A stretch of DNA of 63,622 nucleotides, filler included, from Streblomastix strix (Eukaryota): NCBI GenBank assembly GCA_008636045.1. It is 2 parts of 2 records of this genome, joined end to end, with 100 filler letters (N's around TTAATTAATTAA, not from the genome) between each part and the next. Parts side by side here need not be neighbours in the genome. Positions count along the whole stretch, not along the records: positions 31,890 to 63,622 come from SNRW01000078.1; 1 more part is not named here. The stretch is one strand, 5' to 3'. Positions within the stretch are counted from its first letter, which is position 1; each line of letters opens with the position of its first letter. The notes beneath the pieces are model-generated. The model searched no databases. It was not told the origin of the DNA and worked only from the letters and a program-made list of their open reading frames with translations. Of the stretch, positions 1 to 63,622 are shown one piece after another. A program made the position numbers and the translations under genes.

Positions 1-3000
1 GAGCTCGAGATATTGAGGATAATCTGAAGGAGATTCTTATAAGACAACTGAAATTGATGGTTTTTGAAGAGAAATCAGTTGAAAAAGTTGCTGATTTAAT
101 CGATGTTCTTTGTGGATTAGCATATGGAAAATGTTTGTAAGATTCATTCAATGTATTATTTAATTAAATTAATATTTTATTCGTTTATATTCAATTATTT
201 ATTTAGGCAACTTACCAGTTATTGCTTCTAAAGACTTTATCCAATCTGTAATTGTGTTGATTTAATCTCCAGATGAATTTGTATAAGGAAGTATACTAGA
301 ACTTCTTCTTATTATGGCTGAGAATTGTGATGCCGAAATTTAATAATTAGAGAAACAAGTTGTTTCTGATCATGGATTCCTTTAGTTAATTGGAATATAT
401 GAGCTTGGTTTGGATTAGAGAGCTTTATAATAAACTTTGAAATGGAGTTAAAATGAGCATTTAGACACAATTGGTATAATTCTCCAATTAACAAAGTAAT
501 ATTAAATAGGAAATGCTAAGAAAATGAGCAAAACATTGAATGAAAGTACATATGCAAATGTTCATTCTTCACTTGAAAAAGTAACAGAATAAATTTCTTA
601 ATCCATTGAATAATAATAATAATAATAAGTTGATGTTTGTTAATTGGGAATTGTAAATAGTTGTTGTGCCTTTATTTCACTTATTTCGGTGCAAGGAGAA
701 ACTATTGTTAATCAAATAGTGTAGAATGGAATTATATAATAATTTGTGAAACTGCTGAATATTCTTCCTGCATAATAAATTCATAATGTTCTTATAAAAA
801 CATTATAACTATTAATTACAGGGAAGTAAAATATATACAAATAAGAACTGTATAATCATGGAGTTGTTTAAACTCTTGCTCGTTACATCACAAATCCTAT
901 ATCTGAAAAAAGTCTTATGCATAGTATAAATATTATTCACAATATCATCTTTTCTGGTGATTGTTTATCTTCCTTCAGATCATAAAAGGATTACCGATAA
1001 CCTATTTGTTTAATGCACAATTATTATGATAGATTATTGAATGATGGAGTTATAAATACTTTGGAATAATGCAAAATTATTAATAAGAATAATTCTCACA
1101 TCTAAATATTAACTTCTAATATGCTTTCTTAACTTTATAAAGGTCGTGCAGTTCCGCATTAACTATTAGAAGTAATTCTCACTGCTCTGGAATAAAAGAT
1201 GAAAATTAATCTTCTTCAAAGGATGGAAATAACATAATAACTTTAATCACTTCAAGCTTTATCTCTTAACAATGCAAATCATTAATCCATTCTTGATCAT
1301 AGATTCATTCCAATTATAGCATCTTCACTAAAATCATATGGATTATAGAATATTTCTAGTACATTTATTCTTTTTTCGTTTCTCTTTGAGAAAGGAGATT
1401 CAAATATGAGAGATGAAATTAGATTAGTAATTTCAGAAGAATAGTTGAGTAGTATGATTAAGAGATAGAAATTATCTATATTATACGATAATAACGAGAA
1501 CCAAGGAAGAAATTTAGGAAATAATCCAGCATCCAATGATTAATATCTGAATTAGTTAGTGTTACGATTTATTGTTTGGTATAAGGAAGAATAAAAGATG
1601 GACTAAATTGCAGAAATTTATAAATAATATAAATATAAAGAAAATGATAAGAATATAAGTAGAATATAATTGAATCAGAACTATTTTTATTGTTTGAGCT
1701 AAATGATAAAAATTATTGAAGAGATTTAAGATCCAGAAATGTAAGTAGGTGCGATGATTCATGTTAGTGAAAGTTTATATGAAGCAACATTTGAAATTAT
1801 TGAAAGAGCAAATATTGAAGAACTTTCAGAAATATTTGATCAATTGCACATAATTGTTGATGAAACCAATGATTTAGTTCTTCTCAATCTGATTGACTCG
1901 CATCTGTTTGAATGGACAAATTTCATTATTGCAGAATGCAGGCATGGTGGATTATCTTCGCATATATAAGATAAAGCAGTTACTCTTATTGCTTAGATTA
2001 TGGCAAGAGGATTATAGATGTGTTTTGATTCAGAGATTAATAAATTTTCCATATCATTCATCAAAGTTGGTCTTGATAAAGTCATGCTTGATCTTATGAA
2101 GGAATTACAAAGTAATGATATTAATAAATTAATGAAGAATGATGAAGTAAAAATAGTAAAAAGAATTAAATTATAAGCAGCAATTGCATATTGTTGTGCA
2201 AAATGCCGACTAGGGATTAATGAAGATTTGCATAAATAATTCATAACAATTTTTCAGAAGTAAATTGATTTGTTTAAAATTAATTTGATGAATATATCAT
2301 TGAAATAACAGGAGTCTTCAAATGCAACATTAAATGAAGGAATTGACGAAATTGATATAAATTTGTTCGAAACAACTAGAAATGTTCTTCTATCAATATA
2401 TTCCATAGGATATGAAAGTATTTTTTTCCAATCTTTTAATAGGAATAGAAAAATACTTGAGGATATTTTACCATTGATTCATATTAATTGTAACTATCCT
2501 CAAAGCATAAAATTATCTGATTCCAATTCTCAGACAGTATTAAATCTCCAATCTGCAGTATATAAAGCATTATCGTGCGCATGACTTAGAAATATTGAAA
2601 ATAAAAATCTATTCACTGAACATACTCCTCTTGATCATATTTCTCATATGTTTAAATCAGATCCAGAACAAAAAACGAGAATTTCTGCTTAAATAGATTA
2701 ATCAATTTCCCAGGTTAACTCTCTTTATTAAAATCCAATATCAAATAACCTAATATGTAATGTTTTGAAATATCTGAGCACTCTTATTCAAGGTTCTAAT
2801 TATATAAAGAAAGAAATAATTAAAAAAACAAATCTCATTGAAAGTATAATAAAACTTTCACAGTGTAATAAACATCATGAATATAGAACTATTTAAGATG
2901 TAAGGTTGATATTTGGTTGCTAAAATGTTATTAAAGAAATAGTAAAAGTTATTGCACCTCAAATGATGGACAGAATTCTTCATGAATAATAAGAGATTAA

Positions 3001-3391
3001 AATAATTACATCAGAATTAAGTTGCTCATTTGGAGAAGTTAACGATTCAGATGAAATTATTAGTATCAATATTCGTTGTATATAAGAAATCTTGGATAAT
3101 CTTGGCAGTCTATAAAAGGATTAGCAAGCTGTGCAACTTCTCGATGAAGTAAATGAAGATCTTGAATCTGAAGGAATTGCTGAAGAAACAGATCTTTTAA
3201 TCTTCCACAGCGATATCAGACAAGATGTTGGAGTGTATCAATGTGCATAAGGTTTGAAGAAGAAATTAAGGAAGTTGAAAAATCCCAGATAGAGAATTAT
3301 TAAAGATGGGCTAGTTGTTGAAGATAATGAGCACGTTTAAGTTAGAATCATTGGGAATGATGTTGTGTTTCATAATATCATTTTCATGTGA
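1..3391 (+). CDS. Large ARM/HEAT-like helical repeat protein of an expanded lineage-specific family (5' end outside window; one in-frame TGA at 2582)
   Basis: With TAR=Gln one frame is open from 209 to TGA 3389-3391 (intron 133-206, GTTTG..AG) except TGA 2582-2584. Shares LIHINC..P and E.EG..EE.D motifs with the genes at 11462-14018 and 45284-47232. Confidence 0.7.
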
Positions 3392-3517
3392 AGAAAATGA
3401 ATATATTCGATCTAGAGTTTATTTGTCTTTATTTTATATAAATGAATTTCCCAAATAAAGTAAATAATTAATAAAATAAAATTAGTTTATAGTTTCATTT
3501 GTACTTAAATATAATAA

Positions 3518-4344
3518 TTATATATTATTAGATTCATGGATTGAACTGATCGACCTTTTTTCTTTCATCGATTCTTTCTTTTTGGAACTATATGCTGCTG
3601 AAGTTGGAACTATATGCTGCTGAAGTTGGAGGTTTAATGTTGCTGAATCTTGAGCTTCACCGGTTGTATATCCAATCCGCTCGAAAGTGTCCAGAATGCA
3701 TTCTGCAGCCACCAGCTTTGCTTTTTGTAATATGGCATCTGCAGCTAAAACGTTTGAGCTTTATGCTGCAACTAGATTTCTGATTAAGCTTCCATTCGAT
3801 GAAATTTTCTCACCTTCAACAATTTTTGAAGGCATTTCAATCTTCAATGGCGATAAGTCCAATCTTGATCTTTATTGTAACGCTTTAATGTGGTCTTCGT
3901 CAAACTCAAGGACAAGTGGATCAGAATCTTTTGCCTTTTAGTCCATTCTTGAAGTACATAATCATCTTACTGCTTTTTTTATTGTCTTTTTAGTTTTTTA
4001 TTCAAGATGCCTGGTAAATCAGGGTCTTCACATTCAATTGAAGTTTCATCATTTGAATATTCACATAAATCAGCAATTGTTCGCCGAAGTGTTTCTAAGT
4101 TTGCGTAGCGAACATCTTCATCTCCAGACATTTACCAAAAATCTAAGTTATTGTCTTCGGCGGATTGTGCGCCAGGAGATGCGGTGTAATCATCGTTATC
4201 TTCAGAGTTGCCGTCCATCGCGTCTATGAAGTCTTCGAATGGAATCTCAGCCCGCGTGCGAACAAAATGGTCATTTTCGTTATCAACGTGCTCATTTGAG
4301 TCGTTGTTGGATTGATTAACCTGAAGGCGTTAATGATATCCCAT
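3518..4344 (-). pseudogene. Degenerate ORF, possibly a gag/ORF1 remnant of a retroelement
   Basis: GC-richer island; acidic N-part, frameshift near 3990, then helical NLVAAQSSNVLAADAIL..AAECILDTFERIGYTTGEAQ; internal 22-bp tandem duplication 3582-3625. No RT or recombinase seen, so the retroelement call is inference. Confidence 0.35.
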
Positions 4345-4699
4345 ACCGAATCAAGTGTGCATAAATACCGACACAAACTTTTTGAGGCAAAACCGAAGCA
4401 AAAGGCACTAGAAATACTTTTATGAACAATAGCTGTTTGTATGAGCTATGCTGTTCCGTATTATAATCAATTAATTTATTATTTATATCCAATAAATGAA
4501 TTAGAACTAGATTTCGTCATTTAACTGGCAAGAATTGATATCTGACGCTCTTGATTAATAAGATACAAATTTGATAATAATTTTGCAAATAAAGATAAAA
4601 TATAAACAGAAATATAATTATAAACTGATATTTATAATGATACTATATTTGATTATGGACATTCAATGATTGGCATATTATAATCCATAATTTATTCAA

Positions 4700-6290
4700 A
4701 TTCTTTATCAAGCATACCTAAGACTGGATGCATTCATAAACAAATTGCAATGAGTGAATTTGAGTTGATGATTAATGCAAAACTGACATTTGAAGTTGCA
4801 TTTGTAAGTCTTGAAGGTACTTATTTGCAAACAAATACTTCTAGTTAATAACAAAATCCATATTAAACGATTGAATATGCAAATTTTCACATTTCTTTAT
4901 CTCAAAGGCTTTATAACATCTTTATATCTTTCCTGGGAATTTCACAGAAAATTGTATCTATATTGGAGGATAGAATGTATCAATTACAAGAACTACTTAT
5001 GAACTTTCCGATCCAAAAGAATAATTTTCAGCAAATTTTGAATTTCGTGGACCAATAGAGAATCATAATTCAATATTGACTAATGATGACTTAATCCAAA
5101 TCTATGATGGAGCTCTTACACTTCATACTCTTGTTATACGAATTGATAACTGCGATGAAAGTTTCACATATCCATTCAGTTCAATTGCAATTCATGGATC
5201 AAAAGTATCTGTTTCTATTCAATAATGTACATTTCAAACGATAAATAACATACTAACCTTGAATAAAGACTTCTTATCGCTTGATAGAAGAGGCAATCTT
5301 ACTATTAGAAGTACATTAGTTTAAAAAATAGTCGAAAATTTTAGGCCAGTAATATATATTGCTGTTTCTAGGAAATCACATGTAATTCTTTAATGTATCA
5401 ATATTACAAGGAGTGAAATCTTTAATTCAAGTTTTAGAAAAATTTATCTGTAATATTATTCTGCAGGAACAGTATTATTAGATCAATGATAATTCTAAAA
5501 TAATATTGCTGTAACTTATATATATGAAGGATATAAGCCATTTGCAGGAACATTGTTGATTCAATTATGTGAAAGTTCTTTATCTACATCTTTTAGTTCT
5601 GGAAGTGAATAATATTAATAATCGAAAAGTTCAAGAAAACAAATACTAATTAATTGCATGTTTGTTTGAATGAAAAATGGATATGAAATATTGAATTTTT
5701 ATCCACTTTATAAATTTTTAATAATTTACTTATATTCAAATTAATAATTATTTATTAAATATTTATATATTTATTTACTCAAAAAAGTTTTTAAAACTAT
5801 ATTGGCGATTGTGGTGGAGCTGTAACTATTTCTGGAACACGAAATCATCTTTAAGAGGAAAGGTTAAGATTCATTGGAGGCATCTTTAAATATAACAGAG
5901 CTGGATCGATTCTTCACTTTGACTATGTACCTTTTGGGAATGATATATATTTCAATATTAATAGTATTGCATGTAATATGTGATTAAAATGTTTGATAGA
6001 AATAATTTAATTCTGTAGAATAATAAGTTTTTTAATAATTAATTTTCATGAATTGATTTTATTGTTAAATTTTTAATTATTAGCTCATTTACTAACCGAT
6101 GTTTATTCAATTAATTTTACTGAAAAATCATCTCTATCAAGTTCATTTAATTCTTCCTTCTTCTAATTGTGTTCTTTGATGATAAAGATAAAGAGAATGA
6201 GTATCAGAAAAATGCTAATTAATTACACAATAAATTTGCAATAATTTTAATTACCAGATGTATATTTTCTGCAAAATCGGCAAGTATGAT
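4700..6290 (+). pseudogene. Degenerate parallel beta-helix (pectin-lyase-like) surface protein fragment
   Basis: Reads DLIQIYDGALTLHTL..SIQQCTFQ..GTVLLDQ*QFQNN..GDCGGAVTISG..FKYNRAG..GNDIYF, with the GGA(V/I) and FxxN motifs of beta-helix/PMP-like repeats; in-frame TGA, no clean ends. Confidence 0.5.
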
Positions 6291-8912
6291 AATTTCGTTA
6301 TTATCTAATTATTGTTTTAATTAATTGTAATTCGTTCTTTATTAAATATTATCAAATTAATGTAATTAACAATAAGCAAATTTTTAAAATTCGTTCTCAG
6401 TTTAAATATTTTTTCGCTATTATTATCACCTTTTCGTTTTGCTTTCGTCAAAATTATTATTTTCATCTTTAATTTAAGATTTTATTTTTGAAATCTTAAT
6501 TTTTCATTTAAATTATTTTATTTGTAGATTTAATTTATTATTTTAATTGGTCTAAATTAGTATAATTTACAAAAGTAGTCATAAACGTCAGACTCATAAT
6601 CGGGAATATCAATTTCATCTTTCAAAATTTAAAAAGGCTAATTTTTTTAATAGTATTGGATAAAGGATGAAGAATTAGAGAAACTAAGTGGAGTTTGAAT
6701 GGAAGGAGAAGTGAATGGATTGAGTGTCTATTGCCGATTAGTCAGTGGTGATGATTTAATAGTTTGACAATATGATTAAAAGTTCTGAATTGTTAACTTA
6801 TTAAGCGCATTTCTGTCTCATTAAGGTTCCAAATGCTGCACACTTTCAAATTATTGATTTTTTTGAAATCGATTACATTATTTTATTAGATTTTTGTATT
6901 ACAATTTTTGTTATTTATTCTTAGTTTTGAATTTTATTATGAAAAATTCTTAATTTTTTTTATTTTTATGATTTTCTTTTTAATTATTTTGAAGCATTTA
7001 ATGTTTAATTCTTATTTTTTTTGAACTCTTAAATTTGTTAATTTGTTTTAAATAATTTATTATTGTTAATTATTTTAATAGTTCATTATACTTAAATCAA
7101 CTTTTTACTTTTTTATTTAATAAATTTCAACAAAATTATATGTTTTCACATTAAATATTTATTAAATATCTTTGAAATTTTATTTTTCATCAATTAATGC
7201 AAAATAATTATTTGAAATTGGTTCTATTGCTATTTAAATTTCAATTTTGATTTAATTATTAAATTGGTGTCTTTTTAATATTATTACTATTCATGTCTAA
7301 CTACAAAATTAGTTCATTATTCCAACTTCATATATGTAAAAATCATAGTTAAATCCTGTCTAATTTTTTATTTACTGCTAGATCTTGAAAGGTTTTAAAG
7401 CATTTGCAATTGAATGGTAATTTATTTTAAATCTATTATTCTATAACTAATTTGATTTATTTTCAATTTTAAATATTTGTATTAGAAAATTTCTGCTATT
7501 CAATAAACATGCACTTACGTTATAAAATTTAGAAGCACATTACAAAAAATCATTTCAAATTGTTAAATTATTTTAATCCTTTTTTTATTATGTTTCTTTT
7601 CCTAAATCATTTTTTTTAATAAAATCTTTTATTACTCTTTTAAATTAATTGTTAGAAATTTAATTAATTATTTGAATTAAAATTTATAGAAATTTTTGTA
7701 ACTTTGAAGGCTTCAAATAGTTCTAATTTTATATTTTATTTTTTTCATAAATGTCATTAAAAAATTTTTCTGTCATCAACATTTTTAGTTACAGAATTAA
7801 TATGTAATAAAAAATATTAAATGAAGTATATGTTTTATTTCAAATCAATATAATTTAAATTCTATTGTTAATTAATTTAAAATTATAAATTTTTGTTTAA
7901 TGTTTAAATTTAAATTTTTTAAATTATTAAAGAATAATGAAAATTTTACATTTTTTTCCATATTTAAAATTTTTATTTTCGGATTTATAATTTCAATTTA
8001 AAATTATTGACTTTTTCACAAATTTATCAAATAATCATGGATTAAAATATATAAACAGTAAATAAACTTCAATAGGAAGCAATTTTTGACTTTTAGTATT
8101 AATAGGGAAATTTTTTTTAGTTTAAATTTCCTATTCAAATCATCACGTTCGCTAAAAGTCACTTTTAAGAAATATTTAATTTTTCACTTTCAAATATAAA
8201 TAATTAAAATTATAAAAATTACTAATATAAAATTATCGTGAAATTTATACATATTAAATACAGCATGAGCCGAAATATTGTAATCTATAAGAACTTTTAA
8301 TAAACCATATTTAAAAATATAATTTAAATAATCAATTATAAGTCATTTCTGTTTAAATTATCAATAAAAATTTTCATTAAAAAAATATAAAATTTCAATT
8401 TTGATTCAATTTGAAATTCAATAAAATTAATAACTTTTTAATTCTATTTGACATTTATGAACAATTATTTGAAATTCATTCAAAATTTATTAAAAATTTT
8501 ATATTTTTATAATTTTAAAACTTAACAAACAAAATTTTATTTTTTTTATATTTCTTAAAAAACCCAGAAAATTGTATTTTGACAAATTTTCTTTAAATTA
8601 TCTAAAAATATAGCTGAAAAATATTTTAATCGAATTGAAATCATGTTTATAGTGAATGAAATTTTGAATTTTTCTTTGCGTCATTGCTTAACCATACATT
8701 TTTAAATAGAAAATCAATAAGTAATTTTATATTCTCTCCGAATTGAGGTTGAATTTCTGCTGAAGAAGTTTTGAATGGAGAAAATAGTGTAGAAAAGTTG
8801 TGAATAAAAAAATCAAAATATAAATTAGATTTTGTCTGTTCATATAAAAGAAAAAATATTTTATGTGTATGTAAAATTTCAACAACTTTTCATATTTCTT
8901 CTAAATCAGTAA

Positions 8913-9385
8913 TTGCTTAAAGGTCAGAAGGTCAAAATGAGGAAGAAAGAGCAAAAGAAGATCTTATTGTATAGTTAATTAAATTTTGAAAATATGATTA
9001 TGTCATGATTTATGGGAATAAAGCGAAAAGAGCAATATTGAACATCATTTACAAGAATATTTCAAATTTATTATTATGAGAATTGATAGAATGTATATGT
9101 TTAACATTTGTGCAATTATTTTACTTTATTTTTAAGTTTTTTTAAATAATTTTTATTCTTTTTATATATTTTTATTGAATTTTAATCTTTAACATTATTA
9201 CAAGTTTATATCTACATCATATCACCATTTATTCCGATCCATCATTTGTGAAGCCAGATTTATAATACTTCTTTATTCTTTCTTTTTTTTTTTCTTTCTT
9301 TAATAAACATTTCACTTTCAAATATACTCTCTCATAAATAAAGAAGAAAAAGTTTGATTAATTTATTTTTTTTTATTTATTTAAA
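8913..9385 (+). repeat. Direct repeat copy 1 (~470 bp) of 10751-11215
   Basis: Both copies begin ttgcttaaaggtcagaaggtcaaa and share long near-identical blocks (e.g. ctttaacattattacaagtttatatctac..tttgtgaagccagatttataa). Confidence 0.9.
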
Positions 9386-9990
9386 CAAAATTTCAATATA
9401 ACTAATTATTACACATTATATTTGATAAATGAAAATTTAAATATCGAACTAATACATTAATTCCTACCAAAAAGTTTTTTCGTGATTGTTCGGTAATTTA
9501 AAATCGTCACATTTTAGTTTTCAAATAATTAAATATAAATATGCCTTATTAAATTGTTTTAAATATAACTATAAAAATTTAGCCAATAATTACTCAAAAT
9601 TTAACACTAATTAACAAAATATAAATTTATCGCAAAAATCAAACGATAAAATCTTATTTAACTTTATTTTTAAATCTATTTTACATTTAGATGAATAATT
9701 TATACTATTTTCAACAATTCTTATTCAACAAACTAATCACAATTTCCGAATTGAATTAATAGCATTAAATTCTATACATAACTCATTAAAAAAACTTATT
9801 TTCAACATAATTTTGTTTTAGATTCCAACAATTATATCCCCGCATTATTTTTTAATTTACAAATACCAAATATTTAAACTGTTCGATTCAAATTCGCTTT
9901 TGGATTGTTTCCTGTCTTTTTACTATTTCACTGTTTTAATATATTTTAACTTTTTAATAATTTTATTTTATATTATTATTCCACCCTGTA

Positions 9991-10930
9991 GATTATATAT
10001 TAGGATGCCTTGAGGCTGTGGCCAGCACTCTTCACTGTTTCTACTTCAAATCAATCTGTCATTTATATCTTTCCCGAATGAGATGACCACCCTTCAACAA
10101 TTTACTGCTTAAACTTTTATGGTATTAACATTTACACTTTATTAACAATCAACTAATATTAAACCATTTATTTTTGTAGACATTTTCTGATCAGAATGCT
10201 TTCAAACACTCCACAATAAAGCTGTAATCCAATTCAAATGAACAAATCAAACAACAAATTCCAGAATCACTCATTCAATAACAATAATCTAAATAACCTT
10301 CACCAATTCCAAGTCAATGATTAGAGATGATAAAGAATAAAAAAGAAACTAAATCAGCTGTAACAATAAAACAAATATTTGACAATAGATTACGATAACC
10401 TTTTCATGCTCATTATATTCCACTTAGACTCACAAATTCAGAACAAAAATAGAGAAATCATTAATATTGTTAATTAGTGCACAAATGCAAAACAGATCAA
10501 ACTCGTCAAACATGAAACTAATCTTAACATGAATAACACCAGTCAAAATAGAAGTTCAGTGTCGCTACTTTGGCTTTGTTTGCCCAATACTTGATATGAC
10601 CATAATATCCTTTATTAATCAATTAAGCATCGATTTCTTCATTTGCACCTTCTTCTTCTATTTGCTCTACTGATCTACGAGCAAGTAAAGGTTAAAGTTT
10701 GAAATATGATTAAAATACTGAGTATTTATCATTTGCAACATAACCAACACTTGCTTAAAGGTCAGAAGGTCAAATTGTGAAAGAAAGAGCAATAAAAAGA
10801 TCTAAATGTTTAATTAATTAGAATTTGAAAATATGATTATGTCAAGAATTATGGTAATAAAGCGAAAAGGGCAATATTGAACATCATTATCAAGATTAAT
10901 TCAAGTTAATTTAGGATATTAAAAACAGTT
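9991..10930 (+). pseudogene. Degenerate coding remnant of unknown family whose 3' end is the duplicated repeat
   Basis: Codon-like Q/S/P-rich segments with GT-AG-like boundaries (10122-10179) and several TGA stops and frameshifts. Confidence 0.35.
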
Positions 10931-11215
10931 AATTGTTTTTAATTGCTCACTTTTTTTCACTTTATTTTTGAGTTTTTTAAATAATTTTTATTCATTTTAT
11001 ATATTTTTATTGAATTTTAATCTTTAACATTATTACAAGTTTATATCTACCTCATATCACCATTTATTCTGATCCTTCATTTGTGAAGCCAGATTTATAA
11101 TAATTCTTTATTCTTTCTTTTTTTTCTTTCTTTAATAAACATTTCACTTTCAAATAAACTGTTTTATAAATAAAGATGAAATTGTTTGATTAATTTATTT
11201 TATAATTTATTTAAA
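10751..11215 (+). repeat. Direct repeat copy 2 of 8913-9385
   Basis: Alignable by eye along its whole length. Confidence 0.9.
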
Positions 11216-11461
11216 TATTACTATTTAAATCATAAATTTAATCGTGCAAATATATCCAATTATGGAACTTTGACAGATTAAGTGGGATAGACTTAGATTG
11301 CTTGATGAGTTTTGAAACCATTCGAAAAATAAATTCTTATTCTTGATCATTTAATAAAATATGAATCTTTTTTTATTAAAATACAAATTTTAGTATAGTT
11401 TTTTTATATATATTTTATTTATTAATGAATTGGATAATTCATAAAGATATCTATTTGATAA

Positions 11462-14018
11462 TCAAAATTAAAGATTATATTAATGCATAAATCTGCGCAT
11501 ATAAGTTTAAAAGCGGTTAATTATTGTTGCTTATGTTAAGAGTGAGTTATGCTTTACAATTTCAAATTTAGCGCTGAAGTTTTATGAAACATATTAAGTT
11601 ATTAAAGCATCAACTTCCTCATTTCCTCCCAATTCTTCAAAAATCTCTTTCGATTTCATCTACTAAATTTTTGACTGATAGCTTTATATAAGCACTCCAA
11701 GAATTGGATCAAAAATCCCCTTTATATTAATTATCGCCTGATTAATAACCCCCGAATCTTCTTCTTCAGACCCACCAGCTGCAGCTACGATTTCTACCAT
11801 TGCTTTAATAGGCCCAAATTAAAGCTGGACGGAAGCACCAAAATTTTCCTGTATCTGGTTAAGACTTTCGATGCTGCATTTCCTGACCTCTGAAGATGCA
11901 TGCCAATCTGCATTAGAATAGAAAACTCTTCCATATAAAGAAAGTTTTATAAGGGACTGAACTACACCTAACGAAATTATTGCTATAGTGGAATTGAAAT
12001 AATCATTTTGATGAATTCCATTATAATGATTATTAATAATTTTTGTAAGAAGTTGGAGCGATGAAACGATAATTGCAGGAGGTGCGGTTTATGATTCAAG
12101 TTCAACATATTTTACAATACTTGAATCAACATCATCTTTAATTAGCTACAATGATGAACTTTCTTATTTCACTGCAAAATTGTTGATGCCAGCAGCGATA
12201 TGTGCAAGAATGTTGTGCTCATCCTTCAAAAAGTATCTAAAATTCTCGTTTGCTTTGGCAACACAAAAACAAGACGTAACAGAAGTGACATACAATTAAT
12301 GCAGCGAAACTGAAGTGTGAATTTTGATTCTGTATGGACAACTGATCTCAGAAGTACAGTTCATGTGAATCAATAATGAAATATTTTCTTTGAAGAGTTT
12401 AAGAAATATATTATAGCAATCTTTATCATTATAGTTACTTTCACATATATCTACAGTCAATTTGCCAATAATTCTTATTAATGTTGACATTCTAATTAAA
12501 TGATTCTCTAATTAGTTGTTGTCTTTATCAATACACATTATAGAATTATATTGTACTTCAGTACTTGACATTCTGAGCTTATGCAATATATCTGAAATAT
12601 TTCTATTCAACACTTTGTATATGTTATTTGCATTTGACGAATCTATGCTTATATTTACAAACATTGCATATATACAAAGCAACTGCATTGTCGTGTCGTT
12701 CTGTTAATAATCTTCAGTTTGAGCATCAATCTAAATACTCTATAATATTAATGATATAAACTTATACTTTAATTACGACTCCGCGAAATTAATGCAGAAA
12801 TAATTTAATTTGAGATTTTGTCCACGTTCAGCAGCGAATTCGAGAATATCAAGAAGTGAGCTCTAGAATACATTAGTGTAATTAGATAGCCACTTGCTAA
12901 AGCAAACAAAAATCCATCTGTCAAACAACTTTTTAAAATGTTCAATGTCGCATGTTTTCAGGTGATCTAATATTGCTCATGCTTTATCTTGTTTGACATC
13001 ATCATTATTATCAATATCAATCCATGTAATGATACTTAAAGGACAATTATCAATACCTTTCTAACATATTTCTATCATATCTTCTTCAATTTTCTAATTT
13101 TCATTAATCTTCAAATACATCTCAATCAACTTATAGATGGTCTCAAATTAATATTCTTATTCAATTTTATTTTCTAATTCTTCGTCTTATAATTGTTCCT
13201 AAATATTTACTTTAACTTGAATAAGATATTTAATCTTTCCCAGAAACCCAGATTCCTGAATATTTTGTATGAATTCATCATAATTTACACCAGTCATTCA
13301 TTCCATAATAAATTATCTAACCATATCAAGAAGCGCAATCTAAGTTAAAGTTGTGCATTATCCCAAATGCTTCTAGATAACATAGAATAAACCTACTCTG
13401 GCAGAATTGTGCATGAATCTAAAATTATACTAATTAATTTTCTTTTGAATTGATGCCAATTTTTCGATTTTTTGGATGTCGGTTAATTTTTTTGATCTAA
13501 ATGTGGAATCGATGTTTTAGGCATTTTCGTTCATATTTACTAATAATTTAAATGAAATATAAATAATTATAATATAAGATTATTTTAAAAAAATATAATT
13601 ATAATAATATAATATGAATTTATTAAAAAAATACTTTGATTTAAATCTATCTTGATCATAGCTGGATACTTTTAATCTTGAGTGTTTTTAAATATTTAAA
13701 TAAAAATATTAGAAGTTAATAAATCAAATAATATTTTTATTATTTTAAAAAAACTAACATTTTCAATATTATTATTATTTTAATTAAAAGTTTCATACAT
13801 GATTTCTTTTCTTTCTTAGGAGAAGGCTTACGGTCCAATTTTGGTGTGTTTTATTATCCACTCTTTGAAGATTATTTTGGCTTAGGAGCTTTTTTAGCTT
13901 CAGTTTTCTTTTCAACTTTAGTTTCAATTACATCGTTCACAATATTGGTTTCATCCTTATCCATACTTGAAGTTGATTCTTTTTTCTTTTTGCTTTTTTA
14001 GTTTGACTTTGGTGGCAT
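11462..14018 (-). CDS. ARM-like family protein with Lys-rich N-terminus (2 introns; two in-frame TGA, possible pseudogene)
   Basis: ATG 14018 MPPKSNQKSKKKKES; splicing two introns (~13798-13677, ~13634-13540) keeps frame into a long exon ending at TGA 11464-11462; motifs LLIHMNC..CP and FEELGGNEEVDALI; internal TGA at ~13298-13300 and 12977-12979. Confidence 0.7.
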
Positions 14019-14436
14019 GTTATTTTTGTTCTAAATAAAATAATTTTATGTAAATTTAGAGTTAATCAAAGATTTCTATTAATAATTTATATAATAATTA
14101 ATAGTTATGGTTTATTTCTAATTTTGCTGATAAATAAAAAATAAAGTGTAAATATCTGTAAATTTCAATTGAAGTACTTATAAAATTGTAAAGGTTTATG
14201 TAAAATAAATAATAATAACAAATTAAAATAAATAATTGAATTTTTAAGAAATATAAATTTGTTACAATGCAGATATTATAGAAAAACTAAATATAAAGAA
14301 AAATAAAGTGTTATTATTTTATTGCTTTTTATTAAATTAAATATAAATTTCATTCATATAATTATTTAATGTAGAAATTGTGTAAAATGAGAAAAATTTA
14401 TATGGTGTGGCTTGAAATCCCTTCAGGTCGATTAAA

Positions 14437-17400
14437 ATGACTGAATAGACAGTCGTGCTAGATATTGGTACTGGAGTATGCTTTCATTTTCTAATGGTTG
14501 ATAATTATAAAAATTATGTATAATTTTTCTATTGAATACTTCATCCATCTCACAGTTCGTGAAGTGCGGATTTGCAGGCGATAAAATGCCCCAGCACATA
14601 TTCCAATCTATGGTTGGTAGGCCAATGATGCGTTCTGAGGAAGAGATCGGCGACGTACAATTAAAAGTTTGCGTATATATTTTGCATGTGACGAGAATTA
14701 TTAATTTTTTCCAAATTTTTTTTGATCGCTCCTTTCAACTATACACATCATATATTTTTTAAAATGAATTATTGCACTATTCATCAATCAATATTTTGTA
14801 AAATTTATTTTGTCATACAGGACATTATGTGCGGGACTGAGTGCGCAGCGTTGAGACACATTTTGGCTTGCACTTATCCTGTCAACAACGGGATAATTCA
14901 AAATTGGGATGACATGTTTCACCTCTGGGATTACACATTCTTTGAAAGACTCAAGGTATAATACTTTTTTATACTTGAAAAATAATTTTTTTCATACAAT
15001 TAATGAAATTTTTATTTAATCCAGATAAAACCCGAGAACTGCAACATCCTCCTGACCGAAGCCGTCCTCAACCCCCTCCAGAACAGGAAGAAGCTGATTG
15101 AGACTATGTTTGACAAGTATCACTTCAGGGGTGTGCACGTCGCTACACAAGCTGTGCTCACTTTATACGCGCAGGGGCTTCTAACAGGCGTGGTTTGCGA
15201 TTCTGGTGATGGTGTAACACATATAATTCCGGTGTATCAAGGTTTAGTGATATTACTTTGGATTGTTATATATTATTTAAATATAATATATATGAATTTA
15301 TTAATATAAATACATAAAATATAATTACAAACATTTTTATTTATTTTATTTGATAATATTTAATATTAGGGTTCAATCTAAATCAGGCTGTCAAACGTAT
15401 GGACATTGCAGGTCGTGATGTGACTAAGTATTTAATGGAGCTGTTGCGTCTTAGGGGGTATAACTTTATTAGGAAGATAAATAGATAAGTTGATTTAATT
15501 ATATTTCTATTATTTTATGCATTATTTTTCATTTTGTTTTGTTTATATAAAATATATTTCAGATATAATTTCAATCGTCAAGCTGATTTCGAGACAGTTG
15601 GTATGCATTACATTATGTTTAATAATATATATAGTTCCTGCATTATATCATTAATATATTACTTCGATTATTTATATTATTTATCAATTAATTATTTCAA
15701 TTATTCATTTATTAACTATTCATTCCCTCATAAATCCATTCACTCCATTCCATAATCCAGGCATAATCAAAGAGAAGTATTGCTATGTAGGACTTGATCC
15801 CGAGTTTGAAGAGCGTCTTGCAACTGAGACAACCACATTAACTGAATCATACGAGCTCCCTGATGGAAGAGTTATTAAGGTTTGGGATTGTAGGGATATA
15901 TAATATTCTATTAATATTAATATTAATATTAATATTAGTAATAGTATTGTTGATTAATTATTTAATTAGATATATATGTTATATTATATTAAATGTTAAA
16001 TGAAATAGTTAAATTGAAATTTGAATTGATGATATTAAATTGAATTAATTATTTATATTTATTATTCTTATTTATTTATATTATTCTTATTTATTTATAT
16101 ATTATATATAGATTGGGCGTGAAAGATATCGCGCTCCTGAATGCCTTTTCAAACCACATCTCCTTGATATTGAAGGTTAATTAATTGATATATTAATTAA
16201 TAATAATAGAAAATATAATATATAATTATATTATATTAAATAAATAAAATAATTTTAATATTAAAATAAATATTATTTATTCATAATTTATTATTTATTT
16301 AATTATATTGTATTATTATTAATATTACTATTTATTAATCAGGCGGAGGAGTAGCAGAACAAGTATTCAACTCAATCAACGAATGCGATATTGGCATGAA
16401 ATTAATATATATAAACATAATATTAACATTTAATTTATTTATTTAATGTATTTTATTTATTCATTTATTTAATTCATTAATTAATTCATTTAATATAATC
16501 AATTTATTTATTCATTTAATATAATCAATTTATTTATTTAATGTATTTTATTTATTCATTTAATCGATTCATTCATTCATTCATTCTTTCCCAATTCACT
16601 ATTTAGATGTACGTCCCGATCTTTATGAGCACATCATTCTCAGCGGAGGATCAACAATGTTCCCTGGATTCCCTACAAGACTGGAGAAGGAGGTGTAAAT
16701 ATTGAATATATAGAAATATATATAGGAAAATAATTAATATATATAATTGTTATAATGAAATAGAGATAATAATAATAATGAAATATATTAATAATGATAA
16801 TAATATATTAATATTCAAAGAGATTGGTAGATTTTTAATATTGATTTTATATATTTTATTATTTTTAATGTTATTCAGGTGAAAGAACTCTACAAAACAA
16901 AGATCCTTAAAGGAAACGCAGCAGGAAATGCTAATGTTTGCAATTATATATATATTAATAATTAATAATATATATATTTAGTTATTGTATTTTAATTTTT
17001 CTTATTATATTTAATTTTATTTTCACTTATTTTTTCCACTCATATAAATAGGCAAGCCGTTCCAAGAAGATAAAGATAACAATTGAAGATCCTCCACGTC
17101 GCAAATATTTTGTCTTCACTGGTATGAAAATATAAATATAAATATTTAGAGATTTAATACTAGAATAAATATAAATATAATTACAAATAATTTAAATTAA
17201 AATTAAATTAAATTACTTAATAATTATTTATATCTACTTAATATTAAATAACTATTATATTATTCAAATATATCCTATCATAATATATTATATATTATAT
17301 ATGTTCATATTATATATATTTATATTCATATAATATATTTATATTCATATAATATATTTATATATATTCTATATATTCTATATATATATAATTCATATAT

Positions 17401-17507
17401 CAGGCGGCAGCGTGTTGGCGCAGGTCGGCTCAAAACAGCCTGAGTTTTGGATCACCCAAAAAGAATACAAAGAAAAAGGAGCCGCTCAATTGGTTAACAA
17501 ACACTGA
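14437..17507 (+). CDS. ARP2: Actin-related protein 2 (Arp2/3 complex), 13 exons
   Basis: [90 protein letters not shown]; 12 introns; TGA 17505-17507. Confidence 0.95.
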
Positions 17508-18254
17508 TTGAATAAATGAATGAATGAATAAATAAAGGAATAATTGATTTGATTGAAGAATAATGAAAGAGTTTATATTATAATATGAATAAGGATTATT
17601 TGTTTTGTTGATTATAGGAATGTAATGGAGTTTGAGTTATAGATATGAATATGAAGATAGCACATCATATATTTAATAATAATGAAGAGGTGGTACTTTT
17701 AGTCACTTAACTGCTTTTTTTTTTATTATATACATAAATTCATATACACAAATAAAATAATGTATATAATAAATGAATGTGCTGATTTTAAATTTGTTTT
17801 ATACTTATTTCGAAGAAAATTTGGTGATTATATTATTTCGCTCACAAACTAGTGTTTATTGAATAATGAAAACTGAACAGGTGTTGTGAAATGAATAGAA
17901 AAAGTATCAAGGTATTTGCCAGAAGCAGAAATTTATTTCGCAAGGCGTTCCAAAAATAAAAATTTAGATTAAAAGACAGATTAAATGATGTGAAATTGTG
18001 TAAAAAGGTGTAAAAGTAGAAAAAAGTAAAAAATTCAATGGTAATGAAACAAATATAAGAAAGTTATTTGAAACAGTGTGAAAATTGCTACTAAATACGA
18101 AATAAATCTAGAATATCAAATATCACAAGCTCTTCTTACATCAATAAATTAACACTACATACTATTTGTTTCAATTTAGCTCCTAAACATTTATACATAA
18201 TAATTCTATGCTATTATTGTATATTTTTGATCTGAGATATATATTTTTTTATCA

Positions 18255-19318
18255 TCATTTACGCAAGAACCACTCCATCAGAAATCTTACTCCATCTCCT
18301 CGAAGTGCACTTGTTGATAAGACGTGGTATGCTTTATATGTTTAATATGTTAATTAATATATGTAGAATATAGATGGAGATAAATATTAATATGTTTATA
18401 AACAATTAATAATATATATATAAATAATAAATAAACAAATACAATAAATAAACGTGTTAATATATTGCATACATCTATTAATGACTTGTTTTTCAGCGTC
18501 TTTCCCAAATAGCCCTTCAACAAGCTGCTCAACTGTGATTGCACCTTCCAGATCATTCTTATTGCCTACAATCAGAAGTGGTTTGTTGCAGATAGCTATG
18601 TTTGGGAAAAATAAAGAAAATTATTATATTGATATAATAAGATAATAATAGTAATTAATAATGAAAATATAATTGAAAGAGTACCTTAATTATTCAGAAT
18701 AAAATCATTAAGTGTTTTGCGGGCCTCCTCCAGTCTACTTCTGTTGCTCGCATCAACTACGAATATTATAAGGTCAGTCTGCCCATCGTATCGCTTCCAA
18801 TGCACTCGAAAGGCTTCTTGGCCGGATAAGTCGAGAATATTGAGAGGAAGTCCACGCAATTGGAGTTGGTATGCTTCGACTCCGATTGTAGGGACGGTAT
18901 CCATCTCTTCGACCTTGGCTGCACGCACCTCGTGCTGCATTGGATCCTTTGTGTCGTCATTAGGATCACCTTGATCTTCTATTTCTTAAATGTGTGTACG
19001 GATACGACGCAGCAAAGTTGTTTTGCCAGCGCCATCAAGTCCACAGAAAACAATAAACTTCACGTCGTCTTCTTCCGTCTTGCTTCCTGCACAACCCTGA
19101 TTTTGATCATTTAAAATAAAAATTAATTAATTTAATGCAATTACAATCAAGCAGGTTTGAATCAATATCAATATAGAAAAAATGAATTTACAAAAGTTTC
19201 AGCATGCAAGACTTTAATTTGTACATTCCTTTATATAAAACTATTTAAAATAAATAATTGTGTTTAAATTAAGTATTATAAATATGATGCAGTTACTATC
19301 AGAGGAGAAATTTACCAT
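18255..19318 (-). CDS. Arf-like (Arl) small GTPase with MGCAGS acylation motif
   Basis: G1 GLDGAGKTT, G2 PTIG, G3 DLSGQ, G4 NKND, G5 TSAL; first coding exon is ATG only (19316-19318), intron 19315-19097; stop 18257-18255. Confidence 0.9.
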
Positions 19319-19982
19319 TTTTAAAAATTTGAAGATGGGACAATAGAACAAATAAATAGTAATACTTTGTTATAGTCTTTTTACTAAATTATTAGTCTAA
19401 TTAAAAACTTTTTTGAAAATGTTGAAAACAGGATCTTTTAAGGAAGGGAACATAATTTAAACTAAAAATTATAGGTCTGATATTTCATCTTACAGGTACT
19501 TATTTTTCTGGATATCCAATTTAATTAATATAATTTGTTGTTTTTGTTTAAATATCAAGTTTTCTTAACAGTTTAACTTTGTACGACTTAAAAAAAACAG
19601 AAATTACATTTTCCTAGCCACCATCAATACACAAATAATTTTTCATAATTATATTGAGATTATTTTGCATTCTCAATCCATTTTGCATAATTTTTTATTC
19701 TCACTCTTTAGATTATTTAGAAATAAACTCATGAAATTCTCTGTCGATAAATTGACAATATATCAGAACACAAGAAATAATAGTCTATTTAAACGGATTA
19801 TTTTATATAGTACACATTATTTAATTGTATTTCATTTAATTGAAATATAAATTTTAAGCTAGATATATTATATTTTCTTTACTTTCAAAAATTCTTTATT
19901 ATAATTTAATTTTCTATTATTATTTTATCGCTATTTTTATTCTTTATAATTCTTTTTTCTTTAGTCAATTAGAAATTAAACA

Positions 19983-21249
19983 ATGGTTTGAAAATTTACC
20001 TTCATGAGCTTATTTGGAAGAAGATAAATTACAATTTTTATATTTTTTTTATAAATATTCAATAATTTTTTTATTCTCACTTCTATAATTTTGCCTAGCT
20101 TGACATCAAGAAACGTGCCGCAGAGCGCAAGAAGCAGCAGGAGGAGGACGAGAGACGTCAGGCCGAACTGGAAGCTGAAGAGAAAAAATCGGGAAAAAAA
20201 GCTGATGCGTAAGTTGGACTTCCAGCCCACCACAGAGCTCTTTCAAACCGCTCTTTGATGATCACAAAAGATCTGCAGATGTTGATGCTTCCTGATATTA
20301 TTAAGATGAGGGTGTGATATATATTAATCTAGTATATACTTGCATTATTAGAATGCTTTTATTTTTTATTTTTTTTGTTTATTTTTACGAAACGATTATA
20401 AATTAACATACTTGCATTATTATTATATATACAAATTATTCATAAACTAATCTCATTACATTACTATCATATATACCACACACTATATCCAGTACCCCAA
20501 AGTAGGCGACGTTCGCGAGATCGAATTCCTCGTTTCCCCAGAAGACGGATATTGGAAAGGAGGGAATTTTCTCTTCAACGTCAAATTTCCACCTGAGTAC
20601 AATATGGTCCCACCGATTGTTAAATGCTTAACTAAAGTGTATCATCCGAACATCGACTATAATACGGATGTGTGCATGAGCATTCTGAGGGTGGCGAAGA
20701 GCGAGGAGTTAGTTTTTATTGTTATTATATATATATAAATTGAAAATTTTATTTTTTTCTTATATTTATATATTATTCACTTCAATATATATTAATTACT
20801 ATATCATATTATATATTACTCATTATAACCTGCATACACACCTGTTAATTCCAGAGACGGGGGCTGGACAGCCACGCGAGGTCTCCAGGATGTTGTGACC
20901 AACATGATCGTTCTCTTCTTGGAACCAGTTGCATCTGATGCTCTGAATATTCCAGTTGGAAACACGATGATGAAGTAGAAGGATGTGTTTGAGAGGAACG
21001 TCAAAGCGTCGATGCGCGGCGAGAGAGTAGATGGGTGTGTATATAATATGTATATATATGCTTATATATACAATGATTACAATTATCAATATGTATATTT
21101 ATGTATAAATTATATTTATTAGAATATATGAATTAGCGTTTTAATGTTATTGACTTTATAAATATGTATTTATTTGAATTGTTAGGCAAACATTCGAGGT
21201 GCAGCCAATTAAGTACGATTTCTCATCAGGCAAGAAGGGAGCAAAGTGA
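19983..21249 (+). CDS. UBC12: NEDD8-conjugating E2 enzyme (Ubc12/UBE2M-UBE2F family)
   Basis: PEDGYWKGGNFLF, PPIVKCLTKVYHPNIDYNTDVCMSILR (catalytic Cys), DALN, FERNVKASMRG; ATG-only first exon, 4 introns, TGA 21247-21249. Confidence 0.88.
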
Positions 21250-21469
21250 AAATGCCAAATAATAATTCATTTTAACAATCACTTACACATTGAATCAATC
21301 GAATTAATTTGTTGATCATAATAAATAGTTATTGGAAATGGGATATTGTTTGATAGTTTTAAGATAAGTTGGTAAAAATGAAATTTATTTTATATGTTAT
21401 GCCTCCAATTTTACTTTCGTTCAGACACAAAAAGCATAGTTAAATTTCCATAGGTTTATATTTGAGTTG

Positions 21470-21590
21470 ATTTCTAGAACTTGCGTCAGTACCGCCGCGG
21501 GAGCTACCTATGGCTGCACTTATGGAATAGCTACTAGGGCAGGACATCAACTGTCCTATAGCTATCGTTTGAATTGTTCCGCTGCTTTTT
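21470..21590. other. GC-rich intergenic island with hairpin; possible ncRNA or element remnant
   Basis: atagctactagggcag-gacatcaa-ctgtcctatagctat forms a ~15-bp imperfect stem within very AT-rich flanks. Confidence 0.25.
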
Positions 21591-22177
21591 GAATGTTCAA
21601 GTTCAGAATTATTGATGAATTTTCAATTGGTAGTCAATAACTTTCTCCATTGTTTATAAAATGCTATTATTTTGGACTATATCTTATTCAGTACTTATTT
21701 CATTCAGAATATGAAGAGTTTAAATGTTCATCATTCATTTTCCAGCAAGTTGTTGCAGAAATTTGGGTATTTGCTGTTTTTCACTCGTTGTTCATACATT
21801 TGACTCATCATATTTGCATTCATTATCAATGCATTATTTCAAAAGGGTTCTTAAATTATTTATAACATTTTACATTCTTTGTATCGTTAACAACAATTCT
21901 TTAAAATTATCTAATTTCTGCGATAAGCATCCTTTCATTTCACTTACTTATCACATATTTACATGCTATGCTATATCACTGATTTTAATCTAATAATTTT
22001 CACATTACGTTCAGTCTTTTAATTCTTAAATGCAATAAATGAACTTTTTTTGTTCGACCTTAAATTTTTCACAAGATAATTAGAATTTGAACATATTAAT
22101 TGTTTAAAGTTACGTAATATGCAGTATACTCATCACATTTACTAATTTTTATTTTATTCCTTAGTCGTCTCATTGAT

Positions 22178-23527
22178 ATGACAATGCATTCTTATTAGCT
22201 TAAAAAATAAGCATCAAAATCGAAATTTAGTGCTGTAGATGCTCAAAAAGGTATGAAATTATAAAGTATATATAAAATTTACTAAGAAATAATAATCAAT
22301 TTTTATTCCAATTCTTAAATTTTTATAAAATTATTTAAATTTAATATTTTATCTTCAGATTCAAGTCCATATACCGCACTAATACCAAGTGAAGAAGATA
22401 CTAAAGTTATTGGAGAAACTTTTACTTCAACTAGTACCAATCATTCAACAATTCTCTTTGACCCAGTTGTTGAGAAAGGAATAGTGAAATTTGAAATTCA
22501 GAACGTTCAAAGAGTACATTGTTAGTTCTTATTTAATTTATTAAAAAAACGAATAAATAATTTCAAACATATATATAATTTTCATATAAATTCATTCTCT
22601 ATAATATTTATGTGTATCTTTCCAACGAGCAGGCGTAGGAATCGCGGACGAATCTATGAGATATAGCCCTGGTGAGGAACCTGGAGCTAGAGGTATGCAA
22701 TATTTAATATATAATATATGATTATATGATTATGAATAGGATATTAAATACTAATTATTAACTGTCTGTTCATTTATAATTACTTTATTAGGCTGGGAGA
22801 AGATGGCTGAATATAATTTCGAGTGTGTTTATATTTCCTTATATTTATTTATTTATTTAAATCAATTATTAATATTTCTCTTATTATTAATTATTTATTA
22901 TTAAATATTTATTATTTAATATTATTATTATTATTGAATATTTATTATTATTAGAGGAACTATTGGCCGTAATTTTGAATGGACTGATGACAATGCAACG
23001 TTCAAAACTGATGATGTTGTCACGATGGAAGTTTGCATGAATAAAATGGATTGAATTATTTAAAATAAGAATTAATTTTAATTTTATTATATTTATAATC
23101 AGCTGGACATGGAAGCAAGCCCGCGAACGTTGACATTCTTTGTCAATGGTAAGGAGCAACCGAATTATGTTTCAAAAGTGCCTGCTGCCGTCCGATTCTT
23201 TGTTTGACTAAACAACAATTTTTTTAAACATAATTATATATTAATAATCATTTATTCAATTTTATATTAAATCGCATTTCTTTATTAATACTTATTTATT
23301 AGGTTCATCTCAGTGCCTAAGACTAAGCATTCAAAATTATCAAGTTCGAGACACTGCCTGAGCCGACAGCAAAACACGATGTTGATGATGCTGATGACTG
23401 GCGGTTTTGAACATAATGGAACAAAATAGATTAAGAACGAATGAAGGATTTAAGAGAAGAAGAAAATAAGAAAAGATTTAATAAAGATATAAAAAATATT
23501 AGATTCACACTGACCAATGAAGAATGA
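22178..23527 (+). CDS. SPRY/B30.2-like domain protein (multi-exon; TGA at 23408 may be premature)
   Basis: ILFDPVVEKGIVKFEI..VGIADES..FKTDDVVTME|LDMEASPRTLTFFVNGKEQP..VPAAVRFF matches the SPRY signature (GDxVxxxLDxxxxTLxFxxNG). 5' end uncertain. Confidence 0.7.
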
Positions 23528-23855
23528 ACTTGCTTTTCAATATAACTCTTTAATAGCCAAATGTTGCTTATATATACTTTAGTCCTATTTAATAAAATAA
23601 ATTCAAATATTAAAAGAAATGTACAAATAGTTATTTTGAAAGTTGATTGATCTTGCATTTTTATAACTAATATCTACAAATGTGAAAAGAATTAAAATTG
23701 ATATTTTAGCTTTTCTGATAGAAAAAATCAAATTTTTTAGTGAATTAAAGGAAATTTTAATTGATAAGTTTATATATTTGACATATTAAATATAACAATA
23801 TTGAACAAGAAATGAAGTATAATATAATACAATTTAATTAATTAATAAAAAAAAA

Positions 23856-25206
23856 TAGGCCTGGGCAAAAATGGCAAGCTGACAAGGCAATTTTTGTCTG
23901 CCATTCAGTAAAAACTTCGTTTGTCATTGTTTTAAAAAATACTATTTATTTTGCTTAAACTAAAAATAATTCTAACTAAAGATTTAACAGTTTATGTTAT
24001 AAATTAATAAAATTTTGAAAAATAAATAAAATAAAATTAAATAGTTATTGTTTAATATTATTAAAAAAAATTTAAAAGATTAAACAAAATTTGACTTATA
24101 TTTATAAAATAATATTCTAAATATATAAATATAAATTTACAAACGATATTTTTTACAAGTAATTCTTTATCAAACCGTGAAATGTTTCAGCGCATCATAT
24201 AGTTAAACAATAAGTTGTTGTCATATTTACTGGCATTTTATAAAAATTCTAATATAAATATAAAAATACTAATATGTATATTGATTTTTAAATGAAGAGA
24301 TATATCGGAATATTATGAAAAAAATTAATCAAAAATTCTGAAGAATTAATTATGGTTTTTGTCTTTTAAAATAGATTCATCAATAAGGAAATGTAAATAA
24401 AAATAATATAAAATAAATAAATTAATTAATAAAAATATATTTACAAATTGGAATATAATAAACAAAAGTATAAGAATTTCGTGGTTTAATTTTAAATATT
24501 TAAATTTGATTTGATTACTATTTAAAAAATCAATTATAATAATAAATATTTTTGAATTTATTTATACGCGTAAATAATGATAATAAAAATATTAAAATTC
24601 AGTTGATATTGGCAATTGAAGTGAAATAAAAAAAATTTCTTGCACTTGATATCCGGTTTAATATATTTGACTAAAACTTAAATAATTTAAATATAAAATG
24701 AAATAATTGTACGTTTAGTTATTTGGAACAGCAGATGCTTATATAAAAAAATCTCCATTGTAAATATCTTCAGAATTAAGAAAAATGTCAAAATGTCAAA
24801 GTGGCAGCAACTTTGGCATTTTAGCATTTTTGCACTTGATATTGATTCCGTTATGGGGCCAGGTCTTATTTTAAATTTACATTATTGCATATGAAATTAT
24901 AATTGTTTAATATTATTATAATATATAAATAATTTTTACATGATGCCTAGAAGCTGGTGAGCAAAAGTAAATAAAAAATTTAATCTTTTCAAATTTTTTT
25001 AAATTACTACTATATCTATATTTTATATTAGTTATATAACATATTAAATACTAATTATAAAACAATAACGTTATTTCGATAAAGTTTAAAATTTATTGAA
25101 AAAATAAATTATCAAGATTTGAATCTAACTGAAAAAAACTTTTTGTCATTGAAAAATAATCTGTTTGTCATTGAAGTTTTGAAATTTACACATTTACCCA
25201 GGCTTA
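23856..25206. mobile_element. Non-autonomous TIR element (MITE/hAT-like)
   Basis: Left TAGGCCTGGGCAAA (23856) vs right TTTACCCAGGCTTA (ending 25206); subterminal tttgtcattg repeats at ~23920, 25142, 25165; no ORF inside; no clean TSD. Confidence 0.55.
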
Positions 25207-25949
25207 GATAAAAAAATATTAAAAAAAGAAAAATTAATAAATCTTATTTCTCTTCTTGTACACATTTAAATAGATTTATCTGGATTCCTATATGAGTGTT
25301 AACAAAATACTAGTAATATACAAAGAAGAAGTTTGCCGTAACTCCAAAATCATACAAATTCAAATGAATTTACCCAACAAAACTAACGAATAAAAGTATT
25401 GGAAAGTATTTATCCACCACGTTGATGGGAAGCATGTATAAATAAACACTAATCCATCATGCTAATCCAAATTATTAATCCAGTGTGCAGATTCCGAGGA
25501 TTAATCATAAAAATTAATGCAGCAAGATTAATCATATGTATTATTGAGTATAGTAAACATTAGTAACTTCGTTACCGCAAAACGTACATATTGTTCAAGC
25601 GCATGTTGTTAATTTATAAATAAAAAATATAAAGGGTTAACAAATAAAGTTGGTCTTTTTAGTAAGCATGGTGTAACTAGTACACTGTGTTAGCGCCCAT
25701 CAAAAATAATCAAAAACATTTTTTATTAAGAAAAGCCTCAGCTATACATATTGATACTTGCGTATGATTAAGTGAACAATATAGATGGTTTACTTATTTT
25801 TTCTTTAAATCTATATCAAAATCTACAATTTCTATAGTCTTTTGTTTATATACGTTTTATAGTTATACTTCATACTGTTTAAGATAATCATATCGGGTCT
25901 AATCCATTTTAACAGGAAACATAAATTAATTAATCACTATAAATCAAAA

Positions 25950-26582
25950 TTAATATCTTTATCCATTTCTTCATACAACGCAGATTCCTTCTAACATTCG
26001 TTTGGAACATAAACTTATTCAATTATTTATTCTTTTTCAGTAATCTACTTAGGTTACCTATATCGTTTAACTTTTTATTTATATTTCTCCATTTGTTTAA
26101 CAGCACCATAATGTAATTTTTTAATAAATGAATTTTCAGTTCTCAACCAGATTAGTTCTTCCAAATCAAGTTCGGAATTAGTATAATAAATTTATGGATT
26201 TTTTGGTGTTTTTACTATTTTTTTTCTAACTTATTTCTTTAACGGTTTTTCGCTTACTTTGCTTATTGATATTTCATCTCTATCATTTTAATTTACATTG
26301 CTCCGATCTTCAATTACCTCTTATGATTCATAAGATATAAAATCTTCTTCATTATCAGCCTATTTTTAGGTTATTTTTTAATTATTTTCTTTGATTCCAA
26401 CCCTCCTCCAAGAGCTTTTAACAATAACTTATTCTATTATGTTTATGTTAATTTTTAAGTTTTTTCTTTCCTACTTCGAATACTATAATATCTTTATTAA
26501 TTTGGATTACTTTTCCATTGTCAAAATATTCAATATTTGTTCCATTGTCTTTCAAATTCTTTAAGGCGGGTTGTAAGTCCAT
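25950..26582 (-). pseudogene. Viral ORF A (charged, unknown), copy 1
   Basis: MDLQPALKNLKDNGTNIEYFDNGKVIQINKDI..; homologous to 48300-48942; frameshifted. Confidence 0.6.
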
Positions 26583-26605
26583 TTGAATATTTATAAATAA
26601 AGAAA

Positions 26606-27307
26606 ATGATAAGGGACATAGAAAGAAACAAAATTTACTTATCAAAATCCAAAAAATATAAGTCTGAAATTAAATTTAAAGAACTACCAGATGAAGATAA
26701 AATTAGGCTTTAATTGATTTATGATGCAATAAGCAGAATCAAGTCAATGCCAATAGTAGATGAAACGACAAGACCAAAAGAATAATATGATGTTATAAAT
26801 GAATCATATACAACCAGATCCCATAAGAAATATAGCATTAATAAATATTAAGAAGTTGATAGAACAACTGCTCAGATTGAACCAGAAGAAACAATAAATT
26901 AACTTGCAGAAGAATAACCAAAATTACAATATCTTTCTCATCTAAATTTAATAGTTTAAAAATTTGACATTGACACAATATTACGTACGATTACACATCG
27001 ATAGCGAGGTGACGATTTCATATTCTCATCAGATAACTTCATTAAATTTTGGTGCTTGATTACGTAGAATGATGAATAAGATGTAGAGATAGTATTGGAG
27101 GAAGCAATCATAAAGCCACATACATTTATGCCACGAAAGTATAAAAAAAGATTTGGTTAGAGTATAGGATATTTTAATCAAAATATATCAGTTAAAATAG
27201 TAGATAATGTTCTAAATAATTCTATTGAGAAACAATATTGAGTTAACTGTGATTTTATTCGAAAAAGTGATGTACGAGAAGTAGAGATTACAGATAATAA
27301 TTTTTGA
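26606..27307 (+). CDS. Viral ORF B (unknown), copy 1
   Basis: MIRDIERNK..YLSHLNL..RGDDFIFSSDNFIKFW..; TGA 27305-27307; homologous to 48965-49740. Confidence 0.65.
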
Positions 27308-27335
27308 TTATACTAATTTTATTTTTATCAAATAA

Positions 27336-27701
27336 ATGGCAGAGTAAAACAACTGGGAAATATTTAATGCAGATAATTACTTTGAAATGATTGCAAATGA
27401 ACCACATACTATAAGAAGAATAAAAGACGGATTTATTCCAAAAATCTCAAAGGATAAATCTTAAGGATATAACACTTCATATCTAAATTAATAGTAGCAT
27501 TTATATCATAGAATATTAGCAATTTAATTTTTACTTAATCTAAATAATTTATATAATATTGATCATAAAAATGGATTAAAATTTCGTAAATTCAAAAGAA
27601 ATTCTATAGGTAAATTATAAGTGTTTGTGAATGTTGTAGATATGGAATAGAAAAGAGTATAAATATCAATTAATAAACTAAGGAATGGAAATTATGAATG
27701 A
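27336..27701 (+). pseudogene. HNH homing-endonuclease-like gene, internally deleted
   Basis: EPHTIRRIKDG..GY..LN..HLYHRILAIQFLLNLNNLYNIDHKNG resembles the HRLVAxAFIPNPxNxPxVDHxN consensus of phage/NCLDV HNH endonucleases; the downstream DNxxxNL motif is absent. Confidence 0.7.
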
Positions 27702-27726
27702 ATAGCCTACTAATTTTGTAATAAAA

Positions 27727-28726
27727 ATGGAATAATAGCGTGAAATATCTCATGTCACTATGAGTAATTTAGATACGATTGATGAGAACGAATAGATTAA
27801 TTAATAAAAATAGGTAAATAAAAATAATATAATAATAAGTAGAGTAACAAAAATAAATTAAAGAATTTAATACATTATTATAATTTATTGATAATGAGAT
27901 AATAAAGTATTTTAATTATTTGAATTAATTCTTTAATAATTCTATCGATTTTATTAATTTATATTCTGACTAGATTATTCAAAGAATAAAGACATTTTTA
28001 TAACCTATAATAGCTGATAAAATTATTAGATAAGGTTGAACAAGTAACTAAATTCTATTAGCTAATGTAGATACTTCGAATTTAGATGATTTTCGACCAA
28101 AGGTAAGACGATATGCGTACGATGATTTTACTCTATAACCGAGTAATAAAGTTGATGACAAATTAGGTGGTATAAAAATAAGTAGAGGAGTTAATAAAGA
28201 AATAGAGAGTAATTTATATTTATGAATTAATGTCTATGATAGTATCTAAATAATCGATGGCCACACAGTGCTTATTCCTTATTTAGAATATAGTTAGGTG
28301 TTATCATCAAAATTAACTAGTACAACTACAGGATTTAAAAATGTTTAACCATTCTAAATTTAAAAAATGAAAAATGTTAATAATATAAATAAAGGAGTGT
28401 ATATCGATAAAGAAAAGGGTTCTTAGATTTATATAACTCCGGCATCGTTTATATTAATGCATATTTTCGTTGGACTTCATAACGGAGGTTCGACTAACAT
28501 TCATGTTATAATGGGAACCGTTGATGATGATTCTGTACTTAAATTTTTTGGGCTAATAATTATGTAGCATTTTATGACTTATTCAGCAAATATAAATTAA
28601 TATCTTGATTGTGCAATCAATTAGCAGGGATATTTTATTATAAATTCCAATTCTCTTATTAATTTACTATCACCATTAAACGTGGAAATTAATGGCACAT
28701 ATTTTTATAATTTTGGTGCAAGCTGA
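27727..28726 (+). pseudogene. Viral fibre-like protein 1, copy 1
   Basis: DQIIQRIKTFLQPIIADKIIRQG*TSNQILLAN (tail-fibre DQxIxGxKTF-like motif) followed by a copy-specific beta-rich domain; TGA 28724-28726. Confidence 0.55.
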
Positions 28727-28747
28727 TGATAATTTAAAAATAAACAA

Positions 28748-28880
28748 ATGGAAGGTTTTGAAGAGACAATCATTTACGCCCTAGATTAATTGAACATAAA
28801 CTGGCACACAATCTTTAATACTATTTGGGAAGCAGAAATCAAATACGTTGAGAATCAAAGATTTGCTGTCGAAAAATAAA
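28748..28880 (+). CDS. Small conserved viral ORF (unknown)
   Basis: MEGFEETIIYALDQLNINWHTIFNTIWEAEIKYVE; near-identical at ~51037-51170. Confidence 0.5.
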
Positions 28881-28917
28881 TTTACTTTTACTTCGGGAAG
28901 TTCGAACCTACGGTTCC

Positions 28918-30867
28918 TCACTGAGGTTTAATAGCTCCACCAGCAAGCTCACCAATAACATCAGCTTTTAGAACATATGGCATTGAACTGTCATTAAATA
29001 TGATCCTAACAAACGCATCACACAAGTAATGCGACATGGAGTAATAGATGCTTTAGTAGGATCAGGATATGCTCTAGTTCCAATGAATTATTTGAAATCA
29101 TTTTAGATCTATAATGGACTTACATTAGTTGTATCAATAATTCTTTTAGTCAAATTTTCATATAAAATCATTTATACATTAGTTCTTGACTTAATCTTTG
29201 AAGAGTTATATCCCCGCATAAATAAGTCATCAGTAGCCAATTTCCATGCAAACATATATTTGTTAGGATAAAGTGTTTTAATAGCTTTACTTCCACTATA
29301 CAATGATGTTAAATAGACTATATTAGCCATTTTGAATTAATTATTATTATCTATCAATCCATTGAAATTTTTCTTATCATCAATCTTCAAGTTCTTGAAT
29401 GTAAGAGAATGATATAGATCTGATAGAGCACTAACAACATCTTAATCAACAAAGCAGTCAAACATTTATCTATTAGTTGCACAATTTAATAATTTATATG
29501 GTTATGAGATAACATTATTCTAATCAATAACCAGATTGAGTCCCGTAAATAGTACAGGGAAAAACCATGTTGGATATTAGGGCATAGCAAATGTTATAAA
29601 TAGTACTTTTTATTAGAGAATTACATAATACTTTACATAGATCCACTTTCTTTATCAAATCCACTAAATGGAAAGTTCGACGATTATGCTCTAAATATTT
29701 GAGTAAGAACGTTTATTATTTTTTGTTATTGAATCAAACTAATTGTTGCTTCTTCATTTCCAATATTGAAGCTTACGTTCTAAATCTCCAATACATCAAA
29801 TTTAGCCGTTTCAATCTAGCTAATTGAATTTTGAGGTATTTTATCACCAACAGCCGCATTTTACATATTTACAATTCTTAACTTATATCTCTGTCATTCA
29901 AATCCATCCATATCATCACCTGCCAAAAGATTAACAATATCAGGTTTTTCAGGAGGAATCATATGACAAGCTAAATGATTTTTCATTATAGTATCATTTT
30001 TATTAAGTCAAACAACCTTCAAATCTTATAGGAAATCTTATATAAATAATTATATGTGTAATGTTGCATAGTTACGTTTAAATACAAGGAATGAATTAAA
30101 TTTAGTATTCAGGTAGTTAAAATCAAGTACTCCATTAAATGTAATATCAAAAGGAATTTTGTAATAGAATGGTGTTCCTGTAGTTTAAACAGTTGCTTGT
30201 CTGTCAATTTCACAACGTGATTTATCAATAAATACTCCACAATTACGTTTTCCTTCAATTATACTTTCTATTGGTGAAAAACTAAAGCTTTTTTTAGTGC
30301 ACAAATCACTAAGAGAATTACCACTAATTACTACGTATTCTCTTGCATAGATTGCAGATTCCCATAATTCTGTTGCATTTTTCATTAGTATGAATTGGTA
30401 GAATGGTCCACAAGCTGTTGAGAATCCGATCCAAAATTATAGATGTTCTGATGCTTCAATGCCTTAAGCTGTTTTACCATAATATCCTTATTACGCTTAT
30501 TACATATTTGTAGTCCAATAGGCTAATGGATCTTTTTTATGATTGAAATTAATTCAAGCTGTTAATTTGCTTTCAGTATCCCAATCATTATATGTTTCAT
30601 TTAATAATATCGCTAATGTATTTGCTGGTATAGTTATTCTCCAATTTACCTAACAAGTTTATACCATTGAACATGTTAATTTTCCTCGTGCTCCTAATGG
30701 CGCTCTGGTATATTTAACTCCACTAAATGTAAGTTAGGTAATAGGAGAATCGAAGAAATTTTGCTTTGATATTTCAAACGAATGAGGATGGATAGATAAC
30801 CACTAACGTAATCGGAATGTTGCATTTTTGCTAATCGTCTAAGATAATCACTGGATTTGAATGATAT
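28918..30867 (-). pseudogene. Putative major capsid protein (double jelly-roll), copy 1
   Basis: ~640-codon beta-rich ORF, strongly conserved between copies (EHLQFWIGFSTACGPFYQF, PTWFFPVLF, DVIGELAGGAIKPQ*). MCP identity inferred from size, conservation and linkage to the packaging ATPase. Frameshifts present. Confidence 0.6.
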
Positions 30868-30932
30868 TTCATTGAAACAAAAATTTACAAAATGGAACGG
30901 ATGTTTTTGTAAATAGTTTTATAATAAATCAA

Positions 30933-31141
30933 ATGGGTTTCATCTCTGGAATAGCAAATTTTGGATCAAAAAATGGTAGGTAGCGTTAAGAAAATTAGCA
31001 TAATGAGTTGCGTTAACATTACGTAAAGTTTAATTAAAAATATTAGGTCTTATTGGAATGATTCATCCGGGAATTTGAGGTGTATTTGGTGCAGGAGCCA
31101 ATCTTGCAGGTTCTATTGATAAATTAGTTAATAAACGCTGA
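30933..31141 (+). pseudogene. Small amphipathic protein resembling adenovirus protein VI, copy 1
   Basis: MGFISGIANFGSK..GAGANLAGSIDKLVNKR*; homopolymer frameshifts relative to copy 2. Confidence 0.55.
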
Positions 31142-31166
31142 TAATGACCAATTTATTTTTATAGAA

Positions 31167-31644
31167 AGGAACAACTCATTATCGTAACAATAAATCCATA
31201 CTGTTAGATAACTTATCACTAACTATATTGTCTACTATATTCAAAATTAGAAACGAGGTGGATCAAGTGTTGGAATGATGCCAAATGAAGAGTATCAATT
31301 ATTCATAGATAATAACAACGCATTAATCTTTGCAGCTAATAATTAAATCTTTGATGGAATGACATCAGATTACGTATTAAAATTAGAACCTAATGGATTG
31401 TTAGCAATGAAGAATTTGAAAGTGATTAATTTTGATTTAGTTGCTTAGATTAATTAGTTGATTAACTAAATGAATTTTTTATAACAATCAATTGGGACAA
31501 CTGAATAAGATATTTCTAATATAAAAAATTAAATTGATACCATTTATCAAGAATTATCACGATAAACACATTTCCGAGGATATTATTTATTGAATAGTGA
31601 CATATAAAATTTACCTAATTCCGCTAATGTAGATTTTTCATTTT
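31167..31644 (+). pseudogene. Viral fibre-like protein 2, N-terminal part, copy 1
   Basis: Homologous to 53487-53970 (QLFIDNNNAL..coiled coil..THFRGYYLLN); cut by an inverted chimera. Confidence 0.6.
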
Positions 31645-31789
31645 GTGGATTTGATAAAGAAAGTGGATCTATGTAAAGTATTATGTCATTCTCTAATAAA
31701 AAGTACTATTTATAACATTTGCTATGCCCTAATATCCAACATGGTTTTTCCCTGTACTATTTACGGGACTCAATCTGGTTATTGATTAG
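31645..31789 (-). repeat. Near-perfect inverted duplicate of 29520-29664 at the contig end (probable amplification chimera)
   Basis: Reverse complement matches the MCP segment ctaatcaataaccagattgagtccc..tttatcaaatccac. Confidence 0.85.
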
Positions 31790-31889
31790 NNNNNNNNNNN
31801 NNNNNNNNNNNNNNNNNNNNNNNNNNNNNNNNNTTAATTAATTAANNNNNNNNNNNNNNNNNNNNNNNNNNNNNNNNNNNNNNNNNNNN
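31790..31889. other. Artificial contig-joining spacer
   Basis: 44 N + TTAATTAATTAA (six-frame stop in the standard code) + 44 N = exactly 100 nt; the flanking contigs are of nearly equal length. Confidence 0.95.
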
Positions 31890-34632
31890 TGTTGTTGACG
31901 GAGAAACTAATAACTCCGCAAACTCACCAAGTGCCCATAAGCACAGTTTTAGCAATGGATAATCACATTCGGGTGCAATTGCTTCATCAAGAGTAGCAAG
32001 AGCTAATATTATGAATTCAGGAGTAATTTAGTTTGGTTTTAATTCATCATAATAATTATTATCAATTGGTGTTGAATAAAAAGCACCCGACTAGAAAAGA
32101 GGATGATTCTTAGATAATTTGATTAGTAATTGTTGTTATTCAGTTGTGAAGTTACTAACAGACAGGAAATCTGGAACAGCAAATGGGAAATCAAAGTTGC
32201 CAAATGGTTTTGCACGATCATTATTTGTGTCAGTTGATGCAAATCCTTAGAAGAATGAGCTTATTGGTTGATCAGTGCCAATGCGACGATCTTCAGATGG
32301 AGGAATTTAGATTGGAAGTTTCTTTGATGAATCTTTTGAGTCTTTGGTTAATACTTAATCTTTGGAATCTTTATCTGTTTTAGATCCTAAATCTTCAGAA
32401 CCTTTAATTGTCTAATTACTTTAGATTTTAGAGAAAATCAGTTTATACGCACGTGCACTACGCTGTATCAGTAAATAGGTTAACAACCGCTTTGCCATAA
32501 ACTATCTATATTCATTGGGAGTAGCTGAAATACAAGCAATCACGGATCTCTCAACAGAAGCAGGAGTAGTCTCGCCACCAGCTATCAATATCTATACAGA
32601 TGCATCTACAAGCCATCTTGGGTCTGGATGGCATGATTCGCAGATGTCCCAGACGCGTTGGACGGATTCACTTCTCTTTGTGGTGTCACTCACACAGATG
32701 GAGGAGATCATGTGGGGAAGCTGATGGTTTAAATTGTAAAGAAAAATATATAATAAGAAAGAAAGAATGAATTAGTAATGTAAAAAATAAAAATAAATGA
32801 ATATAGTAAATAAAGAAATGCATTGAATGAATTAATATTATGTATAGAATGAATGAATGAATATAGAATATAAATTATTCTTCCCATAATCTAATCACAC
32901 ATTCATATAATCATATATAAATATATCATATATCATATATCATACCATAGACTATATATTTACTGAGTCTACCATCTCAGCTACAACACTCAGAGCTCTT
33001 AATCTGATTGACTCATCTGTATCACCCAAGCATTTAAGCACTATATCTTTGTATTTGGTGATAATCTGCTTGTCTATATATTATATAAATATATAATTGT
33101 GATGTATAATATATATGAGATATGAATTAATATGATAATATGAATTAATATGATAATAGGAATTGATATGACAGTTAGAATTAATAAATAAACTATTAAA
33201 AAAAATTAAATTTATTTGAAAATATCATAAGTATATTAAAAATACCATGAAATACAATCTTTGACAGTAGTGATAAAGCGACATATCGTGAATTGTTGTC
33301 TCTACGAGAAAGGAATCGCATTAATGTAGTCACGGCTAATGTACGAAGAGCCTAAATAAATGAATAATTGAATAAATAAATATCAATAAAAAAAAAATAT
33401 TGAAGAAATATTTAATAGTAGTAGAAATTATGAGTAAAATATATTCAAATATATAAAATAAAAAACATCATACCGCTTCCTCCGACACTGACAATATCGT
33501 GTGTATGCACTCATACAGTACAGCATTAGCAGCCGTATTCGCTTTATCCTTATCATTCGCAGTCTCAGTAGCAATCTGACTCAGGATATCCCCAACTGGC
33601 TTAATTACATCAGGAATCTCAGGTTTTGCTAGACAAAGCACTCTTAAGTTCTGGAGCAGTTTTACTTGTAAGTATGGGTCTGTTATCCCACGAATGCTGT
33701 GTTATCCAGCTGAAGACGAGAGCAATAATGCTCGAAGTGCGCGGATGATGATGAAGATGTAGATCTGATGTGGATGTTAATAATATAATATATATGAATG
33801 CGATTATTAAATAATAAAAGTAATAATTATATAGAATATATGTTATATTTATATATAATAGATCAATTGAATAAATGATAAATTTAATTAAATTTCATTC
33901 AATCAAACTTTCCTATTCGGAGCAACCAACTCATGTGCTCTCAACTCACATTCGCTCAACAAAGCACATGTTGAAATAACAACTGCATGTGATCTCTCAC
34001 TCAATAGTGCTTGTATCTTCGGTATAAACACTTCAGCGAATGAATGATCTTCACGAATCGCTCTTACTGCAACAAGAGCAGCTTTCTTTCTTATGAATGA
34101 ATGCGCGTGTGTCAAACATGCCAGTAATTCAGGTAAGAACTATCTTACCATATCTGCATCAGCTACATTAGACACAGCTGTGAGTGCGATTGACACTATG
34201 AAGTTGTTCTGGGACATTAGGTCAGTTCTAATTGAGTTTGGCAACAGGGTGAGTAGTTCATCATTTGGATCAAGTAGGACTGTGAAGACTAAATATCCGA
34301 TTCGTTTGTCTAGATACTTAGGCGAGGCGATGAGCTTGATGGCTTCGACTGGGAATGGATGAATTATGCAATAATTTAGTAATAAATAAATATAATTAGA
34401 ATAAAATATAGGGAAATAGAATCAATAAAATTAAACCTTTACCGAAATGCGCTGGATAACCCATCAAATGCATGAAGACGACTTTCAGAAGGTTTGAACG
34501 AAGATGCCTATCCTTAGGATCTTTCAGAGCAGAGCGTATCCGCGCACTTTCTGCAGTTATAACTGATCGTTCTTAGGCGTGCGTTTCTGAAGAGCGTATG
34601 GCTAGTGCAAAATCACTCAAAGTTTGGCTCAT
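31890..34632 (-). CDS. AP1G: AP-1 adaptor complex gamma subunit (3' part missing at contig end)
   Basis: LSDFALAIRSSETHAQERSVITAESARIR, MHLMGYPAHFG, DKRIGYL, FIRKKAAL, ITDPYLQVKLL, NAVLYEC, DNNSRYVAL, WALGEFAELL; multiple GT-AG introns. Confidence 0.93.
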
Positions 34633-35247
34633 CGCTGAACAGATTTAAATAATAATATATAATTTATTAAACATATTAGATAATAATGAATATGTGAAAA
34701 TAATTATAAATATAATGAATTAATTAATAAATACAGCATGAAATGTTTGAATAATAAATTAGAATTTGTAATTTACATTTTGTAGTAACTGAAATTGTAA
34801 AAGTCAGTATATTTAATATTAATATTATTATAAGGATATTTTTCAAAAAAATATAGAAATAAAATGTAATTTATTTACACTTAGATGAGTTTCAGTGGAA
34901 TCTTTGTCAAATGTGAGTTTCTGGTATCATTCTATTTGAAAATGATAATTAGTTGGATGAGTAGGATCAATAAATAAGTTATTCATGAAAATTTCAATTT
35001 TATTAATTTATTAGAAGGCAACCTAAATAGCAGCAGGCAAACCTTTTTGTGAATTGAGTGATTTCTAAACTTTCAAGTAAGTAATATATTGATATTGTTA
35101 CATTAATATTAAATTTGAAGAAAATATATATTATTAACCTGTTTATATAGAATCATGCCAGAAAAATAAGTTAAAAATACATTCGTTTTAAAACTTCAAA
35201 TAAACCCAAAATCGCATTTTTATTTTTATTAACTCAAATAAATATCA

Positions 35248-38200
35248 ATGAGCCATTCACATGATAGATAATAAAGACGTAAAAATCGAGGTAAGACGAG
35301 AGAAGACGAATCTTATTCTTCAGAATCATCCTCTGCATCATCTAGTACAACTACTGATGATTATTCATCACACTCATCATACTCACGATCTTCTAGATCA
35401 GGGTCATCTGATTCTCCTCGTAATTCTTCCCCTTCTAAATTATAAAATTTAACTAATTCTCATACTCCTGTAGACTCTTCTGAAAATAAGTATAATTAAT
35501 CTTAATAGATTAACATTAATTAAACTGATAATAAGTCAGAATCAATAATTTAATCAGGAACCAATCATTTAAATGCAGAAACTAATAATCAATAATAACA
35601 CAAATCTCCGCATTATCACAGCCATGACCACCATCACTCTGATCCCCGTCATTTTTCAAATTCATGAGACCATAGACACCGTCCATATCACCATTCTTAT
35701 GATCACAATTCACATTCCTCAGATAGGCACAAGAAAAGCAGTCATAGCCACAAATATGATTCGCGTGATTAATACAGGAGACATTCTCATGACTCTTATC
35801 ATCCACATCACCGCGATTCCAGATCGCCACGTCATAATTCTCATGGCCATCATCATATTAGTCATAATTAATCCAAACTTACTAAGAAAAATACAGCAAT
35901 GCTAAATTTCTCAAAACCACAAAATTCTAATTAAATTATAGGAAATACATAAAACCAATAATAAATCCTACAAAATAATAATTAACTGCCACAAACAAAT
36001 ATAACCAATTAATAAACTGCATTCTAGTAATCTCCAATTACAAGATCACAGCAGATGATCCAATAATAACAAGTGCATAATTCAACTTCGCTTGATACAA
36101 TTTACTCATAAAACGCATCTCCTACTCCAAGATCAGTTTCATAATCAGATTCAAACTAAGATATAAGTTCAAATTAAATCTTAAATTCGAATTAATCCTT
36201 AAATTAAAAAGGTCTATCAAGTCTGAGTACATCTTCTACAAACTCAACTGCTCTGGTTTCAATGTAGAATGAAATACAATCAGAAAAAGGGTCATAATAA
36301 TCTGCAATGAATGTAAATGAACAGCAGTTTGCGAAAAGCCAGAACTCAGTATCGAATTCACTATCTCAGTCAAGAAACGAAGCTGGGAATGAATAATCAG
36401 TAGGAATCAATACATCTCAATAACTTAATCAGTAAAAATAACAACAATAATAATAATAATAAAATTCATAAGATCCATAACATGGTCGAGAACAAAACTT
36501 AGTCGGAGTAGTTGTGAATGTACTCCATCGTGCATATGCGACCATGTTAAACGTGTAATTGGGGATTCGTGTGAGCATTGAAAGGGTTACAACAAAACCA
36601 AGTGTGAATATCTCATTAGATGATTTTTCTGAAGCTGTGAAATTTATTCTGCCGAAATTACCTGAGTTATAACCTGAGAATATGGAAGAGATCATTTCAT
36701 AAGCAAGGTAACAGGAAATGGAAGCTAATTAGAAGAAAGAAAAACAATAAAAATAAGAAGAGGAAGAAGAATAAAAATAAAAAGTTTAGGATTAATCTTA
36801 GTAAGAATAAGAAAAAGATTTAAAAAAGAATAAAAAAGACCATACTCCCTCAAAATTAATTAAATAACCACAATCTCCAATCCCATCAGAAACAGAGACA
36901 ATCTACACTGAGAAGGAAGAAGAAGAAGAAAGACAGCATGATGATATTGATGAACTAAACGAAGCACAATAAAAAAGAGAATCAAAAGGTAACAAACAAG
37001 ATGATCGACCGTATGACTTCAAATTCAAAGATTATGCACCTTTCATTTTTAGGAAGATGCGTGAGAGGTTCGGAGTTGACCCAAATGATTATATTCTGTC
37101 ACTTTGTGGGAATGAATCACTTTATACACTTCCAACACCAGGAAAATCATCCGCATTTTTCTTTTATTCATCTGATCAAAGTTTCCTGATTAAAACCATG
37201 ACCAGAAATGAATCATAATTTATGAGATAATTATTGCCAGCATATTACAAGCACACTATCCACTATAGAAACACTAACCTAGTTCGTATTTATGGTATGC
37301 ACAGACTTCGCGCTTTCAAAGGGAAAAAAGTGTACTTCATAGTGATGAGCAACATCTGCGATACAGATTTCCTGATCCATTAGAGATACGATCTGAAAGG
37401 ATCATCATATGGAAGATCCATCTCTGAGAAAGAAATTAAGAAAATCAGTGAAGGTTCAACATCAGTTATTCTAAAAGATAAGGATGTACATAGGACTTTC
37501 TGCTTAGGTCCAAACAAACACAAGCTTTTCCATCAGCAGCTCCAGATTGATGTGAATTTCATGCAGTAGAACAGGATTATGGATTATTCACTATTATTAG
37601 CTGTGCATAAAAGATCAATTGGTGGTGAAGGTGGATGGAATCGTGTTCCTTTTATACATTATCAGTAACTTCTGTATTAATAGTATCAATAATAGATAAT
37701 GACTCAGCAATAAGCTATTCAGATGTAACTTTAGATGTCGTAATAGTCTATGCAAATGTAATAGCAGATTTTTAATGGTTAATAGCAACAGCAGAAGTAT
37801 AGACGAACTAGTAATACTCATGGAGGTCGTAATAGGCGTGATTCATTACATGATACACAACTACCTAATATGCCACAGTAGTATTTTGGAATGAACATGA
37901 ACTACAACCAGTACCAAATGCAGATGCAGTAATTGGCATTAGTATAAGCACAAGCACAACAGCAATATCCAAACAATCAACTCATGCAAGAGATAAATGC
38001 TGCTGGTGGAATCAACATGAACATCCAAAGCTAATTTTTCCCAAGGTCCGCCAACATGCCTGCATCATAACGTGCAGTTCCAGTACAGGATAGGTTCACT
38101 GCAGATTTACCCAATGGTACAACTCTAACACATCCTGGTTTTTTGGGCCCCAAAGGAACTTGGGTGAATATTTTCTAGGCTGATTCTGGAGGGATGGTTA

Positions 38201-38580
38201 CAACAGATGACAGGAAAGTTGGGAGCGAGCCTGGGAGCGAGATTCTGTTTGTGGGCGTCATTGACATTTTAACGCGGTGGAACGGCAGAAAAAAAGCTGA
38301 GAATTTGTTAAAAAGGTCTTTTCTGAGGCAGGACGGGAAGCAGATTTCGGCGGTTTCTCCTGAGTACTACGGTGAGAGGTTCTTGGAATTTATGCGATGC
38401 ATATTCGTGCCATATAAACCGGAGCGTGTGCAGCGATTCAACTTCGGATTCCTGAAAGATTCGCCTTTCAAGGAAGCTGCTGCAACTGCGATATTAAAAT
38501 CTGCAGAAGAGGAAAAAGCAAAATAAAAAGAGTAGGAAGGTAAATTAGTTAAAAGTGGTTAAATGCAAGATAAGAAATGA
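35248..38580 (+). CDS. PIP5K: Phosphatidylinositol-4-phosphate 5-kinase (PIP5K/Mss4 family) with long S/H/Q-rich regions
   Basis: MLNVQLGIR, FKFKDYAP, PGKSSAFF..IKT, RYDLKGS, LKDKD, IMDYSLL, GVIDILT, ISAVSPEYYGERF; no introns within the CDS; TGA 38578-38580. One in-frame TGA at 35665, so the start may be 35899. Confidence 0.9.
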
Positions 38581-39300
38581 AATGGGTTATAGTATCGCAA
38601 GAAAACTAAAAGTAGCGTTAACCTTAGTTTTATTACTTATAATATTCAATCATGTTCATTTCAAATTGTTATTATCGTTTATATGCAATCCATGATTGGA
38701 AACTGAAAAAATAAATTATTCATAAAATCCAGTTTTCTAATCACATAGTGTAAGCGCAGTTGTCAAACTATCAATCTTTTAACATTTAAAACCATTACAT
38801 CGATATTATACATACTAACAACTAGGATATTATCTTATATTCTCAAATCAATTTTTTTTTGATTTCTAACTAATATAGAGATTATTCAATAATTTATTTA
38901 TAATTTATACCCATTAATTATACAATATAACCCTTTTATACAAATTTCAGTTCTTTTACACAAAAGATCAAACAAAAAAAGCTTTTATTTTTTTTTTATA
39001 TAAAACCCAGATTTTTTCCACTACATACAAAATATAAAACATTTTTTTTATTTTCCCCTAAACTCCCTACCATGAGGGACTTCGCCCCTCCTTGACGCCT
39101 TCGCTGGTCGGCCCCAGCATTGTGCAGGTTGATTCTGATTTTTTTTCGCTTGTTCCAATTTTGGCTTTTATATTAAATTATATAATCGTTACCTGATTAT
39201 ACCAATAAACCCAAATTTTCATACTATTTCAACTGTTTATTTTTTTATTTTGCTTTTTCAACTGTTTATTTTTTGCTTTTGCTTTTTCTTTATTTGCAGA

Positions 39301-40168
39301 ATGCCTCGTTAACTCAGTGACATCATTTTTGATCTGAAATTTGGCGCAAAGCGCTTTGAACAACAGAGTAATCAAATGCGAAAGAAAGCAAACGAAGACA
39401 AACTTAAAATCAAGAAAGCAATCCAATAAAATAATAAAGAAGGGGCCTAGATTTATGCAGAGAATGTCATTAGAGAGCAAAATATGTCGATGTTCTATCT
39501 TCGCACCGCATCTCGAATGGAGGGTATCGTCAACAAACTCGAAATCAACCAGAGCATGCAGGCTATCGTGAAAGGACTTGACCAGGTTAACAATTCTTCA
39601 ATTTTATTTATTGTTTAATTTTATTATTATTACTGTCAAAATTCATCAGGTTAATAATTCATTAAAAGGTGTGATGGGAGATTCTGATATGAAGAAAGTT
39701 AACCAGGTTCTGGGTTAGTTCGAAGGCATGATGGAAAAGATGGACAACCGCGTTGATGTTATCACAAATGCGATGGAGCCAGTCACAGAATCGCAAATCA
39801 ACAGAGTTTGACAATTTTATTATATTAATTGATTTTTATCAATTTAATCATTTTAATTGATTTTTAAATTTATTTTGATTAATATATATTTAATTGATTA
39901 TTACATACGTATAATACAGTCTGAAGTCGACAATCTGATTGCTCAAGTTGCAGCCGAGCACCAGTTACAACTTCAGGGTGATTTTGCATAGATGCAACAA
40001 CCTAATGCTGCTATCCAGCCCCAATTCCAACCTGTTTAGGGAGGTTTAATTTATATATTTTATACCATATTATTTTTATTACAATATCATTTTATTTTAT
40101 TGCTTTTGTTATTAGCTGGCGAAGCAGATCTCAATGAGCGACTTCGATAACTAACTGGAGGACAATGA
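39301..40168 (+). CDS. CHMP1: ESCRT-III associated protein CHMP1/Did2/Vps46
   Basis: IFDLKFGAKRFEQQS..KIKKAIQ..EGAQIYAENVIREQN..YLRTASRME; C-terminal MIM1-like DLNERLRQL; 3 coding introns plus a probable 5'-UTR intron 39128-39299. Confidence 0.92.
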
Positions 40169-40813
40169 GCTGATTACTGAATATTGATGAATATAAATAG
40201 GAAATGGAGTGGATGTATTTCACAGGCACATTGGAACTGTTTGTGGTTTATTGGACCATTAATAAAAATAGCTTATTTATAAAGAGTAAAAAGATCGAAT
40301 TTTTATTTAATTTGGTTGAAATTGAGCATTCTATGTGATTTATAGTTTTATTTTAATCTGATATTTATTAATCTCACTATTCAAGTGAAAAATCAACCTT
40401 AACCTAAACACTCACTTGATTACAGAATAATATTCATAATTTAATATAATAATTTTTGTATTAAATTTATATACAATAAATGTAGTATAAAGAAAATAGA
40501 ACCGATTACGATAGGAATGCGAGATGGTGGACTAAAATGTATACTAAATGAAGTTAAGTTCAATGGTCATATATACTGATTGATACATTATTTATATCAA
40601 TTTTGTTTCATTTTTGCATACAATAATACTCACTACAATGGAAATACATAATTACTTCATATAACTTTGAGATAACTTTAAAGTTTTGTTTAAATAAGAA
40701 AAATCCATCAAGCGTTTTAATAATTACAGATTATCTTTTTAAAAGTATACATTTTTTATTATATTTCATATAAATTCAAACAATAACAATTATTTGTTTA
40801 TGAATAAACATAT

Positions 40814-43800
40814 TCATTCACTTACATTATGAATTGTTTCTCTTAATGGAGTAAGAAGTTGCTCAACGAGTTTCTTATTGACGTTCTGGAGCAGTGGTTG
40901 TCTTTCTGGAGTATTTCCTGTTATAAGCGTTTACTGAGAAATAAAAATATTATAAATTATATTTTTTAAATAATAATTTATTTTAATTATTGAAAATTAT
41001 ATCCTTTGTTTTATAATATTCATAATGCATACTATGACAGAGTCTTCAACTGCGCTTTAGACTTCACCAGCCATTACTGGAAGAGCATCACTAATTGCTT
41101 GAGTGTAGTTTGAAAACTCCTCTGCTGCCTGTTAAATCTGAAATTAATGAATAAACATAAATATATATATCAAATAATAATCAATAATTCAAAAAGTTAT
41201 ATATTAATATTCTTTATCAAATTTTAATAATAAATACTTCTTTTCTTGCTTTTGATATTTCCTCTGATTTGTTCTGGTTTTCTTTTGATTTGGTCAATTA
41301 ACTCTTGATCTAAATTGCATTGCTAACATTTTCGAGTGATTACTGAACATTAGTATATTTTTCTTTGTCTAAAGCTAATTGTTATTCTATTACTGATTTA
41401 AATTGATTTTAATCATCATTCTCTTCCCTGAGTTAATTCATCTTCTCTCTGGGTAATCTTTCAATTTGAATTAATTAATCCAATCTAAATTATGTAATCT
41501 TTGCAATTTCATCGGGAAGAAGAAGATTTGATGATTTTTAATTACTGTTTATTACTTATTCCTATATTATTAAATTATTTTATTTATTCGTGATTTTGCT
41601 TTATTCATTATCAATCAGTTCATGAGTTTATGTCTTGGTTTCGTTTATTTTTTCTTTAATTAATTCAAATCCTTTGTTCATTATTGAATGAGAAGACTAA
41701 ACATTTTCTTTCAACAAAGTGAATTAAGAATTAAGATCCGAATCTTTTTCATATTCAATTTAAAATTCTTCATCTTCACACGTTTCAACTGCAGAAGCTA
41801 AAGCATCTGCCAATTCTTTCGCTTTTTAAGCTGCTTCTGATGCTTCTTTCGCTTTCATTGCAAATTTTTTACTATTTTCTTTCCTCCTTGATTATCTGTC
41901 TTCATTCATTATTCTCATTTATTCATGAACTTACTAAACAAGTGATTCAGCTTTAGCTATACTTGCATCAGCTTCTTTCTGACGTGATTCTGCTTCAGCA
42001 AATGAACCAATACATTTTTTTATTACAGAAGCCTCAACTTAAATTAAACTATCTATTTGTTATTGTTCTTATTATTTGATTACTAATTTTGTATCATAAA
42101 CATTTCTTTCTAATGCTTTGAATGGTTGAATGATTTATTAAATTATTTCATGTTATATTAATGTTGATTATTGCTCTGATTCTTATTAATATTTATCTTA
42201 TTCTTATTTATTCTTCTCTATATATTTCGAAATCATATCAGTTATAACTCCAATAAGGTCATTATTGATCCAACTGATTAAACTTCCAACTTAATTTGAG
42301 TGATCTGAAATAGCTGAATTAATTAATCTCTATCTTTCAGTACTCTTGGTCTCAAACTCTGAAAGTTAAACACATATCCCTTCCAATTTAGCTCGATGTG
42401 AAGCGCTGAATTCTCGAACTACTCCTTGTTCCTCTTCAATGCATATTTATAGCTTTTATTTAATTGAATCTTTTCCTGCAGTATTTTAAGCTTCTGTTAA
42501 ATTCAATCTGTCAATCTTTTAATGCAACAATTCAACATTAGCTGCTTCATCAAGTAATTGGTCTCCTACAAGTTGAAACTTATGCTATTCTCTATTCAAA
42601 CTTCTTTATGTCTGAAGCAGCTTTCTCTCCATTGTTTGTAGTGCTCCTTGTGCAGATTCAAGATCAAATTAGAGTCTAACAACTGATTGTTCAAGTTCTC
42701 CATATTATTCAGAAAGAGCATGCAATTATTGATCTTGGGCATCTTTCGTTTCTTTCAATGTTTCGTTTTGTGATTCCAATTCCAAATGATCCATGCTCAA
42801 TTCGTCAAATGCAGTTTATTTCTAGAGTAATTCTTTCTTTGTTTCTGAAATCTCATTTCTTTTCTGATCCAATATTTTATTTTTCTCTTCAATTTCTTTC
42901 TCCATCTCTTTGAATGTATTTTCTGAAAGATAAACTCCTTCTCTTTTCCTCATATCTTCCAATTGCGCTTTAAGTTTCCTTATTTCAGTTTCATATTCTT
43001 TAATAAGTGAATTCTTTGTGAGTAACTAATTCACTTCTGGTCTGTTTTCCACATTTCCTGTGTTTTTAGCAAATTCTAATGTACTGTTTGTCACATCAGC
43101 ACAATTCATAGTCAAGTTAATAGTAGCAATAAGTGTTGTCTTATTATTACCACCAAGTGAGTTCTGTAGCAATCTAGTCAAAGGACTATCACGATATGGA
43201 ATGTGAAGTGATTGCGTATTAGATGATGATTCTTTATTTAACGATATTTGTGTTTGAATTGGACCCTGTGAAGAATGCCTTCCTGGATTTGGAGTAATTG
43301 ATCTTTCATATCCTTATGATTATTATAATTAACTTGTACCCTAATTATTTAAATTTTGCTTCTACGAAAGCAAAGTAATCACTCTTCCCAAAGTCAAGAG
43401 TGATTTATTGATAGCTCCAGCTTCAGATGCTTATTTTGCATCTGCACCACTTCGCTCTACATTCTCAGATCCAGCAAGATCCACCATATGAAGTTTCCCA
43501 GTAACTATTTTTTCTTCACCATTTGAACCAGTCTCTTTAGTCTGAACTGTTATTGTGAAGATTGAATGCGAACGTGATGATCTTTTGTGGATTGCTGTAT
43601 CTGCTGTTATCCGATGTCTTGCGCCTTGTTCAAGCCAGAATAGTGCTTCTTCAATGCCACGAACTGGATGCTCTTCAAGACCAACTACAATTACTTCTTT
43701 ATTGGAGTTCTCTCGAATTGTTAAGGATTTCTTACCTGCTGAGTTCAATGCGTTTATTGAGTTTTATGTTGATGGTGCAAATGATGATGTTGTACTTTAA

Positions 43801-44856
43801 TTGACTAAATTATTTGATGTTAGTCCTGATGTGAAATTCTATGAAAGTAGATCAAAAAGTTCTTCTTTATATACCTCTACATTTGATATGCTGACATTGA
43901 ATGAAGTGATTGGATTCCCACCATTGAGCTGAAACATTGAAACATCAACAGTTTCACTCAGTTCAGATGAGTTTGCAAGATTCGCAAGTGAATTATAAAG
44001 AGAATTTGAAATATGATTTAATCCAGTATTTGTTGCAGGTGTTGGAGTGATAGATCTCTGAAGATGTGCATATGGTGTTTGTAAAATGGATGATGATAAA
44101 GAAGAAGAAGAATTAGTTTCATTGTTTAATAGATGAGAGGGTGTTGAATAACTTACTGGTGTTGTTGCTCTTCCATGATTACCTTTGGTTGTTCCTTTGA
44201 CTGAAAACTGAACATGTGTGGCTCGGCGAGTTACTGGGGATGTAATTTGATTGTTTTATGGTGGTATTAGAGTCACTTATGATGGCTGTTTAACTAACTG
44301 TTAGTAAACAGGTTTTGCAGCTTTGTTGATACTGGCTTGAACAGGGCATGCTTCATTCAGGACTTAGAAAATACGGTGTATAGAGCGGGGAATCATTCCA
44401 ATTTGTGTAGGTTCGAGCCCACCACCTTCTCGATGGAGTCCTTCCATTGTATATGTTTTCCCAGTTCCTGTTTGCCCATATACGAATATTGTGCAATTGT
44501 ATCCTTTCAAGACATCATCTACAACTGGCGCAACCTGTAAAATAAGAAAATATTTAATTAATATGATATAAAATTGAATCAATATAACATACAATGTCTT
44601 TAAATATAACATCTTGTGAAGCATCAGGTCCATACACATCGGTAAAATTGAATGTTTTGACAGATGATTTTTCCCGAGTTCCAGCTGATCCTCTGCTATT
44701 TTTTACTGCACTATCTGTAATACCAGAAGTGGAAGGTATCTCTATTTAACCTCTTTCAGATACATAAACTGAAGCGTCTTCTCCTGCGAAGAGGGGGCGA
44801 GCTCGGATGACAACTCTGATGCACGACCTTGACGCACAAGTTTTAAGAATAGACAT
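40814..44856 (-). CDS. KIF11: Kinesin-5 (BimC/Eg5 family)
   Basis: [70 protein letters not shown] neck, coiled coil, tail BimC box TGNTPER; introns 44592-44535, 41237-41138, 41032-40934. Confidence 0.93.
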
Positions 44857-45283
44857 TTAAATATTCTGTTAAAATTAAATAAAAATAATAAAATTTAATA
44901 ATAAAATGTTATAATAATTCAAATTTAATTTCAATGCGAAGGGCGAAATCAAATTGAAAAATTAAATTTTTGGATGCAAAATTAATGGATGGAAAATTTT
45001 ATATACTTAGTATCGTTTTAAATTTCATTAACAAATAATTATGTAGATTCGATAAATTGTAAAAATCGCTTGTTAAATTTGCAAAATATTGCCAGAAAAT
45101 GTCGTGAAATTTGTGTTCAATGTTTTTGCAAGAATAAAAATAATCAAACAGTTTGAAGATAATTTTATATTGATTTGAATGGAAATATTTTAAATTTTAA
45201 TTATTACACACTAAATTATTATATCAAGAAGTAGATATTGAAATGAATGAGAATGAATGTAATTTAAACATTTTAGAGTAAAT

Positions 45284-47232
45284 TCAAAACCAATAATTGT
45301 TATTCTTATAAAAGCAAATATTCAAGATCCAGAGTTTGATATATCTTGATTGATTCCTATATTACTATTATTAATTTGCAAAATATGCTTCTACCTCTTC
45401 ATTTCCACCTTCTTCTTCTAATTTGTAATATGAATTTTATAAAAGATAATTTGATGGAAATGAGTCGAGTGGGCGCATTTTTCCTTTATGAAAAGTAGAA
45501 AATAAATAAACAATATCTGTCAACGAATTAAATATTAACTTATTATCAATATTTATGATAATTCTTCGAGTTATTGTAAGGGTTTGTATTAATATATTCA
45601 GATAGCCTTAATTGAGCATCTGTGAATAAATTTATGAATTATTATTCTCTTTAATACAGTTCAAACAATAGTGACTTTATTTCCCGATCGATATGAGCTA
45701 CATTTAATAATCATGATCCATTATTTCATTCATTTTAAAGTTATATAATTAAATTAATGCTGAGATTATATTTGGAGTATTTGATGCTTTTTGAATATTG
45801 TCATTATTATAGATAATTAGTTGGGATAGAAATCCAAGTGCATCAATTGTAGTCTATTATTATGAGAATGATTTTAATTGAGACTGCTATTTATCTTTAT
45901 TCAGTTCTAAGTGATATGAGTTTGATTTTATAAATGAGTTTAAGACTGAAGAAATATGCGGGAATATATTGTGATCATTAATAAGTAGATTCTTATAATC
46001 AGAATTATGATATATAGCATTCATTAATGAATTGTAAATAACATGATGTAATTCTTCAATTTCAGGAGATAGATGAACATTAATACTTAGTGGACAATGA
46101 AGTTAACTATCACAATTGATATGAAAAAGAAGTGATACATTTTCAACAATCACTTTTTTAATCGATGATGGATTTGTTAAACAACCTGAATTTTCTTTCA
46201 ATCTAAATTATTCAAATATCTTAATAAATTCTATAATTCTTTTCAATTCATTTTCATTTGGATCATTTGTCTAATTCTTGAGTTTCTTCAATATATTAGT
46301 GATGTTTCTATCAAAAAATCTTATACATGTATCTAATATTCTAACTTCTTCTTCATTCTTCCTATCCATTATTTTGAAATATGCTTTAATGAGTTATTCA
46401 ACAGAAATTGAGTAAAGTTCATTTATATTCTCTTTATTATCCAGTTTTACTTCCTCTTCTATTAAAGATTCAATCTTGGATATAATTCCTATCTATTTAA
46501 AATATTCATAGAATTTCTTCGCATCTTATGATTAAAACGTTGAATGTGATATTAACTGGTTAATGATACTTAAGATCAGCATTTCATATTAAGTTAAGCA
46601 ATTTCCTAGTCGCAATTTAATTACTACTAACGTGAATTAATCAAGCATCAATTTGAATTATTTGTTATTTTAATTCTTTATATCTTCAATTACTCTTTAT
46701 GCTTTGATTTATTTTTCTGTTTCAGATAATAAGCTTGATCCTAACATATTATAAGAGCTTTTGTTAATTAATTATTCATATTTCTATAATGTATCTTATT
46801 TTATTTCTTTATTTTTCATTAATACAATATATATCTTTAACAATTTCTCAATAAATTCAGAGTTCGGAACATTTTCAAAACCATCTTACTTTTGTTACTT
46901 TTGAAGTTATTCAGATATTAATGATTCAATCTTATTCAAAAGCCTAGAACTTTTTATGTTGTTAAAGAATCTATTCATTCTAATATCGCGTGTACCTCGA
47001 TTAATCAACATTTCAATAAGATCAATAATTGCCTTTCCTGATTCTGAAGATCCATCTGCTATGTTTTCAGACATAATTCTAATTTCTTATCTTCCAATAA
47101 TTTTCTTTAATTGTTTATTGCTTAAAAGCTTTAATTAATCTTATTTTTATTTAATAGATATTGCTTTTTCATTATCAGGTAGTGAGATATTTGAAATTAC
47201 ATTTATAAGATCTTCTTTGATTTTATTTAATT
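45284..47232 (-). CDS. ARM-like family protein (third paralog; 5' exon uncertain)
   Basis: ~650 codons open with TAR=Gln; LLFHINCDSQLHCP and LEEEGGNEEVEAYF motifs shared with the other two paralogs. Confidence 0.7.
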
Positions 47233-47849
47233 CTGAGATATATTAAAATAAAATTATTATATTAATAATTAAATAAATTTAGCAGTATACGTCATTTAAT
47301 AAAATATTAGCAAACCAATTTCTTATGTATTTTCAAATTAAATGTTTGATAATTTTTTGAGATTTGATGTTTATTCTTGATTATTTACGATATTATTATC
47401 TTATTTACTTTCATTAACCAATTATGAGGAATATTTGCTGCCGGATTAAATTTTTGTAACAATATTTAATTAATTCTATTAAACTTCATCTCTAAATTAT
47501 TCAAAAATGATTTTATTTTGAATTTTACATGGAAACTCCCTATTGTTCTGGTTTTCAATGAATTAATTTGAAGAATTTTCAGAAATTTATTATATATTTA
47601 CACTTTATTCAATTTATAAATATTAAGATGCTTCAATAGATCTGATTTCAGTGAGAATTTGAAATTCGTTTGGTTCTAACTAATTTTAACTAGGTTATTT
47701 TGAATTTTTATCTTAACTGAAGTTACTAGGTACGGACATTAATATTTTGATTAAGGAATAAAACAAACTTTTTGAAATAAGTGCAAAATAGATAAATAAA
47801 AAAAGGAAAAAAATAACTGAAAGATTAATTTAAATTGAAATCTTAAACT

Positions 47850-48259
47850 TCAGATTAAAATCAGAATACTTTCAAATCAGTTGTTGAAACAGCACCAATT
47901 TCTAAAGCCGAAGAAGACTTTCAGCTCCAATAAGCTATAATTCTTTCACTATAATCTACAGAAGTTTCCAAATGCATGCTGATCAACAGAGCGAAATGCA
48001 AACAGATATTGCTTATTGAATATACGAAGGCCTATTCCTATGGGTTAGCCTTCCCATAGTTGTGTCCGTATAAAGTTTAATAAACGAAATGTAAGAAAAT
48101 GGCTATTTTATCTCTGTTTGCATTTTGCATTGCTTCCGTAACAAAACTGTCAATTTAAATCATAAATTGATGGTTGTCCAATTATTCTTTTAATATATAA
48201 TACGTATTTGTCATTGCACTATAAATTCCTTCAATAGTTCTGATGTTATATTGATTCAT
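47850..48259 (-). pseudogene. Copy-specific viral ORF (unknown)
   Basis: MNQYNIRTIEGIYSAMTNTYYILKEQLDNHQF.. open for ~110 codons; no counterpart in copy 1. Confidence 0.4.
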
Positions 48260-48299
48260 TTTTTAATATAGGAACAAAAAAAATTGATCAATATATTTC

Positions 48300-48942
48300 A
48301 AAATTAATATCTTTATCCTATTCTTCAAACTATACAGATTCCTCTTAACATTCATGTGAAACTTAAACTTATTCAATTATTTATTCTTTTTCAATAGTCC
48401 ATTTGGGTTGCTTATATCGTTTAACTTTTTATTTAAATTTTTCTATTTGTTTAACAGCTTCTTATTGTTATTGTTTAATAAATGAATTTTCAGTTTTCAA
48501 CCTTATAAGTTCTTCAAAATCAAATTGAAGATTAATATAAATAATTTATGGAGTTTTTGATGTTTTTACTACTCTTTTTCTAACTTATTTCTTTAAAAGT
48601 TTTTCCCTTGCTTCGCTTATGGAATCATCACTCTCATTTTAATCATCTTACTGTTCATAAAATATAAAATTTTATTTATCTTCTTTTAGAAAGCCCGAAT
48701 CGCGGACATAATCAGTTTATTTTTATGTTTTTTTTTTAATTTTTTTCTTTGAATCAACTCCTCCTCTACGTGCTTATAACAATAACTTATTCTATTATGC
48801 TTAAATTAATTTTTTAAGTATCTTCTTTCTTTCTTCGAACACTTTAATATCTTTGTTAATTTGGATTACGGATCCTTTGTCAAATTATTCAATATTTGCT
48901 TCATTTTCTATTAAATTCTTTAATGCGTGTTGGAAGTCCTTT
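48300..48942 (-). pseudogene. Viral ORF A, copy 2
   Basis: DFQHALKNLIENEANIEQFDKGSVIQINKDI..ARRGGVDS; start ATG mutated relative to copy 1. Confidence 0.6.
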
Positions 48943-48964
48943 TGAATATTTTTAAATAAAGAAA

Positions 48965-49740
48965 ATGATAAATGGCATAGAAAGAAACTCAATTCGAATG
49001 TCAAAAACCAAAAAATAAATGACTGACATTAAACATAATGAACTTTCGGGTCAAGATAAAATAAGATTGCAATTGATAGATGATACAATAATTCGAATAA
49101 AATCAATGCCTGCCATTGACGAAACGACTAAGCCCGAGCAATCGTTGATTGGCCTCAAAAGAGAAGGTTCTAGCATAAATGCTAAACAATAAGAAAATGT
49201 AACATAAATTGAGAATGAAATTTTTCCAATAACGTCTGAATAATCTATCCTTACATAATAAAAAATTAGTAAGTATAAAAGCAAATATAATAATGATAAG
49301 TATAAACAAATTCATATAACAACTGCATAAGTAGACCCTGAGGAAGTAGTTAAAATACTTATCTTTCTCATCCAAATCTTGAAGTAATGAAATTCATTAT
49401 CGATCGAATAAGGGCAACAGTTACAACAAGAAAAAGAGGTGATGATTTTATACTTTCATCAGATAATTTTATTAAACTTTGGTCATTAATTATTTAAGAG
49501 AATGAAGATGATATAGATATTGTATTAGAAGAACCACTAATGAGATCTCATTCATGCATAGGCAAATCATATAAAAAGAAAGATCAAATAAGAGTAATGG
49601 ATGTATTAATTAAAAATGTTAACATATAAGTTATTGATAATATTCTTATTAATCCTGTTTAGAAACTATATCGAATAAATAAGGACATTGTTCGTTTATC
49701 TGATGCACCTACATCACAGACATCAAAAGATGATTTTTGA
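48965..49740 (+). pseudogene. Viral ORF B, copy 2
   Basis: MINGIERNS..KSMPAIDETTKPE..RGDDFILSSDNFIKLW..; TGA 49738-49740. Confidence 0.6.
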
Positions 49741-49795
49741 AATATTTATTTTAGCTGTCATTTTTTATATTTGATTATTATTATCGACAACAAAA

Positions 49796-50240
49796 ATGCT
49801 TACACAATTAGAAATAGTCAAAGATAAATTGTTTATTCATCCTCAAAATATACCAAAAGAAATATTCATTGATCCTATATATTAATATGATGATGATTTC
49901 TATTAACGAACATTAAATTAATATAGTAAACCTTACTGAAAGTTATTAAAATGATATGGAAATAACCCTAGCTGTCCATAATAAATTTATATAATAATTG
50001 AGAAGAGAAATATTTAGCATATTGATGATACAATTAATCAGTATACATAATAGATGAAAGAACTTAGTGATAGCATTTCTCATTATCCATTTCGTAACTT
50101 TATTGATGCAGAAGCAATTAATTATAGAGAATTGAAAGAAACGATTAATTTTATGTAATCAATCAAATTCAATCAATATGGCTAGTATGGTATTAAATGT
50201 CAGGTTAATAGTATAGATTATTATGTTGAAGAATGAATAT
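49796..50240 (+). pseudogene. Copy-specific viral ORF occupying the HNH slot
   Basis: MLTQLEIVKDKLFIHPQNIPKEIFIDP..; same position as 27336-27701 but unrelated sequence. Confidence 0.4.
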
Positions 50241-50260
50241 TGATTATTTTTGTAATAAAA

Positions 50261-51016
50261 ATGGATTAATAATTAAGCGATTTAGATATGATTGATGAAG
50301 ATGAATAAGTTAATTATTAAAAATAGGTAAGTAAAATAATATAATAATAAGAGTAATAAAAATAAATTAAAGAAAAAAATTTGTTATTATAAGTTATTGA
50401 TAATTAGATAATAAAGTATTGTAATTATTAGAGATAATTTTTTAGGAACTCTATCGATTTTGTTAATTTACATATTGACTAGATTATTCGTGGGGTTAAG
50501 ACATTTTTATAACCAATCATAGCTGAGAAAATTATTAAATAAGGTAGAATAAATAATTAAATTCTATTAGCAAATGGAGAATCTATTGATAAGGATAAGT
50601 TAGACTATGAACCTATTGAAAATGCATGTTATTCATCAATTGCTTAAGGAATGTATGAGTAACGAATATGGAATAATTTAACATCATAAAATAGTAGAGT
50701 ATATGTATCATTGTTAAAAGCTCACTCTGACTCTAATACTGTGTGCAATACAGGATATACTTTATTTTCAATCGTTGATAATGACATAAAACCAAAATTC
50801 ACTGAAACATCTTGTAATATATTTTTTAATGCTATTATATATGCGACTAAATAATCTAGTCAGCCAATAGTATGAATTAATGCAGTTGCAATTGATTGTT
50901 ATATTAATACTAATGGAAATGTTATAATAAATACAATGTATTAGCTAAGTTTACCTGATGATTTTTCTGTTTAGGTTTGTGATTCATATGCTATTCATAA
51001 TTAATCATCAAATTGA
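50261..51016 (+). pseudogene. Viral fibre-like protein 1, copy 2
   Basis: DFVNLHIDQIIRGVKTFLQPIIAEKIIKQGRINNQILLANGE, then a C-terminal domain unlike copy 1; TGA 51014-51016. Confidence 0.55.
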
Positions 51017-51215
51017 TTAATTTAAAAATAAACAAATTGACGGATTAAATGAAACACTCATTTATGCTCTTGACTAATTGAACATAAACTGGCACGCAAT
51101 CTTTAATACTATTTGGGATGCAACAATTAAATATATCTGCGAATCAAAAATATGTAGATGACAAATAAATTTATTTTTTAATAATTTTGTTATTAGAATC
51201 ATTGATTATGCATTT

Positions 51216-53191
51216 TCGTTGAGGTTTAATAGCTCCACCAGCAAGCTCTCCAATAATATCAATATTTAGTATTTATGGCATTTAACAGTCATCAAATATA
51301 ATTCTAACAAACAAATCTTACAAGTAATGTATCATTGGAGTAATAGATGCTTTAGTAAGGATCAGGATATGCTCTTGTTCCAATGAATTATTTGAAATCA
51401 TTTTAGTTCTATGATGGACTTATACTAGATATATCAATAATTCCTTTAGTCAAATTTTCTTAGATAATCATTTATATATTAGTTCTTGATCCTATCTTTG
51501 AAGAGTTATATAATCGCATAAATGAATCATCAGAAGCATTTTTTTCCACGTAAGCATATATTTGTTAGGATATAGTGTTCTAATAGCTTTACTTTCACTA
51601 TACAATTTAGTTGAATAGAATATGTTTACTATTTCATATTAATTGTTATTATCTATCCATCCATAGAAATGGGTATTATCATCAATATTAAAGTTCTCGA
51701 ATGTAAATGAATGATATAGATCTGATGGAGCACTAACACCATCTTAATCAACGAAATAATCAAACATTTTTCCATTAATTACTTAATTTAATGAATTAAA
51801 TGGTTATAGGAAAATATTTTTCAAATCAATAACTAGATTAAGTCCTGTGAATAATACAGGGAAAAAACCATGTTGGATATTATGGTACAATAAATGTCAT
51901 AAATAGTGAATTTATGTTTGAAAATGATATAATGCTTTACAATGATCCACTATCTTTATCAAAACCACTAAACATAAAGCTTGATGATTATGTTCTAAAT
52001 ACTTATGTAGGAAAATTAATTATTTTTTGTTATTGAATCAGACTAATTATAGCTTCTTCATTTTAAATATTGAAACATACGTTCTATATCTCCAATACAT
52101 CAAATTTGGCTGTACCAATCTAAAAAATTGAATTTTGAGGTATCTTATCACCAAAAGCCGCGTTTTACATATTTTCAATTCTTACATTATATCTAAGATA
52201 TTCAAGTCCAGTGGAATCTTCTCCTGATAGTAGATGGACAAAATCAGGTTTCTCAGAAGGAATCATTTGATAAGCTAAATGATTATTTAATATAGTATCA
52301 TTTTTGTTAAGCCAAACAACATTCAAATCTTATAGGAAATCTTATATCCATAATTATAGATGTAATGATGAATTAATACGTGTAAGAACAGGGAATGAAT
52401 TATATATATAGGATTTAGTTATTTAAGATCAAGTACTCCACTAAATGTAATATGTTTATCAATTTTATAATAGAAAGGTGTTGTAGCAGCTTATTTATCA
52501 ATTTCACTAAGTGGGATATCAATAAATACTCCACAATGATGTTTTCCTTCTAATATATTTTTTATTGGTGAATCACCAGCGCTATTTTTAGAGCACAAAT
52601 CACTAAGAGAATTCCCACTAATTACAGCTTATTTTCTTGCATAGATTGCAGATCCCCTTAGTGCTGTTACATCTTTCATTAGTTAAAATTAGTAGAATGG
52701 TCCGCATGCAGTTGAGAAACCAATCCAAAATTATAGATGTTCTGACTCTTCAATCCTTAATCAATTTTACTTTAATATCAAGATGATGTTTATGACATAT
52801 TTGTAGTCCAATCAGCTGTTGGATCTTCTTTACCATTGAAATTAGTACATGCAATTAATTTTCCTACAGAATCTCAGTCTTCAGATGTTTTATTTAATTA
52901 TATCGCTAATGTGTTTTCTGGTATAGTAATTGTCCAATTTACCTAACAAGTTTGAACCATTGAACAGGCCGATTTACCTCTTGCTCCTAATGGTGCTCTA
53001 GTATATTTATCTCCACTGGACGTAAGTTCAGTAAAAGGAGAAACGAAAAAATTTAGCTTTGATATTTCAAACGATTGAGGATGGATAGATAATGTTTTTA
53101 TAATTTCCCCAAGTTACATATATCCGTTAATGTAATTAGAATGTTTCATTTTTGCTAATCGTCCAAGATAATCACTAGATTAGAATGACAT
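51216..53191 (-). pseudogene. Putative major capsid protein, copy 2
   Basis: MSFQSSDYLGRLAKMKHSNYING..KYTRAPLGARG..EHLQFWIGFSTACGPFYQF..IIGELAGGAIKPQ; colinear with 28918-30867; stop mutated to CGA; internal TGA and frameshifts. Confidence 0.6.
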
Positions 53192-53256
53192 TTCATTGAA
53201 ACAAAAATTAATGAACTGAATAAATGTCTATATTAAAAGTTTTTATAATAAATCAA

Positions 53257-53460
53257 ATTGGTTTCTTTTCTGGAATTGCAAATTTTGGATCAAAAATATT
53301 AAGTGGCGTTAACAAAGTAGTTTAATGGGTTGCATCAGCATTACATAAAGTTTTGTCAACAATATTAGGTCCTGTTGGAATAATTTATCCTGCAATTAGA
53401 TATGCGTTAGGTGCAGGAGCTAATTTCGCTGGTGCTGTTGATCGACTTGTAAATAAACGT
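53257..53460 (+). CDS. Adenovirus protein-VI-like amphipathic (membrane-lytic/cement) protein, copy 2
   Basis: (M>I)GFFSGIANFGSKILSGVNKVVQWVASALHKVLSTILGPVGIIYPAIRYALGAGANFAGAVDRLVNKR. Confidence 0.55.
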
Positions 53461-53486
53461 AATTTATGTAATTTATTTTTGAAGAA

Positions 53487-55587
53487 ATGAACAGTTCATT
53501 ATCGTAACAATAAATCCGAACTGTTCGATTGCTCATTACTAACGATATAGCTTACTATATTCAATATTAGAAACGAGGTAATTCTAGTGATGGATTGATA
53601 TCAAATGAAAAGTTTCAATTATTCATTGATAATAACAATGCATTAGTCTACGCCGCTAATAATTAAATCATTGATGGAATAACATCAGATTACGAATTAA
53701 AAATAGAACGTAATGGACTATTAATTGTAAATAATTTGAAAGTGATTAATTTTAATTTTGTTTCATAAATTAATTAGTTGATTAATTAAGTGAATTTATT
53801 ATAATAATCTATTGCAACAACTGAATAGGATATAACCGATATAAAAAATGATATTGATTCCATTAATTAAGAATTATCAAAATAAACACATTTCCTAGGA
53901 TTTTATTTATTGAATACAGATATTTATAAATTTACCAAAATTCCGCTAATAGAGATTTTTCATTTAGTGCTGAAAGTGGGACAGTTTGGATGTATGATTA
54001 AAATTAGTATAATAGTGGATATATAGTTCCAGATCAAGTTTCGCCTGCAAGTGATGCAACTCCAATATCTGATGGTACAGCAACTGCAGGAATTAGCACA
54101 GAATATTCATGTGGAGATTATATGCATTTATTAAATATAGCTACTACTATTACGCCTAGTGATTCTGCCAATGGATCTGTTGGTACAACTAATTATTATG
54201 CTAGATCTGATCACTCTCATCCAATTAATATAACAACATCAATACCTCTTCAAGATAGTGCTAGTGGATCAATTGATACAACTAATTATTACTCTAGAAA
54301 CGATCACTTACATCCAATTAATGTAGAAACTAATGCTTCAAATATTCCAATCGTTAATGGTGTTGGATTTAATGGAAGATCAGCATTTTTACGCTAGAAA
54401 TGATCATGTTCATCCATAGTAATTAACATATGATGGAAACATTACAGAGACTAGATTTATTAAAACAGGAGTACAAATCAATAAATATTAATGACTGATG
54501 GAACAAATAAACAAATAACAGATTTTAATTCAAATATTGTATCAAAAAAGTACTAAATCAATCCTGATAATGGTATATATTAGTATTGTCTTGCTGTTTT
54601 GACAATACCTGATTATACATTTGATTAATCATTTTGATGTACTATTGATATTAATAATACTTTTTTTCATTAGTTATTTTATCAACTTAAGTGAAATCTT
54701 AGAATATTGCTAGAATTTAGAAGGTAATTTGAAGTTACTCAATTTGTTTCAATATATACAGATTTTATAATATGTGTTGATATATCTGAAACATCACATA
54801 TTTTGAGATTCTATATGAAATCATTTTAAATATCTTATTATATTCTTTAGAACATTAATTTATCATAATTCTCAGATGCAAATGTTCGTGATAATTTTAA
54901 ACTATTAGATAATATAAACTATTAAAATATAACTCCTGATACATTACCAACTGGTTCATAATTTGCAGTTACAGCCGAATAAAATCAATTCTTTAACAAA
55001 GGAGGAATAATTATTGGAGATGAATAAATTAATCCAATATGTAATAATTATAATTAAAGTATAAGAATATCACAGTCTCCTAATAGTGAATACAGTGGAA
55101 TTTTTCTGGGCTGTTGTTCAAATTTAACTACTGGACCATAAGAAGGTTTGTGGAGTATATTAACACCCCCAGTTGTGAATTAAAGATAGTGGTTAATGTA
55201 TAAAATGAACAGGCAAATTAAGGATCACTAATATCAGCAGATGGAAAAGCATTATCTTTCAATGGGAATATATTCATTGATTTTTGAACTGATTAAACAA
55301 TTACTGTTAGAAAAACGTTTAATAGTATATTTTAAATAAATCCAATTGATGATAATTTTAATTAAGGAATAAGAATATCGCGCGCTGCCGTTTATAATTA
55401 TAGTGGAATTTATCTTGATTGTAGTCCCATATCAACTGGTGGAACATTATCAAATTAGTTGAGCATAATAAATACACCTACTTTTGAATTTAGGATTGGA
55501 GTTGGTGAATAAATTGTTCAGGATAATAAAGGACTAATGATATCCGCTGATGGAAATATATTAACTTTCAATAGAAGAACACATTGA
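53487..55587 (+). pseudogene. Viral fibre-like protein 2 with phage tail-fibre HxH repeats
   Basis: N-terminal coiled coil; repeats YARSDHSHP, YSRNDHLHP, ARNDHVHP; TDQTITVRKTF; two C-terminal repeats (IRIS..YSGI.L.C..ISADG..L.FN); TGA 55585-55587; several frameshifts. Confidence 0.7.
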
Positions 55588-56727
55588 TAGTAATTTATTT
55601 TTGAAATAAAGGTAAAAAGCTATAACATAACCGATCAAACAATTGTTTAATGAATTCATCAAATTACACTTCGAAGACAATGATACAATTAAAGTTACAA
55701 TTGAAGCATTATAAAATTTTCTAAAGAAAGATGTAAAAGAATCAATCCATCCATACTCTAAGAATTACTGAGAATCAATAAAATGTTTACTAATCAATAG
55801 CAATAATTATAAAATATAAAGAAAATAGTTGATAAAGAGGATAATAAAAATAAGTTATTTAATGAATAAGATAAGTACTTCAAAACTAAATACTTATTAA
55901 TTAAAAAATCATTAGATCTAAACAATTAATCATAACAAATAAAGAAATACATTATCTCTGAAGCTAATGTAGAAGAAAATTGGATTTACTATTAATTTGT
56001 GAATGATAAATAATATAATAAATTTGTCAATTACTATTAACTTAATTTAAAACAATAAAATTGTTGATATATTAAACGTACCTAATTATCTCTTCAATTT
56101 TATCTTACATTGTTTCATCGAAAGTATAATGATTTTTGAATTATTCATACAATTATTTTTCCTCTATTGATAGATCATTTATTTCGATTAATGCTTCAAA
56201 TATTTTGAAAATCTCATAACAAGTCGCATAATACTATAAGCCAATGTTTGTAGCCAACTAATATATCTGTAAGATCAGGCAACTTTGTTGCTAAAGTTAT
56301 TCCATTTCATATGATTCAAACAATTTATTTTGTTGTTTAATTTAACATTTTAAGATACAAAATATATATCTCCAATGAGTTGCCAATTCCAAATCATTAT
56401 TTGATATTGCTTCGTTCGAAAATGTTTCAATTTATTCTACAGATAGCTATTATCAATGTATTCTTGGCTAATTTTTATCTATTTTCCTTTTGCAAAAGAA
56501 TTTTATTATATAAATCGTTATATTTAATGGAACCATTACTGAATCAAAATAACTCCATAAAATCTTTTCTACTTTAACTATATCCATTAATTTATTAGCA
56601 ATTGATATAGATATAATTGATGATAAAAAATAAACTCCATAGTACATGTAATTCATCAAGTTAATGATAAAACTTAAAATGTTGCAGCTTTGCTGCCGTA
56701 CGATAGTACACATTTATTATTTTTAAA

Positions 56728-57746
56728 ATGACTTTATAAGAATTATAGGATATAACATTTACGAACTAAGATCTATTGAATGAATATAAAACTAAGCCAT
56801 TAACGAAGAATTCATTGTTCTTTATTAATAGTAATCATTATATTGTTGCAGCTGTTGGAAGTGGTAAAACAACATTAATGTGTAAGCTAATTGTGATATA
56901 TAAAAAAGCAATTGATCCATTCATATTATACTTCTCGAATTATGATGCGAATGAAAATATGGCTTTAAACCTTAATATTAAGATCATATAATTAACTGAT
57001 GTAATTTTTGGAGAAGCAATGATATTTCAACCTGAATTTGATGAGATGAAATACATAACTAAGGAGATATACATTTGGTATAAATGAAAGAAGAAAAATA
57101 ATCCTATACTAGTGATTTCATTAAGCGAATGGAAGAATAAATATTATAAGCTAATGAGATTAAAAAGAATGAAGAACCTAATGATAATCTTAATTGAATT
57201 GTTGAACTATTCAAATAAAAAGTAATCGAAACCATTAATACATATAGTTAACCAATCAAGATATTGAGATTCGATATCCCTGCACTAGTACAAAATGTTA
57301 GTAACTAAAAGAAATACAAAATAGCGGATGATGATTAAAATGCTGATATAAAAATAATGAAAATACTTATATTAGAAAAAGTTTAATTACTCAATACATT
57401 AATGTTATTCGATGACAATGGATCTAATACAGATATCTAGCGAATTAGTTCATTACTATCTAAAACAATAACACATCTCATTAATGATTCTCGTCATTCA
57501 AAAAACACTATTTTCTTTATTGCATAACGTCCTATTTATTTGTTTAAGACAGCAAGGATATTAACCAATGTTAATTGCATAGGCGTTAATCTAGGAGAAA
57601 CTGATCTAAGATAAGTGTACGATGAAAATACGATATAAAATTTAGATTTTGATCAATTCCAATTATAAAAATATACTTTAAAGAAATATGAGTTTATCAT
57701 ATTGAATAAGTGGATGGGGAAATTTGAGATTCTCAAAAATAAATGA
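56728..57746 (+). pseudogene. A32/FtsK-HerA family DNA-packaging ATPase
   Basis: Walker A IVAAVGSGKTT, Walker B LMLFDD, Arg-finger DSRH, sensor TIFFIAQ (Q = TAA); internal TGA and frameshift. Confidence 0.88.
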
Positions 57747-57759
57747 AAGGAATCTTCAT

Positions 57760-60700
57760 TCAAATAAATAATCCTTAGCAGTTAATCCATACATAAATGG
57801 ACAGCATGACTGATTCGCTAGCTCGATCATTTTATCGTGAATTTCTGTGATTTCATTTTTTTCGATAGCTAATTAACTCATCTAATGATTCTTCTAGACC
57901 AATCTCATATTATAACATTTCACTATCATACATTCATTAGCACAATCGACTATCTAGTATTTAGTGATTTTATTAGTCATCTAATTAACTCCTCTTAATT
58001 TTATTTTTGAATCATCGCAAAAAATTCTAGAATTTAATATAATATTTAGGAGCTAATGCAATCAATGATGGACCTTGTCGTTCGATCGCTAATCCAAGGA
58101 TTTTCTTCTCATCATATATGTCTGATTTAATCGTTGGGAAGAAATATTTAGCATTATCGTTATAAAAATCTCGATCTTTAATTATAGCATTAAATTATTA
58201 AGTAAAATCTTCATTAGAATTTCCACTAATTGACCAATAAGCAGAATCAGTATCTCCTTCTATAAAATATATTCTATCCATATCTAAACATTTATACATG
58301 AAGTTATATATCAAATTTAGATACCAATATTTAGCATTATTAAATACAAAGAATGCAACTTATGAAGTAGTTTTACAACAGCAATGCTCTGGATTCATTT
58401 AAACAAGATAATTGTCTTCTGATATTTTTTGTTCGTCCATGAACGCATTAGATCTAATAGCTTTTTCTGTTTACTTTCTATTCATTATTTTAACTTTATG
58501 ATATTTCTCTGTATTCATTCCATCACTACCATATGAGCTATTCATAATTATCTTAAAGAATTATTCTTATCCTTTATTCTTATCTAATTTTGTTTCAATT
58601 CTGTTTTAGTAAATTCCTTAATAAATGAGTTGAATTAATCATGATTATTGAATAGCACTATCTATTTCACATCATCTATAATAAAATGACAATCATTAAT
58701 TAAGAACCATAAATAGTATGAACTAAATGCCAAATATTCTCCCATCGTTGATGATAAATTAGTTAGCTTTCTTTATTTTTGATCTGCTTTAATCGTATTG
58801 TCTTTCATGTGATTGAACATATATGATCCGAAAGTTCTTTCATCAGTTGTGAATTCATAATTTCTTAGAATAGCTAGGAAATTAATGAAATCGTTAACAA
58901 CATTGTTGCTGGAACCATAGGTGCTAAGGTAATTCTCTTAAATATTACCTTTGATTTCTGCAATGAATTATTGACCATCTTCTGTGAATCTCTTTTTAAT
59001 ATAAATTATTTGTTATTTTGTTTACTTTTAATGTACAGTTTCTCCTTCAATCTTACCAGTTTACGATACATACAAATACATTTTACCTCCTGTATACATA
59101 ATAAATTTATGAGGCTCTGATGACATAACACTATAATATAAGGAATTGAAATCAACATCAATTACATGAGTTATTCGATGATCAGTTGTTAAAACAGTTA
59201 TTTTCTTGGCTTCTCTGTTATAATATAATCGTTTTATAAAATCAATTCCTGATATATTAACTCTATGCATTACATTTGAAAATCCTCCTGTGATCCATTT
59301 TCTGATTAAATGATATACATCAATATCTGTAAGGTTAGTCGGTAAACATCTTATCATGCAATATTTACGTAATTATATGAACAATTTACCTATATTTTTA
59401 TCTTTATCCGAGCAGAAGCAATTGCAATATAAGCAGCAAGGTAAAACATTATCTTTTGAATGACCTATTGAATTATCGATTCTATCTAGTGTTGGTTTAA
59501 TGGCAAAAGTGAATTTACATCCGCAAATGCTGCAATTAGAATATATGAGTAATTGTTTGAAATATTCGAAATCCTTATTTTAAACGTTATTTGTTGTGTC
59601 TCTTCATTAATGTTTATCTTATAATTGATTTCCCCGTATTTTATTTTACCAATAGTTCTCTGTTAAGTAAAATTTCTATGAAAAATCTTCAAAATTTGAA
59701 TATACTCCATTAATGTCAAAATCCTCATAGGCTATAGCATATTTGATAGCGTTAGAGCATGCTACTATACTCATAAAACCAAACATATCAATCTTATATA
59801 TAAATTGTAAGCTAATTAATGTCATTAATGGTTTGATCATTATATATGTATCTTACTCATTATAGTATTGTAAATAGTTCCATGTATCTTTAAATCGTTT
59901 TGCATCTTTTAGATAAACTTAATAATCCTTCTAGCTAATTTTAGTATTCTTTAATGATGAGGTGAAATCTTCCATCGTAAATGGTTCTGATTTACTTAGT
60001 ACTTCATTAACGTTGTCAGTTTTGAAAGTTACATATGAAAATAGGCCTTTTTTTATCATCATATCCGTCACCAAAATTTTTTGCTGCTTACTTTAATTCC
60101 ATAGGTTATAGATACATTAACATGTCAAAAAATTTCACTTTCAAATTCAATTTCTTATGATGCACAATTATTTGTTTTGCTATTGTAGGGCTACCAATAT
60201 AATTACTGATTATCCAATCTTTGCATTACATATGTGATATGATTAATGATATATCAGATCTTGAGCTATTGAATCCAATTATTGGTACTTCTATTGAATA
60301 AGGAACTGTTTCATCAATTGTACAAGCTTCTGTGATATATTAGTTATCTGCATTAACTTACTCAGCTTCTTTAAACAATTAATGTAACCATCAAACTATA
60401 AAATCATCTCCATCCTATTAGTTAAAGAAAATTTTCTTAATTCATTATTTGTTACGAATAGTTGATGCAACTGATAAAGGAAGTAGTTCATACATTTAAT
60501 AGCTTGATTTACCGAACTATTTATTAACGATTTTAGGTATAGTTTTAAGTTCGCATGTGATGAAGTATTGTGAAGGTTTAAATTCATGTTATCTTCCATT
60601 TGCTAATGGATATTGATAAGTTTTATTCTGCATAATGTGTGGAACAAATAGCTTTTAGATATAATCTAGTTTAACTTTCTTAACTATTTTTCCTTCGTTA

Positions 60701-62433
60701 TTCTCACATTTTATAATGTGTTTCTCATTGTCTCTTGAATAATTTTTATCTTTAGGATCAAACACTTTTGAGTTACAATATGGTCAAAATTTTAATCCAG
60801 TTAATGCTTATTTATTTGCAATGGAAAAAGTATGTGATATCTTATTTCCTTCTCAAATCGATTCAATAACTAATATATCAATAGTTTTAATCTTAGCAGA
60901 GTTCAAACCATCGGTTTCTTAAAGCAAGGTTGTTTTGTTTTGTTAGTCAATTTGAGCAGAGCTCAGACCTATGGTTCCATCTTAATAGAATATCTACAGT
61001 CTCTTATAATAATTCTTATGTTCATTATCGTAATGGTAAATGTCTTAGTTAATTTTTAACTTTTATGAAACTATATTAGCGTATTTAGTTATGTCTAATC
61101 CATCAAATACTTTCAATAAATCAGTCTTTTTTTATTTTTTGAATCGAATTATAGCTTTAATACTTAAACTAAATATTCTCTACTAATGCTAATAATTGAT
61201 TCACTTTTATAGCGTTTCTCTTTGTTGTCAGAATGTAATACTTTAGCTCTTGTTTCCATATAACAATTGTTATTATATTCAATATTTTTATAAATAACAT
61301 TTTTACGATCATTACAACGAAAATCGATTAATTCTTTCATACTAGCTCCAACAATTTATGGCTAAAGATTAAATGTTTTAATCATCATTGGATAGATAGC
61401 TATGTATCGTAACCATGAACCATCTAGTGTATAATTCTAAATGTTTATTTTCTCAGATTTAATGTATTGTTCATATTCATCAATATCATCTTCAGATCAT
61501 ATAAGTTTTGGAACATGTTCTTGTATACGAGTCTCTCTAGGTAATATATCCATAATCAACATAAACGAAATCGTACTAATCATACTTATATTCCTCGTAA
61601 ATGACTTCAAAATTAAATTACATCTTGAATACTTAATGGTGTTATTCTTTATGAACTTTTTCAATAAACTACTCAAAATCTCTTACTGGATTAATAACAT
61701 TTTAGTAATGTAATAGGCTAAGTTATCCATTTGGCCCTGTTTATTCTATTGTGCGTTCACGGTCAAATCCTTATCTTGCACCATAAACTGTAGCAGTAAA
61801 TTATTCCATATTCTCGAGAAGAAAAAATAATAGTGTACCTGCATTAATATTTAATAATGTAAAATTTTTTCCTTTATATTTAATAATTCTATCTTTAATC
61901 TCTTTATTTTGTATGATAGTTATTTAATATTGTAGATTCACTTCATATTCTTCATCCATAATTCATTAAGCTTATTTTTGTTCTTTAATGATATAATCAG
62001 TCCAGAATTCATTAACTTATTGTTATTCTTATTCTCTACGATATTCACATAAATCTTATTCATATTAATTTGAATGATACTGAGTTAAATCTTTATGAAA
62101 TTATCTATTCAATTCTTATAAATCATCATAGTATATATCCGCTTATTGTTATAATTATTCTCTACGATATTCAAATAAATCATAATCATATTGATTCTAT
62201 TTGAAATGATTAACCAAATCTTTAGATTTGACAATTTACTGATTGTGTTTATACACTTATTTTAGATTTACTATTAAATCCCTATGGTTATTTCTTCCTC
62301 GTTTCTTATAATTAATTTTGTCTAAATATTCATTAGGTTAATTTTTAAGTTAATTTACATTTAATTAATCATTAATGGTTTTGTTATTGATTTTGAGTAG
62401 TTTGATTAGCTCTGCTTTCTTTAGATAAGACAT
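57760..62433 (-). pseudogene. Protein-primed family B DNA polymerase (pPolB), degenerate, with inserted HNH module
   Basis: ExoII IIGFNSSRSD (~60270), ExoIII YYNEQD (~59860), ITGG..DVDFNSLY (~59150), KIIMNSSYG (~58540), IEGDTDS (~58250), N-terminal NNNCYME (~61265); many frameshifts; 5' limit uncertain. Confidence 0.92.
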
Positions 62434-62467
62434 TTTGTTTAAAATAAAAATAATTTATTTAGACAGC

Positions 62468-63622
62468 TCATTAAAATTATATCCAGAAAAGTAAATTATT
62501 ATAAGAATCCATATATTGCATTGGTATATTTCGTCCAAAGTTATCATATAATGTAAAACTGATGATTTGCTCTATACTACAAGACATTACTGACTCATCA
62601 TATTCAATCCCCGTAATACTGGTGCATCAACCAAATTCTATTTGAAATTTATATTTGAGAATTCATTACCGCCTGTTACTTAAAGAGTTATTCTTTATAA
62701 TTAATTAGATACACAAATTATCAGCATTTATGAATACTCTAAAAAATTCCCGATATATGACAGAATATTAAAAGATCAACTTCTAAGCTTACATTATCAT
62801 TTTTAGTTTAATAAAACTATACTTTGAGATCAATTTATTTAATAGTTGATGACAAATTAACTAAGTAATTGGCTCCATTTTCGTTCTATCCATCATATAG
62901 ATCTTATCCACCAACTAACTATACGTATAGATTTGGAGATAAAAGTATACGATTAGCAAACCAATATACGTTATTTTAATAATAATTTTCGCTTATATCT
63001 TTAGGTACAAATTAGCTATAGTAATTAGTTCTTCCAACTGCTGTGTAAATGCTTTCATATTCTTTAATACAAAGTGCAGGTAATGAATTGATAATTCTAA
63101 CTGGAAATGTGTTAATGTTATTAATGATTTATTACATTGTTTATTGTTATACATTCACTGGTTATATGTCAGTTGTTGTAAATGTTCCATTAGGATTTAC
63201 ATCAACTTATTTACAAAATAAGTATCGTACTGATAATCCATGTCCTGTAAAATTCTTTGATTCTATAGTTGTTATGTGGTTATTTGATATTGGGCAATAT
63301 AATCGTATTAATCCAATCACTCGATATGCAAAATTAACTGCTGTATCAAATATTCTATAATTGCAGAGAAACGCTTCGATTCTAAGGTTAATGTAATTGA
63401 TTGTTGAATTTATTAAATCTTACCCATAATTCTAGTTTAATGAGAACATATTATTCTATAATTTTTAAACATGTTCGTTAGTTGCATTATTAAAACATAT
63501 CGCTCCACTATTCAAAGTTGATTATGTCCTAAAATATTTCTCAATTGTATCTGTAAAATTATCATATTATGTCAGTGTTAAGAATAGTAATTATGGATAA
63601 GATTTAATAAAATCAACAATCA
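62468..63622 (-). pseudogene. Putative minor capsid (penton) protein, 5' end outside window
   Basis: Beta-rich ORF ending EY..IEQIISFTLYDNFGRNIPMQ, resembling the C-terminal IxIxLxDxxGRxI motif of Polinton/virophage pentons; TGA 62470-62468. Confidence 0.55.

Follow-up and report, generated by a model that had tools for sequence, protein, structure and literature searches.

Probable recombinational exchange of diverged distal cassettes in a fibre-like gene of endogenous viruses of Streblomastix strix

The window analysed here, the whole 63,622-nt stretch of Streblomastix strix DNA, carries two related viral segments (copy 1, ~25900-31650; copy 2, ~48270-53970), each with a fibre-like gene, copy A in segment 1 and copy B in segment 2. 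The question raised by this locus is how two genes that agree up to the same short motif come to end in different C-terminal parts. The original prediction was an exchange of receptor-binding domains, as in phage tail fibres.

The genetic code of the window is NCBI code 6, in which TAA and TAG encode Q: the standard code yields 7 ORFs of at least 90 aa, and code 6 yields long host-type ORFs. Host-type genes readable in this code adjoin the viral segments, and the element is found integrated in a eukaryotic genome in many copies. Two ORFs between the segments are presumably of this type, namely one at 35899-38580 (+) that we take, from its motifs, to be PIP-kinase-like and one at 41217-44856 (-) that we likewise take to be kinesin-like. 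The protein clusters matched by copy B are all S. strix hypothetical proteins (78 of 78), which makes this termite-gut oxymonad the likely host. Copy counts were taken from protein databases and contigs; the contigs are from four public runs, which stem from no more than two samples and the best of which may come from the sample that yielded the window. An AT-rich host region contains a direct repeat of ~470 bp (8913-9385 and 10751-11215, 86.5% identity).

Table 1. Features of the two fibre-like genes and of the viral segments around them (positions in the window)
Feature	Position	Strand	Remarks
Copy A, N-terminal part and shaft up to and including the anchor QILLAN	27727..28066	+	frameshift near 27820, TGA at 28037
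Copy A, optional A-type module	28067..28408	+	homologous to the ~95-aa B module; TGA at 28223
Copy A, site with ~94 bases fewer than relatives	28395..28414	+	module-head linker missing, frame change
Copy A, A-type head	28414..28726	+	stop at 28724-28726
Copy A, shared downstream block	28730..31647	.	small ORF (+), long gene (-), beginning of the second fibre-like gene
Copy B, N-terminal region and shaft to QILLAN, shaft type S1	50261..50575	+	
Copy B, B-type head after a module-free linker of 11 aa	50576..51016	+	head 50612-51010
Long broken gene, candidate major capsid protein	~28990-31000 and 51300-53450	-	~80% conserved between copies
Second, longer fibre-like gene, copy 2	53466..55580	+	related module twice: 55025-55263, 55333-55572
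Broken ATPase gene	56728..57746	+	Walker A GSGKT, Walker B-like LFDD visible
Broken DNA polymerase gene	58012..60062	-	DFNSLY, NSSYG, GDTDS motifs; within 58012-59357

The match up to QILLAN is borne out by blastn (27767-28071 against 50280-50580, 83.9% identity over 305 columns, E 1e-88), as is the return of identity right after the stop codon (28730-31647 against 51018-53969, 80.4% over 2971 columns). Between these joints the tails comprise 219 codons in copy A and 146 in copy B under code 6, close to the ~215 and ~145 read originally, and blastn at default stringency finds no match between the DNA of tail A and tail B. In windows of 60 bases, the two copies are 78-91% identical over 27752-28051, gapped and 43-68% identical through the tail, and mostly 75-98% identical after 28700, with one window at 55%; the boundaries are steps at both ends, with no slope. 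Independent contigs place the same switch points, B-type tails branching off at 28074-28075 in all four public runs and B-type ends joining at 28727-28733 in two of the four. The earlier statement that the two C-termini do not align is correct only for DNA compared at normal stringency: relaxed blastn carries the downstream match back to 28534/50813, inside the tails, the last 33 aa of the tails are 33% identical (blastp, E 0.009), and homology emerges through an intact relative.

This relative, the intact S. strix A-type protein P0112, is among 109 matches of a profile search, is 41% identical to tail A and fills the gap in copy A. Word-index searches with the A tail and with the last 119-aa ORF returned nothing, and A-type relatives were reached only via the profile search. 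Compared with a profile of B-type tails only, P0112 gives an hhalign probability of 98.4% (E 7e-15, 220 columns, ~28% identity), and against separate B-only profiles it scores 48.6 bits for the tail, 37.6 for the module and 23.4 for the head, and in no case did any of 3000 shuffles reach the score. The tails compared are both 241 aa long, and the alignment of P0112 with the B long-class protein P0027 runs end to end (28% over 261 aa, E 3e-19). Copy A itself scores 13.1 bits for the head (0 of 5000 shuffles), 8.1 bits for the module (6 of 5000) and 12.4 bits for the whole tail (1 of 5000) against the B profiles, values that are low and yet above chance; the broken A tail lies at 12-13 bits, with an hhalign probability of at most 21%. 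Given that P0112 matches profiles that contain no A sequence, we conclude that tails A and B are distant homologues; the A and B lineages are ~25-35% identical in module and head. The view of the two C-termini as unrelated domains is thereby not supported. Profile homology with gradual divergence had been named as the outcome that would speak against a domain exchange; the homology is there, and the gradual divergence is not, the boundaries being steps. When alignment A2 was scanned against viral_contigs and metagenome_contigs, none of the 14 and 63 pattern matches, respectively, was confirmed as a relative.

The family reveals a gene of three parts: a shaft, an optional module of ~95 aa and a head. 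The anchor is present in 67 of 80 proteins, with tails of 144-147 aa in 16 and of 238-241 aa in 13, the remaining anchor-bearing proteins being fragments or odd gene models. The long class equals the short class, to which the module-free copy B belongs, plus ~95 residues between anchor and head; the difference in tail length is mostly this optional module and not a different head size. Among 51 typed proteins (of 59 usable among the 80, with 8 untyped and 8 too short excluded), the module is present/absent in 1/24 with shaft type S1, 1/11 with S2, 6/3 with S3 and 5/0 with S4, so that both states occur behind three of the four shaft types (S1, S2 and S3) and not behind S4. On a head tree of 31 rows the module label needs two changes, with one not excluded, and module loss may therefore be one or two old events, which counts against frequent shuffling. 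The anchor motif occurs two to three times per protein in 15 fetched proteins, and the B module ends in a stretch that is similar to the shaft anchor motif and was aligned with it by MAFFT; gain and loss of the module could thus proceed via this internal imperfect repeat. A heads are scarce, at 4 of 179 fetched proteins with the window copy counted and with queries that favoured B, and the summed contig depth in X1 (13,000-65,000 over the shaft against 87-800 over the A tail), although it gives no copy number, agrees with this tally. At 28423-28481 and 28674-28745, X1 and X2 contigs reveal a second, more diverged A-like head lineage, which matches only in patches at 80% likeness and whose summed depth exceeds that of the A type found in the window.

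Neither window copy is an intact ORF. In copy A, the base at 27820 is one that relatives lack in the contigs, and at the TGA at 28037 relatives in contigs have G at the first base. The A module, which is also homologous to the repeats of the second fibre-like gene, is 41% identical over 113 aa to P0112 and 71% over 24 aa to P0125. The ~94 bases missing from copy A between module and head are present in two X1 contigs and appear as a gap of ~31 aa against P0112. In the head, 28414-28482 is in a different frame from 28484-28723, and at 28483 two contigs have one base fewer than copy A; the first of these parts is 65% identical over 23 aa and the last 62% over 76 aa to P0112, and tblastn of P0103 matches the copy A head in two frames. 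Reading 28411-28479 in the other frame brings no gain against the B head profile (14.9 versus 14.8 bits), so it is the match of A-type relatives there, and not the B head profile, that upholds this frame. Copy B has a TGA at 50873, where at least 90% of aligned relatives have Trp, and its head scores 202 bits against the head profile. TGA as a sense codon was considered and rejected: in relatives the codons at the two A stops begin with G and the codon at the B stop mostly encodes Trp, for which reason we regard the TGA codons in both copies as lesions. Copy A is probably an S1-like shaft with an A cassette, and at least five lesions have inactivated it.

Mosaic copies elsewhere in the family bear directly on how the tails came to differ. 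The module of P0103 is 78-83% identical to three B modules and 41% to A, its head is 64% identical to A and 21-27% to B, and module and head are joined without an alignment gap and with the frame kept. In quick trees of 22 rows, in which long branches were flagged, the P0103 module falls among B rows and its head pairs with that of P0112 (support 100; path 0.44 versus at least 3.5 to B). P0144 has the same order, a B module followed by an A head, and in P0125 the A module follows a shaft of another kind; in both P0112 and P0125 the anchor stands directly before the A module. An X2 contig of 1050 bp matches the downstream gene, the A head and the shaft, the last two lying ~260 bases closer together, and, by this spacing only, would fit an A-like head without module. 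Three B heads that were compared are 48-62% identical among themselves, and A and B heads are 21-27% identical; for the P0112 head against P0047 and P0055, only 2 and 8 columns aligned and identities were left out. Clear A/B chimeras, whose low number likewise speaks against frequent shuffling, make up 2 of the 179 fetched proteins, both of them automatic gene models from a fragmented assembly; P0012, picked up as a third candidate by a loose pattern, is B-type. The joints lie at the QILLANG motif, the module-head linker and the stop codon. As other copies mix these parts, the viruses likely swap attachment modules by recombination, and the abrupt boundaries together with chimeras of B module and A head support the predicted exchange of the distal part.

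Is the protein a fibre? A low-confidence AlphaFold model of the B-type long-class protein P0047 (27-row alignment, mean pLDDT 39, head blocks 39-63) has a beta-rich domain at ~160-285 behind a shaft with pLDDT ~30. In Foldseek searches of the PDB with this model, 21 of the best 22 rows are viral fibre or receptor-binding proteins, with siadenovirus, reovirus, atadenovirus and lactophage heads at the top ranks; the best E is 4e-3, and no match reaches E 0.001. In an independent wide structure search, the top match is avian reovirus sigmaC (Z 9.1, rmsd 3.0, 112 aligned), followed by sigma1 (Z 7.0-7.1), a mouse adenovirus fibre (6.6), a dextranase domain (6.6) and the virophage protein Zav_19 (6.5); NMV_189 scores 5.2. 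Dextranase domains, at Z 6.3-6.6, lie near most of these fibre heads, and because Z below 8 may reflect a common arrangement, the fold claim rests on the top match and the consistent ranking. BFVD matches comprise reovirus sigma1, adenovirus fibres and phage tail fibres plus unnamed and collagen-like rows, and Atlas matches to Gp53-like_C, BppL_N and gp37_C clusters (0.81-0.82) are leads only. From the model we therefore predict for the B head a beta-sandwich like that of adenovirus, reovirus and virophage fibre heads. As the model of the A-type P0112 failed (pLDDT 39, best Z 4.0, uninformative fold searches), the same fold is ascribed to the A head by sequence homology. A three-copy prediction of the B head (score 0.00, alignment unused, fold uncertain) bears neither way on a trimer. 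The anchor motif is also found in non-Streblomastix proteins, and P0156 matches PHROG tail-fibre families over that region; the studied protein and its close paralogues match no Pfam or PHROG family, a Pfam six-frame scan of 24001-31789 found 0 families in 18 pieces, and a sequence search of solved structures gave three matches at E 0.27-0.63, none meaningful. The likeness of the B-type head model to viral fibre heads, together with a shaft motif in common with a phage tail-fibre-like protein, supports the identification of the protein as fibre-like.

The rest of the element bears on the virus class. The minus-strand candidate capsid gene has no Pfam match, and an Atlas search with the corresponding part of a relative gave nothing above lead level. 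From their motifs, we take the ATPase to be the likely packaging ATPase, with only weak P-loop Pfam matches (E 0.07 or worse), and the polymerase to be a family-B DNA polymerase, likely protein-primed, with no Pfam match at cut-off; the Pfam scan of copy 2 covered selected ORFs. No terminal repeat pair was found around copy 1, which is cut at N gaps, and copy 2 runs off the window. The element is likely a Polinton-like virus (PLV); as the candidate capsid gene is without confirmation, we treat this assignment as likely and not as shown. In the second fibre-like gene the two modules are 70% identical to each other (self-match; module profile i-E 0.002), short tandem repeats lie at 54166-54325, and relatives are found by tblastn; since these S. 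strix relatives vary in length and repeat content, this gene is perhaps shuffled too. At the end of copy 1 (31647), 155 bp repeat 29520-29674 in inverted orientation (98%) beside two N gaps (31635-31889), which may reflect a rearrangement or an assembly join. Just upstream of the copy 1 fibre gene lies an HNH-like ORF (27336-27701, +; 54% over 70 aa to a PF13392-bearing protein), in place of which copy 2 has a different segment at 49796-50107 (+), a second variable slot beside the fibre gene.

Combining the boundaries, the mosaics and the predicted fold, we think it probable that the gene product is a short attachment fibre of an endogenous virus of Streblomastix and that homologous, deeply diverged cassettes of the gene have been exchanged by recombination at conserved joints. 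In this model, (i) the product would be a short capsid fibre consisting of an N-terminal anchor region, the shaft, the module as an optional spacer and the head, (ii) recombination between co-resident virus lineages would replace the module, the head or both, with crossovers made possible by flanks of 80-84% identity and by the short conserved motifs where domains meet, and (iii) by analogy, the fibre would stand as a trimer on the capsid with the head binding a cell-surface receptor, so that a change of head may change binding specificity. Exchange among active viruses and exchange between integrated copies are both compatible with the data. A bolder version, speculative and on balance unlikely, is that the integrated copies act as a library of fibre cassettes, in which fixed joints allow shaft, module and head to be recombined among endogenous copies, broken ones included, and reactivated viruses, so that particles with new attachment specificities arise. 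If true, such particles would target other gut protists, a helper giant virus or bacteria on the surface of the host, and phage tail-fibre shuffling would have its counterpart in a eukaryotic DNA virus, with the host genome as the source of cassettes.

Alternatively, the exchange is real, but the fibre-head fold belongs to a protein that decorates the capsid or has a structural role, the mosaics being neutral products of recombination or gene conversion among endogenous copies. That both window copies are broken is in line with this alternative, as are the presence of a second, longer fibre-like gene in the element and, according to 10.1101/2023.01.23.525297, the occurrence of the fibre-head fold in the tail-less NMV_189, anchored on capsomers. 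We nevertheless regard it as quite unlikely, given that the shaft motif is common to the studied protein and phage tail-fibre-like proteins and that joints at domain borders, with the frame kept in P0103, are as expected if functional products are retained.

We give little credence to the mosaics being assembly chimeras or gene-model artefacts of a high-copy repeat family. High-copy protist viral insertions do misassemble and gain false stop codons (PMC10120064), depths in X1 of tens of thousands on the shaft and of hundreds on the A tail make false joins possible, and no listed contig covers the whole gene. However, a separately assembled contig equals 28046-28664 with 0 differences, in a run that is perhaps the window's own sample, so that the A tail and its lesions are present in reads, and a second-study run matches 28066-28216 with 1 difference. 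At the window's own shaft-to-A joint the identical contig has ~26 bases on the shaft side, under the 31-base criterion; other contigs do join, in a relative, the shaft to the A module (28033 to 28119) and the A head to the downstream gene (28674-29089), and P0112 and P0125 carry the anchor-A module order.

Very little credence, in our view, attaches to the possibility that no recombination took place and that the distal part merely evolves faster under diversifying selection. Fast evolution is common in attachment tips, and the tails are collinear as well as homologous; however, the drop in identity is a step at both ends, three B heads remain 48-62% alike while A and B are at 21-27%, and rate alone cannot yield the B module with A head of P0103. 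The conflict between module and head trees largely refutes this possibility, if the loci are real. Replacement of the original C-terminal domain by an unrelated, non-homologous one is scarcely tenable, since the low scores of the broken A tail against B profiles, the unfolded A model and the lack of a default blastn match between the tails are outweighed by the end-to-end alignment of the intact P0112 with the B long class.

How does the favoured reading, cassette exchange in a viral fibre, compare with known systems? In phages and adenoviruses, the exchange of receptor domains is textbook knowledge, as in T-even gp37/gp38, the heads of lactococcal receptor-binding proteins and adenovirus fibre recombinants. 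The likely exchange of homologous cassettes in a predicted viral fibre is known in kind from phages, and surprise is limited, the principle being textbook and both window copies being dead genes. As in phage tail fibres, the proximal part is conserved, the distal part is exchanged and the joints lie at conserved motifs; in contrast to phages, the host is a eukaryote, the virus uses the TAR=Gln code of that host, and many integrated, decayed copies are possible donors.

The predicted C-terminal beta-sandwich of ~125 aa behind an extended shaft resembles the fibre heads of reovirus sigmaC/sigma1, si-, at- and aviadenoviruses, the receptor-binding proteins of lactococcal phages p2 and TP901-1 and Zav_19 of the Zamilon virophage. 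It differs from them in that structural alignments give 3-12% identity with no profile match and in that the Streblomastix gene has an optional module between shaft and head. The fold is common to unrelated non-enveloped viruses and has been shown in a virophage, as 10.1101/2023.01.23.525297 states; the present data extend it, by prediction, to a metamonad virus.

S. strix viral capsid genes that use the host code and belong to a Metamonada MCP group have been described (PMC10120064), and these endogenous viral elements share the likely host and genetic code with the element studied here; the main text of that paper contains no 'fiber', 'fibre' or 'tail'. Among Polinton-like viruses, phage-like modular fibre proteins are described in PMC12220804, Ltf of Gezel-14T/PgVV was found in Gezel-14T virions (10.1101/2022.07.28.501842), and a truncated tail-fibre gene was noted in a Tetraselmis PLV (10.1101/2025.10.09.676808). 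In giant viruses, genomic islands are enriched in adhesion genes (PMC13620141). The Streblomastix genes are like these modular fibres (PMC12220804, Ltf) in being fibre-like, in mixing and matching domains and in belonging to endogenous viruses of protists; unlike them, the protein is short and has no match to the Pfam domains (S74 chaperone, laminin G, collagen, BppL) whose architectures those reports compare between lineages. In the open-access literature we found no description of within-gene exchange of fibre cassettes among PLV copies or for the Streblomastix family. Fibre domain content is known to differ from one lineage of Polinton-like viruses to the next, and the Streblomastix genes bear on how such viruses choose and change hosts. 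Two natural head types on the same shaft provide a ready pair of small domains for structural and binding tests. In contrast to the comparisons between lineages, the probable exchange in Streblomastix is visible among closely related copies within a single host, and its joints are located to within a few bases.

What the first reader, a model, noticed from the sequence alone, without database searches (positions are those of the whole stretch)
47640..63622. Endogenous Polinton/adintovirus-like virus with replication and morphogenesis genes in a TAR=Gln protist
Seen: an intronless cluster of pPolB (DFNSLY, KIIMNSSYG, GDTDS), a Walker A/B ATPase with RH and Q motifs, a ~650-codon conserved beta-rich ORF, a penton-like ORF, fibre genes and several orphans. 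Established: pPolB + A32 ATPase + DJR capsid + penton defines Polintons and related Preplasmiviricota. Inference: a divergent family that standard-code ORF calling mostly misses (the ORF track shows only fragments).
Basis: partly seen in the sequence, partly recalled or inferred. Interest (0 to 1): 0.9.

Follow-up and report, generated by a model that had tools for sequence, protein, structure and literature searches.

The report
Decayed Polinton with divergent capsid lineage
This is a broken, truncated copy of a repeated virus-like element in a gut protist that reads TAA/TAG as glutamine; an intact sister copy's capsid is predicted to have the double jelly-roll fold, and it is likely a second, unplaced capsid lineage within a group of endogenous viruses already reported from this host.

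Summary
Largely confirmed, but less new than claimed. Under table 6 the region holds a protein-primed DNA polymerase (with an HNH insert), an A32-type ATPase, a capsid gene, fibre-like genes and orphans. All are broken: the '650-codon ORF' is six pieces. A second, ~80% identical partial copy lies at 25918-31647. All close homologs are labelled Streblomastix strix. An intact sibling of the capsid folds confidently (pLDDT 76.5), and its top 15 structural matches are all double jelly-roll capsid-type proteins (best Z 17.9). The polymerase is 47% identical to a Trichomonas vaginalis polymerase. Bellas et al. 2023 already reported 820 capsid genes of TAR=Gln endogenous viruses in S. strix. What seems new: this capsid family looks distinct from theirs, has 21-31% identical relatives on metagenomic contigs of up to 22 kb, and sits next to a small amphipathic gene whose position is kept in distant relatives. 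Penton, integrase, protease and terminal repeats were not established; the contig ends inside the element. Verdict: new variant of a known kind, interest 0.4.

The parts
47920..63622 (.). Element copy 2, decayed, cut off on the right by the end of the window; left edge approximate (47.9-48.3 kb)
   Evidence: Depth 10-17 in the flank, 314 in the edge bin, 4,900-37,000 in 25 of the 26 following bins; unique contig ends at 47914; homology with copy 1 starts at 48273
47921..48262 (-). Orphan ORF (~110 aa) at the edge; membership uncertain
   Evidence: no family; lies left of the copy-1 homology
48291..48990 (-). Lys/Glu-rich orphan, broken; shared with copy 1
48960..49740 (+). Conserved orphan, one frame change; homologous to copy 1 and to the N-part of P0262
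50261..50875 (+). Orphan conserved in siblings (62-75% to parts of P0250, P0262); possibly structural, function not shown
51216..53191 (-). Major capsid protein pseudogene (double jelly-roll by the fold of an intact sibling); six pieces
   Evidence: map; fold of P0075
53257..53460 (+). Small basic amphipathic-helix gene (67 codons, no ATG in this copy), head-to-head with the capsid gene, 65 bp apart
53466..55587 (+). Fibre-like gene, broken: coiled coil, four HxH-type repeats, repeated beta-rich C-terminal units
   Evidence: internal repeat 55025-55263/55333-55572
55600..56650 (.). One or two broken orphans
   Evidence: no family above cut-off
56728..57746 (+). A32-type packaging ATPase pseudogene, 1 frame change and 1 stop
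57759..62430 (-). Protein-primed family B polymerase pseudogene: putative vOTU Cys motif, exonuclease, HNH/EndoVII insert, Pol motifs. Homology mapped to 62079; start near 62430 is inferred
62721..63449 (-).
25918..31647 (.). Element copy 1: partial, ~80% identical, same gene order (orphans, capsid, small gene, start of fibre); ends at a scaffold gap

Best explanation
This is a decayed, truncated insertion of a repeated Maverick/Polinton-type endogenous DNA virus in a host that is likely Streblomastix strix, whose polymerase is close to Trichomonas-type polymerases and whose predicted double jelly-roll capsid likely belongs to a separate, divergent lineage. Shown: gene content, order, breakage, a second copy, over a hundred siblings, and the predicted fold of an intact sibling. 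Inferred from known Polintons: an active ancestor would copy a linear genome by protein priming (TP-vOTU-exonuclease-HNH-polymerase), pump it with the A32 ATPase into an icosahedral capsid with fibres, and integrate repeatedly into host chromosomes. Inferred more weakly: the small amphipathic protein would be a virion protein that disrupts membranes on entry, as adenovirus protein VI does; integration would use a retroviral-type integrase lying beyond the contig end or supplied in trans. Because its genes use TAA/TAG as Gln, it would be expressed properly only in hosts with that code. This copy cannot make any core protein.
For: Capsid: model of P0075 on 66 sequences, pLDDT 76.5, pTM 0.84; Foldseek top PDB hits EhV-201, PBCV-1, SGIV, mavirus, Sputnik capsids, E 3e-12 to 2e-10; ranks 1-15 of 48,161 chains are all DJR capsid-type proteins, best Z 17.9, rmsd 4.3 A, 353 residues aligned. 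The window pieces are 44-66% identical to sibling P0055. Polymerase: Pfam hit; T. vaginalis P0129 47% over 96% of the query; Pol A/B and HNH residues invariant in 57 of 57 rows; endonuclease VII/HNH PHROGs E 7e-11 in a more distant S. strix polymerase. ATPase: Pox_A32. Synteny in other copies: consecutive locus tags and equal contig lengths for pPolB+ATPase (030325/030326; 025681/025682) and near-consecutive for ATPase+capsid (006653/006655). Endogenous: intron-broken eukaryotic genes flank it and a host-depth contig runs to 47914. Past selection then decay: capsid dN/dS 0.44-0.49 between the two window copies; window polymerase branch 0.17 against 0.04-0.07 for its four nearest siblings.
Against: No integrase, protease or penton was recognised in 25 + 123 window segments, and no terminal repeat was found, so three hallmark Polinton genes are unshown. 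The fold was obtained on a sibling about 55% identical, not on the broken window gene; a first model on siblings only was poor (pLDDT 42) and matched nothing. Sequence identity to every solved capsid is 10% or less and TM-scores are only 0.3-0.4 by query. The tree has no outgroup, so it cannot place the polymerase among other Polintons. The small gene has no Pfam or PDB hit. Distinctness from the published S. strix capsid cluster is indirect.
Confidence: 0.8

Rival explanations
1. The family is simply part of the 820 capsid genes already counted in S. strix by Bellas et al. 2023, so nothing here is new.
For: That paper reports S. strix elements using this code, 820 capsid hits in one cluster, 10.8% of the genome. 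UniRef names 6 of 119 siblings 'Major capsid protein'. The supplement is cut and its S. strix hit rows could not be seen. 61 of 211 profile hits were not listed to me.
Against: The four S. strix capsid tags seen in the supplement (010462, 022745, 002970, 017327; hits reaching residue 550-553, one 562 aa long; ~32% to T. vaginalis, first 30 of 791 places) are not among the 119 hits. None of six full-length tags of this family occurs in the stored supplement (the one string match is inside a number). P0075 has no BLASTP match to L014, which resembles the published type by eye only (E 1.9).
Confidence: 0.3
2. The stops and frameshifts are artefacts of assembling short reads from a high-copy repeat, and the insertion is really intact.
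For: PMC10120064 section 7 documents such artefacts. Fold-back ends at 31635-31789 and 63589-63622 show assembly or amplification chimeras. Intact siblings exist.
Against: A low-depth contig (depth 13) matches 51504-51727 with no difference and bridges the frame change at 51543; five more low-depth contigs inside the element match exactly. Both window copies are broken at different places and differ by 20%. The run may be the sample the window came from, so this is not independent.
Confidence: 0.08
3. The family is a capsid-bearing element that depends on a helper: it has no integrase or protease of its own and uses those of a co-resident Polinton family, or of a larger virus.
For: No retroviral-type integrase or Ulp1-type protease in about 15.7 kb of the window copy or in 73 ORFs from related loci. 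In L009 host-type genes (Sec1, HMG box, TFIIF-beta) lie directly before the polymerase.
Against: Every locus seen is partial; Pfam also misses the capsid and most full-length polymerases of this group, so absence is weak. Related capsids sit on contigs of 20-22 kb whose other genes I could not read.
Confidence: 0.2
4. It is a capsid-less linear plasmid or self-synthesising transposon.
For: First fold attempt gave no capsid match; no sequence-level hit in Pfam or PDB.
Against: The better model is a clear double jelly-roll, and a packaging ATPase is present.
Confidence: 0.02

Closest known systems
Metamonada-group endogenous viruses of Streblomastix strix and Trichomonas vaginalis Maverick-Polintons (Bellas et al. 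2023, PMC10120064)
   Same: Same host label, same TAR=Gln code, high copy number, polymerase 47% identical to a T. vaginalis one, highly divergent capsid that only structure prediction confirms. A 2026 preprint (10.64898/2026.06.19.733378) leaves this group unplaced.
   Different: The capsid here is 630-690 aa and does not retrieve the named S. strix capsids; only a weak profile match (E 0.0014, probability 17%, 372 columns) links it to capsids next to related polymerases.
pPolB2-class Polintons with an HNH insert (nematodes, oomycetes; 10.1101/2023.08.22.554363)
   Same: That paper places Metamonada polymerases in pPolB2 and describes an HNH insert in pPolB2; an HNH/EndoVII-type insert is invariant in all 57 polymerases aligned here.
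   Different: The passages read call the insert unique to oomycete and terrestrial nematode elements; whether the insert here is the same event was not tested.
Polintoviricetes as defined in 10.1101/2024.03.18.585575
   Same: pPolB with conserved Cys and His upstream of the exonuclease (vOTU position), packaging ATPase, DJR capsid.
   Different: Integrase, Ulp1 protease, penton and terminal repeats not seen in this truncated copy.
Adintoviruses (PMC8502044)
   Same: pPolB, ATPase, DJR capsid, and small predicted membrane-active genes in the virion module (their cupiennin-like and pX-like genes).
   Different: Defined as animal-tropic with virion genes restricted to animals; this is a protist element with no sequence-level capsid match.

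Membership tests
Maverick-Polintons (Polintoviricetes) | [quoted passage not shown] | tested here: met
   Pfam PF03175 above cut-off in the window and siblings; motifs
Maverick-Polintons (Polintoviricetes) | TP-vOTU domains in front of the exonuclease | tested here: inconclusive
   Cys in 40 of 40 and His in 52 of 53 non-gap rows at the expected position; assignment to vOTU is by motif and position, no fold run; the His motif pattern was not found in the window frames
Maverick-Polintons (Polintoviricetes) | [quoted passage not shown] | tested here: met
   Predicted model of intact sibling P0075
Maverick-Polintons (Polintoviricetes) | A32/FtsK-type packaging ATPase | tested here: met
   Pox_A32 above cut-off in siblings, the best of them 82-85% identical to the window gene
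Maverick-Polintons (Polintoviricetes) | Single jelly-roll minor capsid (penton) | tested here: inconclusive
Maverick-Polintons (Polintoviricetes) | Retroviral-type integrase | tested here: inconclusive
   No hit in 25 + 123 segments; element cut by the window end
Maverick-Polintons (Polintoviricetes) | Ulp1-family maturation protease | tested here: inconclusive
   No hit; genes broken and element truncated
Maverick-Polintons (Polintoviricetes) | Terminal inverted repeats and target-site duplication | not testable with these tools
   Right end missing, no genome held; none among the 25 longest inverted repeats
Metamonada capsid group of Bellas et al. 2023 | Capsid within their 25%-identity cluster (T. 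vaginalis DUF4106 type) | tested here: inconclusive
   Their sequences could not be used as queries. Named tags absent from 119 hits; no DUF4106 hit in 65 members, but none in the related-locus capsids either; weak profile link to the latter
Metamonada capsid group of Bellas et al. 2023 | Metamonad host, host genetic code used by the element | tested here: met
   119 of 119 capsid and 26 of 26 ATPase hits labelled S. strix; TAR=Gln
Adintoviruses | Animal host | tested here: not met
   Embedded among TAR=Gln protist genes; siblings labelled S. strix
Virophages (Maveriviricetes) | Virophage-type capsid | tested here: inconclusive
   Virophage capsids rank first in BFVD but below giant-virus capsids in PDB (Z 13.7-13.8 against 17.9); identity 10% or less

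The most novel reading that the evidence does not exclude
S. strix carries a second, so far unrecognised lineage of double jelly-roll virus whose capsid family extends to 20-22 kb metagenomic contigs, which pairs a Trichomonas-type HNH polymerase with its own morphogenesis module and a conserved capsid-linked, protein-VI-like membrane-lytic peptide; it would define a family of metamonad viruses, possibly without its own integrase or protease, locked to a TAR=Gln host.
Probability: 0.3. Interest if true: 0.62.

Novelty: new variant of a known kind. Interest (0 to 1): 0.4.

Why it matters
Metamonad Polintons are an acknowledged unplaced group for want of related genomes (10.64898/2026.06.19.733378). 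A further capsid lineage with distant relatives gives material to place them and shows capsid and polymerase modules assorting separately. If it lies outside the published count, the viral share of the S. strix genome is above the 10.8% estimated. A small amphipathic gene kept beside the capsid gene in distant lineages offers a testable entry mechanism for viruses never seen as particles. The locus itself is a dead copy.

Tried and rejected
First capsid model on 65 siblings: pLDDT 42, no match with Z of 5 or more; superseded. Profile searches of the capsid against PDB sequences and Pfam: nothing significant. Capsid relatives in viral contigs and metagenome contigs: none; back-translated patterns may miss TAR codons. 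Seven viral-contig and four metagenome hits of the polymerase scan matched only a short stretch around the HNH insert and were set aside. Capsid plus small peptide complex: no verdict. No RNA holder listed. No capsid of the L014 type in 1,249 window segments. Profile comparison with siblings only was not significant (E 0.29; 0.032). Earlier findings: none returned. Polymerase tree dropped 19 of 118 sequences for under 85% coverage and has no outgroup; no donor or order of events is claimed. The copy-1 boundary stays open. The notebook's habitat label for loci L008-L033 rests on no call and is withdrawn. Literature: 9 searches; only PMC10120064 joined Streblomastix with Polinton; subscription papers and bioRxiv supplements were not seen.
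Full report
Observation. Under table 6 the region 47.9-63.6 kb is a gene cluster, but every core gene is broken. One window segment hits Pfam DNA_pol_B_2 above cut-off. The supposed 650-codon ORF maps to an intact sibling in six blocks, 44-66% identical, with five frame changes and a TGA. The polymerase spans 57759 to at least 62079 with at least five frame changes and six stops; the ATPase spans 56728-57746 with one of each. A second partial copy, about 80% identical and in the same order, lies at 25918-31647 and ends at a scaffold gap. TAA/TAG read as Gln is supported independently of the host's annotation: 52 of 311 residues opposite these codons in 8 standard-code relatives are Q, background 2.9%.

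Host and abundance. No genome is held. All 119 capsid hits and all 26 ATPase hits are labelled Streblomastix strix, so the host is likely this oxymonad. Contigs of run X1 give depth 10-17 left of 47.8 kb and 4,900-37,000 in 25 of the 26 bins right of 48352 (one bin at 54); the tool warns that this is no copy number, but the step marks the edge of a repeat, and a unique contig ends at 47914. Locus tags and contig lengths show polymerase beside ATPase in two other copies and ATPase near capsid in one.

Capsid. A model from 65 close siblings was poor and matched nothing. A profile search of 1.84 billion representatives found 211 hits, 150 listed, among them nine long proteins only 21-31% identical to the siblings, from Logan, ENA, JGI and NCBI records on contigs up to 21.8 kb. 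With these added (66 rows) P0075 folded at pLDDT 76.5, pTM 0.84. Foldseek returned EhV-201, PBCV-1, SGIV, mavirus and Sputnik capsids at E 3e-12 to 2e-10 and virophage, adomavirus and adintovirus capsids in BFVD. VIA-align ranked DJR capsid-type proteins 1-15 of 48,161 chains, best Z 17.9, rmsd 4.3 A over 353 residues, next unrelated row 6.5. The fold is therefore DJR, on a sibling, with no clear nearest family (identity 10% or less).

Polymerase and ATPase. The nearest named non-Streblomastix polymerase is T. vaginalis P0129, 47% over 96% of the query; many unnamed metagenomic proteins are 35-49% identical. In 57 aligned sequences the Pol A and B residues and a Cys-rich HNH-type insert are invariant, and a Cys (40 of 40) and His (52 of 53) upstream fit the vOTU position described in 10.1101/2024.03.18.585575. 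A FastTree tree of 100 core sequences (19 of 118 dropped, midpoint root, no outgroup) puts all 29 S. strix sequences and the window in one clade (support 0.88), the window on a longer branch than its siblings. ATPase siblings hit Pox_A32 above cut-off (3 of 8 scanned).

At 53257-53460, head-to-head with the capsid gene, lies a 67-codon basic, amphipathic ORF, also in copy 1 and in siblings. Loci fetched by polymerase similarity carry a small ORF with a similar N-terminal pattern next to a putative capsid gene: head-to-head in L008, L014, L020, L023, in line in L033; L019 ends before the capsid. All 8 peptides tested have a helical hydrophobic moment above shuffles (p 0.0005-0.006). L008-L023 are near-identical, so this is about three lineages. 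Their capsid call rests on a weak link: sole hit among 540 ORFs at E 0.004 and profile-profile E 0.0014, probability 17%, 372 collinear columns. Likeness to adenovirus protein VI is recalled, not shown; Pfam and PDB gave no hit. Adintoviruses carry small predicted membrane-active genes in their virion module (PMC8502044).

What is missing. No integrase, protease or penton was recognised in 25 + 123 window segments or 73 ORFs of related loci. Pfam also misses this capsid and most of these polymerases, and the element is cut by the window end, so these tests are inconclusive. No terminal repeat was found.

Decay. Capsid dN/dS between the two window copies is 0.44-0.49, as expected from selection in active ancestors followed by neutral decay. 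Assembly error is a documented rival (PMC10120064 section 7), but a depth-13 contig matches exactly across the frame change at 51543; the run may not be independent of the window.

Mechanism. Shown: content, order, breakage, repetition, predicted capsid fold. Inferred from Polinton biology: protein-primed replication, ATPase packaging into an icosahedral particle with fibres, repeated integration. Weakly inferred: membrane entry by the small peptide, and an integrase beyond the contig end or in trans.

Prior knowledge. PMC10120064 (abstract, passages, sections 5 and 7, searches of a supplement cut in storage) reports S. strix endogenous viruses using this code, 820 capsid hits in one cluster related to T. 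vaginalis. The four S. strix tags I saw there are not among my hits, and six of my full-length tags are not in the stored file, but the S. strix hit rows were not visible. UniRef names 6 of 119 siblings as major capsid proteins. A 2026 preprint (two passages) leaves Metamonada elements ungrouped. 10.1101/2023.08.22.554363 (passages) puts Metamonada polymerases in pPolB2 and treats the HNH insert as special to oomycete and nematode elements. Also read as passages only: 10.1101/2020.01.28.923185, 10.64898/2026.10.13.758929, PMC12220804, 10.1101/2025.04.19.649669, PMC6048507; none of the passages describes this family.

Verdict. A real but dead copy of a known kind of element in a host where such elements are already reported. 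The likely new part is a separate capsid lineage with distant relatives and a conserved capsid-linked amphipathic gene. New variant of a known kind; interest 0.4.

Noticed in passing
window:25918-31647: Second partial copy of the element, ~80% identical, capsid broken at other places; it has a stretch near 27.3-27.7 kb resembling an HNH-bearing sibling protein (P0115) and an ORF at 28226-28726 not shared with copy 2.
   Followed up: partly
window:31635-31789 and 63589-63622: Short fold-back inverted copies at a scaffold gap and at the window end, likely amplification or assembly chimeras; they lengthen the ORF at 62721-63620 falsely.
   Followed up: partly
window:59534-59430 (minus strand): HNH/EndoVII-type insert in the polymerase, invariant in 57 of 57 metamonad-type and metagenomic sequences, although a preprint treats such an insert as special to oomycete and nematode Polintons.
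   Followed up: partly
window:8913-9385 and 10751-11215: Direct repeat of ~470 bp, 87% identical, in an AT-rich stretch; not examined.
   Followed up: no
window:41217-44856 and 31770-34421: Host genes with introns by appearance: a kinesin and an adaptin-like gene (names by eye, not searched).
   Followed up: no
L009:343-4317: Intronless eukaryotic genes (HMG box, Sec1, TFIIF-beta) lie directly before a related polymerase, with little room for a terminal region or integrase.
   Followed up: partly
L014:2335-11491: Related element with an apparently intact standard-code capsid candidate (about 540 aa), interrupted by IS1595-like and Tc3-like transposase genes.
   Followed up: partly
L028-L036: Nine contigs filed in prokaryotic genome bins carry this eukaryotic-type polymerase, two (L033, L034) with capsid candidates; likely mis-binned protist or viral DNA.
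   Followed up: partly
L017:1849-5370: A related polymerase fragment at a contig end near an ephrin-receptor exon; chimera, contamination or transfer not examined.
   Followed up: no
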